From Camelus ferus (taxonomy: Eukaryota): 64,000 bases of DNA. The position numbers were made by a program, and so were the translations under genes. The notes beneath the pieces were generated by a model. The model saw nothing but the letters and a program-made list of their open reading frames with translations, was not told the origin of the DNA and searched no databases. Location of the stretch: contig NC_045721.1 of assembly GCF_009834535.1 (NCBI RefSeq), positions 14,446,001-14,510,000 on the forward strand, given 5' to 3'. Below are positions 1-64,000 of this stretch, piece by piece (the first letter of the stretch is position 1; every line of letters starts with the position of its first letter).

Positions 1-374
1 TTCTTGCCTGCCTTCCTTCTTTTTTAGCTCTTTGGATGCTACATAACAAATCTGATTTATAAGGTTAAGATTCAAAACAGAAATGAAAAGGATATGCTCT
101 TCCAGACTGCTGCATTGATTTCTTGCTGGGGTAGCTTTGAGTAGAAAGTGGTTGAAATTTCACATTGATTTAGGATGACTTTTTGGATATGAGAATGTTA
201 AAACATTACACTGGGCTGTTTGGAAAGGAGAACTCTGTCAGAGGCCCGTAAATGATCCTCCATCCTGAAAGGCGGACTTGGACCACACCAGAGGAGGGAG
301 CCAAGATGACCTGTGCTCTCTGGTGGCTCCTACGGGGCTCCCTTAGAATTGGCAGGTGCATGTCATAGGAAGGT

Positions 375-389
375 CCACTAGATGGCAGC
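375..389 (+). promoter_or_regulatory. Candidate CTCF-binding site in the PDGFRL intron
   Basis: CCACTAGATGGCAGC matches the CTCF core consensus CCASYAGRKGGCRS at every position; motif only, no binding data. Confidence 0.5.
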
Positions 390-3300
390 CTTAAGCTGCG
401 CTACGATTGTCACCCTTTCACCAGTTAAAGAAACACTTCAAATGAGGATGGACTGGGTGAAATAATTGCACACTTTGTGCTTTCGCACAAATTCTTTCAT
501 CCTTTTAGGCAACTCGGTGGTCACAGTTTCAAGTTACATCTTCAACAATGAAGAATTCAGTTTCCTAACAAATAGGTAAAAAGAAGGGTGGGCGTGTGTG
601 AGCCTGTGCCCACATGAGGATAAATTCACTGAAGGCTCTGAGTCCTTCTGAGTTGGAGGAATGAGCTGAAGGTTCTGTATGTCCAGGTGCTGAGACCGAT
701 TCTGATTTTAATTCCTGACTCAGTCCATCCCAATCATGGGGATCGCCACTCTCTTTTGAGACCAGAAACAGCAAAGACTTTTTTTTTCTTGACAAGAGTT
801 GTTACCACCTTGCCGTTTCCTGACTCCTCTGCTCCCCCTCCTTCCTGTTCTGCTTTTTGTCCATCTTCTCGCCTCTGCCCTCCCTTCATCAGTTCTGTTC
901 CTCTCTTCCAACAACTTTTTTTTTTTTTTTGTATCCATGATATTCAAGCCCTGGGCTGGGCAGAAGCTGGAGATATGATGGTGAGTGAGACACAACCTCT
1001 GAACCCACAGAGCTCTCAGCCTTGTGGGAAGACAGGCTACTTAGCAAGCAGTGTTAATAGGCAGCGGTGTGAGTGCCTTGCCAGCAGAAGTACAGGTTCC
1101 GGGAGGAGAAGACTCACGCTAACAGGTGAAGGCTGAGAGTTAGCCAGGTAACACAGGGAGAGGAGTGTCGGAAACTTCCACAAGGAAGGACCGGCATGAG
1201 GAGCTGAGAGAGTGTAGCCCCTGGAGTACTGAGAGTTGGTTGGGGAGAGATATGGGTGGCTCCTGGCAGGGGAGGAGAAAGGAGGTGACCAAGGAGAGAG
1301 GATGCTGGAAGGTGAGCGGGAGTCAGATCAGGGATGATGGCCTTGTCCGCCATGCGGAGGAATTTTAGGATTTAGAAATCTAAGGGCAACTGTGCGTGGT
1401 TGACTTAACGCCTTTATAAATAGATACACTTGGGAGGTACAGAGGGATCCACTCCCCACCCCTCAGTGTGAGGGCTGGTCCTCTTCACTGCCTTTAGGAA
1501 AAGATACCACTTCCTGGCCTCAGGTGGACCACTCTCCCTCCACGCACCTTAGACCCATTTCCCGCAAACCAGGGTCGATAGATATTCTTGGACCTAAGAT
1601 TTCTTTGCAAAATATGTATTTAAAATTTTTTGTTTTTATTTTGTTGATAATATAAAAAGCATTAATATAAGAACGTTCTGGACCATGGGCTCAACCCCTG
1701 GTGAGTGATCAACACCATCCATTTCTGTCTTCCCTGGAAACACTCTGTTTCTTCAGACTCATCATAACACACTTCCAGAGTTTAGAGCAGAGGAATTCTT
1801 GGCACAACACTGAGCCAAGGGAGGACACAAGAAACAGCTTAGCACAAGTGGCCTCGATGATGGCTTAAATATAAATCAGCGCCGGGTAAGAACAGGGAGA
1901 CGCTGGAGACTGAAGCTAGATTGTTAGCAACGTCACCACTAAAAACACACTGGCTGAGACGGTCATAAAGAAAGCCTGGGCTGCTCCCTGGAAAATCAGG
2001 TCCAGGCATCGCCTTTCAGGATGTTTCTGTGGTGTCTGGTCGGATGTTAGCATTTTTCGGTGGAGAACTGTAAGTTCGGAGGAGTGGGTGGAGCCCAGGA
2101 GGTCTCTTTGATGGCTGGTTCCTCTGAAAACAATAAATAGCTTCTAGAGAGGAGGGGAGGGCATCTGGGTTTTCGTTTGGCCGAAGCTGGCAACAGCTTA
2201 CTCCCCCCCAGACAACACAAAGGAGGGTGGGCCAGGAAGCCGCCAGCGGGCGCCGGGCCAGGCTAACCCTGCCTCCCAGCATCATGGAGCAGTGGATGGG
2301 GGACGTTTGCAGAGAAGAAGAGAAAGAAGAGAAAGATGTTGAGAAGTGTTGCTAAACAGAAGCAGCTCACTGTTGGGGAAGAATCTGCATGGACTTCGGT
2401 CAATATTGTTGGTCATGCTCTGTTTTTCCTTCCATTTATTTTACTTTAGTTTGGTTCCCCCCACCCCCAATTTATTTTATTTTATGTTTACCAAACATAA
2501 TTTTATATTTGTTAAACACAGCATTTACCATTTTAACCATTTTTAAGTATACAGTTGGGTGGTGCTGAGTACAGTTCATACCGCGGGACAGGTGTCTTTT
2601 TAATTCAATCTCACTTTCCTTCAAAGCTCATTTTACTTCACTTTTCTGAGCAGAACAAATGACAATGATGAGGTTCTGTGGAAATCCTGGCTGCTTCCCT
2701 TTCGCTTTCGTACTTATCCGGAGGTGCCTTTTGGGTCCAATTTGCTCTGGGAAAATGAAAGTCTGCTTCAGCCAAACTCTGATATTTACCTTCAAATGGA
2801 TTTCTTCCCCAGAAAACAGTCGTTTTAAAAATAAACAGCGTATCCTTCCCTGAAGGTAGAGCTCTCTCTTCCCAGACTCAGTGGCACCAGGGCCAGGGCG
2901 CAGGCATCTCCCCAGAGATGGCTTGGTGGGCGGGGCAGGATACACGACTTCTCCGGGTACTGGATGTTCCGACAGACAGCGTGCAGGGTGCAGAAGTAAT
3001 CAGAACAGGAACCAGCCTCATAGCTATCAGGATAGAATGAGCTCACACAAGTCGAGCATTGGCACACACACACTAAGCCACCTCAACAGACATGAGCTAT
3101 TTTTGTTCACAAGACTGTACCCACAGAAGGTAAATTCCAAGAAAACAGCCAGGCTCTCAGGGGTTTTGTTTTTAAAAATTGTTTCAGACACGTATCTCAG
3201 TCTCCTACAAACTCTAAATGCCCATGGCGCTGTGGAGTGCTCGCCTCCACGCTCGTGGTCCTGCGATCTGAGCTCCGGCTGTCCCCAGGCTACTCGTCCT

Positions 3301-6190
3301 CAGGACGGGGCAGTGGCTTGTAGCACGTTATTCAGTTTGAAGGGGGGGGGGGTGTTTTCCCCTCTCATTTTGAAGGAATGTTTCGTTAACCAAAACGTTT
3401 AATTTCTTGAGCATTCTACTTGAGTCCAGGTTTGATTATCTCAAGTGTGTTGCACTGCATTAAAATATAGTAAGACGGTGATGATAAAGTCAGGTTAACG
3501 CATCAAAGACACCGCAGATAATTTTTTATGATAAATTTGAACTGTTGCAAAATGGAACATTGTGTACAGTATAACAGGAAGTGGTTGCGTGTATTTTATG
3601 AGTGAAACCCTGCTTTAAAAAATGTGTACATATGTAGGTGAGGTCTGGGATTTAATTCACAAAAATGAAAACGGGCTGTTAACTGTAGCATGATAATTTG
3701 GCTGCAACTCTTTAAATATGCAAAATGTCAATAAAACCATTTTGGAAGGTATGTCAGAGGAGGAAGCAAGAAAAGAGGAATAGAGGAGAAGATATAAAAT
3801 AGGAAATTTCGTGTCCCCCGGTATATAGCCCTATGGAATGGCACGTTGTAGGAAAACAAAACAAAACAAAACAGCAAAACTGAGATGTCAGAGCTTTGCC
3901 TCCAGTTTCTGGGCTTGGCTCCCTCAACAGCAACAGCCACCCACACGGCCGGTTCTAGAGGGGACAGTGCAAAGTCACTGCCCTTGGGAATCTGCCAGAG
4001 CTTTGCGTGTCGCCTCCCAGCCTACATTCCCAGCCTGCTCGCTCTGCCCCGGGGCCTCAGGATCCTGAGATCTCATCATGTTTGGTGCTTGTTTAGCCAG
4101 AGCCCCTGCTCAGATTGCTTTTCGGACTGGACCCGGGCTTGCCCTGGACCCTGCCTTTCAGAGCAGGTCCTGCTGCCTGAAGCCCGATGCACAACCCCAC
4201 CCGCCTCTCAGCACGCAGGTCCCCTCTGGTGTCCCACTCGCCATGGAGGGGAGATCACACAGTGAAAGCTGGCCCTTTCCTGTAACAACCTTCTCCCCTT
4301 TATGAACTTGACTTAGTCGCTGGGACAAGGCCGGGCTAGGGGACCCTGTGCACCAACCAAAGTTGACACAAGAGAACAGGCTCTCATACCTTGAGTTTAC
4401 ACAAGTGGCTCATGGGATGGCTTGTGATGTGGCATCAGCTGGTGGGCATCTGGGGGAAGAGGCAGAGGACAGGAGCTTTCCATATCCATGCAGATGGGGC
4501 GACGGCAGGACGTGTCCCAACTTGAGATGAACAGGCGGAATAACTGTTAGCTTACTTTACACATAAAGTCGGCCCACTAAGTCAGAAAGGTATATGTGAA
4601 AAAGAACAGAAGTGGTCCCGACCACAAGTGCCTTACGAGCTGGAGGAATAAATGGCACACACACCAGCCACAGTCACAGAGCAATAACGGATGGCTTGCG
4701 GTCAAGTGCGAGTGTGCGGAGCGGTGGGGGGAGAGAGGGGGAGGACAGCATGGGCTGGAAAGGCAGCCTGATTCACTGAGTGATGGGTTACTGACTGTAG
4801 GAGACCAGACCTGGAGGAGAAGGTGAGAGATGTGGAGAGAAGAGCCAAGCAGAGGAGCGTAAAACCTCCCCGAGGACTGTGACGTGCAGTCAGCTCGGGG
4901 GACCCCCGATCTGGCCTGGACCTTATGTTTTACAAGCAATTAGGTTAGACCCCCAGTGAGGGGCTTTCTCAAGTTGGCACAGCTTTTAGTGAAAGTAAAT
5001 TAGACTTGAACTTAGTTCCCAGCACCCCTCTGTTCTCTCCACCGAGAAAGCTGTCTATTTCTTAGGTATCTGATGTTTGCTCAGAAGATACACCATGCAA
5101 GGGGGCGTCGGTATGGGTGGGCGCCTTGAATATGTGGACAAGGTGGGAGGTTTGGCGCATCGCTCTCTGCTGTGAATTCGTTGTGCTAGGTACGAATGGG
5201 GCCGGCCTGCGGCCTGTGCATTCACTATTATAGCTGGGCCACAATACACTCACTGTGGCCGAATGCCAGCCCGTTAGTGCCCACAGCTTGTTTTCCTGAC
5301 GAGGGTGGTGGCGGCTGGCTCCATTGTCTTCGGTCACTCCTCCTCCGGGGCCTGTTCTTCCCTGGAGATGTGGCCGTGAGCACTCAGCTAAGCAGAGCTG
5401 GGGAAAGTTTTTCTCATGTGACCACCCCACCTCCCCAGAGAATGGCTGATGGCCTTACTCTATACAGCGACATTAGAATTGCCAGAAATGTAATAATATG
5501 AGTCGTTAACATAAATAACTCCTATACATCAGAATCCTATGGCGGCCAAGTTTAAAAGATGACCTCGTCAAAATTAAATGACAGCAGTGGCAGTGATTCA
5601 GTTGTTATTTCTGTGAGTGTGTCTACGTGGCAAGCGCACGCCTGCTAAGTTACCTCTTGCCATCACTCGCAGACTTCCTCCGGGTCACTGATTTGTGCAG
5701 GATTTGGTTATGTGTTTGAAACAGTGGACACATGCTTCCTTCTAATGCACCGTGGGAAGCCTGTCAGACTCCTTTCTAGCCCCCGCGGGGATTCCCTTCC
5801 CAGCTCTGACTCTAACTGGCCGTGTGACCTTGGGTGAGTCACCTGATCTCTGTGAAATGCAGGATCCAACCAGCTGATCTGTAAGGTCCCTTCTGGGTTC
5901 AAAATGATCCTTGTCACTTGTGCTTAATTTGTATTAGATGACGTGGGGGCCAAGGAGCAATACCCCCTTGGACAAGTTATTCAACTCAGTTTCATTGGTT
6001 GAATTCTATTCTGTTCTGCACACAGTCACCTAGAACTGCAGTCTGCATCACATTATGCCATGTGGCAGGCGGTGGGGTGGGGGGATACAGGCAAGCATGA
6101 GACACATTTCTGACACCAGCTTAGAGAGGGATCATTTCACTAGAGAAATATAAGAGGGAGTTGAAAGGTTGCACACTACAAAGCAGTGTA

Positions 6191-6212
6191 CACACACACA
6201 CACACACACACA
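6191..6212. repeat. (CA)11 microsatellite
   Basis: Read directly from sequence. Confidence 0.95.
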
Positions 6213-6349
6213 GTGATAAGGGCATTAAGTGCAGGGTGTGAGAAGGAGCTTAGACCAGTGTGTACTAGGGCAGCCCCAACAGCACCTTCACAGATGAGCA
6301 CTGATCTATGCCAGCATCCGTCTAGGACCTTGTCCATTTATTAACGAAC

Positions 6350-6525
6350 TTAATTCTCATAACCACCCTAGAAGGTAGGGACGATTATTATCTCCCTGTC
6401 TCAGATGAGGAAACTGAACACAATAAAATTAAGTAACTTGCTCAAGGTCATAGAGCCAGTAAGTGGTGGAGGCAGTATTTGAACCAAGGAAATCTAACTT
6501 CTGAGTGCATGGTCTTAACCATCAT
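6350..6525 (-). mobile_element. MIR SINE fragment
   Basis: MIR core-like text: cagatgaggaaactga...aagtaacttgctcaaggtcatagagccagtaagtggtggaggcagtatttgaacc. Boundaries approximate. Confidence 0.8.
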
Positions 6526-7475
6526 TTTACAAGTACCACCAAACATCAAAGATCTTCCTATGAATAGAACTCAGAAGAATAACCAGGTTTAGGTCTGATG
6601 GAAAAAGAAGAGAACCTTTCAGAGGCAGAGATGGCTGGAGGGCTAGGGTTGAGATGAGCTGGTATGTCTGGAGTCGGTGAGGAGCTGAATTGGATGGAGA
6701 GGAGGGTCCACGATGGAGGTATTGGGAGAGCGTGGGAGTCTGGAATGCCAAAGATGGCGTCATTCAATTCTGTGCACACTGGTCACTGCTCATGTAAAGC
6801 TGGAGGCAATAATATGATGGTTTTTAGGAAAGTACTTTTTTTTTAATTGAATGAAAGATTCCTTCAATTTTTTGGTGCTTTACAATTTTCAAAAGTTTCA
6901 CACACACCATTTCATATAATCCCATAATAACCCTTTTTTTTAATCCCTTACTCCCCTATATTGTCTCCCCTCCCCTCTCCCTGCTGGTAACCACTTGTTT
7001 GTTCTCTGTATCTGTGAATCTGTTTTTTTGTTTTATTCACTAGTTTGATGTACTTTTTAGATTCCTCATAGAGGTAATAACATACAATATTTGTCTTTCT
7101 CTGTCTAACTTATTTCACTTAGCATAATACCCTCCAAATCCATCCATGTTGCTGCCAAAGGCAAAATTTAATTCTTTTTTATGGCTGAATGGTATTCCAT
7201 TGTCTATGTCTACCATATCTTCTTTATCGACTCATATGTTGATGGACATTTAGGTTGCTTCCATACCTTGGCAATGTAAATAATGCTACTATGAACATTG
7301 GGGTGCATATATCTTTTTGAATTAGCATTTTTTAAAGATACACACCCAGGAGTGGAATTTCTGGGTCATATGGTAGTTCTATTTTTAGTTTTTTGGGAAA
7401 ACTCCATACTGTTTTCTACAGTGGATGCACCAGTTTACATTCCCTTTTTCTCACATCCTCACCATTATTTACTTG

Positions 7476-7650
7476 NNNNNNNNNNNNNNNNNNNNNNNNN
7501 NNNNNNNNNNNNNNNNNNNNNNNNNNNNNNNNNNNNNNNNNNNNNNNNNNNNNNNNNNNNNNNNNNNNNNNNNNNNNNNNNNNNNNNNNNNNNNNNNNNN
7601 NNNNNNNNNNNNNNNNNNNNNNNNNNNNNNNNNNNNNNNNNNNNNNNNNN
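7476..7650. other. Assembly gap (175 N)
   Basis: Run of N; L1 sequence on both sides, and the gap size is compatible with the missing L1 segment. Confidence 0.99.
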
Positions 7651-8328
7651 TTAATCAGGTTTTTTAAAAATGTTGTATGAGCTGGTTATGTATGTTGCAT
7701 ATTGACCCCTTCTGGGTCATATCATTTATGCAAATATCTTCTCCCATTCGGTAGGTTGTCTTTGCATTTTGTTGATAGTTTCCTTTGCTGTGCAAAAGCT
7801 TTTATGTTTAATTAGGTCCTTTTTGGTTTTTGTTTTGCTTTTATTTCTTTTGCTTTAGGAGACAGATCCAGAAAAATACTGTTGTGAATTATGTCAAGGA
7901 GTGTTTAGCCTATGTTTTCCTCTAGGAGTTTTGTATCATCTGGTCTTACATTTAGGTCTTTAATCCATTTTGAGTTTATTTTTGAATGTGGTGTTAGAGA
8001 ATGTTCTAATGTCAGTCTTTTACAGGCAGCTGTCCAGTTTCCCCAGCACCATTTATTGAAGAGACTGTCTTTTCTCCATTGTATCTTCTTTGTCATAGAT
8101 TAATTGACCATAAGAGTGTGGGTTTATTTCTGGGTTCTCTATTCTGTTCCATCGAGTCATGTGTCTGGTTTTGTGCCAATACTGTGCTATTTTGATTACT
8201 GTGGCTTTGTAGTATAGTCTGAAGCCAGGGAGCATAATTCCTTCAGCTCTGTTCTTCTTTTTCAGGATTGTTTTGGCTATTCAGGTTCTTTTGTGTTTCT
8301 GTACAAATTTTAAAATTATTTGTTCTAG

Positions 8329-8462
8329 TAGGGAGAATATAGCTCAAGTAGTAGAGCACATGCTTAGTGTGCATGAGGTTCTGGGTTCAATCCCCAGTAC
8401 CTTCCCTAAGAATAAACAAACCTAATTACCTCCCCCCACCAAAAAAAATAAAATAGCAAAAG
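8329..8462 (+). mobile_element. tRNA-derived camelid SINE (Vic-1-like) nested in L1
   Basis: A box TAGCTCAAGTAG, B box GGTTCAATCCC, A-rich tail; 18-bp TSD taaaatta(t/c)ttgttctag at 8311-8328 and 8463-8480; the L1 text resumes across it. Confidence 0.9.
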
Positions 8463-8991
8463 TAAAATTACTTGTTCTAGCTCTGTTGAAAATGCTGTTG
8501 GTATTTTAATACAGATCGCATTGAATCTGTAGATTACTTCATAGTATAATCATTTAAACTATATTAACACTTCCAATCCAACAGCATACCTTATATCTGT
8601 TGGTATCATCTTCAGTTTCTTTCATCAGTGTCTTATAGGTTTCTGAATACAGGTATTTCGATGTTTTTGTAGAGCATTTGAAGGGAATGGAGGAGACTTT
8701 TTTCTAGAAGGATCAGCTTATAGGCTGATAGAACGTGAGGAATGAAAAAGAGACGTCGTGTCGATGTTGAGATCAAGATCTAGATAAAACTGGAAGATCC
8801 CTCACTGCAGTGTTGACAGGGTATCTTAGAATTTCCAGTGACCTTTTTGTTTTTAAACTGATCTATAGAGTTTCTAACTTTCTAAATTAAATGAGCAAAT
8901 ATTATTTTTGTCATAAGAAAAACTATGAGAAAAGCAAAATGAGTTAAATCACTTACAAAACTGCAGAATGGATGCCCTGTAAATGTATAAT

Positions 8992-9445
8992 CAGGGATGG
9001 CTCACTTGTACTTGAAAAATCTGGAGGTGACTTTTATATTGTGTTGCCTTTTTAGCACGTGGATTTACAAACAGCAGGACCAGCAGAAATTCGAGGTTCA
9101 GCATAGTGGCAGGTGGAGCTGTGGCTCCATGATGAGGAATAGGGAGGTCCAGCACTGGGGACCAGGTGAGAGGGAGCTGAATGAAACCCAGGGCTAAGCT
9201 CAGGGGGTGGCGCAGCCCGGGCAGGGAAGGGCAGGTTTGAGAACAAGGTCACTGCATTCAGTTTTTTATGTTATTTTTTACACTCCAAATGGCAGTATTT
9301 TTATTAATCAGAGCAAAATAATATACTAAATTTTTAGACCTCCAGAATTGCTGCTGGTCCTGCCTTTTCAAAATCCACATTCTAAAAAGACAGCACAATA
9401 AAAAACTCACCTCCAGATTTTTAAAGTACAAATGAGGCATTCATG
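8992..9445. repeat. Fold-back element with about 100-bp inverted arms (MITE-like or local inverted duplication)
   Basis: 8997-9092 versus the reverse complement of 9345-9440: 82/96 identical with no gaps (hand alignment); spacer about 240 bp. Confidence 0.9.
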
Positions 9446-9648
9446 GTACACATCTGTCCTGCAGTTTTGTAAGTGGTTTAACTCATTTTGCTTTTCTGAT
9501 GGTTCTTGTTTACTTTATGAAATAACACATGCTCGTGTAATTTTAAAAGTTAGAATCTTTACAGGTCAAGTACAAAGAAGGAAGAGGTCACAGAAAATTC
9601 CCGAGGTATGCTGTCAGCACTGTAGAATAGTTTTCCAGTTTTACTTTT

Positions 9649-9762
9649 TTTTCCTTAAGGTAATTAGATTTAAAAAAAATTTTTTAATGGAAGTACTATA
9701 GATTGAACCCAGGACCTCATTCAAGCTCAGCACATAGTGTACCACTGAGCTATACCCTTCCC
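9649..9762 (-). mobile_element. tRNA-derived camelid SINE (Vic-1-like)
   Basis: Reverse complement reads gggaagggtatagctcagtggtac...gaggtcctgggttcaatc; TSD ccagttttactttt at 9635-9648 and 9763-9776. Confidence 0.88.
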
Positions 9763-10549
9763 CCAGTTTTACTTTTATATATTAAAAAATTGAATCAAAA
9801 TGTACAAGCTCTTTATTGATTAATTTTTCCCTAATATATCATGAATATTTTTCAATATTATGGCTGTAATACCACAATATGCTTAATTAAGTCTCTATTG
9901 TTGAAATCTTAGATTATTTCCCATTTTTTACCGTCACAGTCATGGCTGCAGTAAACATCTAGGTAGCAATGATTTATACCTATAAATGGAATTGTTGGGT
10001 GACAGGCTCTGCACATCTTAAGGCCGTTATCCTAGGTGGCCTGACGGGGTGTTCTGTTTCGTTAATCTCTGCTGCATCAGGCCTGGTTTGGGCTTGTGGT
10101 GTCAAAGAGACATCCGTGCCTCATTTTCCCAGGATCTGAGAAATCTCTGAAGGAGGAAGATCCTTTGTAAGGAAGCCAGATGGGTTGGCCAGAGAGGCAA
10201 AAAGAAGGGATGCTGTTAGCAGGCTGGAAGAGGTGGAGTGAGAAGAGGAAGGGAACATTCTAGTACAGTGGTCAGAGTGCGGTCAGGGTCCAGAAAAGGA
10301 CCTGGAGGGAGAGAGGCTGGCGGGGCTGAAGGGACATCATGTATGTGAGCTCCTGTGGAAGAGCTGAAAAATGCCTACAGTGAGGTCTTTTTAAACAACA
10401 CAGAAGAATCTGGCATAAGTCATTGTCGTAGAAAAGACCCAGGTCACATTTCACATTCACTCACATAAACTGTTGTTGGGATAGAAATTCTGCAGTTATA
10501 TTGCAAGGGTTTTGAGTAGGTCCTTGGATAGTATTCAAACATGGAAACA

Positions 10550-10620
10550 GATGATGGATGGATGGATGGGTAGGTAGGTAGGTAGGTAGGTAGATTGGTA
10601 GTTAGATACATAGGTAGATA
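10550..10620. repeat. Compound tetranucleotide repeat (GATG)n(GGTA)n
   Basis: Read directly from sequence. Confidence 0.9.
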
Positions 10621-11194
10621 AAGGAATTTCAGCTTAATTTCTGACACTGGAACTACATTCACTTTGAAGTTCCTCCATCTGCACATTTGTCTCTCCACTC
10701 ATTCCTCATACATATTTCTTTTCATCTTCTTTTAAAATCATAAACTATGGACCTTTGATGTGTTTGAGCCAGGACTTGTACTCTGTCGATGTGGCCCCAT
10801 TCCCGGCATCTGATGAGGCAGTTCTTTTCTGACACATTGTTAAAAGGGGCTTTAGAATAAACACAGGCACTGTACACACACTTGAAACATGACAAGCAAA
10901 TATGAAATCTTTATCTCCCTGATGCTTGGCACCATTCCTTGTATGTGGTAGAAGCTAGAGAATTAACCTGTGCATGTGACACGAATGTTGAGTAAGGAGG
11001 GTGTGGGACCATCTTTCCCCCTCTCTCCTTACCTTTCTGTTGTACGCAATGGAATCATCAGAGTCTGGAATCACATACTTGGGTAGCCTTGGGAAAGTTA
11101 TTTAAATCGGCCTTTACTTCTCCTGTGGCTTCAATATTTACTTGGAAGGCAGCTGTACTCACCACTATATCACCAACACCTCGTTACAACACTT

Positions 11195-11355
11195 CCTTGG
11201 GAAAGTTACCTAACCTCAGTTGGCTCATCTGAGACATGGGCATATAATGGCTCCCGCCTCTCAAGAGCTGTTACGAGGATCAAATCAGTCCAGACATGCA
11301 AAGGGCTTACAATCCCTTACCACATATTAAGCACTACTTAGATTTTAATTACTGG
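11195..11355 (+). mobile_element. MIR SINE fragment
   Basis: ccttgggaaagttacctaacctcagttggctcatctgagacatggggcatataatg...aagcactac resembles MIR; boundaries approximate. Confidence 0.7.
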
Positions 11356-13624
11356 TAGTAGCTTCCTCACCACCGCCTCATGGGATTGAGAGGAAGCCAC
11401 GTGCACCCTGGGTGCTGCCGGTATTTGGCGGATGCTTAATAACTGGTTGGCTTGCGGCCCTTGCCCTTGTTTTCCATCAGTCACTTGCTGAATGGCTAGG
11501 TGTCCATTCAAATAGAAAATGGGGTATTACAAAAAATACTGGGCTAATTTAGTCAGATCTTCTAGAGGTTTGTTTTTTGGGGGAGGTGGGACGGATGTAC
11601 AACCATATTGAACAGGATTTATGAACTAGATAGAGGCAACATCTCAGTCAGAATTCCTTCTGTTCGTTTCATTTCGGTAGGATGGAAATTCATTCCTTTC
11701 CTTTTCATTTATAAACATCCATAACCTGAGTCTGTGAGACACCAGATTAGAAGCTCTACCATTTATAGTTGGGAGATGTTGGCTAAAGTACTTCTGTAAG
11801 TTTCGGTGTCTTCATCAGTAAAAGGGGAAAAATCGTACCTCCATCCTAATGTGGTTGTGAGGCCCATTGCAGTAACAGTGTCTGAAATGTGTTGAGCATG
11901 TACTCTGTGCGGTGTTCTAAGCCTTGAACTTCCTAGGAGAGCTTAGTGGAACGCCCAGCACTCTATGGTTGTTGTCCCTAGAGTCTGGAGGGGTAGGTTA
12001 GCCAGACTGGCAGGCGTGAGCTCTAGCTCAGGAGTCTGAAGGTTGTGGTGGAACTGGGATTTGAATCCTATCGGTGTGGTTCCAGCGTCCATGATCTTAT
12101 GCCTTATGTGACCACTGCGTCTCACCATAGTCCTCTGCCCACCAGCCGTCCAGTCACACTCCCTTCATGATGCCCAGAACCTGCCTTTGGTCTCCTTTCA
12201 AGGGTCTCCTTCCCTTGGAGTGCATGTGCCCTGTCTGTGCGCCCTGAAACTCCCCCAGTCTCAAAGCTTTCCCTGCTTACCCTCCTTGGAACTCCCTGGG
12301 TGCTTTGTGTAGGGGAACCTGAGAGCAGGGAACTCTTTGGACATCATTGCGTCCCTGCCTCTCCACTCCAGAACCTCCCACTTGATTTGCACTAATTTAA
12401 GTATTTATGGAACCAGTGAACAGATTATCTTGGAACCCAGGGCTCACCTCCTGCGCTTGTCTTGTAGAGTCTGGGGGAAGGGCGGGAGCACGCCCCACCC
12501 CACCATTATCACCTGGTCACTGCCCCAGGTGAGATGCACAGTGGTCCCTGACTGTGGGAGCCATCAGTCCCCTCCTTGGTGCCATCCCATGACATAGTCC
12601 CCTCCAGGAGAGAGTGGGCTGGGTGACACACAGGAAGCTTCAGTCCTCCACTGATAGGAACTGACTCTGTGTTTGTAAAGGCCAGGAAGCCCACTGGAAG
12701 ACACATATACACACAGTATTTTGGACACTCTTTGAAACCTGGACTTTTCCAGCAGAGTTCACCATGGGTCAGGTCTGGAAGTGCTGGTTTGGAAGAAGAC
12801 CTGGGGTGAGCTGATGTGCTGGGGTGTTCAGAGCTGCCTCCAGTTGATGTAAATTCTGCTTAACTATACTTTTTTTTTTTCTTTTGGAGTGGTGTGCAAT
12901 TTGTTGCAGCACTCTTTTTAAAAGCTCCACTCAAACTTTGCATTCTCCACTTCTTCCATCCCTGGGGATTTGTGAAGGAGTTACAGGAAAAGGGGAGGGG
13001 CTGTGGTCAAAGCACCTCTGGACAGGGCTCTGTGCTCTGCAGGGCTCAGTGAGTCCTCATCTGCATCTCCTGGTGCAAAGAGGCCTGACGTCACATTCCA
13101 ACCCCTCTGACAGCTGGCTGCCTGGACCGTGTGAGGCCATCAGTGGAAATGGATGTTTTAAATCCAGGCATTTCAGCTGTAATCCTGCTAAATAATTTGT
13201 TTCCTGTTTTATATTGTTTGCATAGAAGAGGGGGTGGAAAAATCCAGAAATGTTTTCCAGTGCATTTCCTTCCTTCCACCCCCAATCCTGCTAAAGATAC
13301 AGCCTGGTGGCAGGAGGGTTACCCCCAGTGCTACATTTTTATGTGCTCATAGAAGTTTCTTTCCTGGTAGGAACAGCATCATACACTTTCTGTCTCTACA
13401 GGGCTGGTAAATGCTGGGCCACGGAAGTTGCTCAGTACATTTATTATCGACTGACTTGAGCTCTGAGCTCTACAGGGAGTGTTGCCAGATCCTGTGGTCC
13501 AGCTGGGGAGATTTTCACCCTGTTTTCTCTCCACCTCTTTATCTTTTATTTCTGAGATCCAGCTCCCTCCTCACAGCTGAAATTGCTCTTTTAGTTGCCA
13601 AAGATGTTCGTTCTGCCAGATGAA

Positions 13625-13648
13625 GTGTGTGTGTGTGTGTGTGTGTGT
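13625..13648. repeat. (GT)12 microsatellite
   Basis: Read directly from sequence. Confidence 0.95.
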
Positions 13649-16429
13649 CTGTGTGGTCATGAATCTCTCTTAAAGGCATCTGACACTGTTAACCAGCAAT
13701 TTCTTGAGTCTTTCTCCTTGAAGTTCCCCTTTCCTGATTCGTCTTCTCCCCTCGCTCTACCTCTTCCTGCCCTGCTGGCCCCTAGTTTGGCTCCGGGTTT
13801 TGTGACAAGCCTTCTTTCTCGTCCACTTTTCCTTGTTGACATCATTGATTCTTTTAGCTTCTGCTTGCACAGCCTGTACACAACTCCCCTAGATACAAAC
13901 CTAGAGCTGCTTGACCTCCTCTGTGCCAGGCCTTCCAACCACGCACAGGACGTCCATGCTGACAGGACCCACGTCGCATCACCAAGTCAGAATCTTCAGT
14001 AGTGATCTGTTTGGCCGACCCCAGTCTCTCCTTTCTCTTGTCAGCGATTCCATTTTAGTTAAAACCCCATTCTTTCCATCACTTGGAAGTACAGATTGAG
14101 TGGTCATTACTGATGTGTCTTTTCCCCACCTCTTCCACCCAACCTGTCATAAATCTTCCCTGAGAAAGCACGCCTTGTATTTGCTTCCACTCCACTGCCG
14201 GCGCCCCCGCCTGACCCCGGCGCTTGCTGTTCACCCTAGTGACAGCGACAACGGCCTCTCAGCCTCTCCCCTCCCTCCCCTGCCTGCCTGTTCTCAACAC
14301 TTGGGCCCTGGCTGAGGTGGGCCCCTCGCCTCCCACCCCCAAAACTGAGGGTGGTCATCGCTGCCTGGTGAGTGAAACATGTACCCCTCTCGCTCTTCTC
14401 AGCCATTTGCCACGTGACTCCGACCCCTCCTCCACCTCATTCTGTACTTAACACATGAAGTCCCTGAGTCAGTGCTGAGTGGCTCTCCCCACCGGGGACA
14501 CGGCCGGGAAGTGAGTGGGGCAGCTACCTCCAGGCGAGCCCACTGCCTCTCAGCCCCCACCTCCTCCTTGAAGCTGCCTTCAACCTCTTCAGCCCCAGCA
14601 GTGAATCCCTTTTGAGAATCCCCACTGCTCTTGGTGTAAGCATCACTTTACTTGTTCTCTGATCGTTTCAGGTGTATTCGTTTTAGCTCCTCAACTGGAC
14701 TGGAATATCCTAGCAGTCCACTGGTTTTTATTTGCAGTGATGCAGCCACCCCTAAGGTTGGGGGTGTGTATCTGTCACTGGTGGTGTAGTATTTACAGTA
14801 ACTGCTCCCAACCTGCAATTCCATGTCATTGAGGTATAATGAGGGTAATACAGTGAGCCAGGCGGGGCATGAAGCACTGTGCATTTTATCATCGAACAAG
14901 TTGGTACTCGGTACATACTTCACTGATTTGAGGAAGACACTTTTGCTCAGCTGTTCTCCAGCCGTGGGTCTCAGGGAAGTCACGTCTGCCTTCTGAGACC
15001 CCGGTTCCTCATTTGCAAAATTGGGAACTAGATTCCTGCTTTTTAAGTTTCTTTCCAGTTCCAACACTGTTCAATTTCATTCCAATCTATTCGTTTCTGG
15101 AGAATCTTTACTGTGTACTGTGCACAGATTTGTTGCTCAAGGGAATATCAAACAAATACGGCACAGCCCCTGCCCTCAAAGTCTTCACCATCCACTGTAA
15201 TAACAGGAAGCCAGGAGTGTCCGAGGGGTGAGAACACAGAGCCACTGATGTCCCTGGGAGAAAGCGGGGAGGTATCTGAGTTGGTTCTAATTAGAAGCTT
15301 CCTGAAGGAGGAGAGATTTCCGTTCGGTTGAAAGGAGGCAGTTGACGGAGTGGGAGTACAGAGGCACCTCCTGGCAGACTGGTGGGCAGGGCAGCTATTC
15401 AGCAGTGAGCAGAACAGGCTGTGTTTAAGACCAGCCAGCCAGACGTTTTGCTGTGTGCTAAATTTAAAGTGGTGACCCTCCTGGGGTTACTGCAGCCTGC
15501 AACAGGAGATTCTCGACCACATCGGGAAAGCATGTGCATCCCAGAGGGGTGAAGATGCATCCTCAGATTAAAACTGGTTTGGCATCCTCACGCGCTGAGG
15601 CTCCTGGGGGTGGTTGTGGGGGGGATCTGTCCCAAGGACGACACATCTGGGTTCCTAACACAATATAATACAATGAACTACCATGATGATTGGTTAATAC
15701 TGGTGTTCAGTAATAATAAATATTTATGTCTCCTCTCATGTCAAAAAGGATCTGAAGGGGTTTGCAAATACATTCACATCCAATGAGATTAAAAAGAAGA
15801 GAGAAACAGTGAGAAATAAAAGTAGAAATAATAGTGCGAGGCCAGAGGAGGAATTCAGGCGCCCCAAAGCTCTAAATACTTGGCCAGAGGTGGGCTGCAT
15901 GACTGCGGCTCGGCATCCTGGTAACCAGTGCGTATTTCCCCCTAAAGGGATGTTTTTAACAGAATAATGTAGCATCTTGAAAGTTCCAGGCTTGTATTCA
16001 GAGACTTACCAGATCAAAGAGGTTTTGCATCCTGGGTAATGCTGTGTGCTTTCATTCCTCTTGCCTGCGGTTTAAATAAACTCTTTAGAAATGAGCACTG
16101 AAAGCAAAATGCCCGCCGAGGCTTTGTGGCTGAGTGTGGGGCTGAGTTGCAACACACCAGTGATCTGACTTAAGGAAACCCCAGTTCTGAGGTCCAAGAG
16201 AACGTCCTCTCTTTAGAAAACACACTTGTCATTTATTGCTTCCTCCTAGGAAAGGCTTTTCTCTCTGCCTCCCCCACCTCCCCTCCCCACACACTTCTGC
16301 CCCATGATACAGTCTTTGATGGGTTGGTGCACCGTGCCCGGGGCCACCGGGGCTCCATGCGTGCGGACAGGGGCAGGGGGGGCGGGCGCCAGGCCCCGGC
16401 CAGGAGCGACAGCTCTGCTCTCCCGACAG

Positions 16430-16581
16430 CGTGAAGCAGCACGAGCGCTACGGCCAGCTGACCCTAGTCAACTCCACCGCGGCCGACACCGGCGAGTTCA
16501 GCTGCTGGGGGCAGCTCTGCACCGGCTACGTGTGCAGGAGGGACGAGGCCAAGACCGGCTCCACCTACATCTTCTTTACAG
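16430..16581 (+). CDS. PDGFRL: PDGFRL internal coding exon (152 nt; third coding exon by human numbering), Ig-like domain 1
   Basis: cgacag acceptor and g|gtaaaa donor; encodes (S)VKQHERYGQLTLVNSTAADTGEFSCWGQLCTGYVCRRDEAKTGSTYIFFT(E), matching recalled PDGFRL; has the Ig D-x-G-x-F-x-C motif. Confidence 0.96.
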
Positions 16582-16854
16582 GTAAAAGGTTTGCTCCCTA
16601 GCGGAACTCGTCACACTTCTGGGCTTGGCCCGTAGTAAAGGTTCCCACCATCTGCTGCCCATCAAGTAAGGACAATCAGGGCACTCTCTGTTGGCCAGTT
16701 ATCTCACGTAAGTCTCTCGCTAGCCCTTCTGGGTAAGTAGAATATCATTTCCTTTTTTCCCTCCCAGTGGGAAAGCTGAGGTTTAGAAAGATGAAGTCAG
16801 TCTTTCAGGTCCTACTGCACGTAAATGGCTGTACTGTCTGAGTCCAGTCTGTGC

Positions 16855-17069
16855 CCACATTGTCCAGTATGGTAGCCACCATACCTGTGTGACTATTTGA
16901 ATGTAAATGGGGATTAAGTGAAAATAAACGAAGTTAAAAACTCTGTTTCTCAGTGGCACTTGCCAAGTTTCGAGTGCCCTGTTGCCCCGTGCGGCCAGGG
17001 GCTAGCCCGCTGGACGGCACAGACAGAGGACATCACCATCATCCCAGAGCGCTCCACGGGACAGCACTG
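16855..17069 (-). mobile_element. MER3-like hAT-Charlie DNA transposon fossil
   Basis: tgtccagtatggtagccacc...gactatttgaa...cagtggcacttgccaagtttcgagtgcc...ggacagcactg follows the MER3 consensus as I recall it. Confidence 0.75.
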
Positions 17070-20000
17070 CTGCGGACCTTGTCACTACGGCTCAGAATCT
17101 AGGATGAGCTCCTTTCTGGAACCTTCATAGTCACAGACACCTGGCTAAAGGCTGCCTCGCATTTGTTTGCATGAGTGCAATTGGCCGGGACCCTTGTGGC
17201 TCCAGTCCTTGTCCCTGAGCCTAAGCGAGGTGCCCCTTTGAAGGCGTGCAGGTCAGAGGGGACTCTGCCCATCGCTGCAGGGCCAGGTCTGTGTTGGCCA
17301 TGTTGAAGCTGCACTTGGAGAAACAGGCTCTGCAGAGTAGGCTGCCAGCCTCCTTCCTCCGCCTAGATGTCTCAGCTCTGAAGTTAGGGGGACGACGTTG
17401 TCCAACAAAGTTCAAAGGTCAGGAATCTTCCAAATATCACCTGCTGGTGCTGCCTTTGTCCAAGGCATTTCAGGTGAAGCCAGAAGGCGTTTTTAGTGTC
17501 TGGGCAGGGGTGGTCATGAGATTTGCCCAGATCCTGAATCCATCCACCTTTAGACCTTCAGTGACTGAGGCCTGTGACTCAGATGACCTGATGCCCTGGC
17601 CGTTAGTGAATGCCTTTGCCAGAGCTCATGCATCTTCTCTTCCTGCCCAGAGAGCAGAGCACTCTGCAATTCTGCAGGCACATCTGTCTCATTTCATTTC
17701 CATAACATCTGGAGGAAATAAGTAGAAGCTACTTAATTTTCTCTGTTTTCAAAATAATAATGCTGAGCTGAGATGCAGCAGGGCGAGGAGACTTGTTCCA
17801 TGTTCCACGACTTGAAGTGTTGGGGTAAAGAGTCAAACCCTGTTTTTCTGATCCAGGGTCCAGTGCTCTTACTGTCTTGACCCATTTTTAAGACACGGTG
17901 ATAGACAGATTGATAGACACGAGCTAGCAGACCTGGTGCTGTCAGAATTGCTGACGGCTGTTCACAGGCTGTTCTTTCTGAGCCTCATTCTGGAACGTGC
18001 CACCCAGAAGGGTCCACCTGACCTTAGTGTTACCCCAGCCCAGGAAGCAGCAGTGGGAGACGCAACTCGTTGAGACTGATGAGAGCCTGTTCTTCCAGGC
18101 AAGGACTGAGACCACATTTCAAATTGCAGAATGAAGACTCTTTGCCATGATTAGCGCTGTCATGTCTTCTCCAAATACCGGGTTTTGGAGCTGAGATTTT
18201 GAGCTGAAGACCTCCCCTCAGCGGGTCCCATTAGGGTTATAGGCTCTCTGAGTTCTGGAGGAGGATCCTCTTTCTTAATTTATGGAAGCCCTTTTGTGAC
18301 TCAGAGGAAAGCTAAAGAATTAATACTTAATTGAACTTTCAAGAGACCTGGATCGGGATGTGACCTGACATACCATTTTATCATTCCTCGGCACTGAGTT
18401 AAGAGGCCAGTTGGAGTTTCAGTATAGGGTGGAGCAATTTGTCTTTTCAGGCATTGGATGAGTTTGGAAAACCAAGATGGGCTTTTACAGAGGCTGAGCT
18501 TCCTGCTATGAGCTCTGGATTCTTTCAGAGCATATGCTTCCCTCAACCCACACAGAGAAATGTATGTTTCCTGGAATTTGACCGCAAACACTAAAGCTTC
18601 TTTTGACTGTTGTTAATTTGTGCAATTTTGGATTAAGCAACTGCCACATTATATTTGCTCTTTATCCAGGAGGCTCTCAGATGGTTCCCCCCATAAATTT
18701 TTATTAAAGTATAACACATACAAAGGAAAATACAGAAATCAATTCTACAGCTCAGTAAATTATCCTCAAGTGAACGTACACATGTAACCAGCACCCATGC
18801 CAAGGAGGACATGACGGTAGGGCTTCCTCAAGGTCAAAGGCATGGGCTCCAATTCATGTATGTGGTAAAACCACAGTAACGGGCACTTTACTAGATGTGG
18901 ACTCTTATAATTTGGATTTTAGCTTTTAGCCTACTAACGCTAATGCTTCTTGAAATATACGTTTCCATGGGTTTTGTTTTCTTAATGCTGTCATGCATCT
19001 GGGTAGATATAAGCATAATTGCAGGGGGCATATATAATCTATAATTTAAAAAATAAACTTGAGCAAACTTATTCTTGGATAGATGAAAACTACTGATTGC
19101 AAATACATATTCTTTTCTGTTTGTTAAAGCAACTGGTATGGTCACTTCTTTCAAGGTATGGATTATAGGGCAGGAAGTAAGACCTTGTTTTTCATGTTCT
19201 GAAATTCAGATTGTTCACTTATTCTACTGACTTTGCTCATTGGTTCAGATTCCTCTACAAAACCCTAAAACAAAATTTGCTTCTGAATCTGACAATGAGA
19301 AGTTCCTTAGATTTAGTGTTTGCTAAAAAGAGATCTTGAATACCATCTACTCCAGAGTCTCCTCTTTACAAATGAGGATGTGGAAGCACAGAGAGACTAC
19401 ATGATTCACTCAAGGGCGCTTGGACTTTGTGTGAACCAGGGGGTGTGAGGTACAACGTTGATCAAGGTGCCCTTGCCCAAACCTGAACGTCACTTTAAGT
19501 GGCACAAATCACCTGGCCTGATGTAAAGTCTTACAAAAGACGGAGACTCACTGAGCTGTGATTCTGTGTTAGCAAACGTGGCACTCAGAGCCAGAGAGCT
19601 CTGGCCCATGAAGACATTTGCTGCCATGTCCAGGAATCCTGTCCCCAACCCAAAACATCATATGGCACAAAGAAAGCTTGTGAAGGAGGAAGCCAAGAAT
19701 TGTTTCAGGAACATTGTAAGAAAAACAAGGGAGACAATTTAAGAAATGCTGGGGTGTGATTCAGTTCAAAGATTTCTCTCAGCCACTACTGTCATCTCTC
19801 ACAGGATGACTGAGAAAACAAACTACTTAATACGCCACGTCCAAAACAAAGAACAACACCCCCAAAACCCAATCCAGAGCCCCTCGACTGTCCTGAGGAA
19901 AGCGTGGGTAACCCAGTCCTCATGTCTCTAAGACACAAGTGTCATCATTGACAGCTTGAAGAACGAGCAGGTGATTTCAAAATACGTAGGAGAAGGGTAA

Positions 20001-20541
20001 GAAACGGGCTGAAGGGCCCCAGCCCAGGGGCGGCCCAGCAGAGCCCAGAACCCGAGACAAGCAGGTTCCTCGTCTGTCCCTGCTTGACTCCCTTCCCATT
20101 GCCCTGGCCGGAACAGGGTCCTCAGGGCTGTGAGGATGCCAGCAGCCCCAGGGCCCGGTCTTGGCAGAGCTCTGCTGAGCTGGCCATCCCTCCCGACGGG
20201 CAGTTACTGAGCGCGGGCCATGGGGCTGACTTCTCTAGAGACACGGCAGATTGTCGACAGGTTTTACAACAGCTCTGACCACAGGGCAGTCGGTCTCCTT
20301 CCCTGCTTCCTTGGTGGGTAATTATGAGCCCGATTTGGGCTTGAACTAATTAATACCTATTTTGTTTCCTTTAAGAAGCTGGAAGGGAGTGTCCTTCTTC
20401 CAAAAAAGCAAAAGCATTTTAAAAAGTAGCCTTTTCAATTCATGAGACTCAGGACTCTGAGGATTTTACCAACCCTCTCGTCTCTGGGCCCTGAATGTTT
20501 CTCCCGTGTAAATAAGTAAGCCTGTGTCTTTCCTCTTGCAG

Positions 20542-20835
20542 AGAAAGGAGAAATCTTTGTACCTTCTCCCAGTTACTTTGATGTTGTCTACTTGAACCCG
20601 GACAGACAGGCTGTGGTTCCTTGTCGAGTGACCGTCCTGTCAGCCAGAGTCACGCTCCACAGAGAGTTCCCGGCCAAGGAGATCCCAGCCAATGGGACGG
20701 ACATCGTTTATGACGTCAAGAGAGGCTTTGTGTACTTGCAACCTCACTCCGACCACCAGGGGGTGGTCTACTGCAAGGCGGAGGCTGGGGGCAAGTCTCA
20801 GATCTCCGTCAAGTACCAGCTGCTCTACGCGGAAG
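20542..20835 (+). CDS. PDGFRL: PDGFRL internal coding exon (294 nt)
   Basis: cttgcag acceptor and g|gtaag donor; encodes (E)KGEIFVPSPSYFDVVYLNPDRQAVVPCRVTVLSARVTLHREFPAKEIPANGTDIVYDVKRGFVYLQPHSDHQGVVYCKAEAGGKSQISVKYQLLYAE(V); phase 1/1 fits both neighbours. Confidence 0.97.
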
Positions 20836-21559
20836 GTAAGCCTGCTCCCCCTTAGGGCCTAGACTTCAGTCGCTTCCCGCTGGTCAGGATCAGGGACTGC
20901 TGCCTATCACTGTGGAAGTTAGGAGGCACAGAGTGCTGTTCTTAAAGGCTTGTTTACAGCACTGCCATTTCTCGAATGTTCTGCATCCTTGCCCATGACC
21001 CCAACCCAACACCCCTGAGTGCCCTCCATATCCCTTCCAACGTTCCCTCTGTTACCGCCTCTGTGTGATGAACCAGCAATGGTCCAGTGCCCCCAGCCTC
21101 TTCTCAGAACATCCTCTCAGATGAGAATATCATGTTTTAAACAAAATCTGCTCTCTCCTCAGGCCACACTTCCTTCCCCACCGTGGCAGGTCAGAGGTGG
21201 GGTTGGTCCCCCTGCCCGACCCTCAGTCTCTCACCCTGTTTCCTCTGCTCCCCTGAGGTCTGTGGCTTCACCAGTGGTCTCATCTCCCCTCCTGTCACCC
21301 CCTCCCGGGGTCCTTGTCGTCTTTGCTGCTTCATCTTCAGGGTGATGTCTCCATCCACCTGGGGCCCCCTGGCCTGGATCGCCCGCCACCTCGTCCACTC
21401 CACCCAGACACCCCCTCCCTTTCACACGCCTCCCAGCTTTGTCACCCCAGCGCCACCAAAGCAGCTTTGGCTAAAGGACCTCCCAGGCCACTAAATCCAG
21501 CAGACTCATATCTGTCCCCATCCTTCTAGACTCTGCCTCGCCCACATGAAACCCCCTCT

Positions 21560-22260
21560 TCCCTTGCCCCATTTTTTCCTGCTTCCCCAGAGCCTTCCCA
21601 TGAGCCCTGGCCCCTCTCTGCCTCTCCCAGGTTTTCCAGGTTGGAGTCCCTCAGCCACCTTTCTCCATCCTCAGTCTCGTCCTGGGCTGCTCCGCCATGT
21701 GCACGCTCCGCTGTGTGTCTGGTCACTCATTATTCCTGGGGTGTGGGGGAGGCGTGTCCCCAATCTGGGAGTGGCAGCTCCCCATGTCCAACTGTCTACC
21801 TCACATCTGCACTGAGATGCTCCATGGGCCTGTCCCTGACCCCTGGGCCTTCCTCGTCCCAGGGAGGGCCCTGCAGCTCCCGGCTCCTCCAGCCCTTCTG
21901 ACTTCTTCCATCTAGTCACCCAAATCCTGCTGTTTCTCTCCCTCCTGCTGCAGAAAGAGTTCAGCTGTCTTCTCTGCCTTGGACCCATATGCACACCTTT
22001 CCAAGTGGTGTCTTCTTCCCCATCTTTTCTCTCTCCATCTTCCACACTGTAGCTGATTATAATTCCAGTTAAGCCCATTCAGTGGTTTTTCTTAGAACCA
22101 AAGTCAGAATCTCCTGTGTGGCCTGAAAGGCCTCGCATGCCTCCCCACCCCCCCCCCTCCCTGCAGCGTCTCCCCTCCCCCGAGCCTTTAGGTTTTAGTG
22201 CAAACATCCTTAGGGAAGCCCTTCCTGCTTCTCAGACCATCCTGAGCTTCCTGAGCACTC
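21560..22260 (+). mobile_element. Old L2 LINE fragment
   Basis: Pyrimidine-rich L2-like text (ccccatgtccaactgtctacctcacatctgcactgagatgctcc; cttagaaccaaagtcagaatctcc). Boundaries approximate. Confidence 0.55.
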
Positions 22261-22940
22261 CGGGCTTCTCCTTCAGGCTTGACCAGCACTCAGGTTTTAA
22301 ATTAACCACAGGATGACATGCTGAGGGGCGACCTCCCCGCCAAGAACAGAGGCCACGGGGCTCAGAGACCACCTGTCTCTTTCGCTGCTGCAGCCTCGGC
22401 TCCCGGCACGAGGTTGCTTTGCCGTCAAAGTGACTTGAGTCCACTGAGCACAGTGAAGACTCTGGGCTCCGAAATGCGGGGAAGCACAGGCCCGCCCGCC
22501 ACCGTCCCTCCGCCGGGGGATTCAGACTTTCCCTTCCTTCTGAGGCCGCACAGTCACGTCCCTGTCTGCTCACCTTCACCCCTTCGGCCGCCCTCCCTTC
22601 CTTTCTCTTGCTCTGCCCCCCAAGTACCTTCTCCCTCGACCTGTTCCTTCCCTTCACGTGAGCTCCGGGCAGACCTTTTGGGCTCGTCTCCCAGTCACAG
22701 GCGTCACGGCTGGACTGGGGGGATCCGGGTGGCCACCCCGCTCTGGGCCGCCGAGGCGGGGTGGAGGCGTCTCAGGAGACCCCGAGTGGCGGACGGGGTG
22801 GGCCTGATGCTCGCCGGGACGCTGCAAGAACGGCAGGAGAGTTCCGCGTGTGCCCAAAGCGGGGAACACCACGCCTGCTGGCCTGTCTCTGCCGTGGGCT
22901 CACCGCGTTCACCCTCGTTCCGTCTCCTGCTCACTTCCAG

Positions 22941-23080
22941 TTCCCAGGGGCCCCCCGTCCACAACCATCTCGGCGTCGGCCAACAAAGTGAAAGGTGGGG
23001 ATGACGTCAGCGTCCTCTGCACTGTCCTTGGGGAGCCGGACGTCGAGGTGGAGTTCAGGTGGATCTACCCAGGGCAGAAG
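22941..23080 (+). CDS. PDGFRL: PDGFRL internal coding exon (140 nt), start of the C-terminal Ig-like domain
   Basis: cacttccag acceptor and aag|gtaggc donor; encodes (V)PRGPPSTTISASANKVKGGDDVSVLCTVLGEPDVEVEFRWIYPGQK. Confidence 0.97.
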
Positions 23081-24526
23081 GTAGGCGAGCCCGGTCTCGG
23101 TGGCTTCAGTTCCGGGCTCTTACCCCCCGCCCCCCGCCCCTGCGGTGATATGGACCGTAACTTAGCAAGTGTGAGAAAGGTGTGGGGCTAGGGTAGGGCC
23201 CGGGCTTGTTTTCTCATGAGATGCTTCAGTGTATCTACAAACAGCTTTTTTTTTTTTAACAGGACAGGAAAAAAGTGACTGGGTTCCATTACGCAATTCA
23301 GTCGACATACCCTCTTCATAACCCTTAGGGAAGGGGACGGGGCAGGGGGGGGTGCTCCTTTCTTCACCTGCAGCCTCAATCTCCAATCTTAATTCTGGGT
23401 TGCTTGGAGGCCAATCCAGCCTCCTTCTGGAACCTTCAGTGTTCTCTCTCCCCACAAGCTGGACCCTGGGGCTAGGAGCTCTGAGCCGATACTCACCAAG
23501 TGGGCATATAAGCCCAGGCCTTCAAAAAGGTGCTGTGAGGCCAGAGATCATTTTAAAATAGACTTTCCATGAAAAACAACTCCACCACATTTAGCCCCTG
23601 TGCCTTCTCATGAAAATAAACTGCTTGCTACCGGCATGGAATAGTCCGTTTGTTGCCAGAAGAGATTTGGCCTCCTAAGATGTACTCAGTAGCCAACACA
23701 CTTCTGGTTTAAGGGCTGGGATTGGTGGAAAATCTCTCCCTGGAGGATGGTACTTTCCTGGTACTAGGTACTTGTTTTCAAAGTGTCCCGTTTAGAAGAC
23801 ATTAATAATTTTTAGTGGAGGCTTTTTTTTTCCCACATTGTTAATTATGAGAAGCAGAAAGGGTATTATTAAGTAATACTATAAATATTACAATTATGTT
23901 AAACTAATCCAGAAAACACTACGTTCCAATAGTCAAAGTTGGAAAAAGCATCTCAAAAGTGACTTACTTTCTAGAAATAGGGGTTATGTCACCCAGCGTA
24001 TCATGTTATCTGTCCTCGGTACAGCCAGAGTCCATGGCACACTGGACTAATCGTGTGTCTCCCTCTCCCAAGTCTGAATAATTGGGAGGTCTTACTCATT
24101 TACGGTGAGTGCTAGGCGCCTCTTCTTGACTTTAAGTTTTGTGGATAAGAACCATTGAGCATAGGGGTGGGCAGTGTCAACAGGAGAGCAGTGGAAAATG
24201 TTATCCATCTTTTTATGTCTCATACCAGTCCCACATTCTTGGAGTTCCAAAAGAATAAAATGTATATATTAAGTAGAAACTTACTGAGGAAAATGGCAGC
24301 GCGAGAGAGCCACACAGCATAATGAAATTCAAGCCCCTGCTTGGAAAAAAATGCAGCCTCCACGGACGAGACAGTGGCAGGCCTCCCACGAGCTGCGCAT
24401 ACCAAGCAGTCCTTTAGAAGCATGTGTTTTTCACGTTGAAAGGGACACTCAGCAGCGTTCAGTGAATGGGAGCTGTTGAGAGTGGCTTGTGGTCTGCACT
24501 TCAGCCTGTGTGGTGTCGTTCGACAG

Positions 24527-24715
24527 GATGAAAGGCCCGTGACGATTCAAGACACTTGGCGGCTGATCCACCGAGGACGCGGACACACCACCAGGATCTC
24601 CCAGAGTGTCCTGACTGTCGAGGACCTGGAAACCATCGACGCCGGCGATTACATCTGCACGGCTCAGAACCCCCGAGGACAGACGACAGTAGCTACCACT
24701 GTTGAGTTTTCCTGA
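24527..24715 (+). CDS. PDGFRL: PDGFRL last coding exon (62 aa plus TGA)
   Basis: cgacag acceptor, phase 0; encodes [62 protein letters not shown], matching the recalled PDGFRL C-terminus with the DAGDYIC Ig motif. Confidence 0.97.
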
Positions 24716-25008
24716 CTCGGGAAGTGAAGTCTAACGGACTGATGCAAAGCCCACGTGTGCACACAACTAGCTCCGGGGTTCCTCTGACTTCTGCTTTGCC
24801 TGAGGCCGATGTCCAGTGCCAAACCCCAGGTCCTGCCTTGTGAGTCAGACCCAGACATCTGAGCTAAACGGAAGTCACCGGGTCTAGTAACAGAAGTGTT
24901 AACTCCTCTAACAGAAAGCATGTATTCTGATTGCTGACCTACGTATATGCACTTCTAGTTTTTATACTAAGAAGGCATATATGTAAACAATGTCATATAA
25001 TCATTTCT

Positions 25009-25038
25009 ATTAAATGAGCAAGTTTTGTAAAAAATAAA
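25009..25038 (+). terminator. PDGFRL: PDGFRL poly(A) signals (ATTAAA 25009-25014, AATAAA 25033-25038)
   Basis: Two hexamers about 300 nt after the stop codon, with T-rich sequence downstream. Confidence 0.75.
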
Positions 25039-25651
25039 AAATGGGCCAAGGGCTCGTTTTTAAAGTTGGCTTGATGCACATCCAGGAGGACTTGTTGGCA
25101 GCAACATTTGCATCAATACCTAATATTCTGTTCGATACAACAGCCACAGTGCATGAGAATCTAAAAATGCAGTTATATGTAGTCCAATAATATATGGACT
25201 TTGTATCGTATGAAGCTATCAAAAACATGTCAACTTTTTCTTAAACCGCTGTACTCAAAAGTAGTTCTAGATCAGACATTCAGTAAGAACCAGAGCATGT
25301 GTTTTTAAAAGGTTAACTTTCAAGGTAAAATTAGATGCACCAATCAAGGAAGAGTCAGCCTCATTTAGGTTTTTTTTTTCTTTACGATCTTCAGAAGTAT
25401 TTAGACTGTAGCTATTCCAATTCTCTTACCTTGTACAGCAGAAATGATACACGTAGCTTCGAATTTAGAAAAGAAAACCTGAATCTAGCTCCGTGAGCCA
25501 AATTTCAGCCCAGGACCAATGCTGTGGTTGCCTTGGGAATTCTTGGGCAGTGGGTTAAGAGGCGGCGTGACGTTGGTTCCTGTGCTGTGAGAAGGGCTCC
25601 ATGCTGGGTAACACTTCGGAGAGTGACGTACGTCAGAGGAGGCAGATCTCA

Positions 25652-27671
25652 TGTTGAATATTCCAGCATTATTTATTTGATCAGAGTAAAATACACTTTC
25701 CATCACTACAAACTGAGCACAACTACAGTTGTTTACACATCCGTATTTTTATGACGTGCCCACATTTTGCAACCTAAGTGAGACATTTGGTTTGAAAATA
25801 ATCTTAACATTCTGTTTTGTTTCCTATCTTCTCTCCTGTTGTCTCCCATTCTCTGAAGACATTTTATATTAATTGTGTAAGAATGATTTCCCCAGACACC
25901 TCAGTGGCACGGAGGACAGCAGGGAAAGTACCATGCTTAAGGGATGGATGGCAAACCCAACTCTGGCCAGTGACGTGGAGAACAACCTGGAAGGGTAAGC
26001 AGAGAGAGAGAGATTCCAGGGGGTGGCAGTGAACCTACGTTCCCATTTATCAGAAACAGACATGGAAGGTTACACACATAATAAACTGGTGAAGGTTAAG
26101 GACTTCAGACACAATCACTAGTAGAACAAAAACATTCATCAGGACTGTCAGTCTGCTACGTAGTGTACATGTAAGTGATGGCTCGAAGATCCACCTCTGG
26201 TGTCCTGAGTCTGTCCTTACTACAGGGGTTGTCTGTACAGCCGTCGAACGTCAGCAACGCCGAGTAGTAAATACTGAGCACAAGGTTGACACACGCAGGC
26301 AGAGGAAGAAAAAGCCATGGTTCTTCCTCCCTCCCCCCACCTCCCTGGAGTATGAGAACTGGGGGAGGGAATAAATGAAGTTTTGGAAAGAAACTGAAAT
26401 GCAACTTGGAGAAGAGTTGTATAAGCCACATTTCCCCTCGTCGGCTGACCACTCCGCCACCTTCCCAAGGACAGGAGGACTGTGTCAAGGTGCACGGTAA
26501 CTTAGTCTTATCTCGCCAGACTTGCTGTTCTGTTATCAAGGTGACCCTGCTCCTCAGTAAGCACTGAACCCTGTCTTTCTCAGTTCTGCCAGCCAGTGAC
26601 GACTCCTCATTCTTCCATCTCTCTAGGGTTTCCCAAAATTTGCACTATTGGATCCAGGCCTTGGTTTATTTGGAACGTGGCTCAGCACCCTGAAGATGCG
26701 CTGGCTCCGGAAAAGCATGTTCCTTGTCCCCGAGAAAAGCTGGAAGGAGGTAGAAGGTTGGCTTTTGTGGCACTGGAGGGGGGAGAAAGGAAAAGACAGG
26801 AAATGGGAATAGTGGGAGAGAAGACAGTTTAAATCACTGAGGATAGCTCAGATCAAGGTAAAAATAAGGCAGAAGGAATACCGTTGGTACTGCCCTTTCT
26901 TTATACAGATTTTTAACAGCAAAATTAGGATTCTACATATGCTTATAGCCTGAAGAAATGGACTGTAGTATTTTAGGTTCACATGGTAAGTTAAAAAAAA
27001 AAATCTAGCTAGTTTCAACTGACATGGCTGGACACTGAGAGGCTGCCAACAAGTTACTCCAAAAGGACGCAGAGGTGTAAAGTCAGAGCTCGCCCACGTC
27101 CACGGGCCGAGCCGAGGTGGTGGTAGAAAATCCTCATTCCAGCAACTACTGCTCTTCCCTCTATGGCTTTTGCAGAGATGCAGACACGGATTCTCACTGG
27201 ACCAGCACATCTCCAGAGGTTCTCAGCTCCTGACTCAATACCCAGCAAAAGAGGCAGCATCAGACACGTGACACTCGGTTACACCCATTTCATTCACACA
27301 TCCCCAGTCAGACCAAAATACACATCACAAGAAGGTGTCTGTGGTGAGGAACATTACAAAGGTTATATAAATCTTTTAACAGGCCCCTGAGAGTTTTCCC
27401 CTTTACGCGTAGGTGAAAAAGGCAACGAACAAGATCTCGTTCCGTAAGTGCTTTGTGCATCAGCGTCGGTCTGCGTAGATCCGTTCCGGCGACATTTTTC
27501 GGGCAGGGTCTCCCGGACCGAGTCCGGAGCCTCGCTCCTGAGTTCGGGTCTGTCTCAGAAGGAGCGGGTCCGGCCATGACGTTCCAGTTCCAGGGCGGGT
27601 GGGCGGGCGGGGCGCGTGGGCGAAGGGAGCTCAGCTTCCGCGCTGGCGAGGGGTCAGTCTGTCTCCAGGCG
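25652..27671 (-). other. MTUS1: MTUS1 3'UTR (about 2 kb)
   Basis: Lies between the TGA at 27672-27674 and the distal AATAAA; the 3' end is inferred. Confidence 0.7.
25672..25677 (-). terminator. MTUS1: MTUS1 distal poly(A) signal AATAAA
   Basis: Minus strand reads gtattttactctgatcaAATAAAtaatgctggaatattcaaca, with UGUA elements upstream; cleavage expected near 25652. Confidence 0.7.
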
Positions 27672-27885
27672 TCATCTGGGTGAGACGCTGGGGCTGGGGA
27701 AGGAGCCGGAGTTCCTCGGCGACTGGAAGGGGATGGCGGGGGACGTGGGCGACCTCTTGGGGCTGCACAGGTCCCCGTTGTGCAGTTTCCAGAGCAGCTC
27801 CTCATTCTCCATGGACAGCCGTTTGTTGACCTTGGACTCCTTCTCCAGCGACTCCTGCAGGACCGCCTGCTCGGTGGAAAGCTGC
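27672..27885 (-). CDS. MTUS1: MTUS1/ATIP last coding exon
   Basis: tcttccag acceptor; encodes (R)[70 protein letters not shown], the ATIP C-terminus. Confidence 0.97.
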
Positions 27886-28396
27886 CTGGAAGACAGGAGA
27901 GGAGAGCCAGAAGCCACGTGGATATGAGGGTTTGTTTTTTCTTAAGTTCAAAAAATTCTATTTTAAATTTGAAAGTCCAAAAAATGACCCCTTTGGAAGG
28001 AAAGAAGCTTCAGGGTGTGGGTTCTGGGCAGAGACCCTGTCAAGTGTAACCTGGAGCCAAAGAAACAGCTGCCCTTTGGGATAATTTCACAGGAGGCTGC
28101 GTGGGGCATCCGCAGATGTCCTGCAGGTCTTACGACTGTCCTGTGTGTGGGGCTGTTTCCCGAAAAGCATCACAAGACCGCTCCCAGCCTCCATCAGCCG
28201 GAACCGCCGGGCAGGCTTGCCCACTTAGGACTCAGCCTCTGGTCCAGGCCACGCTGCTGAGGGCAGCAGGTTTTCCAGACTGAAACCAGAACCTCTTTAA
28301 CCACCAGCTTCAAGCGCACTTCCAGGGGTGTGGTGAGAAAGGCGCACCCCGATGTTCGAGGTGAGGAGGAGCTCGGGGAAGAAGTTTTATTTTTAC

Positions 28397-28494
28397 CTTG
28401 AAATTGCCATGTGCTTGTCCATCCGAGCTTTTAATTCTTCGTTCTCCTGCTGGAATCGCTTCAGTTTGTCGACCAACGCCGTGTTGTTGTCCAC
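28397..28494 (-). CDS. MTUS1: MTUS1 coding exon (98 nt)
   Basis: gccaag acceptor and ag|gtaaaa donor; encodes [32 protein letters not shown](R); phase 0/2 fits. Confidence 0.95.
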
Positions 28495-30962
28495 CTTGGC
28501 GTAAACGAGAGCGCCCACATTTATACGTTAAGAATTAGATAAAGCCCCTCATTTCCTAAGGTAGCTTCCTGCTGCAGGTACGAGCCAGGGAGATTTAATG
28601 AAGGGAAGTTTAATGGTATGTTGACCGTCTCTACGCTGATGCACTGCAAAAAGCATCTCCTGCAGGGCAACAGAGCACCTGGAGCCAGGCCACTTGGAAA
28701 TGGACACAGCCAGGGGGTACCTGACTCATTCCAGGTCACATGGTTTTAGGGTTCCCTCTGAGAATGGGTGCCGTGCCTTTCAGTTTCAAGGTGAAAAAAC
28801 ACAGCAGCAAGGCAGCCAGTGTTATATCAGGGGGTCAGCACAATAGCTACTTACAGAATTTTTTGCCAAACAAAATACCCACATTTGATAAAAACTCACA
28901 GGCTAACAGTTCACAGTTCTTGGCAATGTTTAACATGACCTTGGACATGGTTTCCTGGTTACTGTTCAGCACTTACCTCCAGTGGCCACACAGAGCAATC
29001 TATGCAGCTCTATAGAGCGTCAAAATAAAGATGTGACCGTCCAGAAAGCCTCCCTCCTCAGCTGAACTAAAGATACATTTGCTGGCCCGCCCAGGCTAAA
29101 CTTGGAAGGGAAACAGACTGATTGGTTGAGAGATTAAAGGACAAAATCCCAGAAGACATTAAATCGGTTGGATGAAGGGATGATTACGTCCCAGCTCACT
29201 TCCCACAGGTCAGATCTTCTTATTGGTTGGGAGGTGACATCACGGCTGTCGGCATTCGTTCCAAGGCCCTGCTGTTGCCACAGGTGACTAAGCTCCTTTC
29301 ACTCTGGCTCTTAATTTGTGGTCCCACTGTTCCTTAAAGTCTTACCATCCAGAAAATGCTTAGGACAAGCCAATCAGGTGAAACAAGTGTCCAAAAAATG
29401 TAAGCAGAGTGTAAGAAAAGGGGGGGGGGTGCCTTGGAGTTTCCAGGAACTAATGGAATTCACGATAAAACTTGAGGTGGGAAAATCCGGAATTAGACTG
29501 GGCAGTGATTGGCCTAAACATGTTACCTCGTCCAATTTTACAGGAGAGGAAATTAGCTCCGTGGCTTCACCAGGGCTAGTTATCAGCAGAGCAAGTTTTG
29601 ATACAGAAGCTTTCTGCGCGTCTTACTTTCTACAACAGCCTGGAGCTTACAGATAAACAAGGTAACAGTGGCTTGACCTGCCATCCTGTCAACACATTCT
29701 TCTGCATACACACCATACAGCGCTGACTAATATCATGACACCTCTCGGGCAGGGCAAGGCACAGAAATACTTGCGGACCAGCAAAAATTCAGACGTGTGA
29801 GTAATTTTACAGCAGAGTCTGTTCTTAGTGCACAGGATGATTTGAAAAGTTCTGATGCGTGAATGGCATAGGGGGCAACAAATTATTAACAGGATTATCT
29901 GTTGCATTACTGACGGCCAGGTTGGCCATTATCAGACCTGATATCACAGGATGACCTTTGGCCCGAAATGGTATAGATGCTAGGTTGGGCCCATTAATGG
30001 TTCATGAGTTCCTTTCCTTTGAATTACCCAAAACTTCCGGGTAATTCAAAGTGCGCATATACATCCACAAGGGGGCTTAGCTCTTCCCTCCCTTAAGAGA
30101 GGTAAACAGTCTCCTATCTAGAAGAAAACCCAACTGAATACCAAAACCCAGACAGACAGACAGACACAACTAATGAAGAGCGCCTTCCAAGGGCCCTGTC
30201 ATCCAGGGCTGGCTGGGGCTGGAATGAGGCACTTCTCAACCCTGAGTCACTCAGAATCAGGGGGCGAAGGGACAAGCAGTGGGAGCGGCTGGCACAGTCC
30301 AGAGCGGTGTACAGAGTACGGCAGGGGCTGCTGTGGCAAACCCTGCCCGCTTGGTTAGACCCGGGCTATTAGCAGGCAGATGTGTCCCAGGGCTGGGCCG
30401 AGACTCACAGGCACACGGGGCTTGCCGCTCCCACGCCAACATCAGGCCTCTGCCCAGCGGCCGCAACTAAACCTTAGTCATAACGCTGGCTGCCTGTCCG
30501 GCTGGATTGATTTTATTAAGGCGCAATTCTCTTATTGCAGTCTAATTCCCAAGAAGCAAGATGAATTTAGACAGCAAGAGTGAATTGCTCCAGTGGGATT
30601 GATTAATTTACTGTTTTGAGCATAAGGAACCCACCTAGAGTTGGTGGTATATTAAAGAGCTGGTTTTACATTATTTAAAAATTCTTATGCAAGTGAATAT
30701 TGACAGACCATGGAAATTGGAAAAATGACAACAAAGGTCTCCCAACACAGAATGCTGTATGTTCTTTGGGAAGAAAAAGTTCTACAAGGCAACAATAGAT
30801 AAGCCTTAAGCCAACACAGAATAGAAAATGTAACCTTTTACCTTTCATATGTTTCTAAACACCTATAAATACCAGTTACAACAACTCCACGCTTCTAGTT
30901 CAGAGGCCGGGTCCCGTGTCACAGGTATCAGCCCCTGCGGGACGGCCCTGGAGGGAACATAC

Positions 30963-31079
30963 CAGCTTCTCCATTTTCATTAACTTGACGTCCTGTTGGT
31001 GCAGTTTCTCATTCTTGATCTCTAACACAGCCTTGAGGCTTTCTAACTCTTGCTCCAGATACATCATCTGAGGGTTTTT
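30963..31079 (-). CDS. MTUS1: MTUS1 coding exon (117 nt)
   Basis: cttttccag acceptor and ctg|gtatgt donor; encodes [39 protein letters not shown]. Confidence 0.96.
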
Positions 31080-32769
31080 CTGGAAAAGACACAGCAGGAT
31101 ATAACTCTGATCACTTAACACAATTACCTAGTTCATTGCTTACTACGAAGAAATCTCAGATTAGACTTAGAAATTAGACAAGGAGCAAGAGACTTCCACC
31201 TTCTGACGGCAGTTTTCAAAGAGGTGAAAAGGTTAAGATGTCTTTTATTTCATTCTTATGACCAAAGACTTTGAGATATTTGAAACCAAATATTTCACTC
31301 ATTTATCCATAACTTAATAATGGAAAAATATTAGAAGCACCAAAGATTTTATTCAAAGAGAAAAGCCACCATAGCTTAGAATACAAAACAGAACCCTGGC
31401 TAGAGATTAGGCAATTCCAAGTCCTTCGCTGGTGCCTGGAGGGAGAAAAGGGACCAACAGCCTGCTCTCTCCACCATCAGGAACTGATCAGGAGGGAGAA
31501 GGCAGTGCGTTTACAGGACTCTCTGGGAAACAGCAGAAGCAGCAGTCACGTCCTGAGTCTTCTGGGCTTTTTCTGTGATGGGACTCTGTGGGCCTGGCCA
31601 GACCTCTAGGGCCATAGTAACACCCCATCATTTTATTTGGTGACAATAAAATGGACACCTACATGGCATAGAGCACATGCACTATGAAGATCCTACCCCA
31701 GAGAAATACTGCGTAAAGGGAGAGCACCCTCCGAGTGACCACCACCAGGGTGGCCTCCCTGCCTCCTGGCTTTAATTATGGAAATTCAAGTGAACAGTCC
31801 AAAAATGTATGATAAGGGGTAACAGCACAAGAGCCACTGAAATGATGTTTAATGAGGGAGTTTCTCAGACAAGATGTGTAGATTATCAAAACATCCTCCT
31901 GGGTGGTGGTTAACGCTCTGGACCACCCTTAGGGAGAGTCAGGGAAGAAGCCATTGGGGAATCAGTGAATCAAACCCCTCACCTCGCAGAAGGAGACAGA
32001 GATCCACAGCTCAGGCCACCTCCTCAGGGAGCGGGAAGGTGCTCTAACCAACCCCCAGATCCTCACCTCCAGGGTTCTTCCAGAATCTTCAGAAGTGTCA
32101 TATTCTGTTATCCTTTTACATATGATTTTTTTTAACCCTAAAAGTAGCAAATCCTATCTCTATTGTTTTTGTTAAAACAGCATAATTTACCAATTTAAAA
32201 AAATCAGAGCACACACAGCCTTTTCCTTTTGCACCTTTTCCTTTCCTCTGCCCCCACCCCTCTCCCCCCAGGCAGGCTTAGCCGGGGTGAGGCATCGGAT
32301 ATTCCTGCCTTCCTCAACCTTCCTTCTGCAGTTTTTCAGGAGCGGCTACAGTACCAGGAGGTGCTGTAAAAGCTTTCCCTGAACCACTAAGAAGGTTTAC
32401 ATCCTGCATGAAAAGTCTTACGGATTTCTTTTGCAATCACTGACTTCTTCTAAGACTCTTTTGGAATAAATAGCTTTGAAATTTCACTGACTAGGATCTC
32501 ACCTAATTGTAGTCAAGTGTCTGGAGGGTCCCCCAGTGACAGTATCAGCAAGAGAGCTCACCGAGAGACCCAGGTATTTGATCTTAAACGGCAAAAAAAA
32601 AAAGCCTGACTTCTGCAGCCCAGGCACAAATGTATGGAATGAGAAGACAGAAGCAGCAAAACAAATCCCTTTAAAAAGGGGTTGGGGACTGTGCAGGAGG
32701 GAGTAAGGATACAAGTTGCAGGGGACAGTTTTTACAGGAGAAATTCGTACTTTTCAAGAGCGAGGGTTA

Positions 32770-33135
32770 CCCATACAATGAAATATTGTTTGGCCATAAA
32801 AAGGAATGTTGTACCTGTACCTGCTACACTAGGCATGAACCTTAAGAACAGAAGCTGAGGAAAGAAGCCAGACACAAAAGGCCCCATACAGCACGATTCC
32901 ATTTAAACAAAAGGTCCAGAACAGGCACATTCACAGCAACGGGAAGGAGACCGGTTCCCTTGGGCTGGGGAGCTTGGTAAGGAAATGGGGAATGACTGCT
33001 AATGGGTGCAGGGTTCCTTTTGGGGTGATAAAAATATTCTGGAATTAGATCCTGGTGACCAAGGCACAACCTGTGAACCGCTCAATTGTTCATTTTAAAA
33101 GGGTGAATATTGTGGTAAATTACATCTCCATATAG
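32770..33135 (+). mobile_element. Old L1M (L1MB-like) 3' end
   Basis: ccatacaatgaaatattg...aaaaggaatg...gaagccagacacaaaagg...gatgataaaaatattctggaattag-type L1M tail. Boundaries approximate. Confidence 0.75.
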
Positions 33136-33449
33136 CAAGTTAATTTTTTTTAAAAAAGTCTTCACATAAAACCCTGATCTTATTGATAGTTTTCTTGTCT
33201 TCCTGTAGGTTTTAGCTTAGAACACTTGCAATATATCGGGCTTCATTCATCGGTTACATCAGTTTTTAAGATTTAAAAAAAAAGACATCAGTAAACAAAG
33301 AAGCCACTATGTACAGTTAAAACCACACTCCAAGATATGAAGAGGACTGCAAACCCACAATTTCTCTCGCTGCTGAACGCTTCACTGACTAACAGGACAG
33401 CTGAGCAGGAGGAGAATTCGGCAGGGAGGGAGAAGCAACTGCCACTTAC

Positions 33450-33545
33450 CAAATTTGCTTTCTCTCTTGATATTCTTTTTTGTTCTTCTGATTTCAGCTT
33501 TTCATTTAAAGCATCATTTTCACTCTTCAGATCACTGATTTGTTT
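33450..33545 (-). CDS. MTUS1: MTUS1 coding exon (96 nt)
   Basis: gtgttttag acceptor and ttg|gtaagt donor; encodes [32 protein letters not shown]. Confidence 0.96.
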
Positions 33546-33661
33546 CTAAAACACAAACATGAAATGTGGAACATAAGTGAACAAGCAGCCACCAGAACCA
33601 CACAAACCTCAGAATGACGATTCTGGGCCGGGGAGAAGGGGGGTTCCTGTGTTTCACCTAC

Positions 33662-33735
33662 CTCTAGTGATTCCTGCTGCTCGTAAAGCGAATCCTCAAG
33701 TGATTTCTTTTCTATTTCATGGGTTTTCTTGATTT
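33662..33735 (-). CDS. MTUS1: MTUS1 coding exon (74 nt)
   Basis: ctttccag acceptor and gag|gtaggt donor; encodes (E)IKKTHEIEKKSLEDSLYEQQESLE; followed by a 116-nt intron. Confidence 0.95.
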
Positions 33736-34746
33736 CTGGAAAGAAGTGATCAGTTTTGTGAGGCACTGAATTCTGCAGTCGTTCAAGCGTGTAGACATGA
33801 GGGTGGCTGGTGAAGCACTGTGATCACGGTGCTTGTGTGTGTTTGGCACTTTTATATACATCAAACCACGTGTTCTCAAATTAGCCCCATGAGGACAGTC
33901 GGGCAGATACTCCCATTTTATGAGTGAGAACACTGAGGCCCACAGAGCATGCCTCCCAGGGGGGGGGGGCCTGGAACACTGGCCTTGGCCGCCTGGCCCA
34001 CAGCCCCTGTATTCCTTCCAGCTGCTCTTCACGAACCAAACAGAAGTCTCAGACTAAACCCACCTCTAGCAGGAAGGAGGAACACTGTTTACCAGATGTC
34101 CACCCTGGGCCAGTCACCTCGACACGTTATCACTCTGACTTCACAAGGCAAGTGTTTTTCTGATGAGAAGGCCCTTGACAAAGGCCACAGAGCAGGTCTC
34201 AGCACACGTCCGCCCGCGTCTCTGCAGACGCCCTGGGTTCATGGGCACCTCCAGCTACGTGGGCAGTCACGTTCTGAGAAAAACGGCTTCTTACTCTCTT
34301 CCTTCTACTTCAACCCTGCCCCTCGTGATAGAATAACAACAAAGATTTTTTTTTTTATGAAGTACTGTCCTCATGTCACAGCGTGTCACTGTGTGAGAGT
34401 GTCAGGGGGCTCCTTCCCCGGGGTCAGGATGTGAGCTGCCACTCTCAACTTCCCAGGACCTCCCTGAAGTAGTCAGGCGTGACTACTACCAAAAAAGAAG
34501 GCCTGTAAGTTCCTTAAAAGTTCATCCTATTTCCTAGAAGGCTGGCATTTATAACAATTACTTGCATCCTTGGGGGAAAGGGCACCTGCTCGCAATGAAC
34601 CAATGCAAAAAGAACCCCAGACCCTCCACGCTGAACACCAAAGGGACTCCTCCAGAGCGAGATGTTATGAATCATTTCCGCTTCAAAACATAGCACGCTG
34701 TTCCATGAGATCTCACTCTATTTCAATACCAAAAAACCATTCTTGC

Positions 34747-34852
34747 CTGAAAGGGAAGTTTCATAGACTTTCTTTAGCAATTCTATTTTCTCCGAGTGGC
34801 TCGCTTCAATCTCCAACTTAGAGGTTTCATGGGCAGCGTTTAAGTTGTCAAA
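34747..34852 (-). CDS. MTUS1: MTUS1 coding exon (106 nt) with a GC donor
   Basis: tttctcatag acceptor; encodes [35 protein letters not shown](E); donor reads tcag|GCaaga. Confidence 0.92.
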
Positions 34853-35407
34853 CTATGAGAAAAAAAAACAAACAACAAAAGTTTACCAATAAAATCAGAA
34901 GTCCTAATAAGGTGACTCACAAGCAGCACCACTGGGAGATCTGACGCATGAGCTCGAGTTCACGTTTAAGGGCTATTGGGCACGTGTGAAGAACAACCCG
35001 ACCGGGGGCTGCCAGTGCCACTGCTCCACCTCGTCCCCTTCAGGAACACAAACACACGAGCTCTCCGGGGTTCACTGATGGAAGCGGCCACATCCCTCGT
35101 ACGGAATGAGGATACGTTCCACAGTGACAGGTTGTGATGGCCCCTATATTCTCGGTCGTCACTGGCATCTAGTAGGCACTGTGTAAATATTTGCTAAATG
35201 AAGAGCTGATTTTAAAAGGGAGCAAGGAAATTAAAGAGAGATTTAAGATATACTATTAATTGAAAAATATGAGTTATTAAACAAATGCCATTTTAAAAAA
35301 GAAAAAGAATTGCAAACCATTTGTTTTAGCAGCACACCACCAGGAAGCTTGCAAAGGGCTTATTTCTAGGTAGTAGGATAAAGGGTGGTTTTTTTTTTTT
35401 TTTTTAA

Positions 35408-35985
35408 TATATCCAAAAAAGCAAAAACACTAATTTCAAAAGATACATGCACCCAATGTTCACTTCAGCATTATTTACAATTGCCAAGATATGGAAGCAA
35501 AGTGTCCACTGACAGATGAATGGATAAAGATTTGATATGTATGATACACACACACAATGGAATACTGCTCAGTCATAAGTGGTTGAAATGCTACTATATG
35601 CAGCAACATGGATGGACTTGGAGGGCATTACGCTGAGTGAAATGAGTCATGCAGAAGACAAATACTGTATGTTATCACTTTTATGTGGAATCTAAAAAAT
35701 ACAACAAACTAGTGAAGATAACAAAAAAAGTAGACTCACAAAGAACAAACCAGTGGCTCCCAGTGAGGGGAGGGAAGGGGGACGGGCTATGTAGGGGTGG
35801 GGGGTACTAAAAGGTACAAAATATTAGGTATAAACTAAGCTCTAAGGAGATACTCTACAGCAGGGGGAATATAGCCAATATTTTATAATAACTATAAATG
35901 GAGTATAACCTTTAACAATTGTGAATCACTATATTATACACCTGTAACTGATATAATATTGCACAGCAACAATCCTTCAATTAAA
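35408..35985 (+). mobile_element. Artiodactyl-type L1 3' fragment, probably inverted by twin priming
   Basis: L1 ORF2 end and 3'UTR text (aaagatacatgcacccaatgttc...gggaatatagccaatattttataataac...cttcaattaaa); T17 on its 5' side; TSD taaagggt(g/t)gtttt. Confidence 0.9.
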
Positions 35986-36246
35986 GAGATCTTTTTAAAG
36001 GGTTGTTTTAAATTTTATCTTTCTTTTTTCTTCCCATCTTTTGCTCAACATACGTATATTGCTTTGAGCATTAAAAAAAAAAGTACTTTAAAAAGTATTC
36101 ATGTATTTAAATTATAAGAAAGTCTATCAAGGGATATCCAAAAAAGAGGTCATCCAAGGAAGCTTGTCATCGGACAATTGGGCAACGGTTAGAATTCAAA
36201 ATAACAGCCACAGCCAAGAACACGCTCAGGTCCCGAAAGCACCAAC

Positions 36247-36461
36247 CTGCTCCTGCAGCTGGGTTTTGTACTTCTCTGCTTCTTCGATGTAGATGTTCTG
36301 AAGCTTTTCGCACTCCCCAGTATAAAAGTCTTTAAGCCGGTTCTCCAGCTCTGTTAGATCAGTCTGGTGCTGCTGGTTTAGCTTCTGGACAAATCCTTCA
36401 TAAGCTATTTGCAGCTCATTCCTGGCTTTTTCTAACTTCTCACAGGTGGTTGAAGCAGTGA
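36247..36461 (-). CDS. MTUS1: MTUS1 coding exon (215 nt), coiled coil
   Basis: tcttttcag acceptor and cag|gttggt donor; encodes (V)[71 protein letters not shown]. Confidence 0.96.
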
Positions 36462-39400
36462 CTGAAAAGAGATGAAAAACAAAAAGGGAAGAGGACACTT
36501 AACCTGCTAACTGTTGTAAATTCATAACATTCGCACGCAGCTGTGATAACTCTGGAAGCATGTACACAGGGCTCTCAGGGTACTCAGTTCTCTTGGGACC
36601 ACATTTTCAAATGCAATAGTACAGAAGTGAACGGTAACAGGGAACGAGAGGAAATGCTCTCTAGCAGCAAAAAACCCCCAACTGTCTAGCAAGCAGTAAG
36701 AGAGGTCCTTGAGCAGAGCCTGATACTGAAGTGAAGAGCACCCTTTTGCATGGTGACCAATCAATGCAGGGGCCATAAGGAGAGGAGGCTCTGATTGGCG
36801 GAGGCATCTCTAAGGCGGGCCCGCCAGTAGGGTGGCAGCTACAATACAGACCGAACAGGTAGAGAACCACAGAGAGGAAGTAAATGGACTTGAAGCTTGT
36901 ACTTAACTGGAGCCAATGTCAACTTGTTATTCAAAAATAAGGTCATAACAACTAAATATTAGAATATAATTAACACAAATCACCAAAACAGAAAAACTTT
37001 AGGAAAAACACATTTGAAAAGCTACAGTATAATGAGAATATATTGGAACGCTAATATTTTAAAAAGGCAAAGTAATTTGATAAACATAATTTGAAATGAG
37101 AGCATCCCACCTCTTCACCACCACCACTACCAAAAAAGAATTACTAACAACACCTTACAGAACTTGCACCTAAATACATACCCACACATGCCGTAACAAA
37201 TCCTGAAAGAGCCCTGTCATTTCTCAGGAGCTTGACTTTGGACTTTTTCTAGTCTTCCTTTCCTGATGTGGGTTAGATGGGGTAAAAGGTGCCACTGTAT
37301 CTGTGAGGAGGATGCATGTTCTCAACATCCCAGAGTGCCCATGGACTCGTATGAAATGGGCACAGTAATCCTTACCTCTCTTTTGGTAAGAAATCTGTAT
37401 TTCTGGAGTTTTGGAAGGAAAAAGATTTTTGAGGGCAGAGAAAAGAAGTTTAGATCAATGATTATTTTACCTAAGTAATGGGAAACTGGCTGGTTCCTGG
37501 GGTGAATTCAGGCAATGATGAAGACATATTTTCTTGGGACTATGCCACATGGCAGTAGAAAAACCAGTCCCTTGTCCCACATGGGTATTCCTTCAGAGGG
37601 AAAATAAGCCACACAGAAATAATGACAAGCACAGTGTTTGCTAAAAGTGGAACCCTTAAAATTCAAATACACACACAAATATTTATCGAAGGGGGAAAGG
37701 AACTAACATTAAAAGCAAGAACTACTATGATATTGAGGGTGAAAACTGTATCCCACCATGAGCAGCAGTGGGACACTGGACTGTGAGCCTTGAGAACTGG
37801 ACCATTCACATGGAGAGAAGACTCACACAGGCAGGTGGAGGACAGGGAGCAGCTGACAACTCAGGCCTTTGGGATGAAATTTGGGAAGTTACTTTTTTTC
37901 TTTAAAAAATATTTAGTAAAAGATGATGGCCATGCTGAATGCTACAGAGGACCTTCTTCACATCACTATTTATCAAAAGAGGAAAGAGGGAGTAAACACG
38001 TCCACTTCCGCTGACTTTCCAAAATAACACAAATAAAATGATGGGGCCACAAGCCTCCTTGTGTGAATTCCACGTGAGAGCTCTCTATCTGAAAGTATGC
38101 GATAGAAAGATGTTTTGCATTCAATAAAGGCATCAAAATAGCTATCCTAGTCAGAGAAATCTTGATTTCACACAGCCTTTCGACTTCATTCCCTTGGAAT
38201 TTTCAGAGTTCAGCAAAGTGAAAAACAAAAATTCTAGCTTATCTGAATGCTCGTATCAGAGATAAAATGTCTAATTGAACCACAAACCAGGAGAGGCTCT
38301 GAGTGGACGTTAACAGTCCACAACACCTGCTGAATTTCCAGCACATCTGCTTGTAATCCAACAACTGTCAGTTTGAATGTGGAACTGTGGTGCATCCAAC
38401 TTTAAAATCAAATAGGATATATGGAAATCCTCTCATTAGCCACTGGACAGGGTGTTTCCTCTTTAAAAAAAAAAAAAGCAGCAACTTAAATAGTGTTTAG
38501 TTCTGTTGGCCACTGTGGGTGAGGTGAAGCAGGGACAGGAGGGGAGGAAGGGAAAGAGGAAAAACTGGGTGGGGCGGGTCGGAGGAGCGGGGGTCCCCGC
38601 GGTTAGTACAGCAGTGCGCAGGCAGTGCAGCCGGCCCCAGATGGTGACATCAGCGTGCAGCTGTGGGGAACAGCTGGGCCGAAGCGATGCCTCACACAAA
38701 GGGCTCTCCTTTGAGTTAATTGGCCTGCACTCCTGGGGAAACATTTATTTGGCATAAAGACTCATGAAGCACTTTTGGAAAGAACACACATGTCAACACC
38801 GTGTCAAGGGTTCTCAGGACCCCTGTTGAGTGGACACACTCGGTTGGGGGTGGGGGGGACGGGGCATCAGCCCGTGGTCTCAGTCCCGGACTTCTCCTTG
38901 TACTTAATTACAATTCAGGAGAGGTTTCTATGCCACCCGCACTCGCTCTTACTCCTGTTCTCAGTCTTGTCTCTTCCTTGCTTGTTCTCCAGAGTTCCAC
39001 TCACTTTCAGTCAATTAATCAGACATGCAACACAGCCAAAGCCAAACATAAATCTTTCAGAATTTGGACTGCGCAAGCGAGGAGTTTTTGCACAGTGTTA
39101 GGCGATACTGTTTTCAAGAAGTGATTGCACAACTGCAGGATCCACAGAACAAAGCAGGCCTTCCGTCCTTGTTTTAATCATTCCTTGGGCGACTTTTAAA
39201 AAGCATGTCTGTGATTAAGGGCACCAAGAGGACCACCACTGCCTGTAGACGAATTGATGGATTATAATTTTTGCGCACATGTTGGTAAACCGCAGAAGCT
39301 GTCTTCAGCAATCTACTAATTCAAGTTGGAGAGTTCTCAGAATTAGGAAACAAACGAAAGAAACCAACTCATTTACAAGATCAGCCCAAAACAGAAGGCT

Positions 39401-39974
39401 TCATCACAAGCTGGAACTGGACATTTTCACCCTGAGATGTGCCAGGTCTGAGAGGAACTCGAGGCCAGTGACAGAACAGGAAAAACAGAGAGACACTCCC
39501 TGATGGTTTAAAACATGGATAACTGAGCCAGGAAAAAATACTTCAGAAGAAGTGATGGGAAGCTCGAAATTTTTCCTTTTCACCTATTTGGATGATATCT
39601 AGAGAAGGTCCAGAGCCAGAGTCAAACAGAACCTGGAAAAACAGAACCGGCTTCATCCTGGGTCGTTCAGCAGTTTTCCCTGAGGAGTGAAGTACAGCCA
39701 TCACCTGTTTTGCATAACTGGCCTTTTCTAAGAGGAAGAAGTCAGATTTTTATTACTTCCATCCTTGGAGACTAATTTCCCATTGGTGACTGATAAACGT
39801 GCTGTTTACAGAGAAAAGCATTACACAACTGTGGCCCTAGATTGTTACTGTTGTTTTGAAGTGATGCAGGGCTTTCTTAATCTCTATCTGAGCCGCAGTC
39901 TTCATCATGAAACAACTAGAAATATTTTAATTCTTAGGAACATAAATAGATGCCTTAATAGAACAGCGCTAAAT

Positions 39975-40205
39975 ACTTAGGCTTAAATCTCAACCACACC
40001 ACTTACCAGTTAAGTGATTTGAGCAAATTATTTAAGCTTTTCTAAGCCTGAATTACCTTACTTTGAAAATGGAGTTAATACTAGTGCCTTCCCTGAGGAA
40101 TTAAATAAAATACATGTGGAAAAAAAAAAAAAAAAAAAACCATGTGACGTACCTGGCCAGGTGCCTGACCAGCATAAGTTACACAAGCAGTGTTACTGTT
40201 ACTAC
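39975..40205 (+). mobile_element. MIR SINE fragment with an internal A-run
   Basis: ccacttaccagttaagtgatttgagcaaattatttaagc...tgaaaatggagttaatactagtgcc resembles MIR. Confidence 0.7.
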
Positions 40206-40849
40206 ACTGAGCTTCGCCGAAGTCCACCAATTCAAATGTGTTTGAAGAGTCTTCAAAGACATGCTTGGGGGGGGGGGCCTATGACAACATGTGACAGTTA
40301 AAAAGAAGTGTTGCTTATCTAATATTCAAAGAAGATAAACGCACACATAAACATGTGGACAGAGGACACACCCACCTCAAATTTTCACTTTCTACTACTC
40401 TTGTTCTGGACATTATATGCAATAGAATTTCCCCAACTTTTAGGTAAGTTTATCTAAATTGGACATAAAATACGAAAAAGAAAACTGGGGAGGTAAGGTC
40501 ACTCAGAAGCTCATGCAGAGTTTCGTGATGCCGTACAAGAGATGGTGACAGAGAGCAAAGGGAAACAGGAAAACACAATGACCTCAGCCCCCAGCTGCAC
40601 ACCCACGCCGTCCCCAGACGCGCCCAGCAGGCCGGCCCTGGGTGACAGCCCTTCCTTGAGCAGAGCGCCCTTCTCCCCACCCTCCGCGTGGGAAACGAGA
40701 TGCCTGGTCCAGCTCTTCCTGCTGCTCTGCGCCCCCTCAACCTCTCCCTGGCCCCCTGGCCTGCTTTTAGTTCTGGGCGCCTTCCACTCCTTTCTTCAAC
40801 AGCACACCCTTTGCAGGGTAGACGTGCTTAAAAACAATACTTATAATTG

Positions 40850-41390
40850 TGGAATAAATTTAGATCAACAGAAAAGGTACAAAGAGAAAGTACCAGGAGC
40901 TCCTGCACACCCTTCACCTAGCTTCCCCAAACGTTACCACGCGTCAAAACTACGGTTGTAACATCGGAACAATACTGTTAATACTCTACTACAGACACTT
41001 CACTCAGATGTCACCAGTCTTTCCACTAATGACCTTTTTTAAAGAATAAACTTTTTAAGAATAATTTTAGATTTTCAGAGAAGTTGCAAGGATAGAATAG
41101 TTCCCAGACACCTCTCAGCCAGTTTCCCCAGTGCTGATACCACAGATTACGATGGGGTATTTGTCAAAACTAAGAAACCCACACTGGCATGTTATTATTA
41201 GCGAAACTCCAAACTTTGTCCTCTTTTTTTCTGTTCCAGGCTCCAACCCAAGACAGCACACCACTTAGTCATCACATCTTCATCTTCTCTGATCTGGGAG
41301 TGTATCTTCCCTTGCTTTTCATCATCTTGACAATCTTGAACAGTCAGGTATTTTATGGGATATCCCTCAGTTTGGGCTCGTCTGATACTT
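40850..41390 (-). mobile_element. Two adjacent L1MC-like 3'-end fragments
   Basis: Both 40850-41040 and 41050-41390 resemble the same L1MC4-type tail (ataattttagattt.cagaaaagttgcaa...acccttcacccagtttcccc). Boundaries approximate. Confidence 0.6.
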
Positions 41391-43386
41391 TCTCTGCGTA
41401 TTCCTTTGACCCAGCAATTCTACTAATAAGAATCTGTCTTACAGATTTACTCCCACACATATAAAATGAGGGACATACAAAAATGTTCCAGTGAACAGCC
41501 TCATAACAGCAGCCATTTCTAATGTAAAACATTAGAAATAACCTACTGTCTATCTAGAAGGAACTGGTTATATTCATTATGGTATATCTATATAATGGAA
41601 TAGTTTCCAAAAACTAAAATAATTTTACAGCTGCTTAAAATAAAATAGCAAGGAAGTTCTTTGTGTGTTGACCTTTACGACATGTTGAACAGAAAACAAG
41701 GTGCAGAAGAGCTGCCAACTGTGTGTAAAAGGGAAGGGAAAACAAGTGTATCTCATCTTACTTCCCCGGTACCCCAGCGCCAGAGCCACGAATGGGGACA
41801 CAACCTCCCACTGCAGGAGTGTGATTATTTCATAACACTATTCTACAAAGGGAAATCTGCTCCAGACACACTCCCCCGGCAAGTGACCCTCTCTTGTTGG
41901 TTGCTCTCTTAAACTGGGGTCTAAGTTGCTTGAAACTGGTGATCATAATATACCTGAACAAAGTAACTAAGAGGCCATTTATTAAAAAGTAAATTGCTAC
42001 TTGGTGGAGAGGCAGGGAGCCTACCAAAGAATGACAAACGGGTCAGATGCAGCCCACCTGACAGCAGGCATCTGCAGCCTCCTGCATGTCAGTTTCCCGA
42101 TCCGCCGGGTAGGACTGAATACTGCCCGCTCTGGGGACCTTAAGGGCCGTGAGATACGGTGAAACGGTGCTCTATTTTGTAGAGCGAGTCTTCACAGACT
42201 GTCTGTGGGATGATCGTCTATTCATAAGAGCCTCAGGTTTTCTTTCCCAAAAGGTACTACTTTTCATAAGACTAAGAAATTTGGCAGACATGTGGGAGAG
42301 ACAAAGGTCTTTTTCTAAATTTCAAAATGAGCTACAAATAGATTAGTCTTGGGAATTACAAGAACTGACATGAGCTGATTCAGTCACAACTTAATTAGGA
42401 ATTTAAGTACTTTCACAGAACGCTTGCACTGTTACATCCATTCTCCCATAAATGATACCACCTTACCTTTAAAACTCAGTTCAGACTTTACGAAGTGCAC
42501 ATTTATTATTTCATGTAATATAATATAATCGTGTCTTGAGTTAATGACTCGGGCATTATCTTAAATCTCACTTTACTAGAGAGGGAATGGACGTGGCAGA
42601 ACCGGGTCTAGAGAGCCAGCCGCTCGGCCTTTCTCGATGAGGGTTCTACAGCACTGATCACGGAACCTGATCTGAGTGCCTGTTTCCTCAACTTGAGATG
42701 CATTAAGAGAGAAGTTAATTCATTCATACAATGGATACCTCAGGGTCCTAGGGCTTAATTCCCCTGTGGAAGCTAGAGAGACCGCAGGGTAAGGCAGGTA
42801 AACAATGCTCTTTTTTCCCCTATGAAAAATATTTCCTGGTGAAATCTTATTGGCACGTGGGATGACAGTCTGACTCAGGCACAGATCTTTGCGCAGAGGT
42901 GCCAGCTGGGCCTCCAAGGAGCCTCGGGTTCTCCCTGCCAATAAAAGTCAGCAAAGGCTTTGCTGTTCCTCAGCTTTCTCACTGGCCAGCAACGCACTGC
43001 AGAACAGACGCTCTGCCCATCACAGCAGCACGCATCCCGCGGACAAGCAAAACAGTTAGGCTTGTAAGGGGAGCTGAGTCAAAAGTCTGGCTGAATAACT
43101 GACACAAATGTTCTAAGGTTCCGGGCTGAAGAAAATAAGTTAGGACTTTAAAGAAGTCACATTTCAATCCAAAGAATAAATTTAATGTTAATAAAAAGGT
43201 GAGGACAAATCTTATACTATTCTGCCTCTCCTCCCTGAGGATTCATTTTTAGGGAGCAAGGTTCATGGGGGCAGGTAAATTTGCTGGTGTGCATACGACC
43301 TGGAAGCCTGTGTATAGGAATGGACTCAATTCAGTTGGCACTATTTGGTATTATTCTCTTACTGTGCTTATGTGAGTCTTAACATG

Positions 43387-43406
43387 CACACACACACACA
43401 CACACA
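43387..43406. repeat. (CA)10 microsatellite
   Basis: Read directly from sequence. Confidence 0.95.
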
Positions 43407-43519
43407 TTTTTTTTTTTACATAAAAGAAACAATATTCTGGACAGCTAGTGCCATGTCAAAGTATAGTCCAGGGAGCACCTGCATCAGAATCACCTGGATG
43501 ATCATTAAAAATGGACTCC

Positions 43520-43835
43520 TGAATAAGTCAGGCAGAGAAAGAGACATACTATATGATATTGCTTATATGTGGAATCCAAAAACTACAACAGACTAGTGAA
43601 TATAACATAAAAGAAGCAGGCTCACAGATACAGAGAACAAACTAGTGGTTACCAGCGGCGGTGGGGGACAATACAGGGATGGGGGAGTGGGAGGTGCAGG
43701 CTATCGGGTGTGAGACAGGCCACAAGGTTCCACTGTACAACACAGGGAATTTAGCCAATATTTTGTAATAACTGTAAGTGGAAAGTAACCTTTACAAATT
43801 GTGTAAAAATAAGAAAATTTAAAAATACTTTTTAA
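43520..43835 (+). mobile_element. L1 3' tail inserted into a MER5A-like fossil (about 43460-43520 and 43840-43940)
   Basis: L1 tail text (gagaacaaactagtggttaccag...cacagggaatttagccaatattttg); flanks read gcatcagaatcacctgg and ctgggaatctgctttt...gaagttggaggacca. Confidence 0.75.
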
Positions 43836-44735
43836 AAAAAGTGAATTTCTGGACTCCAGCCCAAGCTACCTGGGTCAGAACTGGGAATCTGCTTTTTATT
43901 CTGGCCTATTTTATCACACAATGAAGTTGGAGGACCATCGTTCTGGACAAATGACATGCAATCAGGAAAAACTGAACTTATCAAAACTGGACAAGTGAGG
44001 AAGAAGAGCAGGACGAGGAAGAAGACTCAAAAGGCGTTCAGAACAGACATGTTTGGAAATACTGTGCATCTATACTGGCGAGAGAACATGGCCTTTCACA
44101 CACACATACAGCAGCCAAAATCTAAATTGAGGACAGACAGACATGGATAGAAAAAAAATGAGCCAAGCCTAGGGTGGAATCGACCCCATCTTCAATCAGC
44201 TCAGTGAGACAGGGAATTCTGTCCTGGCACACAGTTGGTTTTCATTATGTTAATAGATGTTTCATTAAAGTCCATTTCAAAAATCATTTCTGGAATCCTG
44301 CAACTCGAAAGTGACTTGACTAGGCAGAGTTTTAATGTTACTCTAAATATACAACCTTGTTAAACCACACTGTACACAAAACCAGTGACAGAATTAACAC
44401 GTCCCATCAAGGTGTGTGGAAGCCTCAAGTTCACAGACACGGTGAAGTGTTGATTAGATGGTGTGCACACTGCCTTTTCCCTAGGAGATAATAACAAGAT
44501 GTTTTAGTCTAGTAATGCTTCTTGAACTCTTGATTCGAATAAAAAGATCCCAGAAGTAGTCATCAATGCAAACTAGTCTTTATACCAAATGATTCCCCGG
44601 TCTTTCAAACCGTTTCACGATGCTTTCCCTTTTGTGATCAGCAGTTTGGTGGTCTAGTCCGCCTGGATTTTTATCCAGGTGCTCTGCTTACTAGCTTACT
44701 GACCTTAAGAAGGTAACATAACTTTTAGGTCTTGA

Positions 44736-44780
44736 TTTCTTTCTTTCCTCTCTTTTCTCTTCTCTTTTCTCTTTCTTCCT
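44736..44780. repeat. CT-rich simple repeat inside a MIR fragment
   Basis: tttctttctttcctctcttttctcttctcttttctctttcttcct. Confidence 0.85.
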
Positions 44781-45029
44781 TAAATAAAATACAAACCAAG
44801 AGACTTAGAGATGAACCCTGATGTTAGGAAAGAGGAGGCACTCAATGAACGTGACCGCCATACTCATCATTTTTACACACAGAGCGCAAAATCAACTAGG
44901 TTTTTACATCATTATTATGGGAATTCCAGGAATTTCTGGTGAATTAAGGGTTAAAATCTCTTTTGTATCAGGACATAGAAACAATCAAGACAAATATATA
45001 TACATATAAATATGAGTTAGCTATTGATT

Positions 45030-45176
45030 ACTTTTTAAATTATTTTACTTTTAATTTTTTTTGGTGGGGGGAGGTAATTAGGTTCATTTAATTTTGGAGG
45101 AGGTACTGGGGATTGAACCCAGGACCTTGTGTATGCTAAGCATGTGCTCTACCACTTGAGCTATACCCTCCCCCCC
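45030..45176 (-). mobile_element. tRNA-derived camelid SINE (Vic-1-like)
   Basis: Reverse complement reads ggggagggtatagctcaagtggtagagcacatgcttagcatacacaaggtcctgggttcaatccccagtacctcc; TSD agctatt(g/a)att at 45019-45029 and 45177-45187. Confidence 0.92.
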
Positions 45177-47464
45177 AGCTATTAATTCTGATGGCCAAAA
45201 AAAAAATTGTGGAATACAAACTACTTTTTTCTCCATTAATTTAGATGAAAAAATGTGATCCCGATGATTAAGATTAATTTAAAAACAATAGGAACCCCTA
45301 AAGAACATAATTATGGCTCTCTGTTACACCAGCTTGACTCTAGAAAGAATCAGAATGACACATTTATCCCCTATCTCTGAGGCCAAATGTTTGCTGTGGG
45401 TTATGTGACCATTAAATTGAACTGTAATTTATTTCAAGAGCTGACATTTTCAAAATGACCTGATTAACTGGGATTGTCAGGCATCACGGAAAATGTTTCC
45501 AAGAGAATTACAGCTCATCTTACTTTATTACTTATTTTGAGCAGTTTATAGGGAAATATCTGTGCACAGAAACCACCAAGTATTAGCATATTACAAGGAT
45601 AAAGCCAACTTTCCCTAGCTACTTTCCCCAGCACTCAAGCCACTCACTCATGTTCTGAAGAACCAAGCACCAGCTGGCAGAGCTACAAAGATGAGCACAC
45701 CGGCCTTGCCCTGGGAGCACTCCCAGCTCTGGACGGTGAGAAGGGGTCTATAAACAAACACTGGGAAGAGCAGGGGACCTTGAAGGGTGTAGCAGGAGGT
45801 GCCGGTAACTTGCTTGAAAGATTTGGGTGAAACAGCTGAACAAGGTGTTTTATCTAGGGCTTTAAAAATGAGTAATGAAGAGCCTGAGAGGCAAAAATCA
45901 GAAAGGAAGTGGGAAGAGGAGGGAGCCTTTCAGACAGACAGGACCACGGGTGTCACAGAGCACAGATGAGCCCATGGCTGGGATGCGGGGAGGGGAAAGG
46001 AACGAGGCTCAGACATCATGAAGCCACACTGTGACGTCAGGGCCTTCTGGAGTTAACAATCCAAAGGAGGGACAGACAAACAGGAAACTGCGATATAATC
46101 AGCTGAGTACAATATAAGAGATACAAGAAAAGAAGCAAATGGACAGGCATAAAGAAATAGCTTCTTCACTTCTGAGCCCCTCCTTGGGCAGAACTGTGAG
46201 GGTGATGAGGCTGGTTATCAGAGTTGCTGCCTCCCAACGGTCTGTCCTAGGACACTGGTGTGCTGCTTCTGTTCCTAGTGTTCTTGGAAGCTCTCCGTTA
46301 TCTACCTCTTCCCTAAACTCTGCACAGTGCACATTTATTGACCCCACTAGATAAGAGATGGATATGGTTTCATATCCTCTGACTTTATTATAATAAATAT
46401 AAAATTATTAAATTAGAAGGAGAAAAACCCACCACATCATACATGGTGGCTTTAGTATGTCTGGACTTCTTCCCAAAGCCAACACGGAGTCACCCATGTT
46501 TGTCAAAAACATCCAGTAGAGGACACACGTGGGGCTTATTACAGGGACAGCCCTGGTAGCGTGTGGATCGGAGAGAAGCAGGCCTGGAGGCGAGGGGACC
46601 CCTGGGAGGCATTCCCGGTGAGAAACCACAGGACTCAGAACAGTAGCCTCCAGAATGCTGAGGAGGGAGGGATCTGAGCGGTATTCAGAACACAGACTGG
46701 TGTCCTGTGGAGGATGGAGGAAGGGGATGTGATCTCAGTGGGTAGCCTGGGTGGTAAGTGAGTAACACCACCACTGAGTCAGGAAGGCCTGACGACACTG
46801 GACTGGCGTGTCTGGACGCCACTCTTCACTGGGAAGAACGTACCTCCATCTTGGGAGGGAGCGGTCTAGCAAAGCAAGTCTGTGAGTCCTCATCCCAGAG
46901 GCTGTGGTTGAAACCATGGGGACAGATGGGGAAACAGCTGACAGTGAAACCCTTACTGGAACATTATTTCAGGGCAAGAGAAATTATGCTACATCCACTA
47001 GGGAGACTTTCCCAAGTTATTCAACTTGCCCATAGGAAGACTATGAGGCAAGATGGAAAAGTGCTTGACGTAGTTTAAAAGCCAGAGTACACACAATAAC
47101 ATGGAAAGATCGCCAAAGCATGACGTGTGAAAGAAGCCAGACACAGAAAGAATTTATTGTATGTTTCCATTCATGTCACATTCCAGAACAGGCAAAACTA
47201 ACCTCCAGGGATAAAAATCAGATCAGTGTTTGCTTCTACAGGGAGAGGGTCTACTGGAAACCTAACTTAAAGGTGCAGGTTATATGACTGTATGTGTTTG
47301 TCAAAACAGATGGTATATAGTCATATAAACAAAGGAATGTGCAAAAATGAGTTACGTCAGGGTAATGGAGCTATGGGCTATTTCCCTCTCACTCCACAAT
47401 TTGAGTTAATCTTCACACATTGTTCTTACATAAAAGTTACTTTAAAACCTAAAATGCCCATAAA

Positions 47465-47600
47465 GGGGAGGGTGTAGCTCAGAGGTAGAGCACATGCTTA
47501 GTATGCACGAGGTCCTGGGCTCAATTTCCAGTACCTCCTCTAAAAATAAACAAATAAATAAATCTAATTACCTTCCCTCTCCCTCCAAATAAAATAATTT
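47465..47600 (+). mobile_element. tRNA-derived camelid SINE (Vic-1-like)
   Basis: ggggagggtgtagctcagaggtagagcacatgcttagtatgcacgaggtcctgggctcaatttccagtacctcc plus an AAAT-rich tail; TSD degraded. Confidence 0.9.
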
Positions 47601-47961
47601 AAAGAAGTAGAATAAAATGTCGTAAGTATTTATCAATTACCCATGAAAATGGAAATCATATTATACTTTTTTTTCCCCACAGGAGGCAGGGAAGAATCTG
47701 TGCAATTAAAGAGCTTACTATCTAATCTAAAGATGAAGGAAAAACACAAGATAAAATAAATGCAGGAAAAAGTAACAAGTGCTCACTGGAGCCTTGTGGT
47801 TTTGTTCTGAGGAGACCAAGAGGGGGCTTTAAAGAGTTTTTGCAGAAACAAATGGTGAGTCACTCGGCTTGTGAGGGTTAACAAGTGAGAAGACAGTGGG
47901 AAAGTCAGTGGAGGGGACAATTTTGGAGGCAGTTAGACGTGAAGATCGAAAGTGCAGACTT

Positions 47962-48121
47962 GGAGGGAGGATATAGCTCAGTGGCAGAGCATGTGCTTAT
48001 TAGCAAGCACGAGGTCCTGGGTTCAATCCCGAGCACCTCCATTAAAAAATGTAAATAAATAAATCAATGTAATTAACCCCCCCCAAAAAAGAATTAAAGA
48101 AAAATTTTTAAAAAATTTTAA
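47962..48121 (+). mobile_element. tRNA-derived camelid SINE (Vic-1-like)
   Basis: A box TAGCTCAGTGG, B box GGTTCAATCCC; TSD aaa(g/c)tgcagactt at 47949-47961 and 48122-48134. Confidence 0.92.
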
Positions 48122-50830
48122 AAACTGCAGACTTTACTTGGGTTTCAGTGCCTGAGATGATGATTTGTCCTTTACTCTTTGGGGAACCTTGTCTCAATTT
48201 TCATAGAGAAGGTAAAGAAAAATTAGTGGGAAAGTGACACCAGCGATTCCCCATCACGTCGTGGGGGAAAGGGGGAAGCCTGGATGGCACTGACAGGGGC
48301 AGCTCTCTTCTCTTGCGTTGCCTGGGCTGGACAGGGCTATACTGCTGCTCCGTATGCATCACTGTCTTACTCAAGCTTCATAACAATCCGACGAGATACA
48401 TACTAACTTTGTATCACCAGTGAGGAAACTATACTCAGAGAAATTAGGTAACTTCTAACCAGGAGCAGATGGACAGTGCAGCCCAAGCACTTCTCATGTT
48501 TCAGGAAGGGGCCCTCATGGCTCACTTTTCCATTCAAGTGGGAAGAGAAAAAACAGCCTGTCCCGGGGGACTTCTAATAATATTTAATAGTCTAATATTA
48601 ATAGTCCAGTTACTATTCCTTTCTGCAGTACAGTCTATGCCTTCACAAAACAGCAAGTGCGATTACTACGCAGCTGTAAACTGAACACATCTTAACACCT
48701 ACCATTTGGTAGCAGTTAATATTTGGTGGCAGACGCTTTGCAATGCATTACCTCATGTCATCCTCGTGGCCACCCTCGAGGCAGACAGTGACTACTGCCA
48801 TTTTACAGCGAATGGAACTGGGACAGAAGACGTGCAGTACGACTTGCCCTACGTAGGTCACCCGGCTACCGAAAATGTGAACCTGGACAGTGTGACCACA
48901 CAGTCAAACCACTTGGTACCACTGCCTCAGATGTTAAAACTGAGCTGTAAATGTTGCTACCTAAATCTGTTTATCTCCATGTCTGCCCATACGACAGTCA
49001 ATCAAGCTGGCAGCTTTGAGAGCATTCTTCCTGGACTGTTTCATCAGAAGAACAATTTAAAGGGCTTCTCTCCTCTTCCCTCATGGAACCAAAACCCTTC
49101 CCAAGACACTGTGCACAGTTACTTGAGCCATTCGATCTGATTGCACAGCAGTAAGGACACCCCTCCTGAGAGTCTAGCCGTGGGTGACTGAAGGGTTCGG
49201 ACAGGCCAACCGCTGCATCCTGGCACTGACCGCGCAGCAGTGAAGCCACACCGGGCACCCTCTCCTTATCACAGACGGGAAGGTAAGACTGGGCACAAAC
49301 TGCTACGGCGATTTCCTGTCGGGCTTAAAAGCGACCAAGAGGAGGTGCTAAGTACCCTGGGTCCAGCTGAAATCACTGGACCGCGCTCTCCACTATGAGA
49401 GCATCCCCCATTCAGACAGATTGAATGAGAAGTGTGTTCCCTCTGCGTGCTTCTGCCTTCTTTCGGGGAGAGGCTGAAACGTGAACCTCCAGGTGGACTC
49501 AGCTCCACCTCCACCAGGTTATAGTGAACCGAGAAACACACAAAAAAGGCCTCTTTCCTGATCTGCTAACCCTATATCCGTTACATTATTTAAGGTACAG
49601 ACAAAAGCAAAGGAAGTTGGCCACTTGGGTAATCAAAAGGGCGGCAGTCAAGTGAAGTAACCTGGCAGGGAGCCTTGCAGACTCTGAGAGCCGGGCTGTT
49701 TCTTATCTGTGGTTTCCCTGAACTGTTTTCCTGGAACTCTCAAGTCTTTGGGGTCCTGAGGTTCCATCTGTCTTAAAATTACTTTTCCATAAAGAGTCCT
49801 TCATCAGGTCGGCAGACCGTGGTGCCCCAGCCTGGGTATCACGAATCTGGAGGGGGAGCTGGGAGTTTGGCATCACCCCCATCAGGAGGTGAAAAGAGAA
49901 GACGGATCAAGAGACAAGTCCTGACTCCACATTCACTGCTATTTGACTTTGCCCTGAGGGGAAACAACTTAAAAGAGCTCAAGTTCAGCAAATTATACTG
50001 ACAGTGTTTAAACTCTGGTGTTGTCCAAAGTAAAATGAGCAGTTTCTCCTAGAACTAGAGGAACACGGATCTCATCTCTGGCTGTTGCGTTTGCGTTGTT
50101 TACACACATGCCTACACTCACTTTCAGCACAGACAGAAAGCCACAGAGAGCAAGGAACTCAGCCTTCCAGTGAACTGCCCAGCACCTGGCTGCGGGCGGG
50201 CTCCCAGGCAGCACTCCCTCCAGCACGGTGGCACCTTCCTGTTGCATGAACCTAGGACTCCTTCAAGGAGAGACAAGAACCAGAACAGAGTTTGGCACCG
50301 GGTGGCGGGTGCCACAGACATCAGAAGCACGTGGCTCTCTGTGGAACTGGGTCCTCACTCCCCATCAGGCCCAGTTCTAAGATGAGCACAGAACGTGCCT
50401 TCTTCAGGCAGTTACCCCTTCCAGTTTTGTACTCACTACTCACAAACCACCCCAAGGAAGCATCAGATAATTACTGCTGTCACACAGGGCATCTTCCCAC
50501 CACCCATTGATATGAAAAATGGTTCAGGAAAAAAAAAATTAACGGGAATCCACACAATTACAAAAACCATTCTGCCCCTCTCTTCAGGAAGAGAAACGTT
50601 TTGGTCATCAGAAGCTCTGCTGGGCTTACTCAGATCAGTGCCTGGAATTCTGTGAACTTGAGGGCAAGCTGTCAGGGTTCAAAAGCCACGTCCACAGTAA
50701 GTGTTTGCACAGATACTGGAGTGAGACAGCGTGCAACTCCAGCCACCATGCAGAGAGGAAAACCAAACTATCCAATTTTCCCCTCGTCCCATAAAACTTA
50801 ACAAAACAAACAAACAAAAAAGACTCTTAC

Positions 50831-50897
50831 CTAGCTCTCCCCGGAGGTTAACAAGTTCTTGAGATAGGGTTTTGTGTTGTCTCAGTGCTTCCTCCTG
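50831..50897 (-). CDS. MTUS1: MTUS1 coding exon (67 nt; 64 nt with the distal tandem acceptor)
   Basis: ttttccgcag|CAG|GAG acceptor and ctag|gtaaga donor; encodes QEEALRQHKTLSQELVNLRGEL(V). Confidence 0.95.
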
Positions 50898-51719
50898 CTG
50901 CGGAAAACACACATCAAGTTACTCATGTTTTCAAGAGGGTCCCTTTCAGTAAAACACACGTTCGTTATCACCAGGAAAATGAGACTCAGGATCTAGAAGC
51001 CAAGATATGAATCACTTAGGCTAACAGTCTGTGTTGTTAAAAAACACAGATGTCCCCTAGTTGTTAAGGAAATTCACGTTTCAAAAATCTGTCTTTTCTC
51101 AGGTCCTTGTGAAACTTTCACTGGAGGCACTGAACAGCCCATTTAAAAATATTTACTTTGAGCCAGGCTTCAATGCCGATCCCAGAACCTTCCAGCTACT
51201 GCATACTGCATTTAAGACGTAATGCATTCTCCCCCTCCAAGGGCAATAAAGGCCTATCAGTTTAAGATAAATATTTAATGTTCTACACATATGCACTTAT
51301 ATGCACTTTGTCCTGTATCTGCAAATAAAAAAGTTTCCTTACGAGGCCAAGCCTTTACTTCTAAAAGAAAGATGCAAAGTCTGTCACAAAGCCACGGCGA
51401 AAAAAAAATAATCCTTTAAAGACAAAATGAAATTAATTGTCCTCAGCTCCACATTATTTTCTAAGGATGATAATATGTTGGATCAGGTATAATTCTAAGG
51501 AGGTGTTAGAGAAACGAATCAAAGAAAACCAGGCAGCTGTTTCAGAATCAAAAAAGCAACTAGCAAAAGAGAACAATTTCCAAGTTACCAGCAACTCACA
51601 GCAAGCCCACATACACACACGAAGACAAATACAGCGATTAGATACAATTTTTTAAATGCAGATTCCCTACCACCGGGTTGTAAGGAAGGAAAAGGGCAGA
51701 ATTCAAAGCTCTCTGGAAA

Positions 51720-52200
51720 TGCCCTCCCTGGGGTCACCCAAGACGGAGCTCCCGCCGCATCCTGATCCAGCGTTGCAGAGATCCTGAGGCCGGCCTTTGC
51801 AGGCAAGAGTTGCTTGTCATTCAGAGCACTTCCCCCTAACGCCAGACATCCTCCGCCTTAGTCCCTGACATTCTTCCAGAAAAGGACTATAAGCAAATAC
51901 GAATTACCCTGGTTGCCGCACACGGAGAATAGAGGCACATTTTGCTGCCGGAGCAGCCCATTTTCCAGCTTCTGTCTCCAACTCCCCCCGCCCCCCGCAC
52001 CGGCCGAGAAGTGCACAGGTGGCCGCGCCACCCACCAGTCCGGTCCGGCTACATTCGCAGCGCGGCCAGGAGGCGCGCCATTGGCCCCGGGCTCGCCCTC
52101 CTCCGTCCTGCAGGTTACCGTTTGCCTCCGACGTCCCTCCGCACAGGAGCTGATGCTGCAGCTTCTGCCTCTGGCACCGGCGGCCTGCGATTACTTAAAG
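51720..52200 (-). promoter_or_regulatory. MTUS1: Intragenic CpG island, probable internal MTUS1 promoter
   Basis: Dense CpG in an AT-rich intron; on the minus strand a GC box GGGGGCGGGG about 30 nt upstream of the ATG at 51961 and CCAAT near 52080-52084. Confidence 0.75.
51908..51961 (-). CDS. MTUS1: MTUS1 alternative first coding exon, MGCSGSKMCLYSPCAATR
   Basis: Strong Kozak (gaaaATGG), 18 codons, donor agg|gtaatt in phase 0, in frame with the phase-0 acceptor at 50897; sits in the CpG island. Confidence 0.8.
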
Positions 52201-53344
52201 CCACAGCCCTTCATTTATGAAAAAAGAGAGCCAGGCATGCGACTGATCGATTGCCACTTACTTAAGTATCAGCTGGTACAGTGGAAGGAAAAACCGACCT
52301 CCTCAACGTGGATAATGGAGTTATTTTTAGATTTGTCAGCCTTTTTATTCCCTTCTCTAATTGAGGTCATTAGATTATCATACCTGCTAACAGAAGAGGG
52401 AAATTTGTTCTCCAAAACAAATTGAAGTGAGTTATGAACGAGGTGAAAAATGGGGAAAGTGTGGGTTGTGACTTAGAATTTAAAATGACATTGTAAAACA
52501 AATGGTGTTTCCCGGAAAACCTAATTGGAATGCTTAGAACGTGGTCCACTGGCGTTTTAAGAAGTGGTGTGACGTGCTGATTGGAAAGTTGGCGATCAGA
52601 TACGTATTTTATGATTTTTACTTTTTATTTTGCAGTAACCTCTCACTAAAGAGCTAAAGGAGTTAGTGACACACTGGACTGTCATGTGGACATTTAACAG
52701 TGACTGGAATTTAAGAAACACTTTCTCAATGGGTACATTTTGGCCTTAATGGTATTCAAAATGCTTGATTCTTAAAATGCAGTGTTAAGTTGTTCTGAAA
52801 TCACAAATCAGAGAGTCCAGGTTTCTAAAGTGATTAAGTAATGAGTTTTCTAATGTAGAAATTAAAGTTTGGATAAAAAGTTTACTTAAATGCAGTAGCT
52901 ACTGGATAAAACCGGACGAATATCAAATAAACATACATATGCTATATACTTCCTCTTAATCTCAAATTTAAGCGTCAATTTTGTCTCCTTAATAATCTAG
53001 TTCAAGTAAGTACTGGCAAGTTTTGTCACTAAAGTAACAAGAAACCAGAAGTCAGCTTTACTAGATACCCACAGGTGGCCTTGTGACACATTCGGTGACC
53101 TTGCTTAAATTCACTCTTTTCCAATAGTAAGCAGCTAAATTGCTAATAGAAGGAAAAGTTGGCAAGAAGATAAATCGTTTTTCAAATTTCCACAAATTTG
53201 AAAAATAAGAATTAAAAAATTATGTAGGTATATAATTTCCAGGAGTAATTTTATGAAAACCTTTACATTCTATCACAAATACCTACCAGGTGATCTTCCT
53301 GCTTATTAAAGGGCCTTTCAGGACAAGCAATTTCAGTACAATCA

Positions 53345-53508
53345 AAACCCAAGGTTGACTGAACCTGTGCTGCGGAGCCCGGGGCAGGCAAGGCCCACTG
53401 TACTACACCATTTTATGTGAGGGACTTGTGCCTCCATGGATTTTGGTATATGTTGTGGGGGGCGGTGGTTCTGGAACCAATCCCCCACAGATCCCAAGGG
53501 ACTACTGT
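53345..53508 (+). mobile_element. MER2/Tigger-like DNA transposon end
   Basis: ggattttggtat...ctggaaccaatcccccacagatcccaagggactactg resembles the MER2 terminus. Confidence 0.7.
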
Positions 53509-56500
53509 GCCCACATGGACATTTCCCTCAGCTCTACTGCCCTCAGCCTTCCTTGATGCCCAGAAGCCATCGATATCTTCCAACCTCTGTCAATGCCAGT
53601 GACAGTAACAGGAAAACCGTGAGGTCAGTTTGTGCTCGTCTTCATCTAAATGATTATGCCAAAGTCGGTCAGCTCTCCCTTCCTCACATGTCTTGAATCC
53701 ATTGCACTTTTTCTATGAGTGCTGCCTCTGCCCTGGTCCTGATACTTGCCAACCCTCCACATTATGGAAAGCCTCCCTCCACACCATCCTGCACAGGGCT
53801 GGTAGATTTTTATCCCATATTCTTGCCCTTCATCTGAGTGCAGTCTTCCACTGAGTGCATAAACAATAAACTTCCATGAATCTCAATCATCCAGCTCCTG
53901 TTTCGACTCCCAACTCCTCTTCTGTCCAAGTTGCTCGCCATGCATGTCACACTTCCCCAAGCTGGAATGCCTGGTCTTCTGTACCTGACCCATTTTACAT
54001 ACCTTCAGGGAACGCTAACTGTCAATCACAGATATTATCCCCTTTCCCCAGATGCCAAGGCAGGGCATTTATCCTTCTGAGTTGGTTGCCAAGTTATTAC
54101 CAACCAAAGTACCATTTAACCAAGAACCATTCCAGATGCTGGGAAAAATATGGAAAAAATTTAAGACATGTTTCTTGCTTCAAGAAGCTTGGGACCTGGG
54201 TAGAATTAAAACATCCAGGCCAATAACTGAAGGCAGATTACCTCATCTGAGGGGAAGCAGTACAGGATAATGGGAAAACCAAGGGCTTTAAACACAATCC
54301 TCTGTGAAATGCTGACCACGGTCCCCATACCATGCACACACGCAGCGTTCCTTTCTACCTGACTCCTGGTAGCTTGCCCTGTAAGACATTTACCCTTTAT
54401 CTGCAGACGACAAAATGCATTTTGTCACTCAGATATTGATTGCCTGTTTCTTTTTATTTAGCTGCTCCTCTATCAGTGTTTCTGTCTTAGATGATAAACT
54501 CTCTATTGTCCAGATAACAAGTTTATTTAATTCTCTTTGTTTATTTAATTCCCTTTGTGTTGTAACATGCAGAATTCCATACAATGTGAAAAAAGAGGGA
54601 GGTGGGAATCTGGATGGAAAAATGCTTTTATCCTCATGCATTAAATGTAGGAAGTGCCCCAAGGGGGGAAAAAAAAAGGATTCACCATAATTTAATTAGG
54701 AATCCCTGGGACACAGGCACTTAGTCTCTGGCTGTCGTCCCATCAGTGGGCCTGAACTGCCAGCTACCAAAGGGCATCAGCAGCACAGGGGATTATGCAG
54801 AAGAGAGCCACGTCAGGTGGCTCAGATGTGCGCCATCTCGGACCTCCTCCCCACCACCACGCAGTGAATCACAGCCACTGTTTTGGTTGTGAGACATTTT
54901 TACTTGTAACAGACTGCTAATGTCATTCAAAATTCATCTTTGTTTAGGTGCTACTTTAGGTTAGATTCCACTTTCAAAAACAGAATTGGAGGCTCACTGA
55001 ATAATTAGTCAGAGGTTTGGGGTGAGCGGTGACCTTGGTCCTGCTCACGTGTACCTAGAAATTCACCCACAGACACTTTTATGAAGAAATTGGGTATTGC
55101 CTCCATCAACACTGTCCTTCACTTGGTCTGTCTGTACAGAACACTGTACAATTATGCAAGGATAAGCCAAGAATTAGAACAAACTAAAACCAACAGTCGT
55201 GTGTCTTTTGAGAAACAGTCTGGTATTGGTTTCCAGATGCATGAGACACTCATCAGAACTTCTGCTATGTAATGAATGCCATCTGCCGCTACAGTGGGAA
55301 AGTTGTAGTTATTAAATGGACTCACAACCAAAGGATAAGTGAGAGTGGCTGGATTTCCTATAACCAACCATTTTTACCCATGATTTAATGCTCGGAAACC
55401 ATTTAGAAAAAGTCAGCAACAATAAGATCTTTATGTATATATAGATCAGTCTACATCTATAATCTACATTCTACCTGTCTATGTGTCTGTCTATCACTTC
55501 TGTAATGAGTATGCAAGAACCAAAGGGTTAAGTAAAAATTTGGAGGAAAAAAAAAAAAGGCCTAACTTTCCTCCTGGTTATGTCTTTCCTTTCCAACTGT
55601 TTTATAACCGTGCCCTGCATACATGAGGCAATCAGTAAATATTTGCCAATTGGTTATAAAGAGCAAAGAACATCGACATAAAGACTTTACATGCTCGTCT
55701 TACATCTGGGACCCCATCCCCCTCACCCGTCCGTGTGTTCACTGGGATACACTCTGTCTGACTGTCACGTATAAGGCACCGCCATGGCAGCCGGGGCGCC
55801 TTCCTAGGAACACACCAGACGCAGATCCTGCTCTCATGGAGCTTCCTGTCCTAAAGACTAAGAACAAGTGCGAAACGGCAATCTCCAAGGTAGAGGGTCA
55901 GAGAAATAAAAGTGCTCCTAGAACCCCGAGAGCAGACAGAACATAGAGCTAGAAGGACCAGGGAAGACTTCTTTTTAGAGCATTTGCAAGCTGAATTTTA
56001 AGAAATCCAATGGAGTCACAATTGCATGGGCCTTAGGACCTAAACTGAGTGTAAGATGAAATCCCCATGCAGTCCAAATACCCAAAAACTCATTGAGAGT
56101 TTGCCCTGCTGTGGACTGAAAAATCTTCTCTCAGTATGCCCAACTCGATGAATGTTTTTCTCTAGTGTTGGACCTAATCTTTCTCCAACTGAGCACCTGA
56201 TAAAATGTTTGGCTTGTCGTTAGGGGCCAAGTTGTATGGGAGGAAAGTATCTTTAAACACTAGGACCACATGGAGCGTGGAAGGGTCATGCCACGTGAGG
56301 TCCTGAGGGCCTGGGAACACAGCTGCAGGAAGAAGTCTCCTGTCCTCCACCCCACACCCACTCCCGGGCCTTTGCTCACTGAGAGGCATGGAAGGCAAGA
56401 CTGCCTCATCTATTTAATTTGCATTTTTAACTTTGATGGTTTGTATAATGGATCCATGTAAATTAAATCCAGGTAGTACTGTGATGCAACTACGAGAAAG

Positions 56501-56569
56501 ATGTGAACATGTAGGTATTAGGGAGAGGGGTGGTAATAGTATTTGTAGCAGGAAGTTTGTAGGGGATTT

Positions 56570-56760
56570 TGAGTTCGTAATGTCCTAGACCTGGGTTCAA
56601 GTTCTGGTCCTCCTCTTATCAGCTGTCTGATGATAGTCAAGCCCAGTGCTATGCCTCAATTTCCTTATTTGTAAATTGTAACTTGTGTTTTTGGAGAGGA
56701 TTTTATTGTAAGTAAGAACGTCTGGTACTTAGTAAATATTTCAACAAATGGTAAATCCCT
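56570..56760 (+). mobile_element. MIR SINE fragment
   Basis: agacctgggttcaagttctgg...gcctcaatttccttatttgtaaa...tggtacttagtaaatatt resembles MIR. Confidence 0.7.
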
Positions 56761-56874
56761 CCTGCTTCTCCTCCATCTTCCTGATGACAGAGTCGGAGCA
56801 TCTGGGCAGGGAGGCGACGGTTAAAAGGGGCAATTGGTGCCAAATTACAGAGAGTCTTATATTCCAAGTGACAT

Positions 56875-57180
56875 ACCAGAGTCATCCAAAACAAATATCA
56901 TGTGAACCATGTATGGAATTTTAATTTCCTAGTAGCCACACTTCTTAAGTGCAAAAGATTAAACTAATTTAATAATATATTTTATTTAATCCCATATATC
57001 CAAATGGTCATTTCAACATCTAGTCAATAGGAAAATTAACAAGATAATTTTACATCCTTTTTTCCACACTGTCTTCAAAATCCACGCGTATTTTACACTA
57101 ATTGCATATCTCAGTTCAGCCTGATGACACGCAAATGCTCAATAGCTTTGTAAGGCCAGTGGTTGCCAAACTGGACAGAT
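56875..57180. mobile_element. MER33-like hAT-Charlie fossil
   Basis: aattttaatttcctagtagccacac...aataatatattttatttaatccc...caaatgctcaatagc...gtggttgccaaactggacag. Boundaries approximate. Confidence 0.7.
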
Positions 57181-58260
57181 CAGATGTGGACAATGGAGAA
57201 CCACTGAAGGTTTTAATCAGTAGAGTGGATGCTTTGGAAATGTGAATCTTAGCGGGGCTTGGGATGGATTATGGGGAAGAGGATGCAAGCCTGAAGACTG
57301 GTTAAGAAGTTATCATCAGAATCTAGTAGACAGTTACCCAGGGTTTGAACATGGTTGGCATCAGTAGAAATGGAAAAGAGGGTGTGGATAAAGAGGAGAG
57401 ACACTGGGATGCGGACTCACCAGACATGACTGCTTTCATGTGGGAGATCAGGGAGGGAGAAGAGGCTAGACACAGTCAAATAAATAACTGGTTTGTTACT
57501 AAATAGACAAATTAGTTGTTCCCTACACTTGATATTATGTAGTTTCCAATTTACCTTGCTTGGTCATCTTAACCAACTCTCAGATTCCTTTCTTACATAT
57601 TAAAGAAAAACAAAACTACTGTATCCTACTGTCATTTAAAAACAAGGTAAATGTCTCCATCTCCCTCACAAAAGAACATATTTGGACAAAGCTGTAAAAT
57701 GTTCACCATATACTGATTCAAACTGTCTGCTAGCTTGGTAGCTCGTCAAAGGCACAGACCAAGTCTCATTCACCAGACAGGCAACCATATCAGAGCAGCC
57801 TCTGGAAGAAATGAATAGGTTTCTTGGATGGAACTCAGCTACAGAACAAACACACTGAGATGTCATGTACCCTTATCTTTCAAACGGCGATTAAAAAATA
57901 CCTCAAGAGTTCAAGTTGTATTCTCATCTCGGTATTTCCTCTTAAATAATTATGATTTTTATTGCTTTGCCAGTAGCACAAGTTCATAGAAACTCGGTTT
58001 TCTCAATGAATTCTAACTAGTTCCTGAATTAACATCCCTGTAGAGTATCAGGGAAGAGTAAGTAAACAGAGAAAATCTGTTTTGTGTTTGGTGGACAACA
58101 GACTACGTTAGGAACAGATGGAATCCCCAGACCTGTGCTGGCAGTTACCTCACAAGTGTTCTTTGACCCATAAATATCATCAACCTCATTTTTTTCAAAG
58201 CATTAAACTATGTGTGACATGGAAAGCTACATAAAGTTTGACCAAAAAATTAAGTGAAAA

Positions 58261-58725
58261 TGTTGATACTGTGAAATAAAATTTTTATTTTATGCCAAGA
58301 CAAAAAAAATTTAAACACGAAAAAAATTTTCTCTGCCCTCTGGCTCCACTCATCCCTCTGCTATCCATTATGTATCTGGGTGATGCACTGACCTCCCCGT
58401 GGGCAGAAATACCTACTCAACCATAAACAGCAACGTTCTTCCAGCATCGGTAAGGCAACTCCTTAAAAGATAACATTCCTTCCTGAGCCTGTAAGAGGTC
58501 ATATGACCCACCGCTTCATACCTCCAGTGTAAACTGTCAATAACATGTCATCTAGCACACAGCCCTCAGTCTCAAAAACCTTATACAACTGTGCCTTGAC
58601 TTCTTAATGGGTGGAACATTTTCTGCAATTTTCTGACATGCTGTTCCCAGGTTATAATCCTCAATTTGGCTCGAATAAAATTTTCCATTTCTTTCTTAGA
58701 TCATGTGATTAACTTTTCGTTGACG
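58261..58725 (+). mobile_element. Putative ERV solo LTR
   Basis: Starts TGTTGA; TATA-like ccttatac near 58578; AATAAA at 58674-58679; ends ttttcgttgac(g); no TSD resolved and family not identified. Confidence 0.5.
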
Positions 58726-59003
58726 TGTATGGAAGTTTAACAGACGATTATCTTTTCACTGTTGTTGGTCAGAGAGACTCCAGAGGGGAAAGGGGAGGCA
58801 CTAAGAAACGTTTCAACCCCAAATGTCTAGAGAGTGACTCGGGTGTCAAGTGAGTTAACAAAAGCACAACTGGATGAATTATCTGTGATCTAAACAATCG
58901 TTAACTTAAAGACAGTCACAAGACAGGTGCGTAAGCACCCCCACCCCCGACCCGCCCTGCCCCACCTTAGTGAGAAGACGGTTTAGAGGGCATGTGTCCT
59001 TAC

Positions 59004-59218
59004 CTCAGACAGCAGGTGCTGGATCACCACTGTTAACGCTTCCAACTTGGTATTACCACAGGAGAGAAGCTGCTTGAGCTGCACAATAAATCCACTTTGG
59101 TTTTCACATTTTGTTTTATACCGAGCCAACTCAAGTGTTTTTTCAGAGGACAGCACATCTGGAGACGTCTGGGTCTGGATACATAAACTCCTGGGATTCT
59201 TCTGCCTGCCCTTTTCAA
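59004..59218 (-). CDS. MTUS1: MTUS1 coding exon (215 nt), first exon common to the long ATIP isoforms
   Basis: ccttttgcag acceptor and gag|gtaagg donor; encodes (V)[71 protein letters not shown]. Confidence 0.96.
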
Positions 59219-62200
59219 CTGCAAAAGGAATTAATATAGGTAGGAAAATATGTGACTTTGACTTTTATAATCACCACCATCTGGGTTCACAAACGACTAG
59301 ATAAGCCACAGAAATGCACTTAAGTTATGTTTACGTAAGGAAAGCACATGGATGAGAACGGGGATTACTCAAACATCTAGATGTCTGGAATCCATAAACA
59401 CAGACGATGGCCTGAGCTCTGACTTATGAAGATTTATAGGGGGCAGAGTACTGGGGGCATGCAACAGATTTACTAATTCAGAAACATGAAAATTGTGTGC
59501 AAAGTAATGTGGATCTCACAGTTGTTAACTTTCCAGGTAGACTGACACAGAAACCGGATGGTGACAGGTACCCTGACTCTATCTTCCAATCACAGAGGCT
59601 GAAAAGCCACACAAATGATTGGACTTTAAGTGCCTTTCCCTCTTCCTACACTTTTCCTACCAACTTCCCATCCTTTTCCTGCCGATGGCCTGGTCCTTAC
59701 AAACATTTATACTATGGGTGAGTCATTTCCTAATCTCTAACAGATCATCACACGTACACTGAAGATCTACTCACATTTCACCCCCGATCTCTAATTTCAT
59801 TGCTAAGAGCATGATACTCTTGACAATACTATTCTGTTTTCTATCAAACACAAGCTTTGTTGTTTCTTCCCCTCCTTAAAGCAACACGGCTTTAAAATTT
59901 TTTGTTGTTTTTGTTTTAAGCACATGCTGATACTCCTGATCTATCTAAGATGCCACGCTAAGTGACTATTCCCTTTCTATGTCGTTGGTGCCCTGGGAAT
60001 CACTCTGCTCTATATTAAATGGGAAAATGGTTCTGTTTTGGAACCATTCCAAATGTCTCAGTCACTTTAAATATCAACAGAATTGGAAAAACAGGAAACA
60101 AGCTGCTTAGCTTCTTGAAATAAGTAGGCTAAACAAGCAAAACAAATCTCGATCTGAAGGGGGGAAAAAAACTACAAGAAACTAAAAAAAATAAATGTTT
60201 CTTTATTCTCACAGGCATTCCCCATGGCATCCACATTCTGTGGTGACAAGCAAACCAAGGACAACTTTATAAACAGTAATTATTTTCTCTAATTTTTTAG
60301 GAGGAAGAAAATAGTGATTTCTTAAAGCAAAGGAAAGAGACCTCAGCATTTGCGTTCTAAGATACAATGGCAAAATACACTCAATACAGACCTCCTGTTA
60401 AAAAAAAAGGAAAAAGGCTCTCATCTTCTATGGTAGCTCTCCATGGTTAAACAACTCATATTTGTATTCAAACTTGATAATTTTCAGTTCTAAGATGGCT
60501 TAATGAAAGGAGAAACTGTTTCACAACAATCGCCACTTCCAAAGCAGACAGAGATAGTAACCAAGTTCACAGGCATAATATTAAAGTCCTGAAAGGAGAA
60601 TGGCTTTATAGTCATGTATTAATGAAAAATAATCTACCTATTTTACAATTTACCCAAATATCTGAGATTAGTATTCCTTTATGTCATTTTCTAAAATTTT
60701 AAATGTTCCCAGGAATTATATTTGTCAGAGGACATATCATAATGACACGGTGTTTTACTGTTTATAGTGTTTTCTCACTTCCCCTCTCTGCGACCCTCCC
60801 GGTCACCCTCGGTAGGGAAGGTGGGGCCCAGGGATGGGAAGAGGCTACAAAGTCTCTGGGACAGACTCAGAGTCAGAACCGAGGCTTTGTTTCCACCCAT
60901 CCGGAAACTGGAGATGGGGTGGGGATGTGGTAACTAACTATAAACTTTTATGCAATACGCTTAACAAAATGTTACTTTAATTTATCTAAGCCTCTTATCT
61001 GATAACTTCATTTCAATAAACCTATATATGGATAAATACCTACATTTTATATATTTTATATAACTTGTGTGCAAACAGAAGAGCAAAAACCATCTTAACT
61101 CTTTAACTCTATCTAGAATGTACTGCAGCATAAACAGATTTAAGGTGACCTTCCTGACTGATACCACTGTTACATGTCCTACCAATACTTACTGAAATCT
61201 GTATTCATTTATTCTTCGTTTCTCTGAGTTTACCATGTCTTTAATTCTTATCAACATTTCATTCTCTTTCTAGAATTTCTATGCAAATCAATTGGATTAT
61301 TTAGCCCAGTATCAGTTTTTAAACTGTAAGGTTCTAATTATTTACAAAATCTGAGAGACGAATCTTCTATACGAACATTTTTGGAGAAACCATCCTTTAA
61401 GATTCTTGCCTACTTAGCCTCTCAGATGAAATTTAGTATTAACTAGTCACATTCTGTAAGTTATTTCTAAGGCAATAAATTAAACATAAATTAACTTAGT
61501 AAACACTGTTTTTTACACTCAGGTTCAGAATATAGGTACTTTTCCTGTAACACCAAAAATTTTTCATCAAATTATCTCTGATGCCAAAGTTAGGCAGTAA
61601 CTAAGTATGTTTGGCTCCTCTGTAAACTAAATTTTTTCACTGTATTACCAAGACTTTTTGAACTTACAAGGCTATAGGAAAGTATCTGGTTAGTAATACT
61701 GTTTGGCTAAATTCCTTGATTACATGTATCTAATACACCCTCCTTTATATTTTATTTATCCATTTTTCTTATTGAATGGTTAATTCCATCTCTAACATTA
61801 TCTTAAAGATAGGGAGATAGCCTTTTTTTTTTTTTCTTGGTTTAAGGAGATTAACTCTAGTGTTTCTCAATTGGCAGAAAGTAGATTTTAAAATAACATA
61901 TTTACATAACGCTAAGAATCTTTCAAAACTTTTTTTTTAAGTGTTTAAAAATTAAGAGTTGAATTAGGGTTGCAGCTAAGTGTTGGGGTGTCACCTCCGT
62001 CTAACTGGAGAAGTCAGGGAGGGAAAGCTACTGCTTCAGTAAAACCCAGACTGTCCGTGCGCCGCTGCCTCTCCTCTCAAGCTTTCTTCATGGCTGGAGA
62101 ACTGGAATTTCAGGAGTGGGGCCCCCCACACATCAGTATGGGTTCCTGTGCGTCCAGCTATGAAAAGCCCAGACACCACACCCAGAACTCAAACACCGCT

Positions 62201-64000
62201 TGGCCTCAGGATGTAACAGAAGCCATCAGATCTGTACGTCAGGGTGCAGTTTTCAGTGCTACAGGTGGAGACTGTCCTCCAAACATTTAAAACAATTCTG
62301 ATGATGCCTGTCTGCACAGTGTCATAGACTCAAATTGCTCTTTAAGAACATAATACTTGGTGATACGCCTTCTCTAGCACACCCTAGCACACACTGTTGA
62401 ATTCATAGCTGGTAAGCAAAAATGTATTCTATTATGAATCCCACACGGGAATGAAATGACCCCTATAGAAGGGGTTCCGTTGCAAACTTGTCTGCAAAGA
62501 AAAGATTAAAAAAAAAAAAAATCCCAACTGTCCGTAAGTGGAGATCTGGTTAAATAAGTGTACACAGTGGGGTATCACGCTGAACATGGAGGCAGGAAGC
62601 TCTCTGCAGTGAACGGAGAAAGCACAGGGAAGGGCCATGTGGATGGCGTGTCCACTGTATATTAGAGCTTTCTTCTGCTTATAAATTCGTAACAAAATTA
62701 TCACATAATACGTATGGAAGTACTAACAATGTTTACCTTTTCAGAGAAGAGAACAAAAACCAGACAGATGTAAGGTGTTCTAATGCATTTTTAAATACTT
62801 TTTAACCACAGGGTAAATACATTACCTATTCAAAATTAAAATATAACATTTTTGCAATGTGGTTAAAGTGAATTCTGAGCACTTCAATCTTTGACACTTA
62901 GCCATCAAGCAAACATAGTCAATCCATGTTTCTTCCATGGGAAATCAAGACAGAAATCTAAGTAACACAGCTTCTGTTGTAAATACTCAAAACAGACTCA
63001 TACTTAAGGAGAAAAGAAAACATTGACATTATTTCTCTAAGAGTACATGTCTTAAATTTTAACCTAAGAGCAAATAAGCCAACAGACTGCCCTTTACCTA
63101 AAGCTAGAAGAGCAAGCTGTGACCTCAATCTTCCGCTCCATATACTGTGCTCCCCGAGGACAAACTGTACCACGTGGAGGCTGATGACCCAGTTTGAGCA
63201 TCCCTTCCTTTCTCCTCACTCCCAGCTCAACAGATCAGAGATGATGTAAAAAATCTCCAATGATGTTCAGAGCCCTAATGCTCACAAATAAACTACTTCA
63301 CAATGCAAAAAAAAAAAAGTTTCCCTTAAATCCTACAGGATTCATTATTTATAGGAAATTAGCTTCGTACAAACCCAGCTTTCCCTTATGTTCCTTTTAT
63401 TAACATGTTACCATTCTGATAATGCAGCTTTATTTAAAAGTGTCAAATACTCTGTTCCATTAACAGGACGTCTGATTTCCAAGAATCAATTTACTCACTA
63501 AACTTAAAATTAAATGTTAACTTGTACATAGGTTCCGATGCATGTGGACAAGATAATTGCCACTGTCAGGTCTGATCTGACCCTCCTGGGATTCATTCCA
63601 ATGACACTGGAACCTCCATCAGGAAAACAGAAGCCCTGAATCCATGACATCTGCTCACTTGAGAAACAGCTGGGTAACCCTGTTGGCCATCTTTGCTGTT
63701 TCTACTCAGAAACCTCAATTTAATAACATTTAAAACTAGCCTAATAAACTTATTTGTCATCTTAAAGAAAGTAGTTGGGGAAAGACTAGGCCCGTGTTTC
63801 AGGCTCAAGTCATGCAGGCACACAGACCCCCAGCTCAAGGCCAAACAGTTTTTGAAAGAGACACTTAACCATTCAGACAGGGACTCACCTATCAGCCGCT
63901 GAGGACACACCCATCCCAAGGCAAAACAAACCACTTACTGAATCTGTTCGAATATTATAATCAAGGAAGAGACAAGACCTAGAGAGTTTGCCTTGACTTA

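What the first reader, a model, noticed from the sequence alone, without database searches (positions are those of the whole stretch)
51720..52200. Internal MTUS1 promoter whose first exon encodes a myristoylation/palmitoylation signal: a predicted membrane-anchored ATIP
Seen: a CpG island contains a strong-Kozak ATG (51961) opening 18 codons, MGCSGSKMCLYSPCAATR, that end at agg|gtaatt in phase with the exon at 50897. The joined CDS is 1041 nt (346 aa). Established: M-G-x-x-x-S-K is the N-myristoyltransferase consensus (G2, S6, K7 all present), and Cys3 next to myristoylated Gly2 is the dual-acylation motif of G-alpha-i, Fyn and Lck; Cys9 and Cys14 are further candidates. Described ATIPs are targeted by other N-termini (ATIP3 microtubule-binding, ATIP1 mitochondrial, ATIP4 transmembrane). 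Inference: this isoform lacks those domains, keeps the dimerising, AT2-receptor-binding coiled coil, and would be lipid-anchored at the plasma membrane or Golgi next to the receptor, or could sequester ATIP3. In-frame Met8 (aaaATGt) could give an unanchored form by leaky scanning. I recall a short human RefSeq MTUS1 variant starting in this intron but know of no work on its acylation; unverified.
Basis: partly seen in the sequence, partly recalled or inferred. Interest (0 to 1): 0.8.

Follow-up and report, generated by a model that had tools for sequence, protein, structure and literature searches.

The report
Lipid-anchor first exon of MTUS1
An internal start exon of the tumour-suppressor gene MTUS1 encodes a short signal for fatty-acid attachment that has been kept from fish to mammals, so a short form of the protein very probably sits on membranes; the form is already in gene catalogues, but I found no study of its lipid anchor.

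Summary
On the minus strand, a 300-bp CpG island (51900-52200) contains ATG 51961 in a strong context. It opens 18 codons, MGCSGSKMCLYSPCAATR, ending at AGG|gtaatt (51908/51907). These splice in phase to eight downstream MTUS1 exons, giving a 1041-nt CDS of 346 aa.

The exon is not a chance ORF and not new as an annotation. Predicted MTUS1 isoforms of 340-348 aa with this N-terminus exist in mammals, platypus, birds, snakes, frogs, coelacanth and teleosts. Assembled RNA contigs from a caecilian-like amphibian, a frog and fishes join the same exon 1 to exon 2 at the same codon.

In 39 distinct 18-mers, M1, G2, C3 and S6 are invariant. K/R7 occurs in 37, C9 in 38, and P13 and C14 in 34 each. The Cys and Pro codons vary synonymously. 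A teleost paralogue keeps G2/S6/K7 but replaces the cysteines with a polybasic run, the other classic second membrane signal. The paralogue CCDC69 is experimentally myristoylated and cortex-anchored.

The best reading is a myristoylated and palmitoylated, membrane-tethered short ATIP. Lipidation itself is untested, and I found no paper on it. Met8 leaky scanning is not conserved. The isoform lacks 67 residues of the common ATIP region, so AT2-receptor binding is unverified. Tetrapod leaders carry conserved upstream ATGs.

The parts
51962..52250 (-). CpG-island promoter and 5' leader of the short isoform. It includes a GC box at 51993.
   Evidence: GC is 0.68 and CpG observed/expected 0.86-0.91 over 51900-52200. 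Leaders of orthologous transcripts L001 and L002 align collinearly to about 52127.
52049..52081 (-). Upstream ORF 1 (MARLLAALRM*). Its last codon is a second upstream ATG at 52054, followed directly by TAG.
   Evidence: Both upstream ATGs lie at the same aligned positions in the caecilian-like and frog transcripts.
51908..51961 (-). Coding part of alternative first exon 1: MGCSGSKMCLYSPCAATR. The GT donor is at 51907-51906.
   Evidence: There are 39 distinct orthologous 18-mers with M1, G2, C3 and S6 invariant. The splice position is the same in 4 RNA contigs.
50831..50897 (-). Exon 2 (QEEALRQHKTLSQELVNLRGEL), the first exon shared with ATIP1/3/4.
36247..36461 (-). Exon 3, coiled coil.
   Evidence: It is 100% identical to camel P0125. 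It was the query.
34747..34852 (-). Exon 4. Its downstream intron is GC-AG.
33662..33735 (-). Exon 5.
33450..33545 (-). Exon 6.
30963..31079 (-). Exon 7.
28397..28494 (-). Exon 8.
27672..27885 (-). Exon 9, with the stop codon at 27674-27672.
59004..59234 (-). Upstream common ATIP exon (…VVIQHLLSE), used by ATIP1/3/4 but bypassed by the short isoform. It marks the 5' border of the intron that holds the internal promoter.

Best explanation
The region is a conserved alternative promoter and first exon of MTUS1, lying in the intron before the exon at 50897 in a camelid-like mammal. Transcripts that start in the small CpG island carry a leader of about 160 nt or more with two short upstream ORFs. 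Translation then starts at the strong ATG at 51961.

The 18 exon-1 codons splice in phase 0 to the eight 3' exons. The product is a 346-aa protein made of a short tail plus the MTUS1 C-terminal coiled coil.

Inferred mechanism:
1. Methionine aminopeptidase exposes Gly2.
2. N-myristoyltransferase adds myristate co-translationally. The motif is G2, small residues at 3-5, S6, K7.
3. DHHC palmitoyltransferases then acylate Cys3, and probably Cys9 and Cys14.
4. This gives stable anchoring of the coiled-coil rod at the Golgi or plasma membrane.

Shown here: the exon, the splice structure, its deep conservation, and residue-specific constraint on exactly the acylation residues. Inferred: the lipid attachment, the compartment, and the downstream effects, such as tethering or sequestering coiled-coil partners like other ATIPs, or keeping a microtubule-active domain at the cortex as reported for CCDC69.
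For: - Sequence anatomy and the 1041-nt CDS.
- CpG island.
- Annotated 340-348-aa MGC isoforms in mammals, monotreme, bird, snake, frogs, coelacanth and many teleosts.
- Contiguous RNA-derived Logan contigs of 1.6-3.6 kb carry the complete MGC CDS and map exon by exon onto the window. Examples are L001 148-203 to window 51965-51910 and L001 209-272 to 50894-50831.
- In 39 distinct 18-mers, M1, G2, C3 and S6 occur in 39 of 39, K/R7 in 37, C9 in 38, P13 in 34 and C14 in 34. All 39 satisfy the PROSITE PS00008-type pattern.
- Cys3, Cys9, Cys14 and Pro13 codons vary synonymously (TGC/TGT; CCG/CCA/CCC), while positions 4, 5, 8, 10-12 and 15-17 change amino acid.
- A monophyletic teleost paralogue (SH-aLRT 99) keeps MG..S[KR] but has no cysteines and a run of 3-8 K/R. 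One early-branching member has both cysteines and a KKKK run. This is the alternative second signal expected if membrane binding is what selection maintains.
- The paralogue CCDC69 is experimentally myristoylated on G2 and anchored at the cortex. It relocates on G2A mutation or treatment with the NMT inhibitor IMP-1088 (PMC11621681).
- From general knowledge, MGC…S-K resembles the SH4 motifs of Lyn and Yes and the N-termini of G-alpha-i/o.
Against: - There is no direct evidence of lipid attachment for any MTUS1 isoform. Searches for MTUS1 with myristoyl or palmitoyl found nothing relevant. MTUS1 was absent from the four myristoylome-type supplement sets I could read.
- There are no RNA or CAGE data for this species.
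- Mammalian support is gene-model annotation, not transcripts I could inspect.
- Two conserved upstream ATGs in tetrapod leaders may reduce use of the main ATG. In frogs the second is in frame and would bury Gly2 if used.
- Platypus has G7 and Arapaima has a shortened exon.
Confidence: 0.72

Rival explanations
1. The short isoform is real and conserved, but its N-terminus is not a stable lipid anchor. The conserved Gly and Cys residues would then serve something else, such as metal or redox chemistry, a protein-binding motif, a glycine N-degron, or only transient myristoylation without palmitoylation.
For: Lipidation is untested. Three spaced cysteines plus Pro13 (C3, C9, P13, C14) are conserved, which is more than a minimal SH4 motif needs. 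I found no MTUS1 entry in the myristoylome supplements I could read.
Against: The teleost paralogue loses all cysteines yet keeps G2/S6/K7 and gains a polybasic run. That is hard to explain by metal binding and is expected for membrane anchoring. The paralogue CCDC69 is shown to be myristoylated (PMC11621681). All 39 sequences fit the NMT pattern.
Confidence: 0.15
2. The transcript is made but is translated poorly, or from another start. The upstream ORFs would capture ribosomes, or in frogs the in-frame upstream ATG would be used. The lipidated protein would then be a minor product, and the promoter or RNA would matter more than the protein.
For: Two upstream ATGs lie at conserved positions in the window (52081 and 52054), in caecilian-like L001 and in frog L002. 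In frogs the second is in frame and gives the MWPDQFWLQCVLQE… extension in four gene models.
Against: Both upstream ATGs are in weak contexts (ctgcgaATGt; gggccaATGg has C at -3). The main ATG has A at -3 and G at +4 in all five species with DNA. Fish leaders have no upstream ATG. Residue-specific protein-level constraint with synonymous variation requires translation from this ATG.
Confidence: 0.09
3. The feature is a chance open frame in a CpG island that gene predictors have propagated, with no biological isoform behind it.
For: Most mammalian evidence consists of automatic isoform models.
Against: Independent RNA contigs from at least five species carry the complete spliced CDS (and the Logan rows). 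The exon is conserved across roughly 450 million years, with an identical splice phase and position.
Confidence: 0.02

Closest known systems
CCDC69 (short paralogue in the MTUS1/MTUS2/CCDC69 superfamily)
   Same: It is a roughly 300-aa protein made of a short N-terminal tail starting Met-Gly, followed by the same family of coiled coil (Pfam PF27558, MTUS1_CCDC69_CC2). Its G2 myristoylation is shown experimentally and anchors it at the cell cortex (PMC11621681).
   Different: It is a separate gene with a single promoter, not an internal promoter of a long gene. According to the paper its tail carries a basic NLS-like cluster at residues 15-18, which is more like the teleost polybasic MTUS1 paralogue. 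I could not test whether the two first exons are homologous, because no CCDC69 sequence could be retrieved. The CCDC69 paper compares CCDC69 only with ATIP3a, ATIP4 and TIP150, and does not mention a myristoylatable MTUS1 isoform.
SH4-type dual-acylation motifs of Src-family kinases (Lyn, Yes, Fyn, Lck) and G-alpha-i/o (general knowledge)
   Same: The pattern is Met-Gly-Cys with Ser at position 6 and, in Lyn and Yes, Lys at position 7. Myristate on Gly2 primes palmitate on Cys3 and gives stable membrane binding.
   Different: The cargo is unrelated: a coiled coil rather than a kinase or GTPase. The MTUS1 tail has two further conserved cysteines (C9, C14) and a conserved proline (P13). Acylation is not shown.
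Described ATIP isoforms ATIP1, ATIP3a/b and ATIP4 (PMC3566609)
   Same: They come from the same gene, use alternative promoters and first exons, and share the 3' exons and coiled coil. ATIP4 is also predicted to be membrane-bound.
   Different: Those isoforms share a 395-aa C-terminal region. The MGC isoform starts one exon further 3' and keeps 328 aa. Its anchor would be lipid, not a transmembrane helix (ATIP4), a microtubule-binding region (ATIP3) or the ATIP1 N-terminus.
Myristoyl plus polybasic membrane signals (Src, MARCKS; general knowledge)
   Same: The teleost paralogue clade (for example MGSRTSRAHHKPREAPPHRRKKKRKR) has G2/S6 plus a run of basic residues.
   Different: This applies to the fish paralogue, not to the window's exon, which has only 3 basic residues in its first 26 and no basic run.

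Membership tests
N-myristoyltransferase substrates (co-translational N-myristoylation) | Gly at position 2, directly after the initiator Met | tested here: met
   The exon starts ATG GGC at 51961. G2 is present in 39 of 39 distinct orthologues.
N-myristoyltransferase substrates (co-translational N-myristoylation) | PROSITE PS00008-type pattern G-{EDRKHPFYW}-x(2)-[STAGCN]-{P}, with Ser preferred at position 6 and a basic residue favoured at position 7 | tested here: met
   The window sequence MGCSGSK fits. All 39 distinct 18-mers fit. S6 is in 39 of 39 and K/R7 in 37 of 39.
N-myristoyltransferase substrates (co-translational N-myristoylation) | This ATG is the codon actually used for initiation | tested here: inconclusive
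   The context is strong (A at -3, G at +4) and conserved. However, two upstream ATGs lie in the likely leader, and there are no ribosome-profiling or CAGE data.
N-myristoyltransferase substrates (co-translational N-myristoylation) | Covalent myristate on Gly2 | not testable with these tools
   This needs metabolic labelling or mass spectrometry. No report was found.
Dual-acylated (myristoyl + palmitoyl) SH4-like anchors | Cysteine next to the myristoylated glycine (Cys3) | tested here: met
   C3 is in 39 of 39, C9 in 38 of 39 and C14 in 34 of 39. The Cys codons vary synonymously.
Dual-acylated (myristoyl + palmitoyl) SH4-like anchors | Thioester-linked palmitate, and membrane localisation that depends on it | not testable with these tools
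   This needs acyl-biotin exchange or acyl-RAC, plus imaging of C3S mutants. The literature search was negative.
MTUS1 / ATIP isoform family | Use of the common 3' exons encoding the C-terminal coiled coil (Pfam PF27558, MTUS1_CCDC69_CC2) | tested here: met
   Exons 2-9 map to camel ATIP1-type P0125 at 74-100% identity per segment, with five exons at 100%. Orthologues carry a precomputed PF27558 hit. The local Pfam copy lacks this model.
MTUS1 / ATIP isoform family | The full 395-aa common C-terminal region shared by ATIP1/3/4, said to hold the AT2-receptor-interacting domain (PMC3566609) | tested here: not met
   The isoform bypasses the exon at 59234-59004 and shares only residues 19-346, which is 328 aa. 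It is therefore a distinct, shorter class of ATIP.
CCDC69-like lipidated short members of the MTUS superfamily | A first exon homologous to that of CCDC69 (same phase, related MG… motif) | not tested
   The attempt to retrieve CCDC69 sequences with a 205-aa C-terminal query returned only MTUS1 and one MTUS2. All protein searches were then exhausted.
CpG-island alternative promoter | At least 200 bp with GC above 0.5 and CpG observed/expected above 0.6 | tested here: met
   The stretch 51900-52200 has GC 0.68 and observed/expected 0.86-0.91.
CpG-island alternative promoter | Transcription start sites inside or next to the island | tested here: inconclusive
   Orthologous transcripts L001 and L002 have leaders collinear with the window up to about 52127, with no upstream exon. 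There are no data for this species or for any mammal.

The most novel reading that the evidence does not exclude
The lipid-anchor first exon may be the ancestral N-terminus of the whole MTUS1/MTUS2/CCDC69 family, predating the vertebrate genome duplications. On this reading CCDC69 keeps only that form. MTUS1, and possibly MTUS2, keep it as an internal-promoter isoform; the Ascaphus MTUS2 short isoform starts MGQCC… and is Cys-rich. The lipidated short MTUS1 would work like CCDC69, as a membrane-parked coiled coil. By heterodimerising with ATIP3 or ATIP1, or by binding KIF2C-type partners, it would control how much microtubule-regulating activity is free in the cytoplasm. Translation would be gated by the conserved upstream ORFs.
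Probability: 0.35. Interest if true: 0.65.

Novelty: new member of a known kind. Interest (0 to 1): 0.5.

Why it matters
MTUS1/ATIP is a widely studied tumour suppressor. Work has focused on ATIP1, ATIP3 and ATIP4, and antibodies and probes against the shared C-terminus cannot tell the isoforms apart.

A short isoform with its own CpG-island promoter could be silenced or induced independently. An anchor motif kept invariant for about 450 million years suggests the isoform would place the dimerising coiled coil on membranes.

This may help interpret mixed reports on ATIP localisation. It may affect how the AT2-receptor interaction is read. It also gives the newly described myristoylation-dependent behaviour of CCDC69 a counterpart inside MTUS1.

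N-terminal tags would abolish the modification, so past overexpression designs would have missed it.

Tried and rejected
- **Orthologous promoters.** Genomic promoters could not be fetched. The look-up of encoding contigs holds only the longest product of each gene, so P0122 and P0233 were not on record. Promoter conservation therefore rests on transcript leaders only.
- **N-terminal search.** A search restricted to the N-terminal 40 residues found only 8 cluster representatives, because most MGC isoforms sit inside clusters of longer isoforms.
- **CCDC69 and MTUS2 retrieval.** I tried a 205-aa C-terminal query with a length window that excludes long isoforms. It returned MTUS1 fragments and one MTUS2, so first-exon homology with CCDC69 remains untested.
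- **Literature.** Searches for MTUS1 with myristoyl or palmitoyl, and four sets of myristoylome-type supplementary files, gave no mention of this isoform. The key predicted-myristoylome paper (Castrec 2018) is not held, so the isoform may appear in proteome-wide prediction lists I could not see.
- **CCAAT box rejected.** The CCAAT at 52084 is not a conserved promoter element. Only the overlapping ATGG is conserved.
- **Met8 rejected.** Met8 is not a conserved alternative start.
- **Other features near the island.** There are no Rfam families in 49000-55000 and no plausible plus-strand gene at the island.
- **ATIP1 and ATIP4 first exons.** They are not in the window.
- **Pfam.** The local Pfam library lacks PF27558, so one search gave only noise.
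- **Earlier findings of this scan.** Nothing was found.
- **Structure prediction.** It was not run. A monomeric coiled-coil model would not bear on lipidation.

Full report
**1. What is in the sequence**

The feature is on the minus strand. ATG 51961 sits in ggaaaATGg and opens ATG GGC TGC TCC GGC AGC AAA ATG TGC CTC TAT TCT CCG TGT GCG GCA ACC AGG. This reads MGCSGSKMCLYSPCAATR and is followed by gtaatt. The stretch 51900-52200 has GC 0.68 and CpG observed/expected 0.86-0.91. The whole window averages 0.45 and 0.37, and this is the only such island in the upstream half of the gene.

The next exon begins at 50897 behind ttttccgcag and reads QEEALRQHKTLSQELVNLRGEL. I located the remaining exons by their coiled-coil translations and splice sites. 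A Camelus bactrianus ATIP1-type protein maps onto exons 2-9 at these borders, and five exons are 100% identical, so the window is camelid-like.

The common ATIP exon ending …VVIQHLLSE lies upstream at 59234-59004. The MGC exon therefore sits in the intron between that exon and exon 2. The short isoform bypasses that common exon. The ATIP1 and ATIP4 first exons are outside the window.

**2. Is it real?**

A HMMER search of 1.8 billion representatives with exon 3 gave a handle on the family. Word-indexed searches then returned many MTUS1 isoforms of 340-348 aa that start MGC.
- Mammals: Sorex, Echinops, Thomomys, Nannospalax, Aotus, Macaca, Hylobates, Pongo, Pan.
- Other tetrapods: platypus, Numida, a snake, several frogs.
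- Fishes: coelacanth and about 25 teleosts.

The ESM Atlas holds a 151-member cluster with a 342-aa representative. Most of these are automatic gene models.

The Logan entries are different. They are contiguous ORFs on assembled read contigs of 1.5-3.6 kb, so they are spliced RNA. I fetched four. L001 groups with a caecilian in the tree, and L002 is a frog. Both map onto the window exon by exon. For L001, 148-203 matches 51965-51910, 209-272 matches 50894-50831, and the matches continue through exons 3, 7, 8 and 9. The exon 1-exon 2 junction falls after codon 18 in all five species with DNA.

The leaders of L001 and L002 align collinearly with the window for about 160 nt upstream of the ATG, to about 52127, without any further upstream exon. 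This supports an internal start of transcription rather than a cassette exon. An in-frame TAG at 52051 and the absence of a credible acceptor point the same way.

**3. What is conserved**

Among 47 sequences (39 distinct 18-mers) the counts are as follows.

| Position | Residue | Count out of 39 |
|---|---|---|
| 1 | M | 39 |
| 2 | G | 39 |
| 3 | C | 39 |
| 6 | S | 39 |
| 7 | K or R | 37 |
| 9 | C | 38 |
| 13 | P | 34 |
| 14 | C | 34 |
| 18 | R | 33 |
| 8 | A/L/M/V/Q/E/P/S/I | not conserved |

All 39 fit the PROSITE myristoylation pattern.

At the DNA level the constrained residues vary synonymously: TGC/TGT at Cys3, Cys9 and Cys14, and CCG/CCA/CCC at Pro13. The positions in between change amino acid. 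The constraint is therefore on the peptide, not on promoter DNA.

**4. A natural experiment**

Eight teleost sequences start MG but have Ser or Ala at position 3. Seven of them have no cysteines, and all carry a run of basic residues just before the exon junction. An example is MGSRTSRAHHKPREAPPHRRKKKRKR. One early-branching member, MGSSGSKACLKSLHCDKKKKAKR, has both cysteines and a basic run.

I built a tree from the shared C-terminal 322 residues only. In it these sequences form one clade (SH-aLRT 99), sister to the acanthomorph Cys-type clade. This indicates a gene duplicate in which the second membrane signal changed from cysteines to a polybasic patch while G2/S6/K7 stayed. Myristate plus palmitate, and myristate plus basic cluster, are the two established ways to make myristoylated proteins bind membranes stably (general knowledge). 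This replacement is what selection for membrane anchoring predicts, and other roles for the cysteines do not predict it.

**5. Precedent in the family**

CCDC69 is the short paralogue of MTUS1 and MTUS2. It has a conserved myristoylation motif on Gly2. It sits at the cortex, and it moves to the nucleus or cytoplasm with G2A, with the NMT inhibitor IMP-1088, or with any N-terminal tag. The authors propose that anchoring protects the microtubule network from its depolymerising activity (PMC11621681).

That paper aligns CCDC69 only with ATIP3a, ATIP4 and TIP150. It does not mention that MTUS1 itself has a CCDC69-sized isoform with its own motif.

A short MTUS2 isoform also exists, as a 349-aa Atlas cluster. 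The one species I could read, Ascaphus, starts MGQCCRK or MGQCCCN followed by LYYCCHC. This is a lead only.

**6. Mechanism**

Shown:
- the promoter-like island;
- the exon and the splice pattern;
- conservation specific to the acylation residues.

Inferred:
- Met removal;
- NMT-dependent myristoylation of Gly2;
- DHHC-dependent palmitoylation of Cys3, and possibly Cys9 and Cys14;
- tethering of the coiled-coil dimer to the Golgi or plasma membrane.

I put about 0.8 on myristoylation, about 0.65 on palmitoylation and 0.72 on the overall statement.

What the anchored rod does is open. It might recruit or sequester other ATIPs through the shared coiled coil, or act near the AT2 receptor, or restrain a microtubule activity as in CCDC69. 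The isoform keeps 328 of the 395 common residues said to carry the AT2-binding domain (PMC3566609), so receptor binding should not be assumed.

**7.

Met8 is not conserved, and the main ATG is strong, so an unanchored leaky-scanning form is not a conserved design.

The tetrapod leader holds two upstream ATGs at conserved positions:
- Window: 52081 opens MARLLAALRM*, and 52054 is ATG followed directly by TAG.
- Caecilian-like L001: the equivalent ATGs open an 8-codon and a 26-codon upstream ORF.
- Frog L002: the second ATG is in frame with the main ORF. This explains the MWPDQFWLQCVLQE… extensions in four frog gene models.
- Fish leaders: no upstream ATG.

This suggests translational gating in tetrapods, and it is the main caveat on how much lipidated protein is made.

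**8. Novelty**

The exon and the isoform are already in gene catalogues. The kind of anchor is textbook, and a paralogue is experimentally validated. I found no paper addressing acylation or localisation of this MTUS1 isoform. I could not see the large predicted-myristoylome tables.

I therefore file it as a new, well-supported member of a known kind. It is of moderate interest because the gene is much studied and the hypothesis is directly testable.

**9. Other checks**

There are no Rfam hits in 49000-55000 and no credible plus-strand gene at the island. The masked N run at 7476-7650 was left untouched.

Noticed in passing
window 52049-52081 (minus strand); L001:37-150; L002:10-137: Two upstream ATGs lie at conserved aligned positions in the leader of the short isoform. 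In the window they give a 10-codon uORF (MARLLAALRM*) whose last codon is itself an ATG followed directly by TAG. In frogs the second upstream ATG is in frame with the main ORF and gives the MWPDQFWLQCVLQE… extension seen in gene models. Fish leaders have no upstream ATG.
   Followed up: partly
window 34746-34747 (minus strand): The intron after exon 4 has a GC donor (TCAG|gcaaga), so it is a GC-AG intron. The reading frame and the camel protein mapping require this junction.
   Followed up: partly
proteins P0057, P0280, P0299, P0301, P0302, P0309, P0323, P0367 (teleosts): A monophyletic teleost MTUS1 paralogue has a first exon that keeps MG..S[KR] but replaces the cysteines with a polybasic run. 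One member is intermediate, with both cysteines and a KKKK run.
   Followed up: yes
proteins P0344, P0363 (Ascaphus truei MTUS2, 344 aa): The short MTUS2 isoform starts MGQCCRK or MGQCCCN followed by LYYCCHCQDK, a Met-Gly start with a very Cys-rich tail. The Atlas has a 103-member cluster of 349-aa MTUS2 isoforms. This suggests the lipid-anchor exon may be shared by the whole family.
   Followed up: partly
window 16301-16600, 22651-23100, 27451-27800: Further CpG-rich patches (GC at least 0.6, observed/expected at least 0.75) lie downstream of, or just 3' of, the MTUS1 stop codon. Their meaning (3' UTR, neighbouring promoter or repeat) was not examined.
   Followed up: no
window 44694-44823 (minus strand): A purine-rich low-complexity stretch inside the long intron is open in all three minus-strand frames (KEKREEKREE-like translations). 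It looks like a simple repeat, not an exon.
   Followed up: no
window 7476-7650: A run of 175 N (masked or an assembly gap).
   Followed up: no
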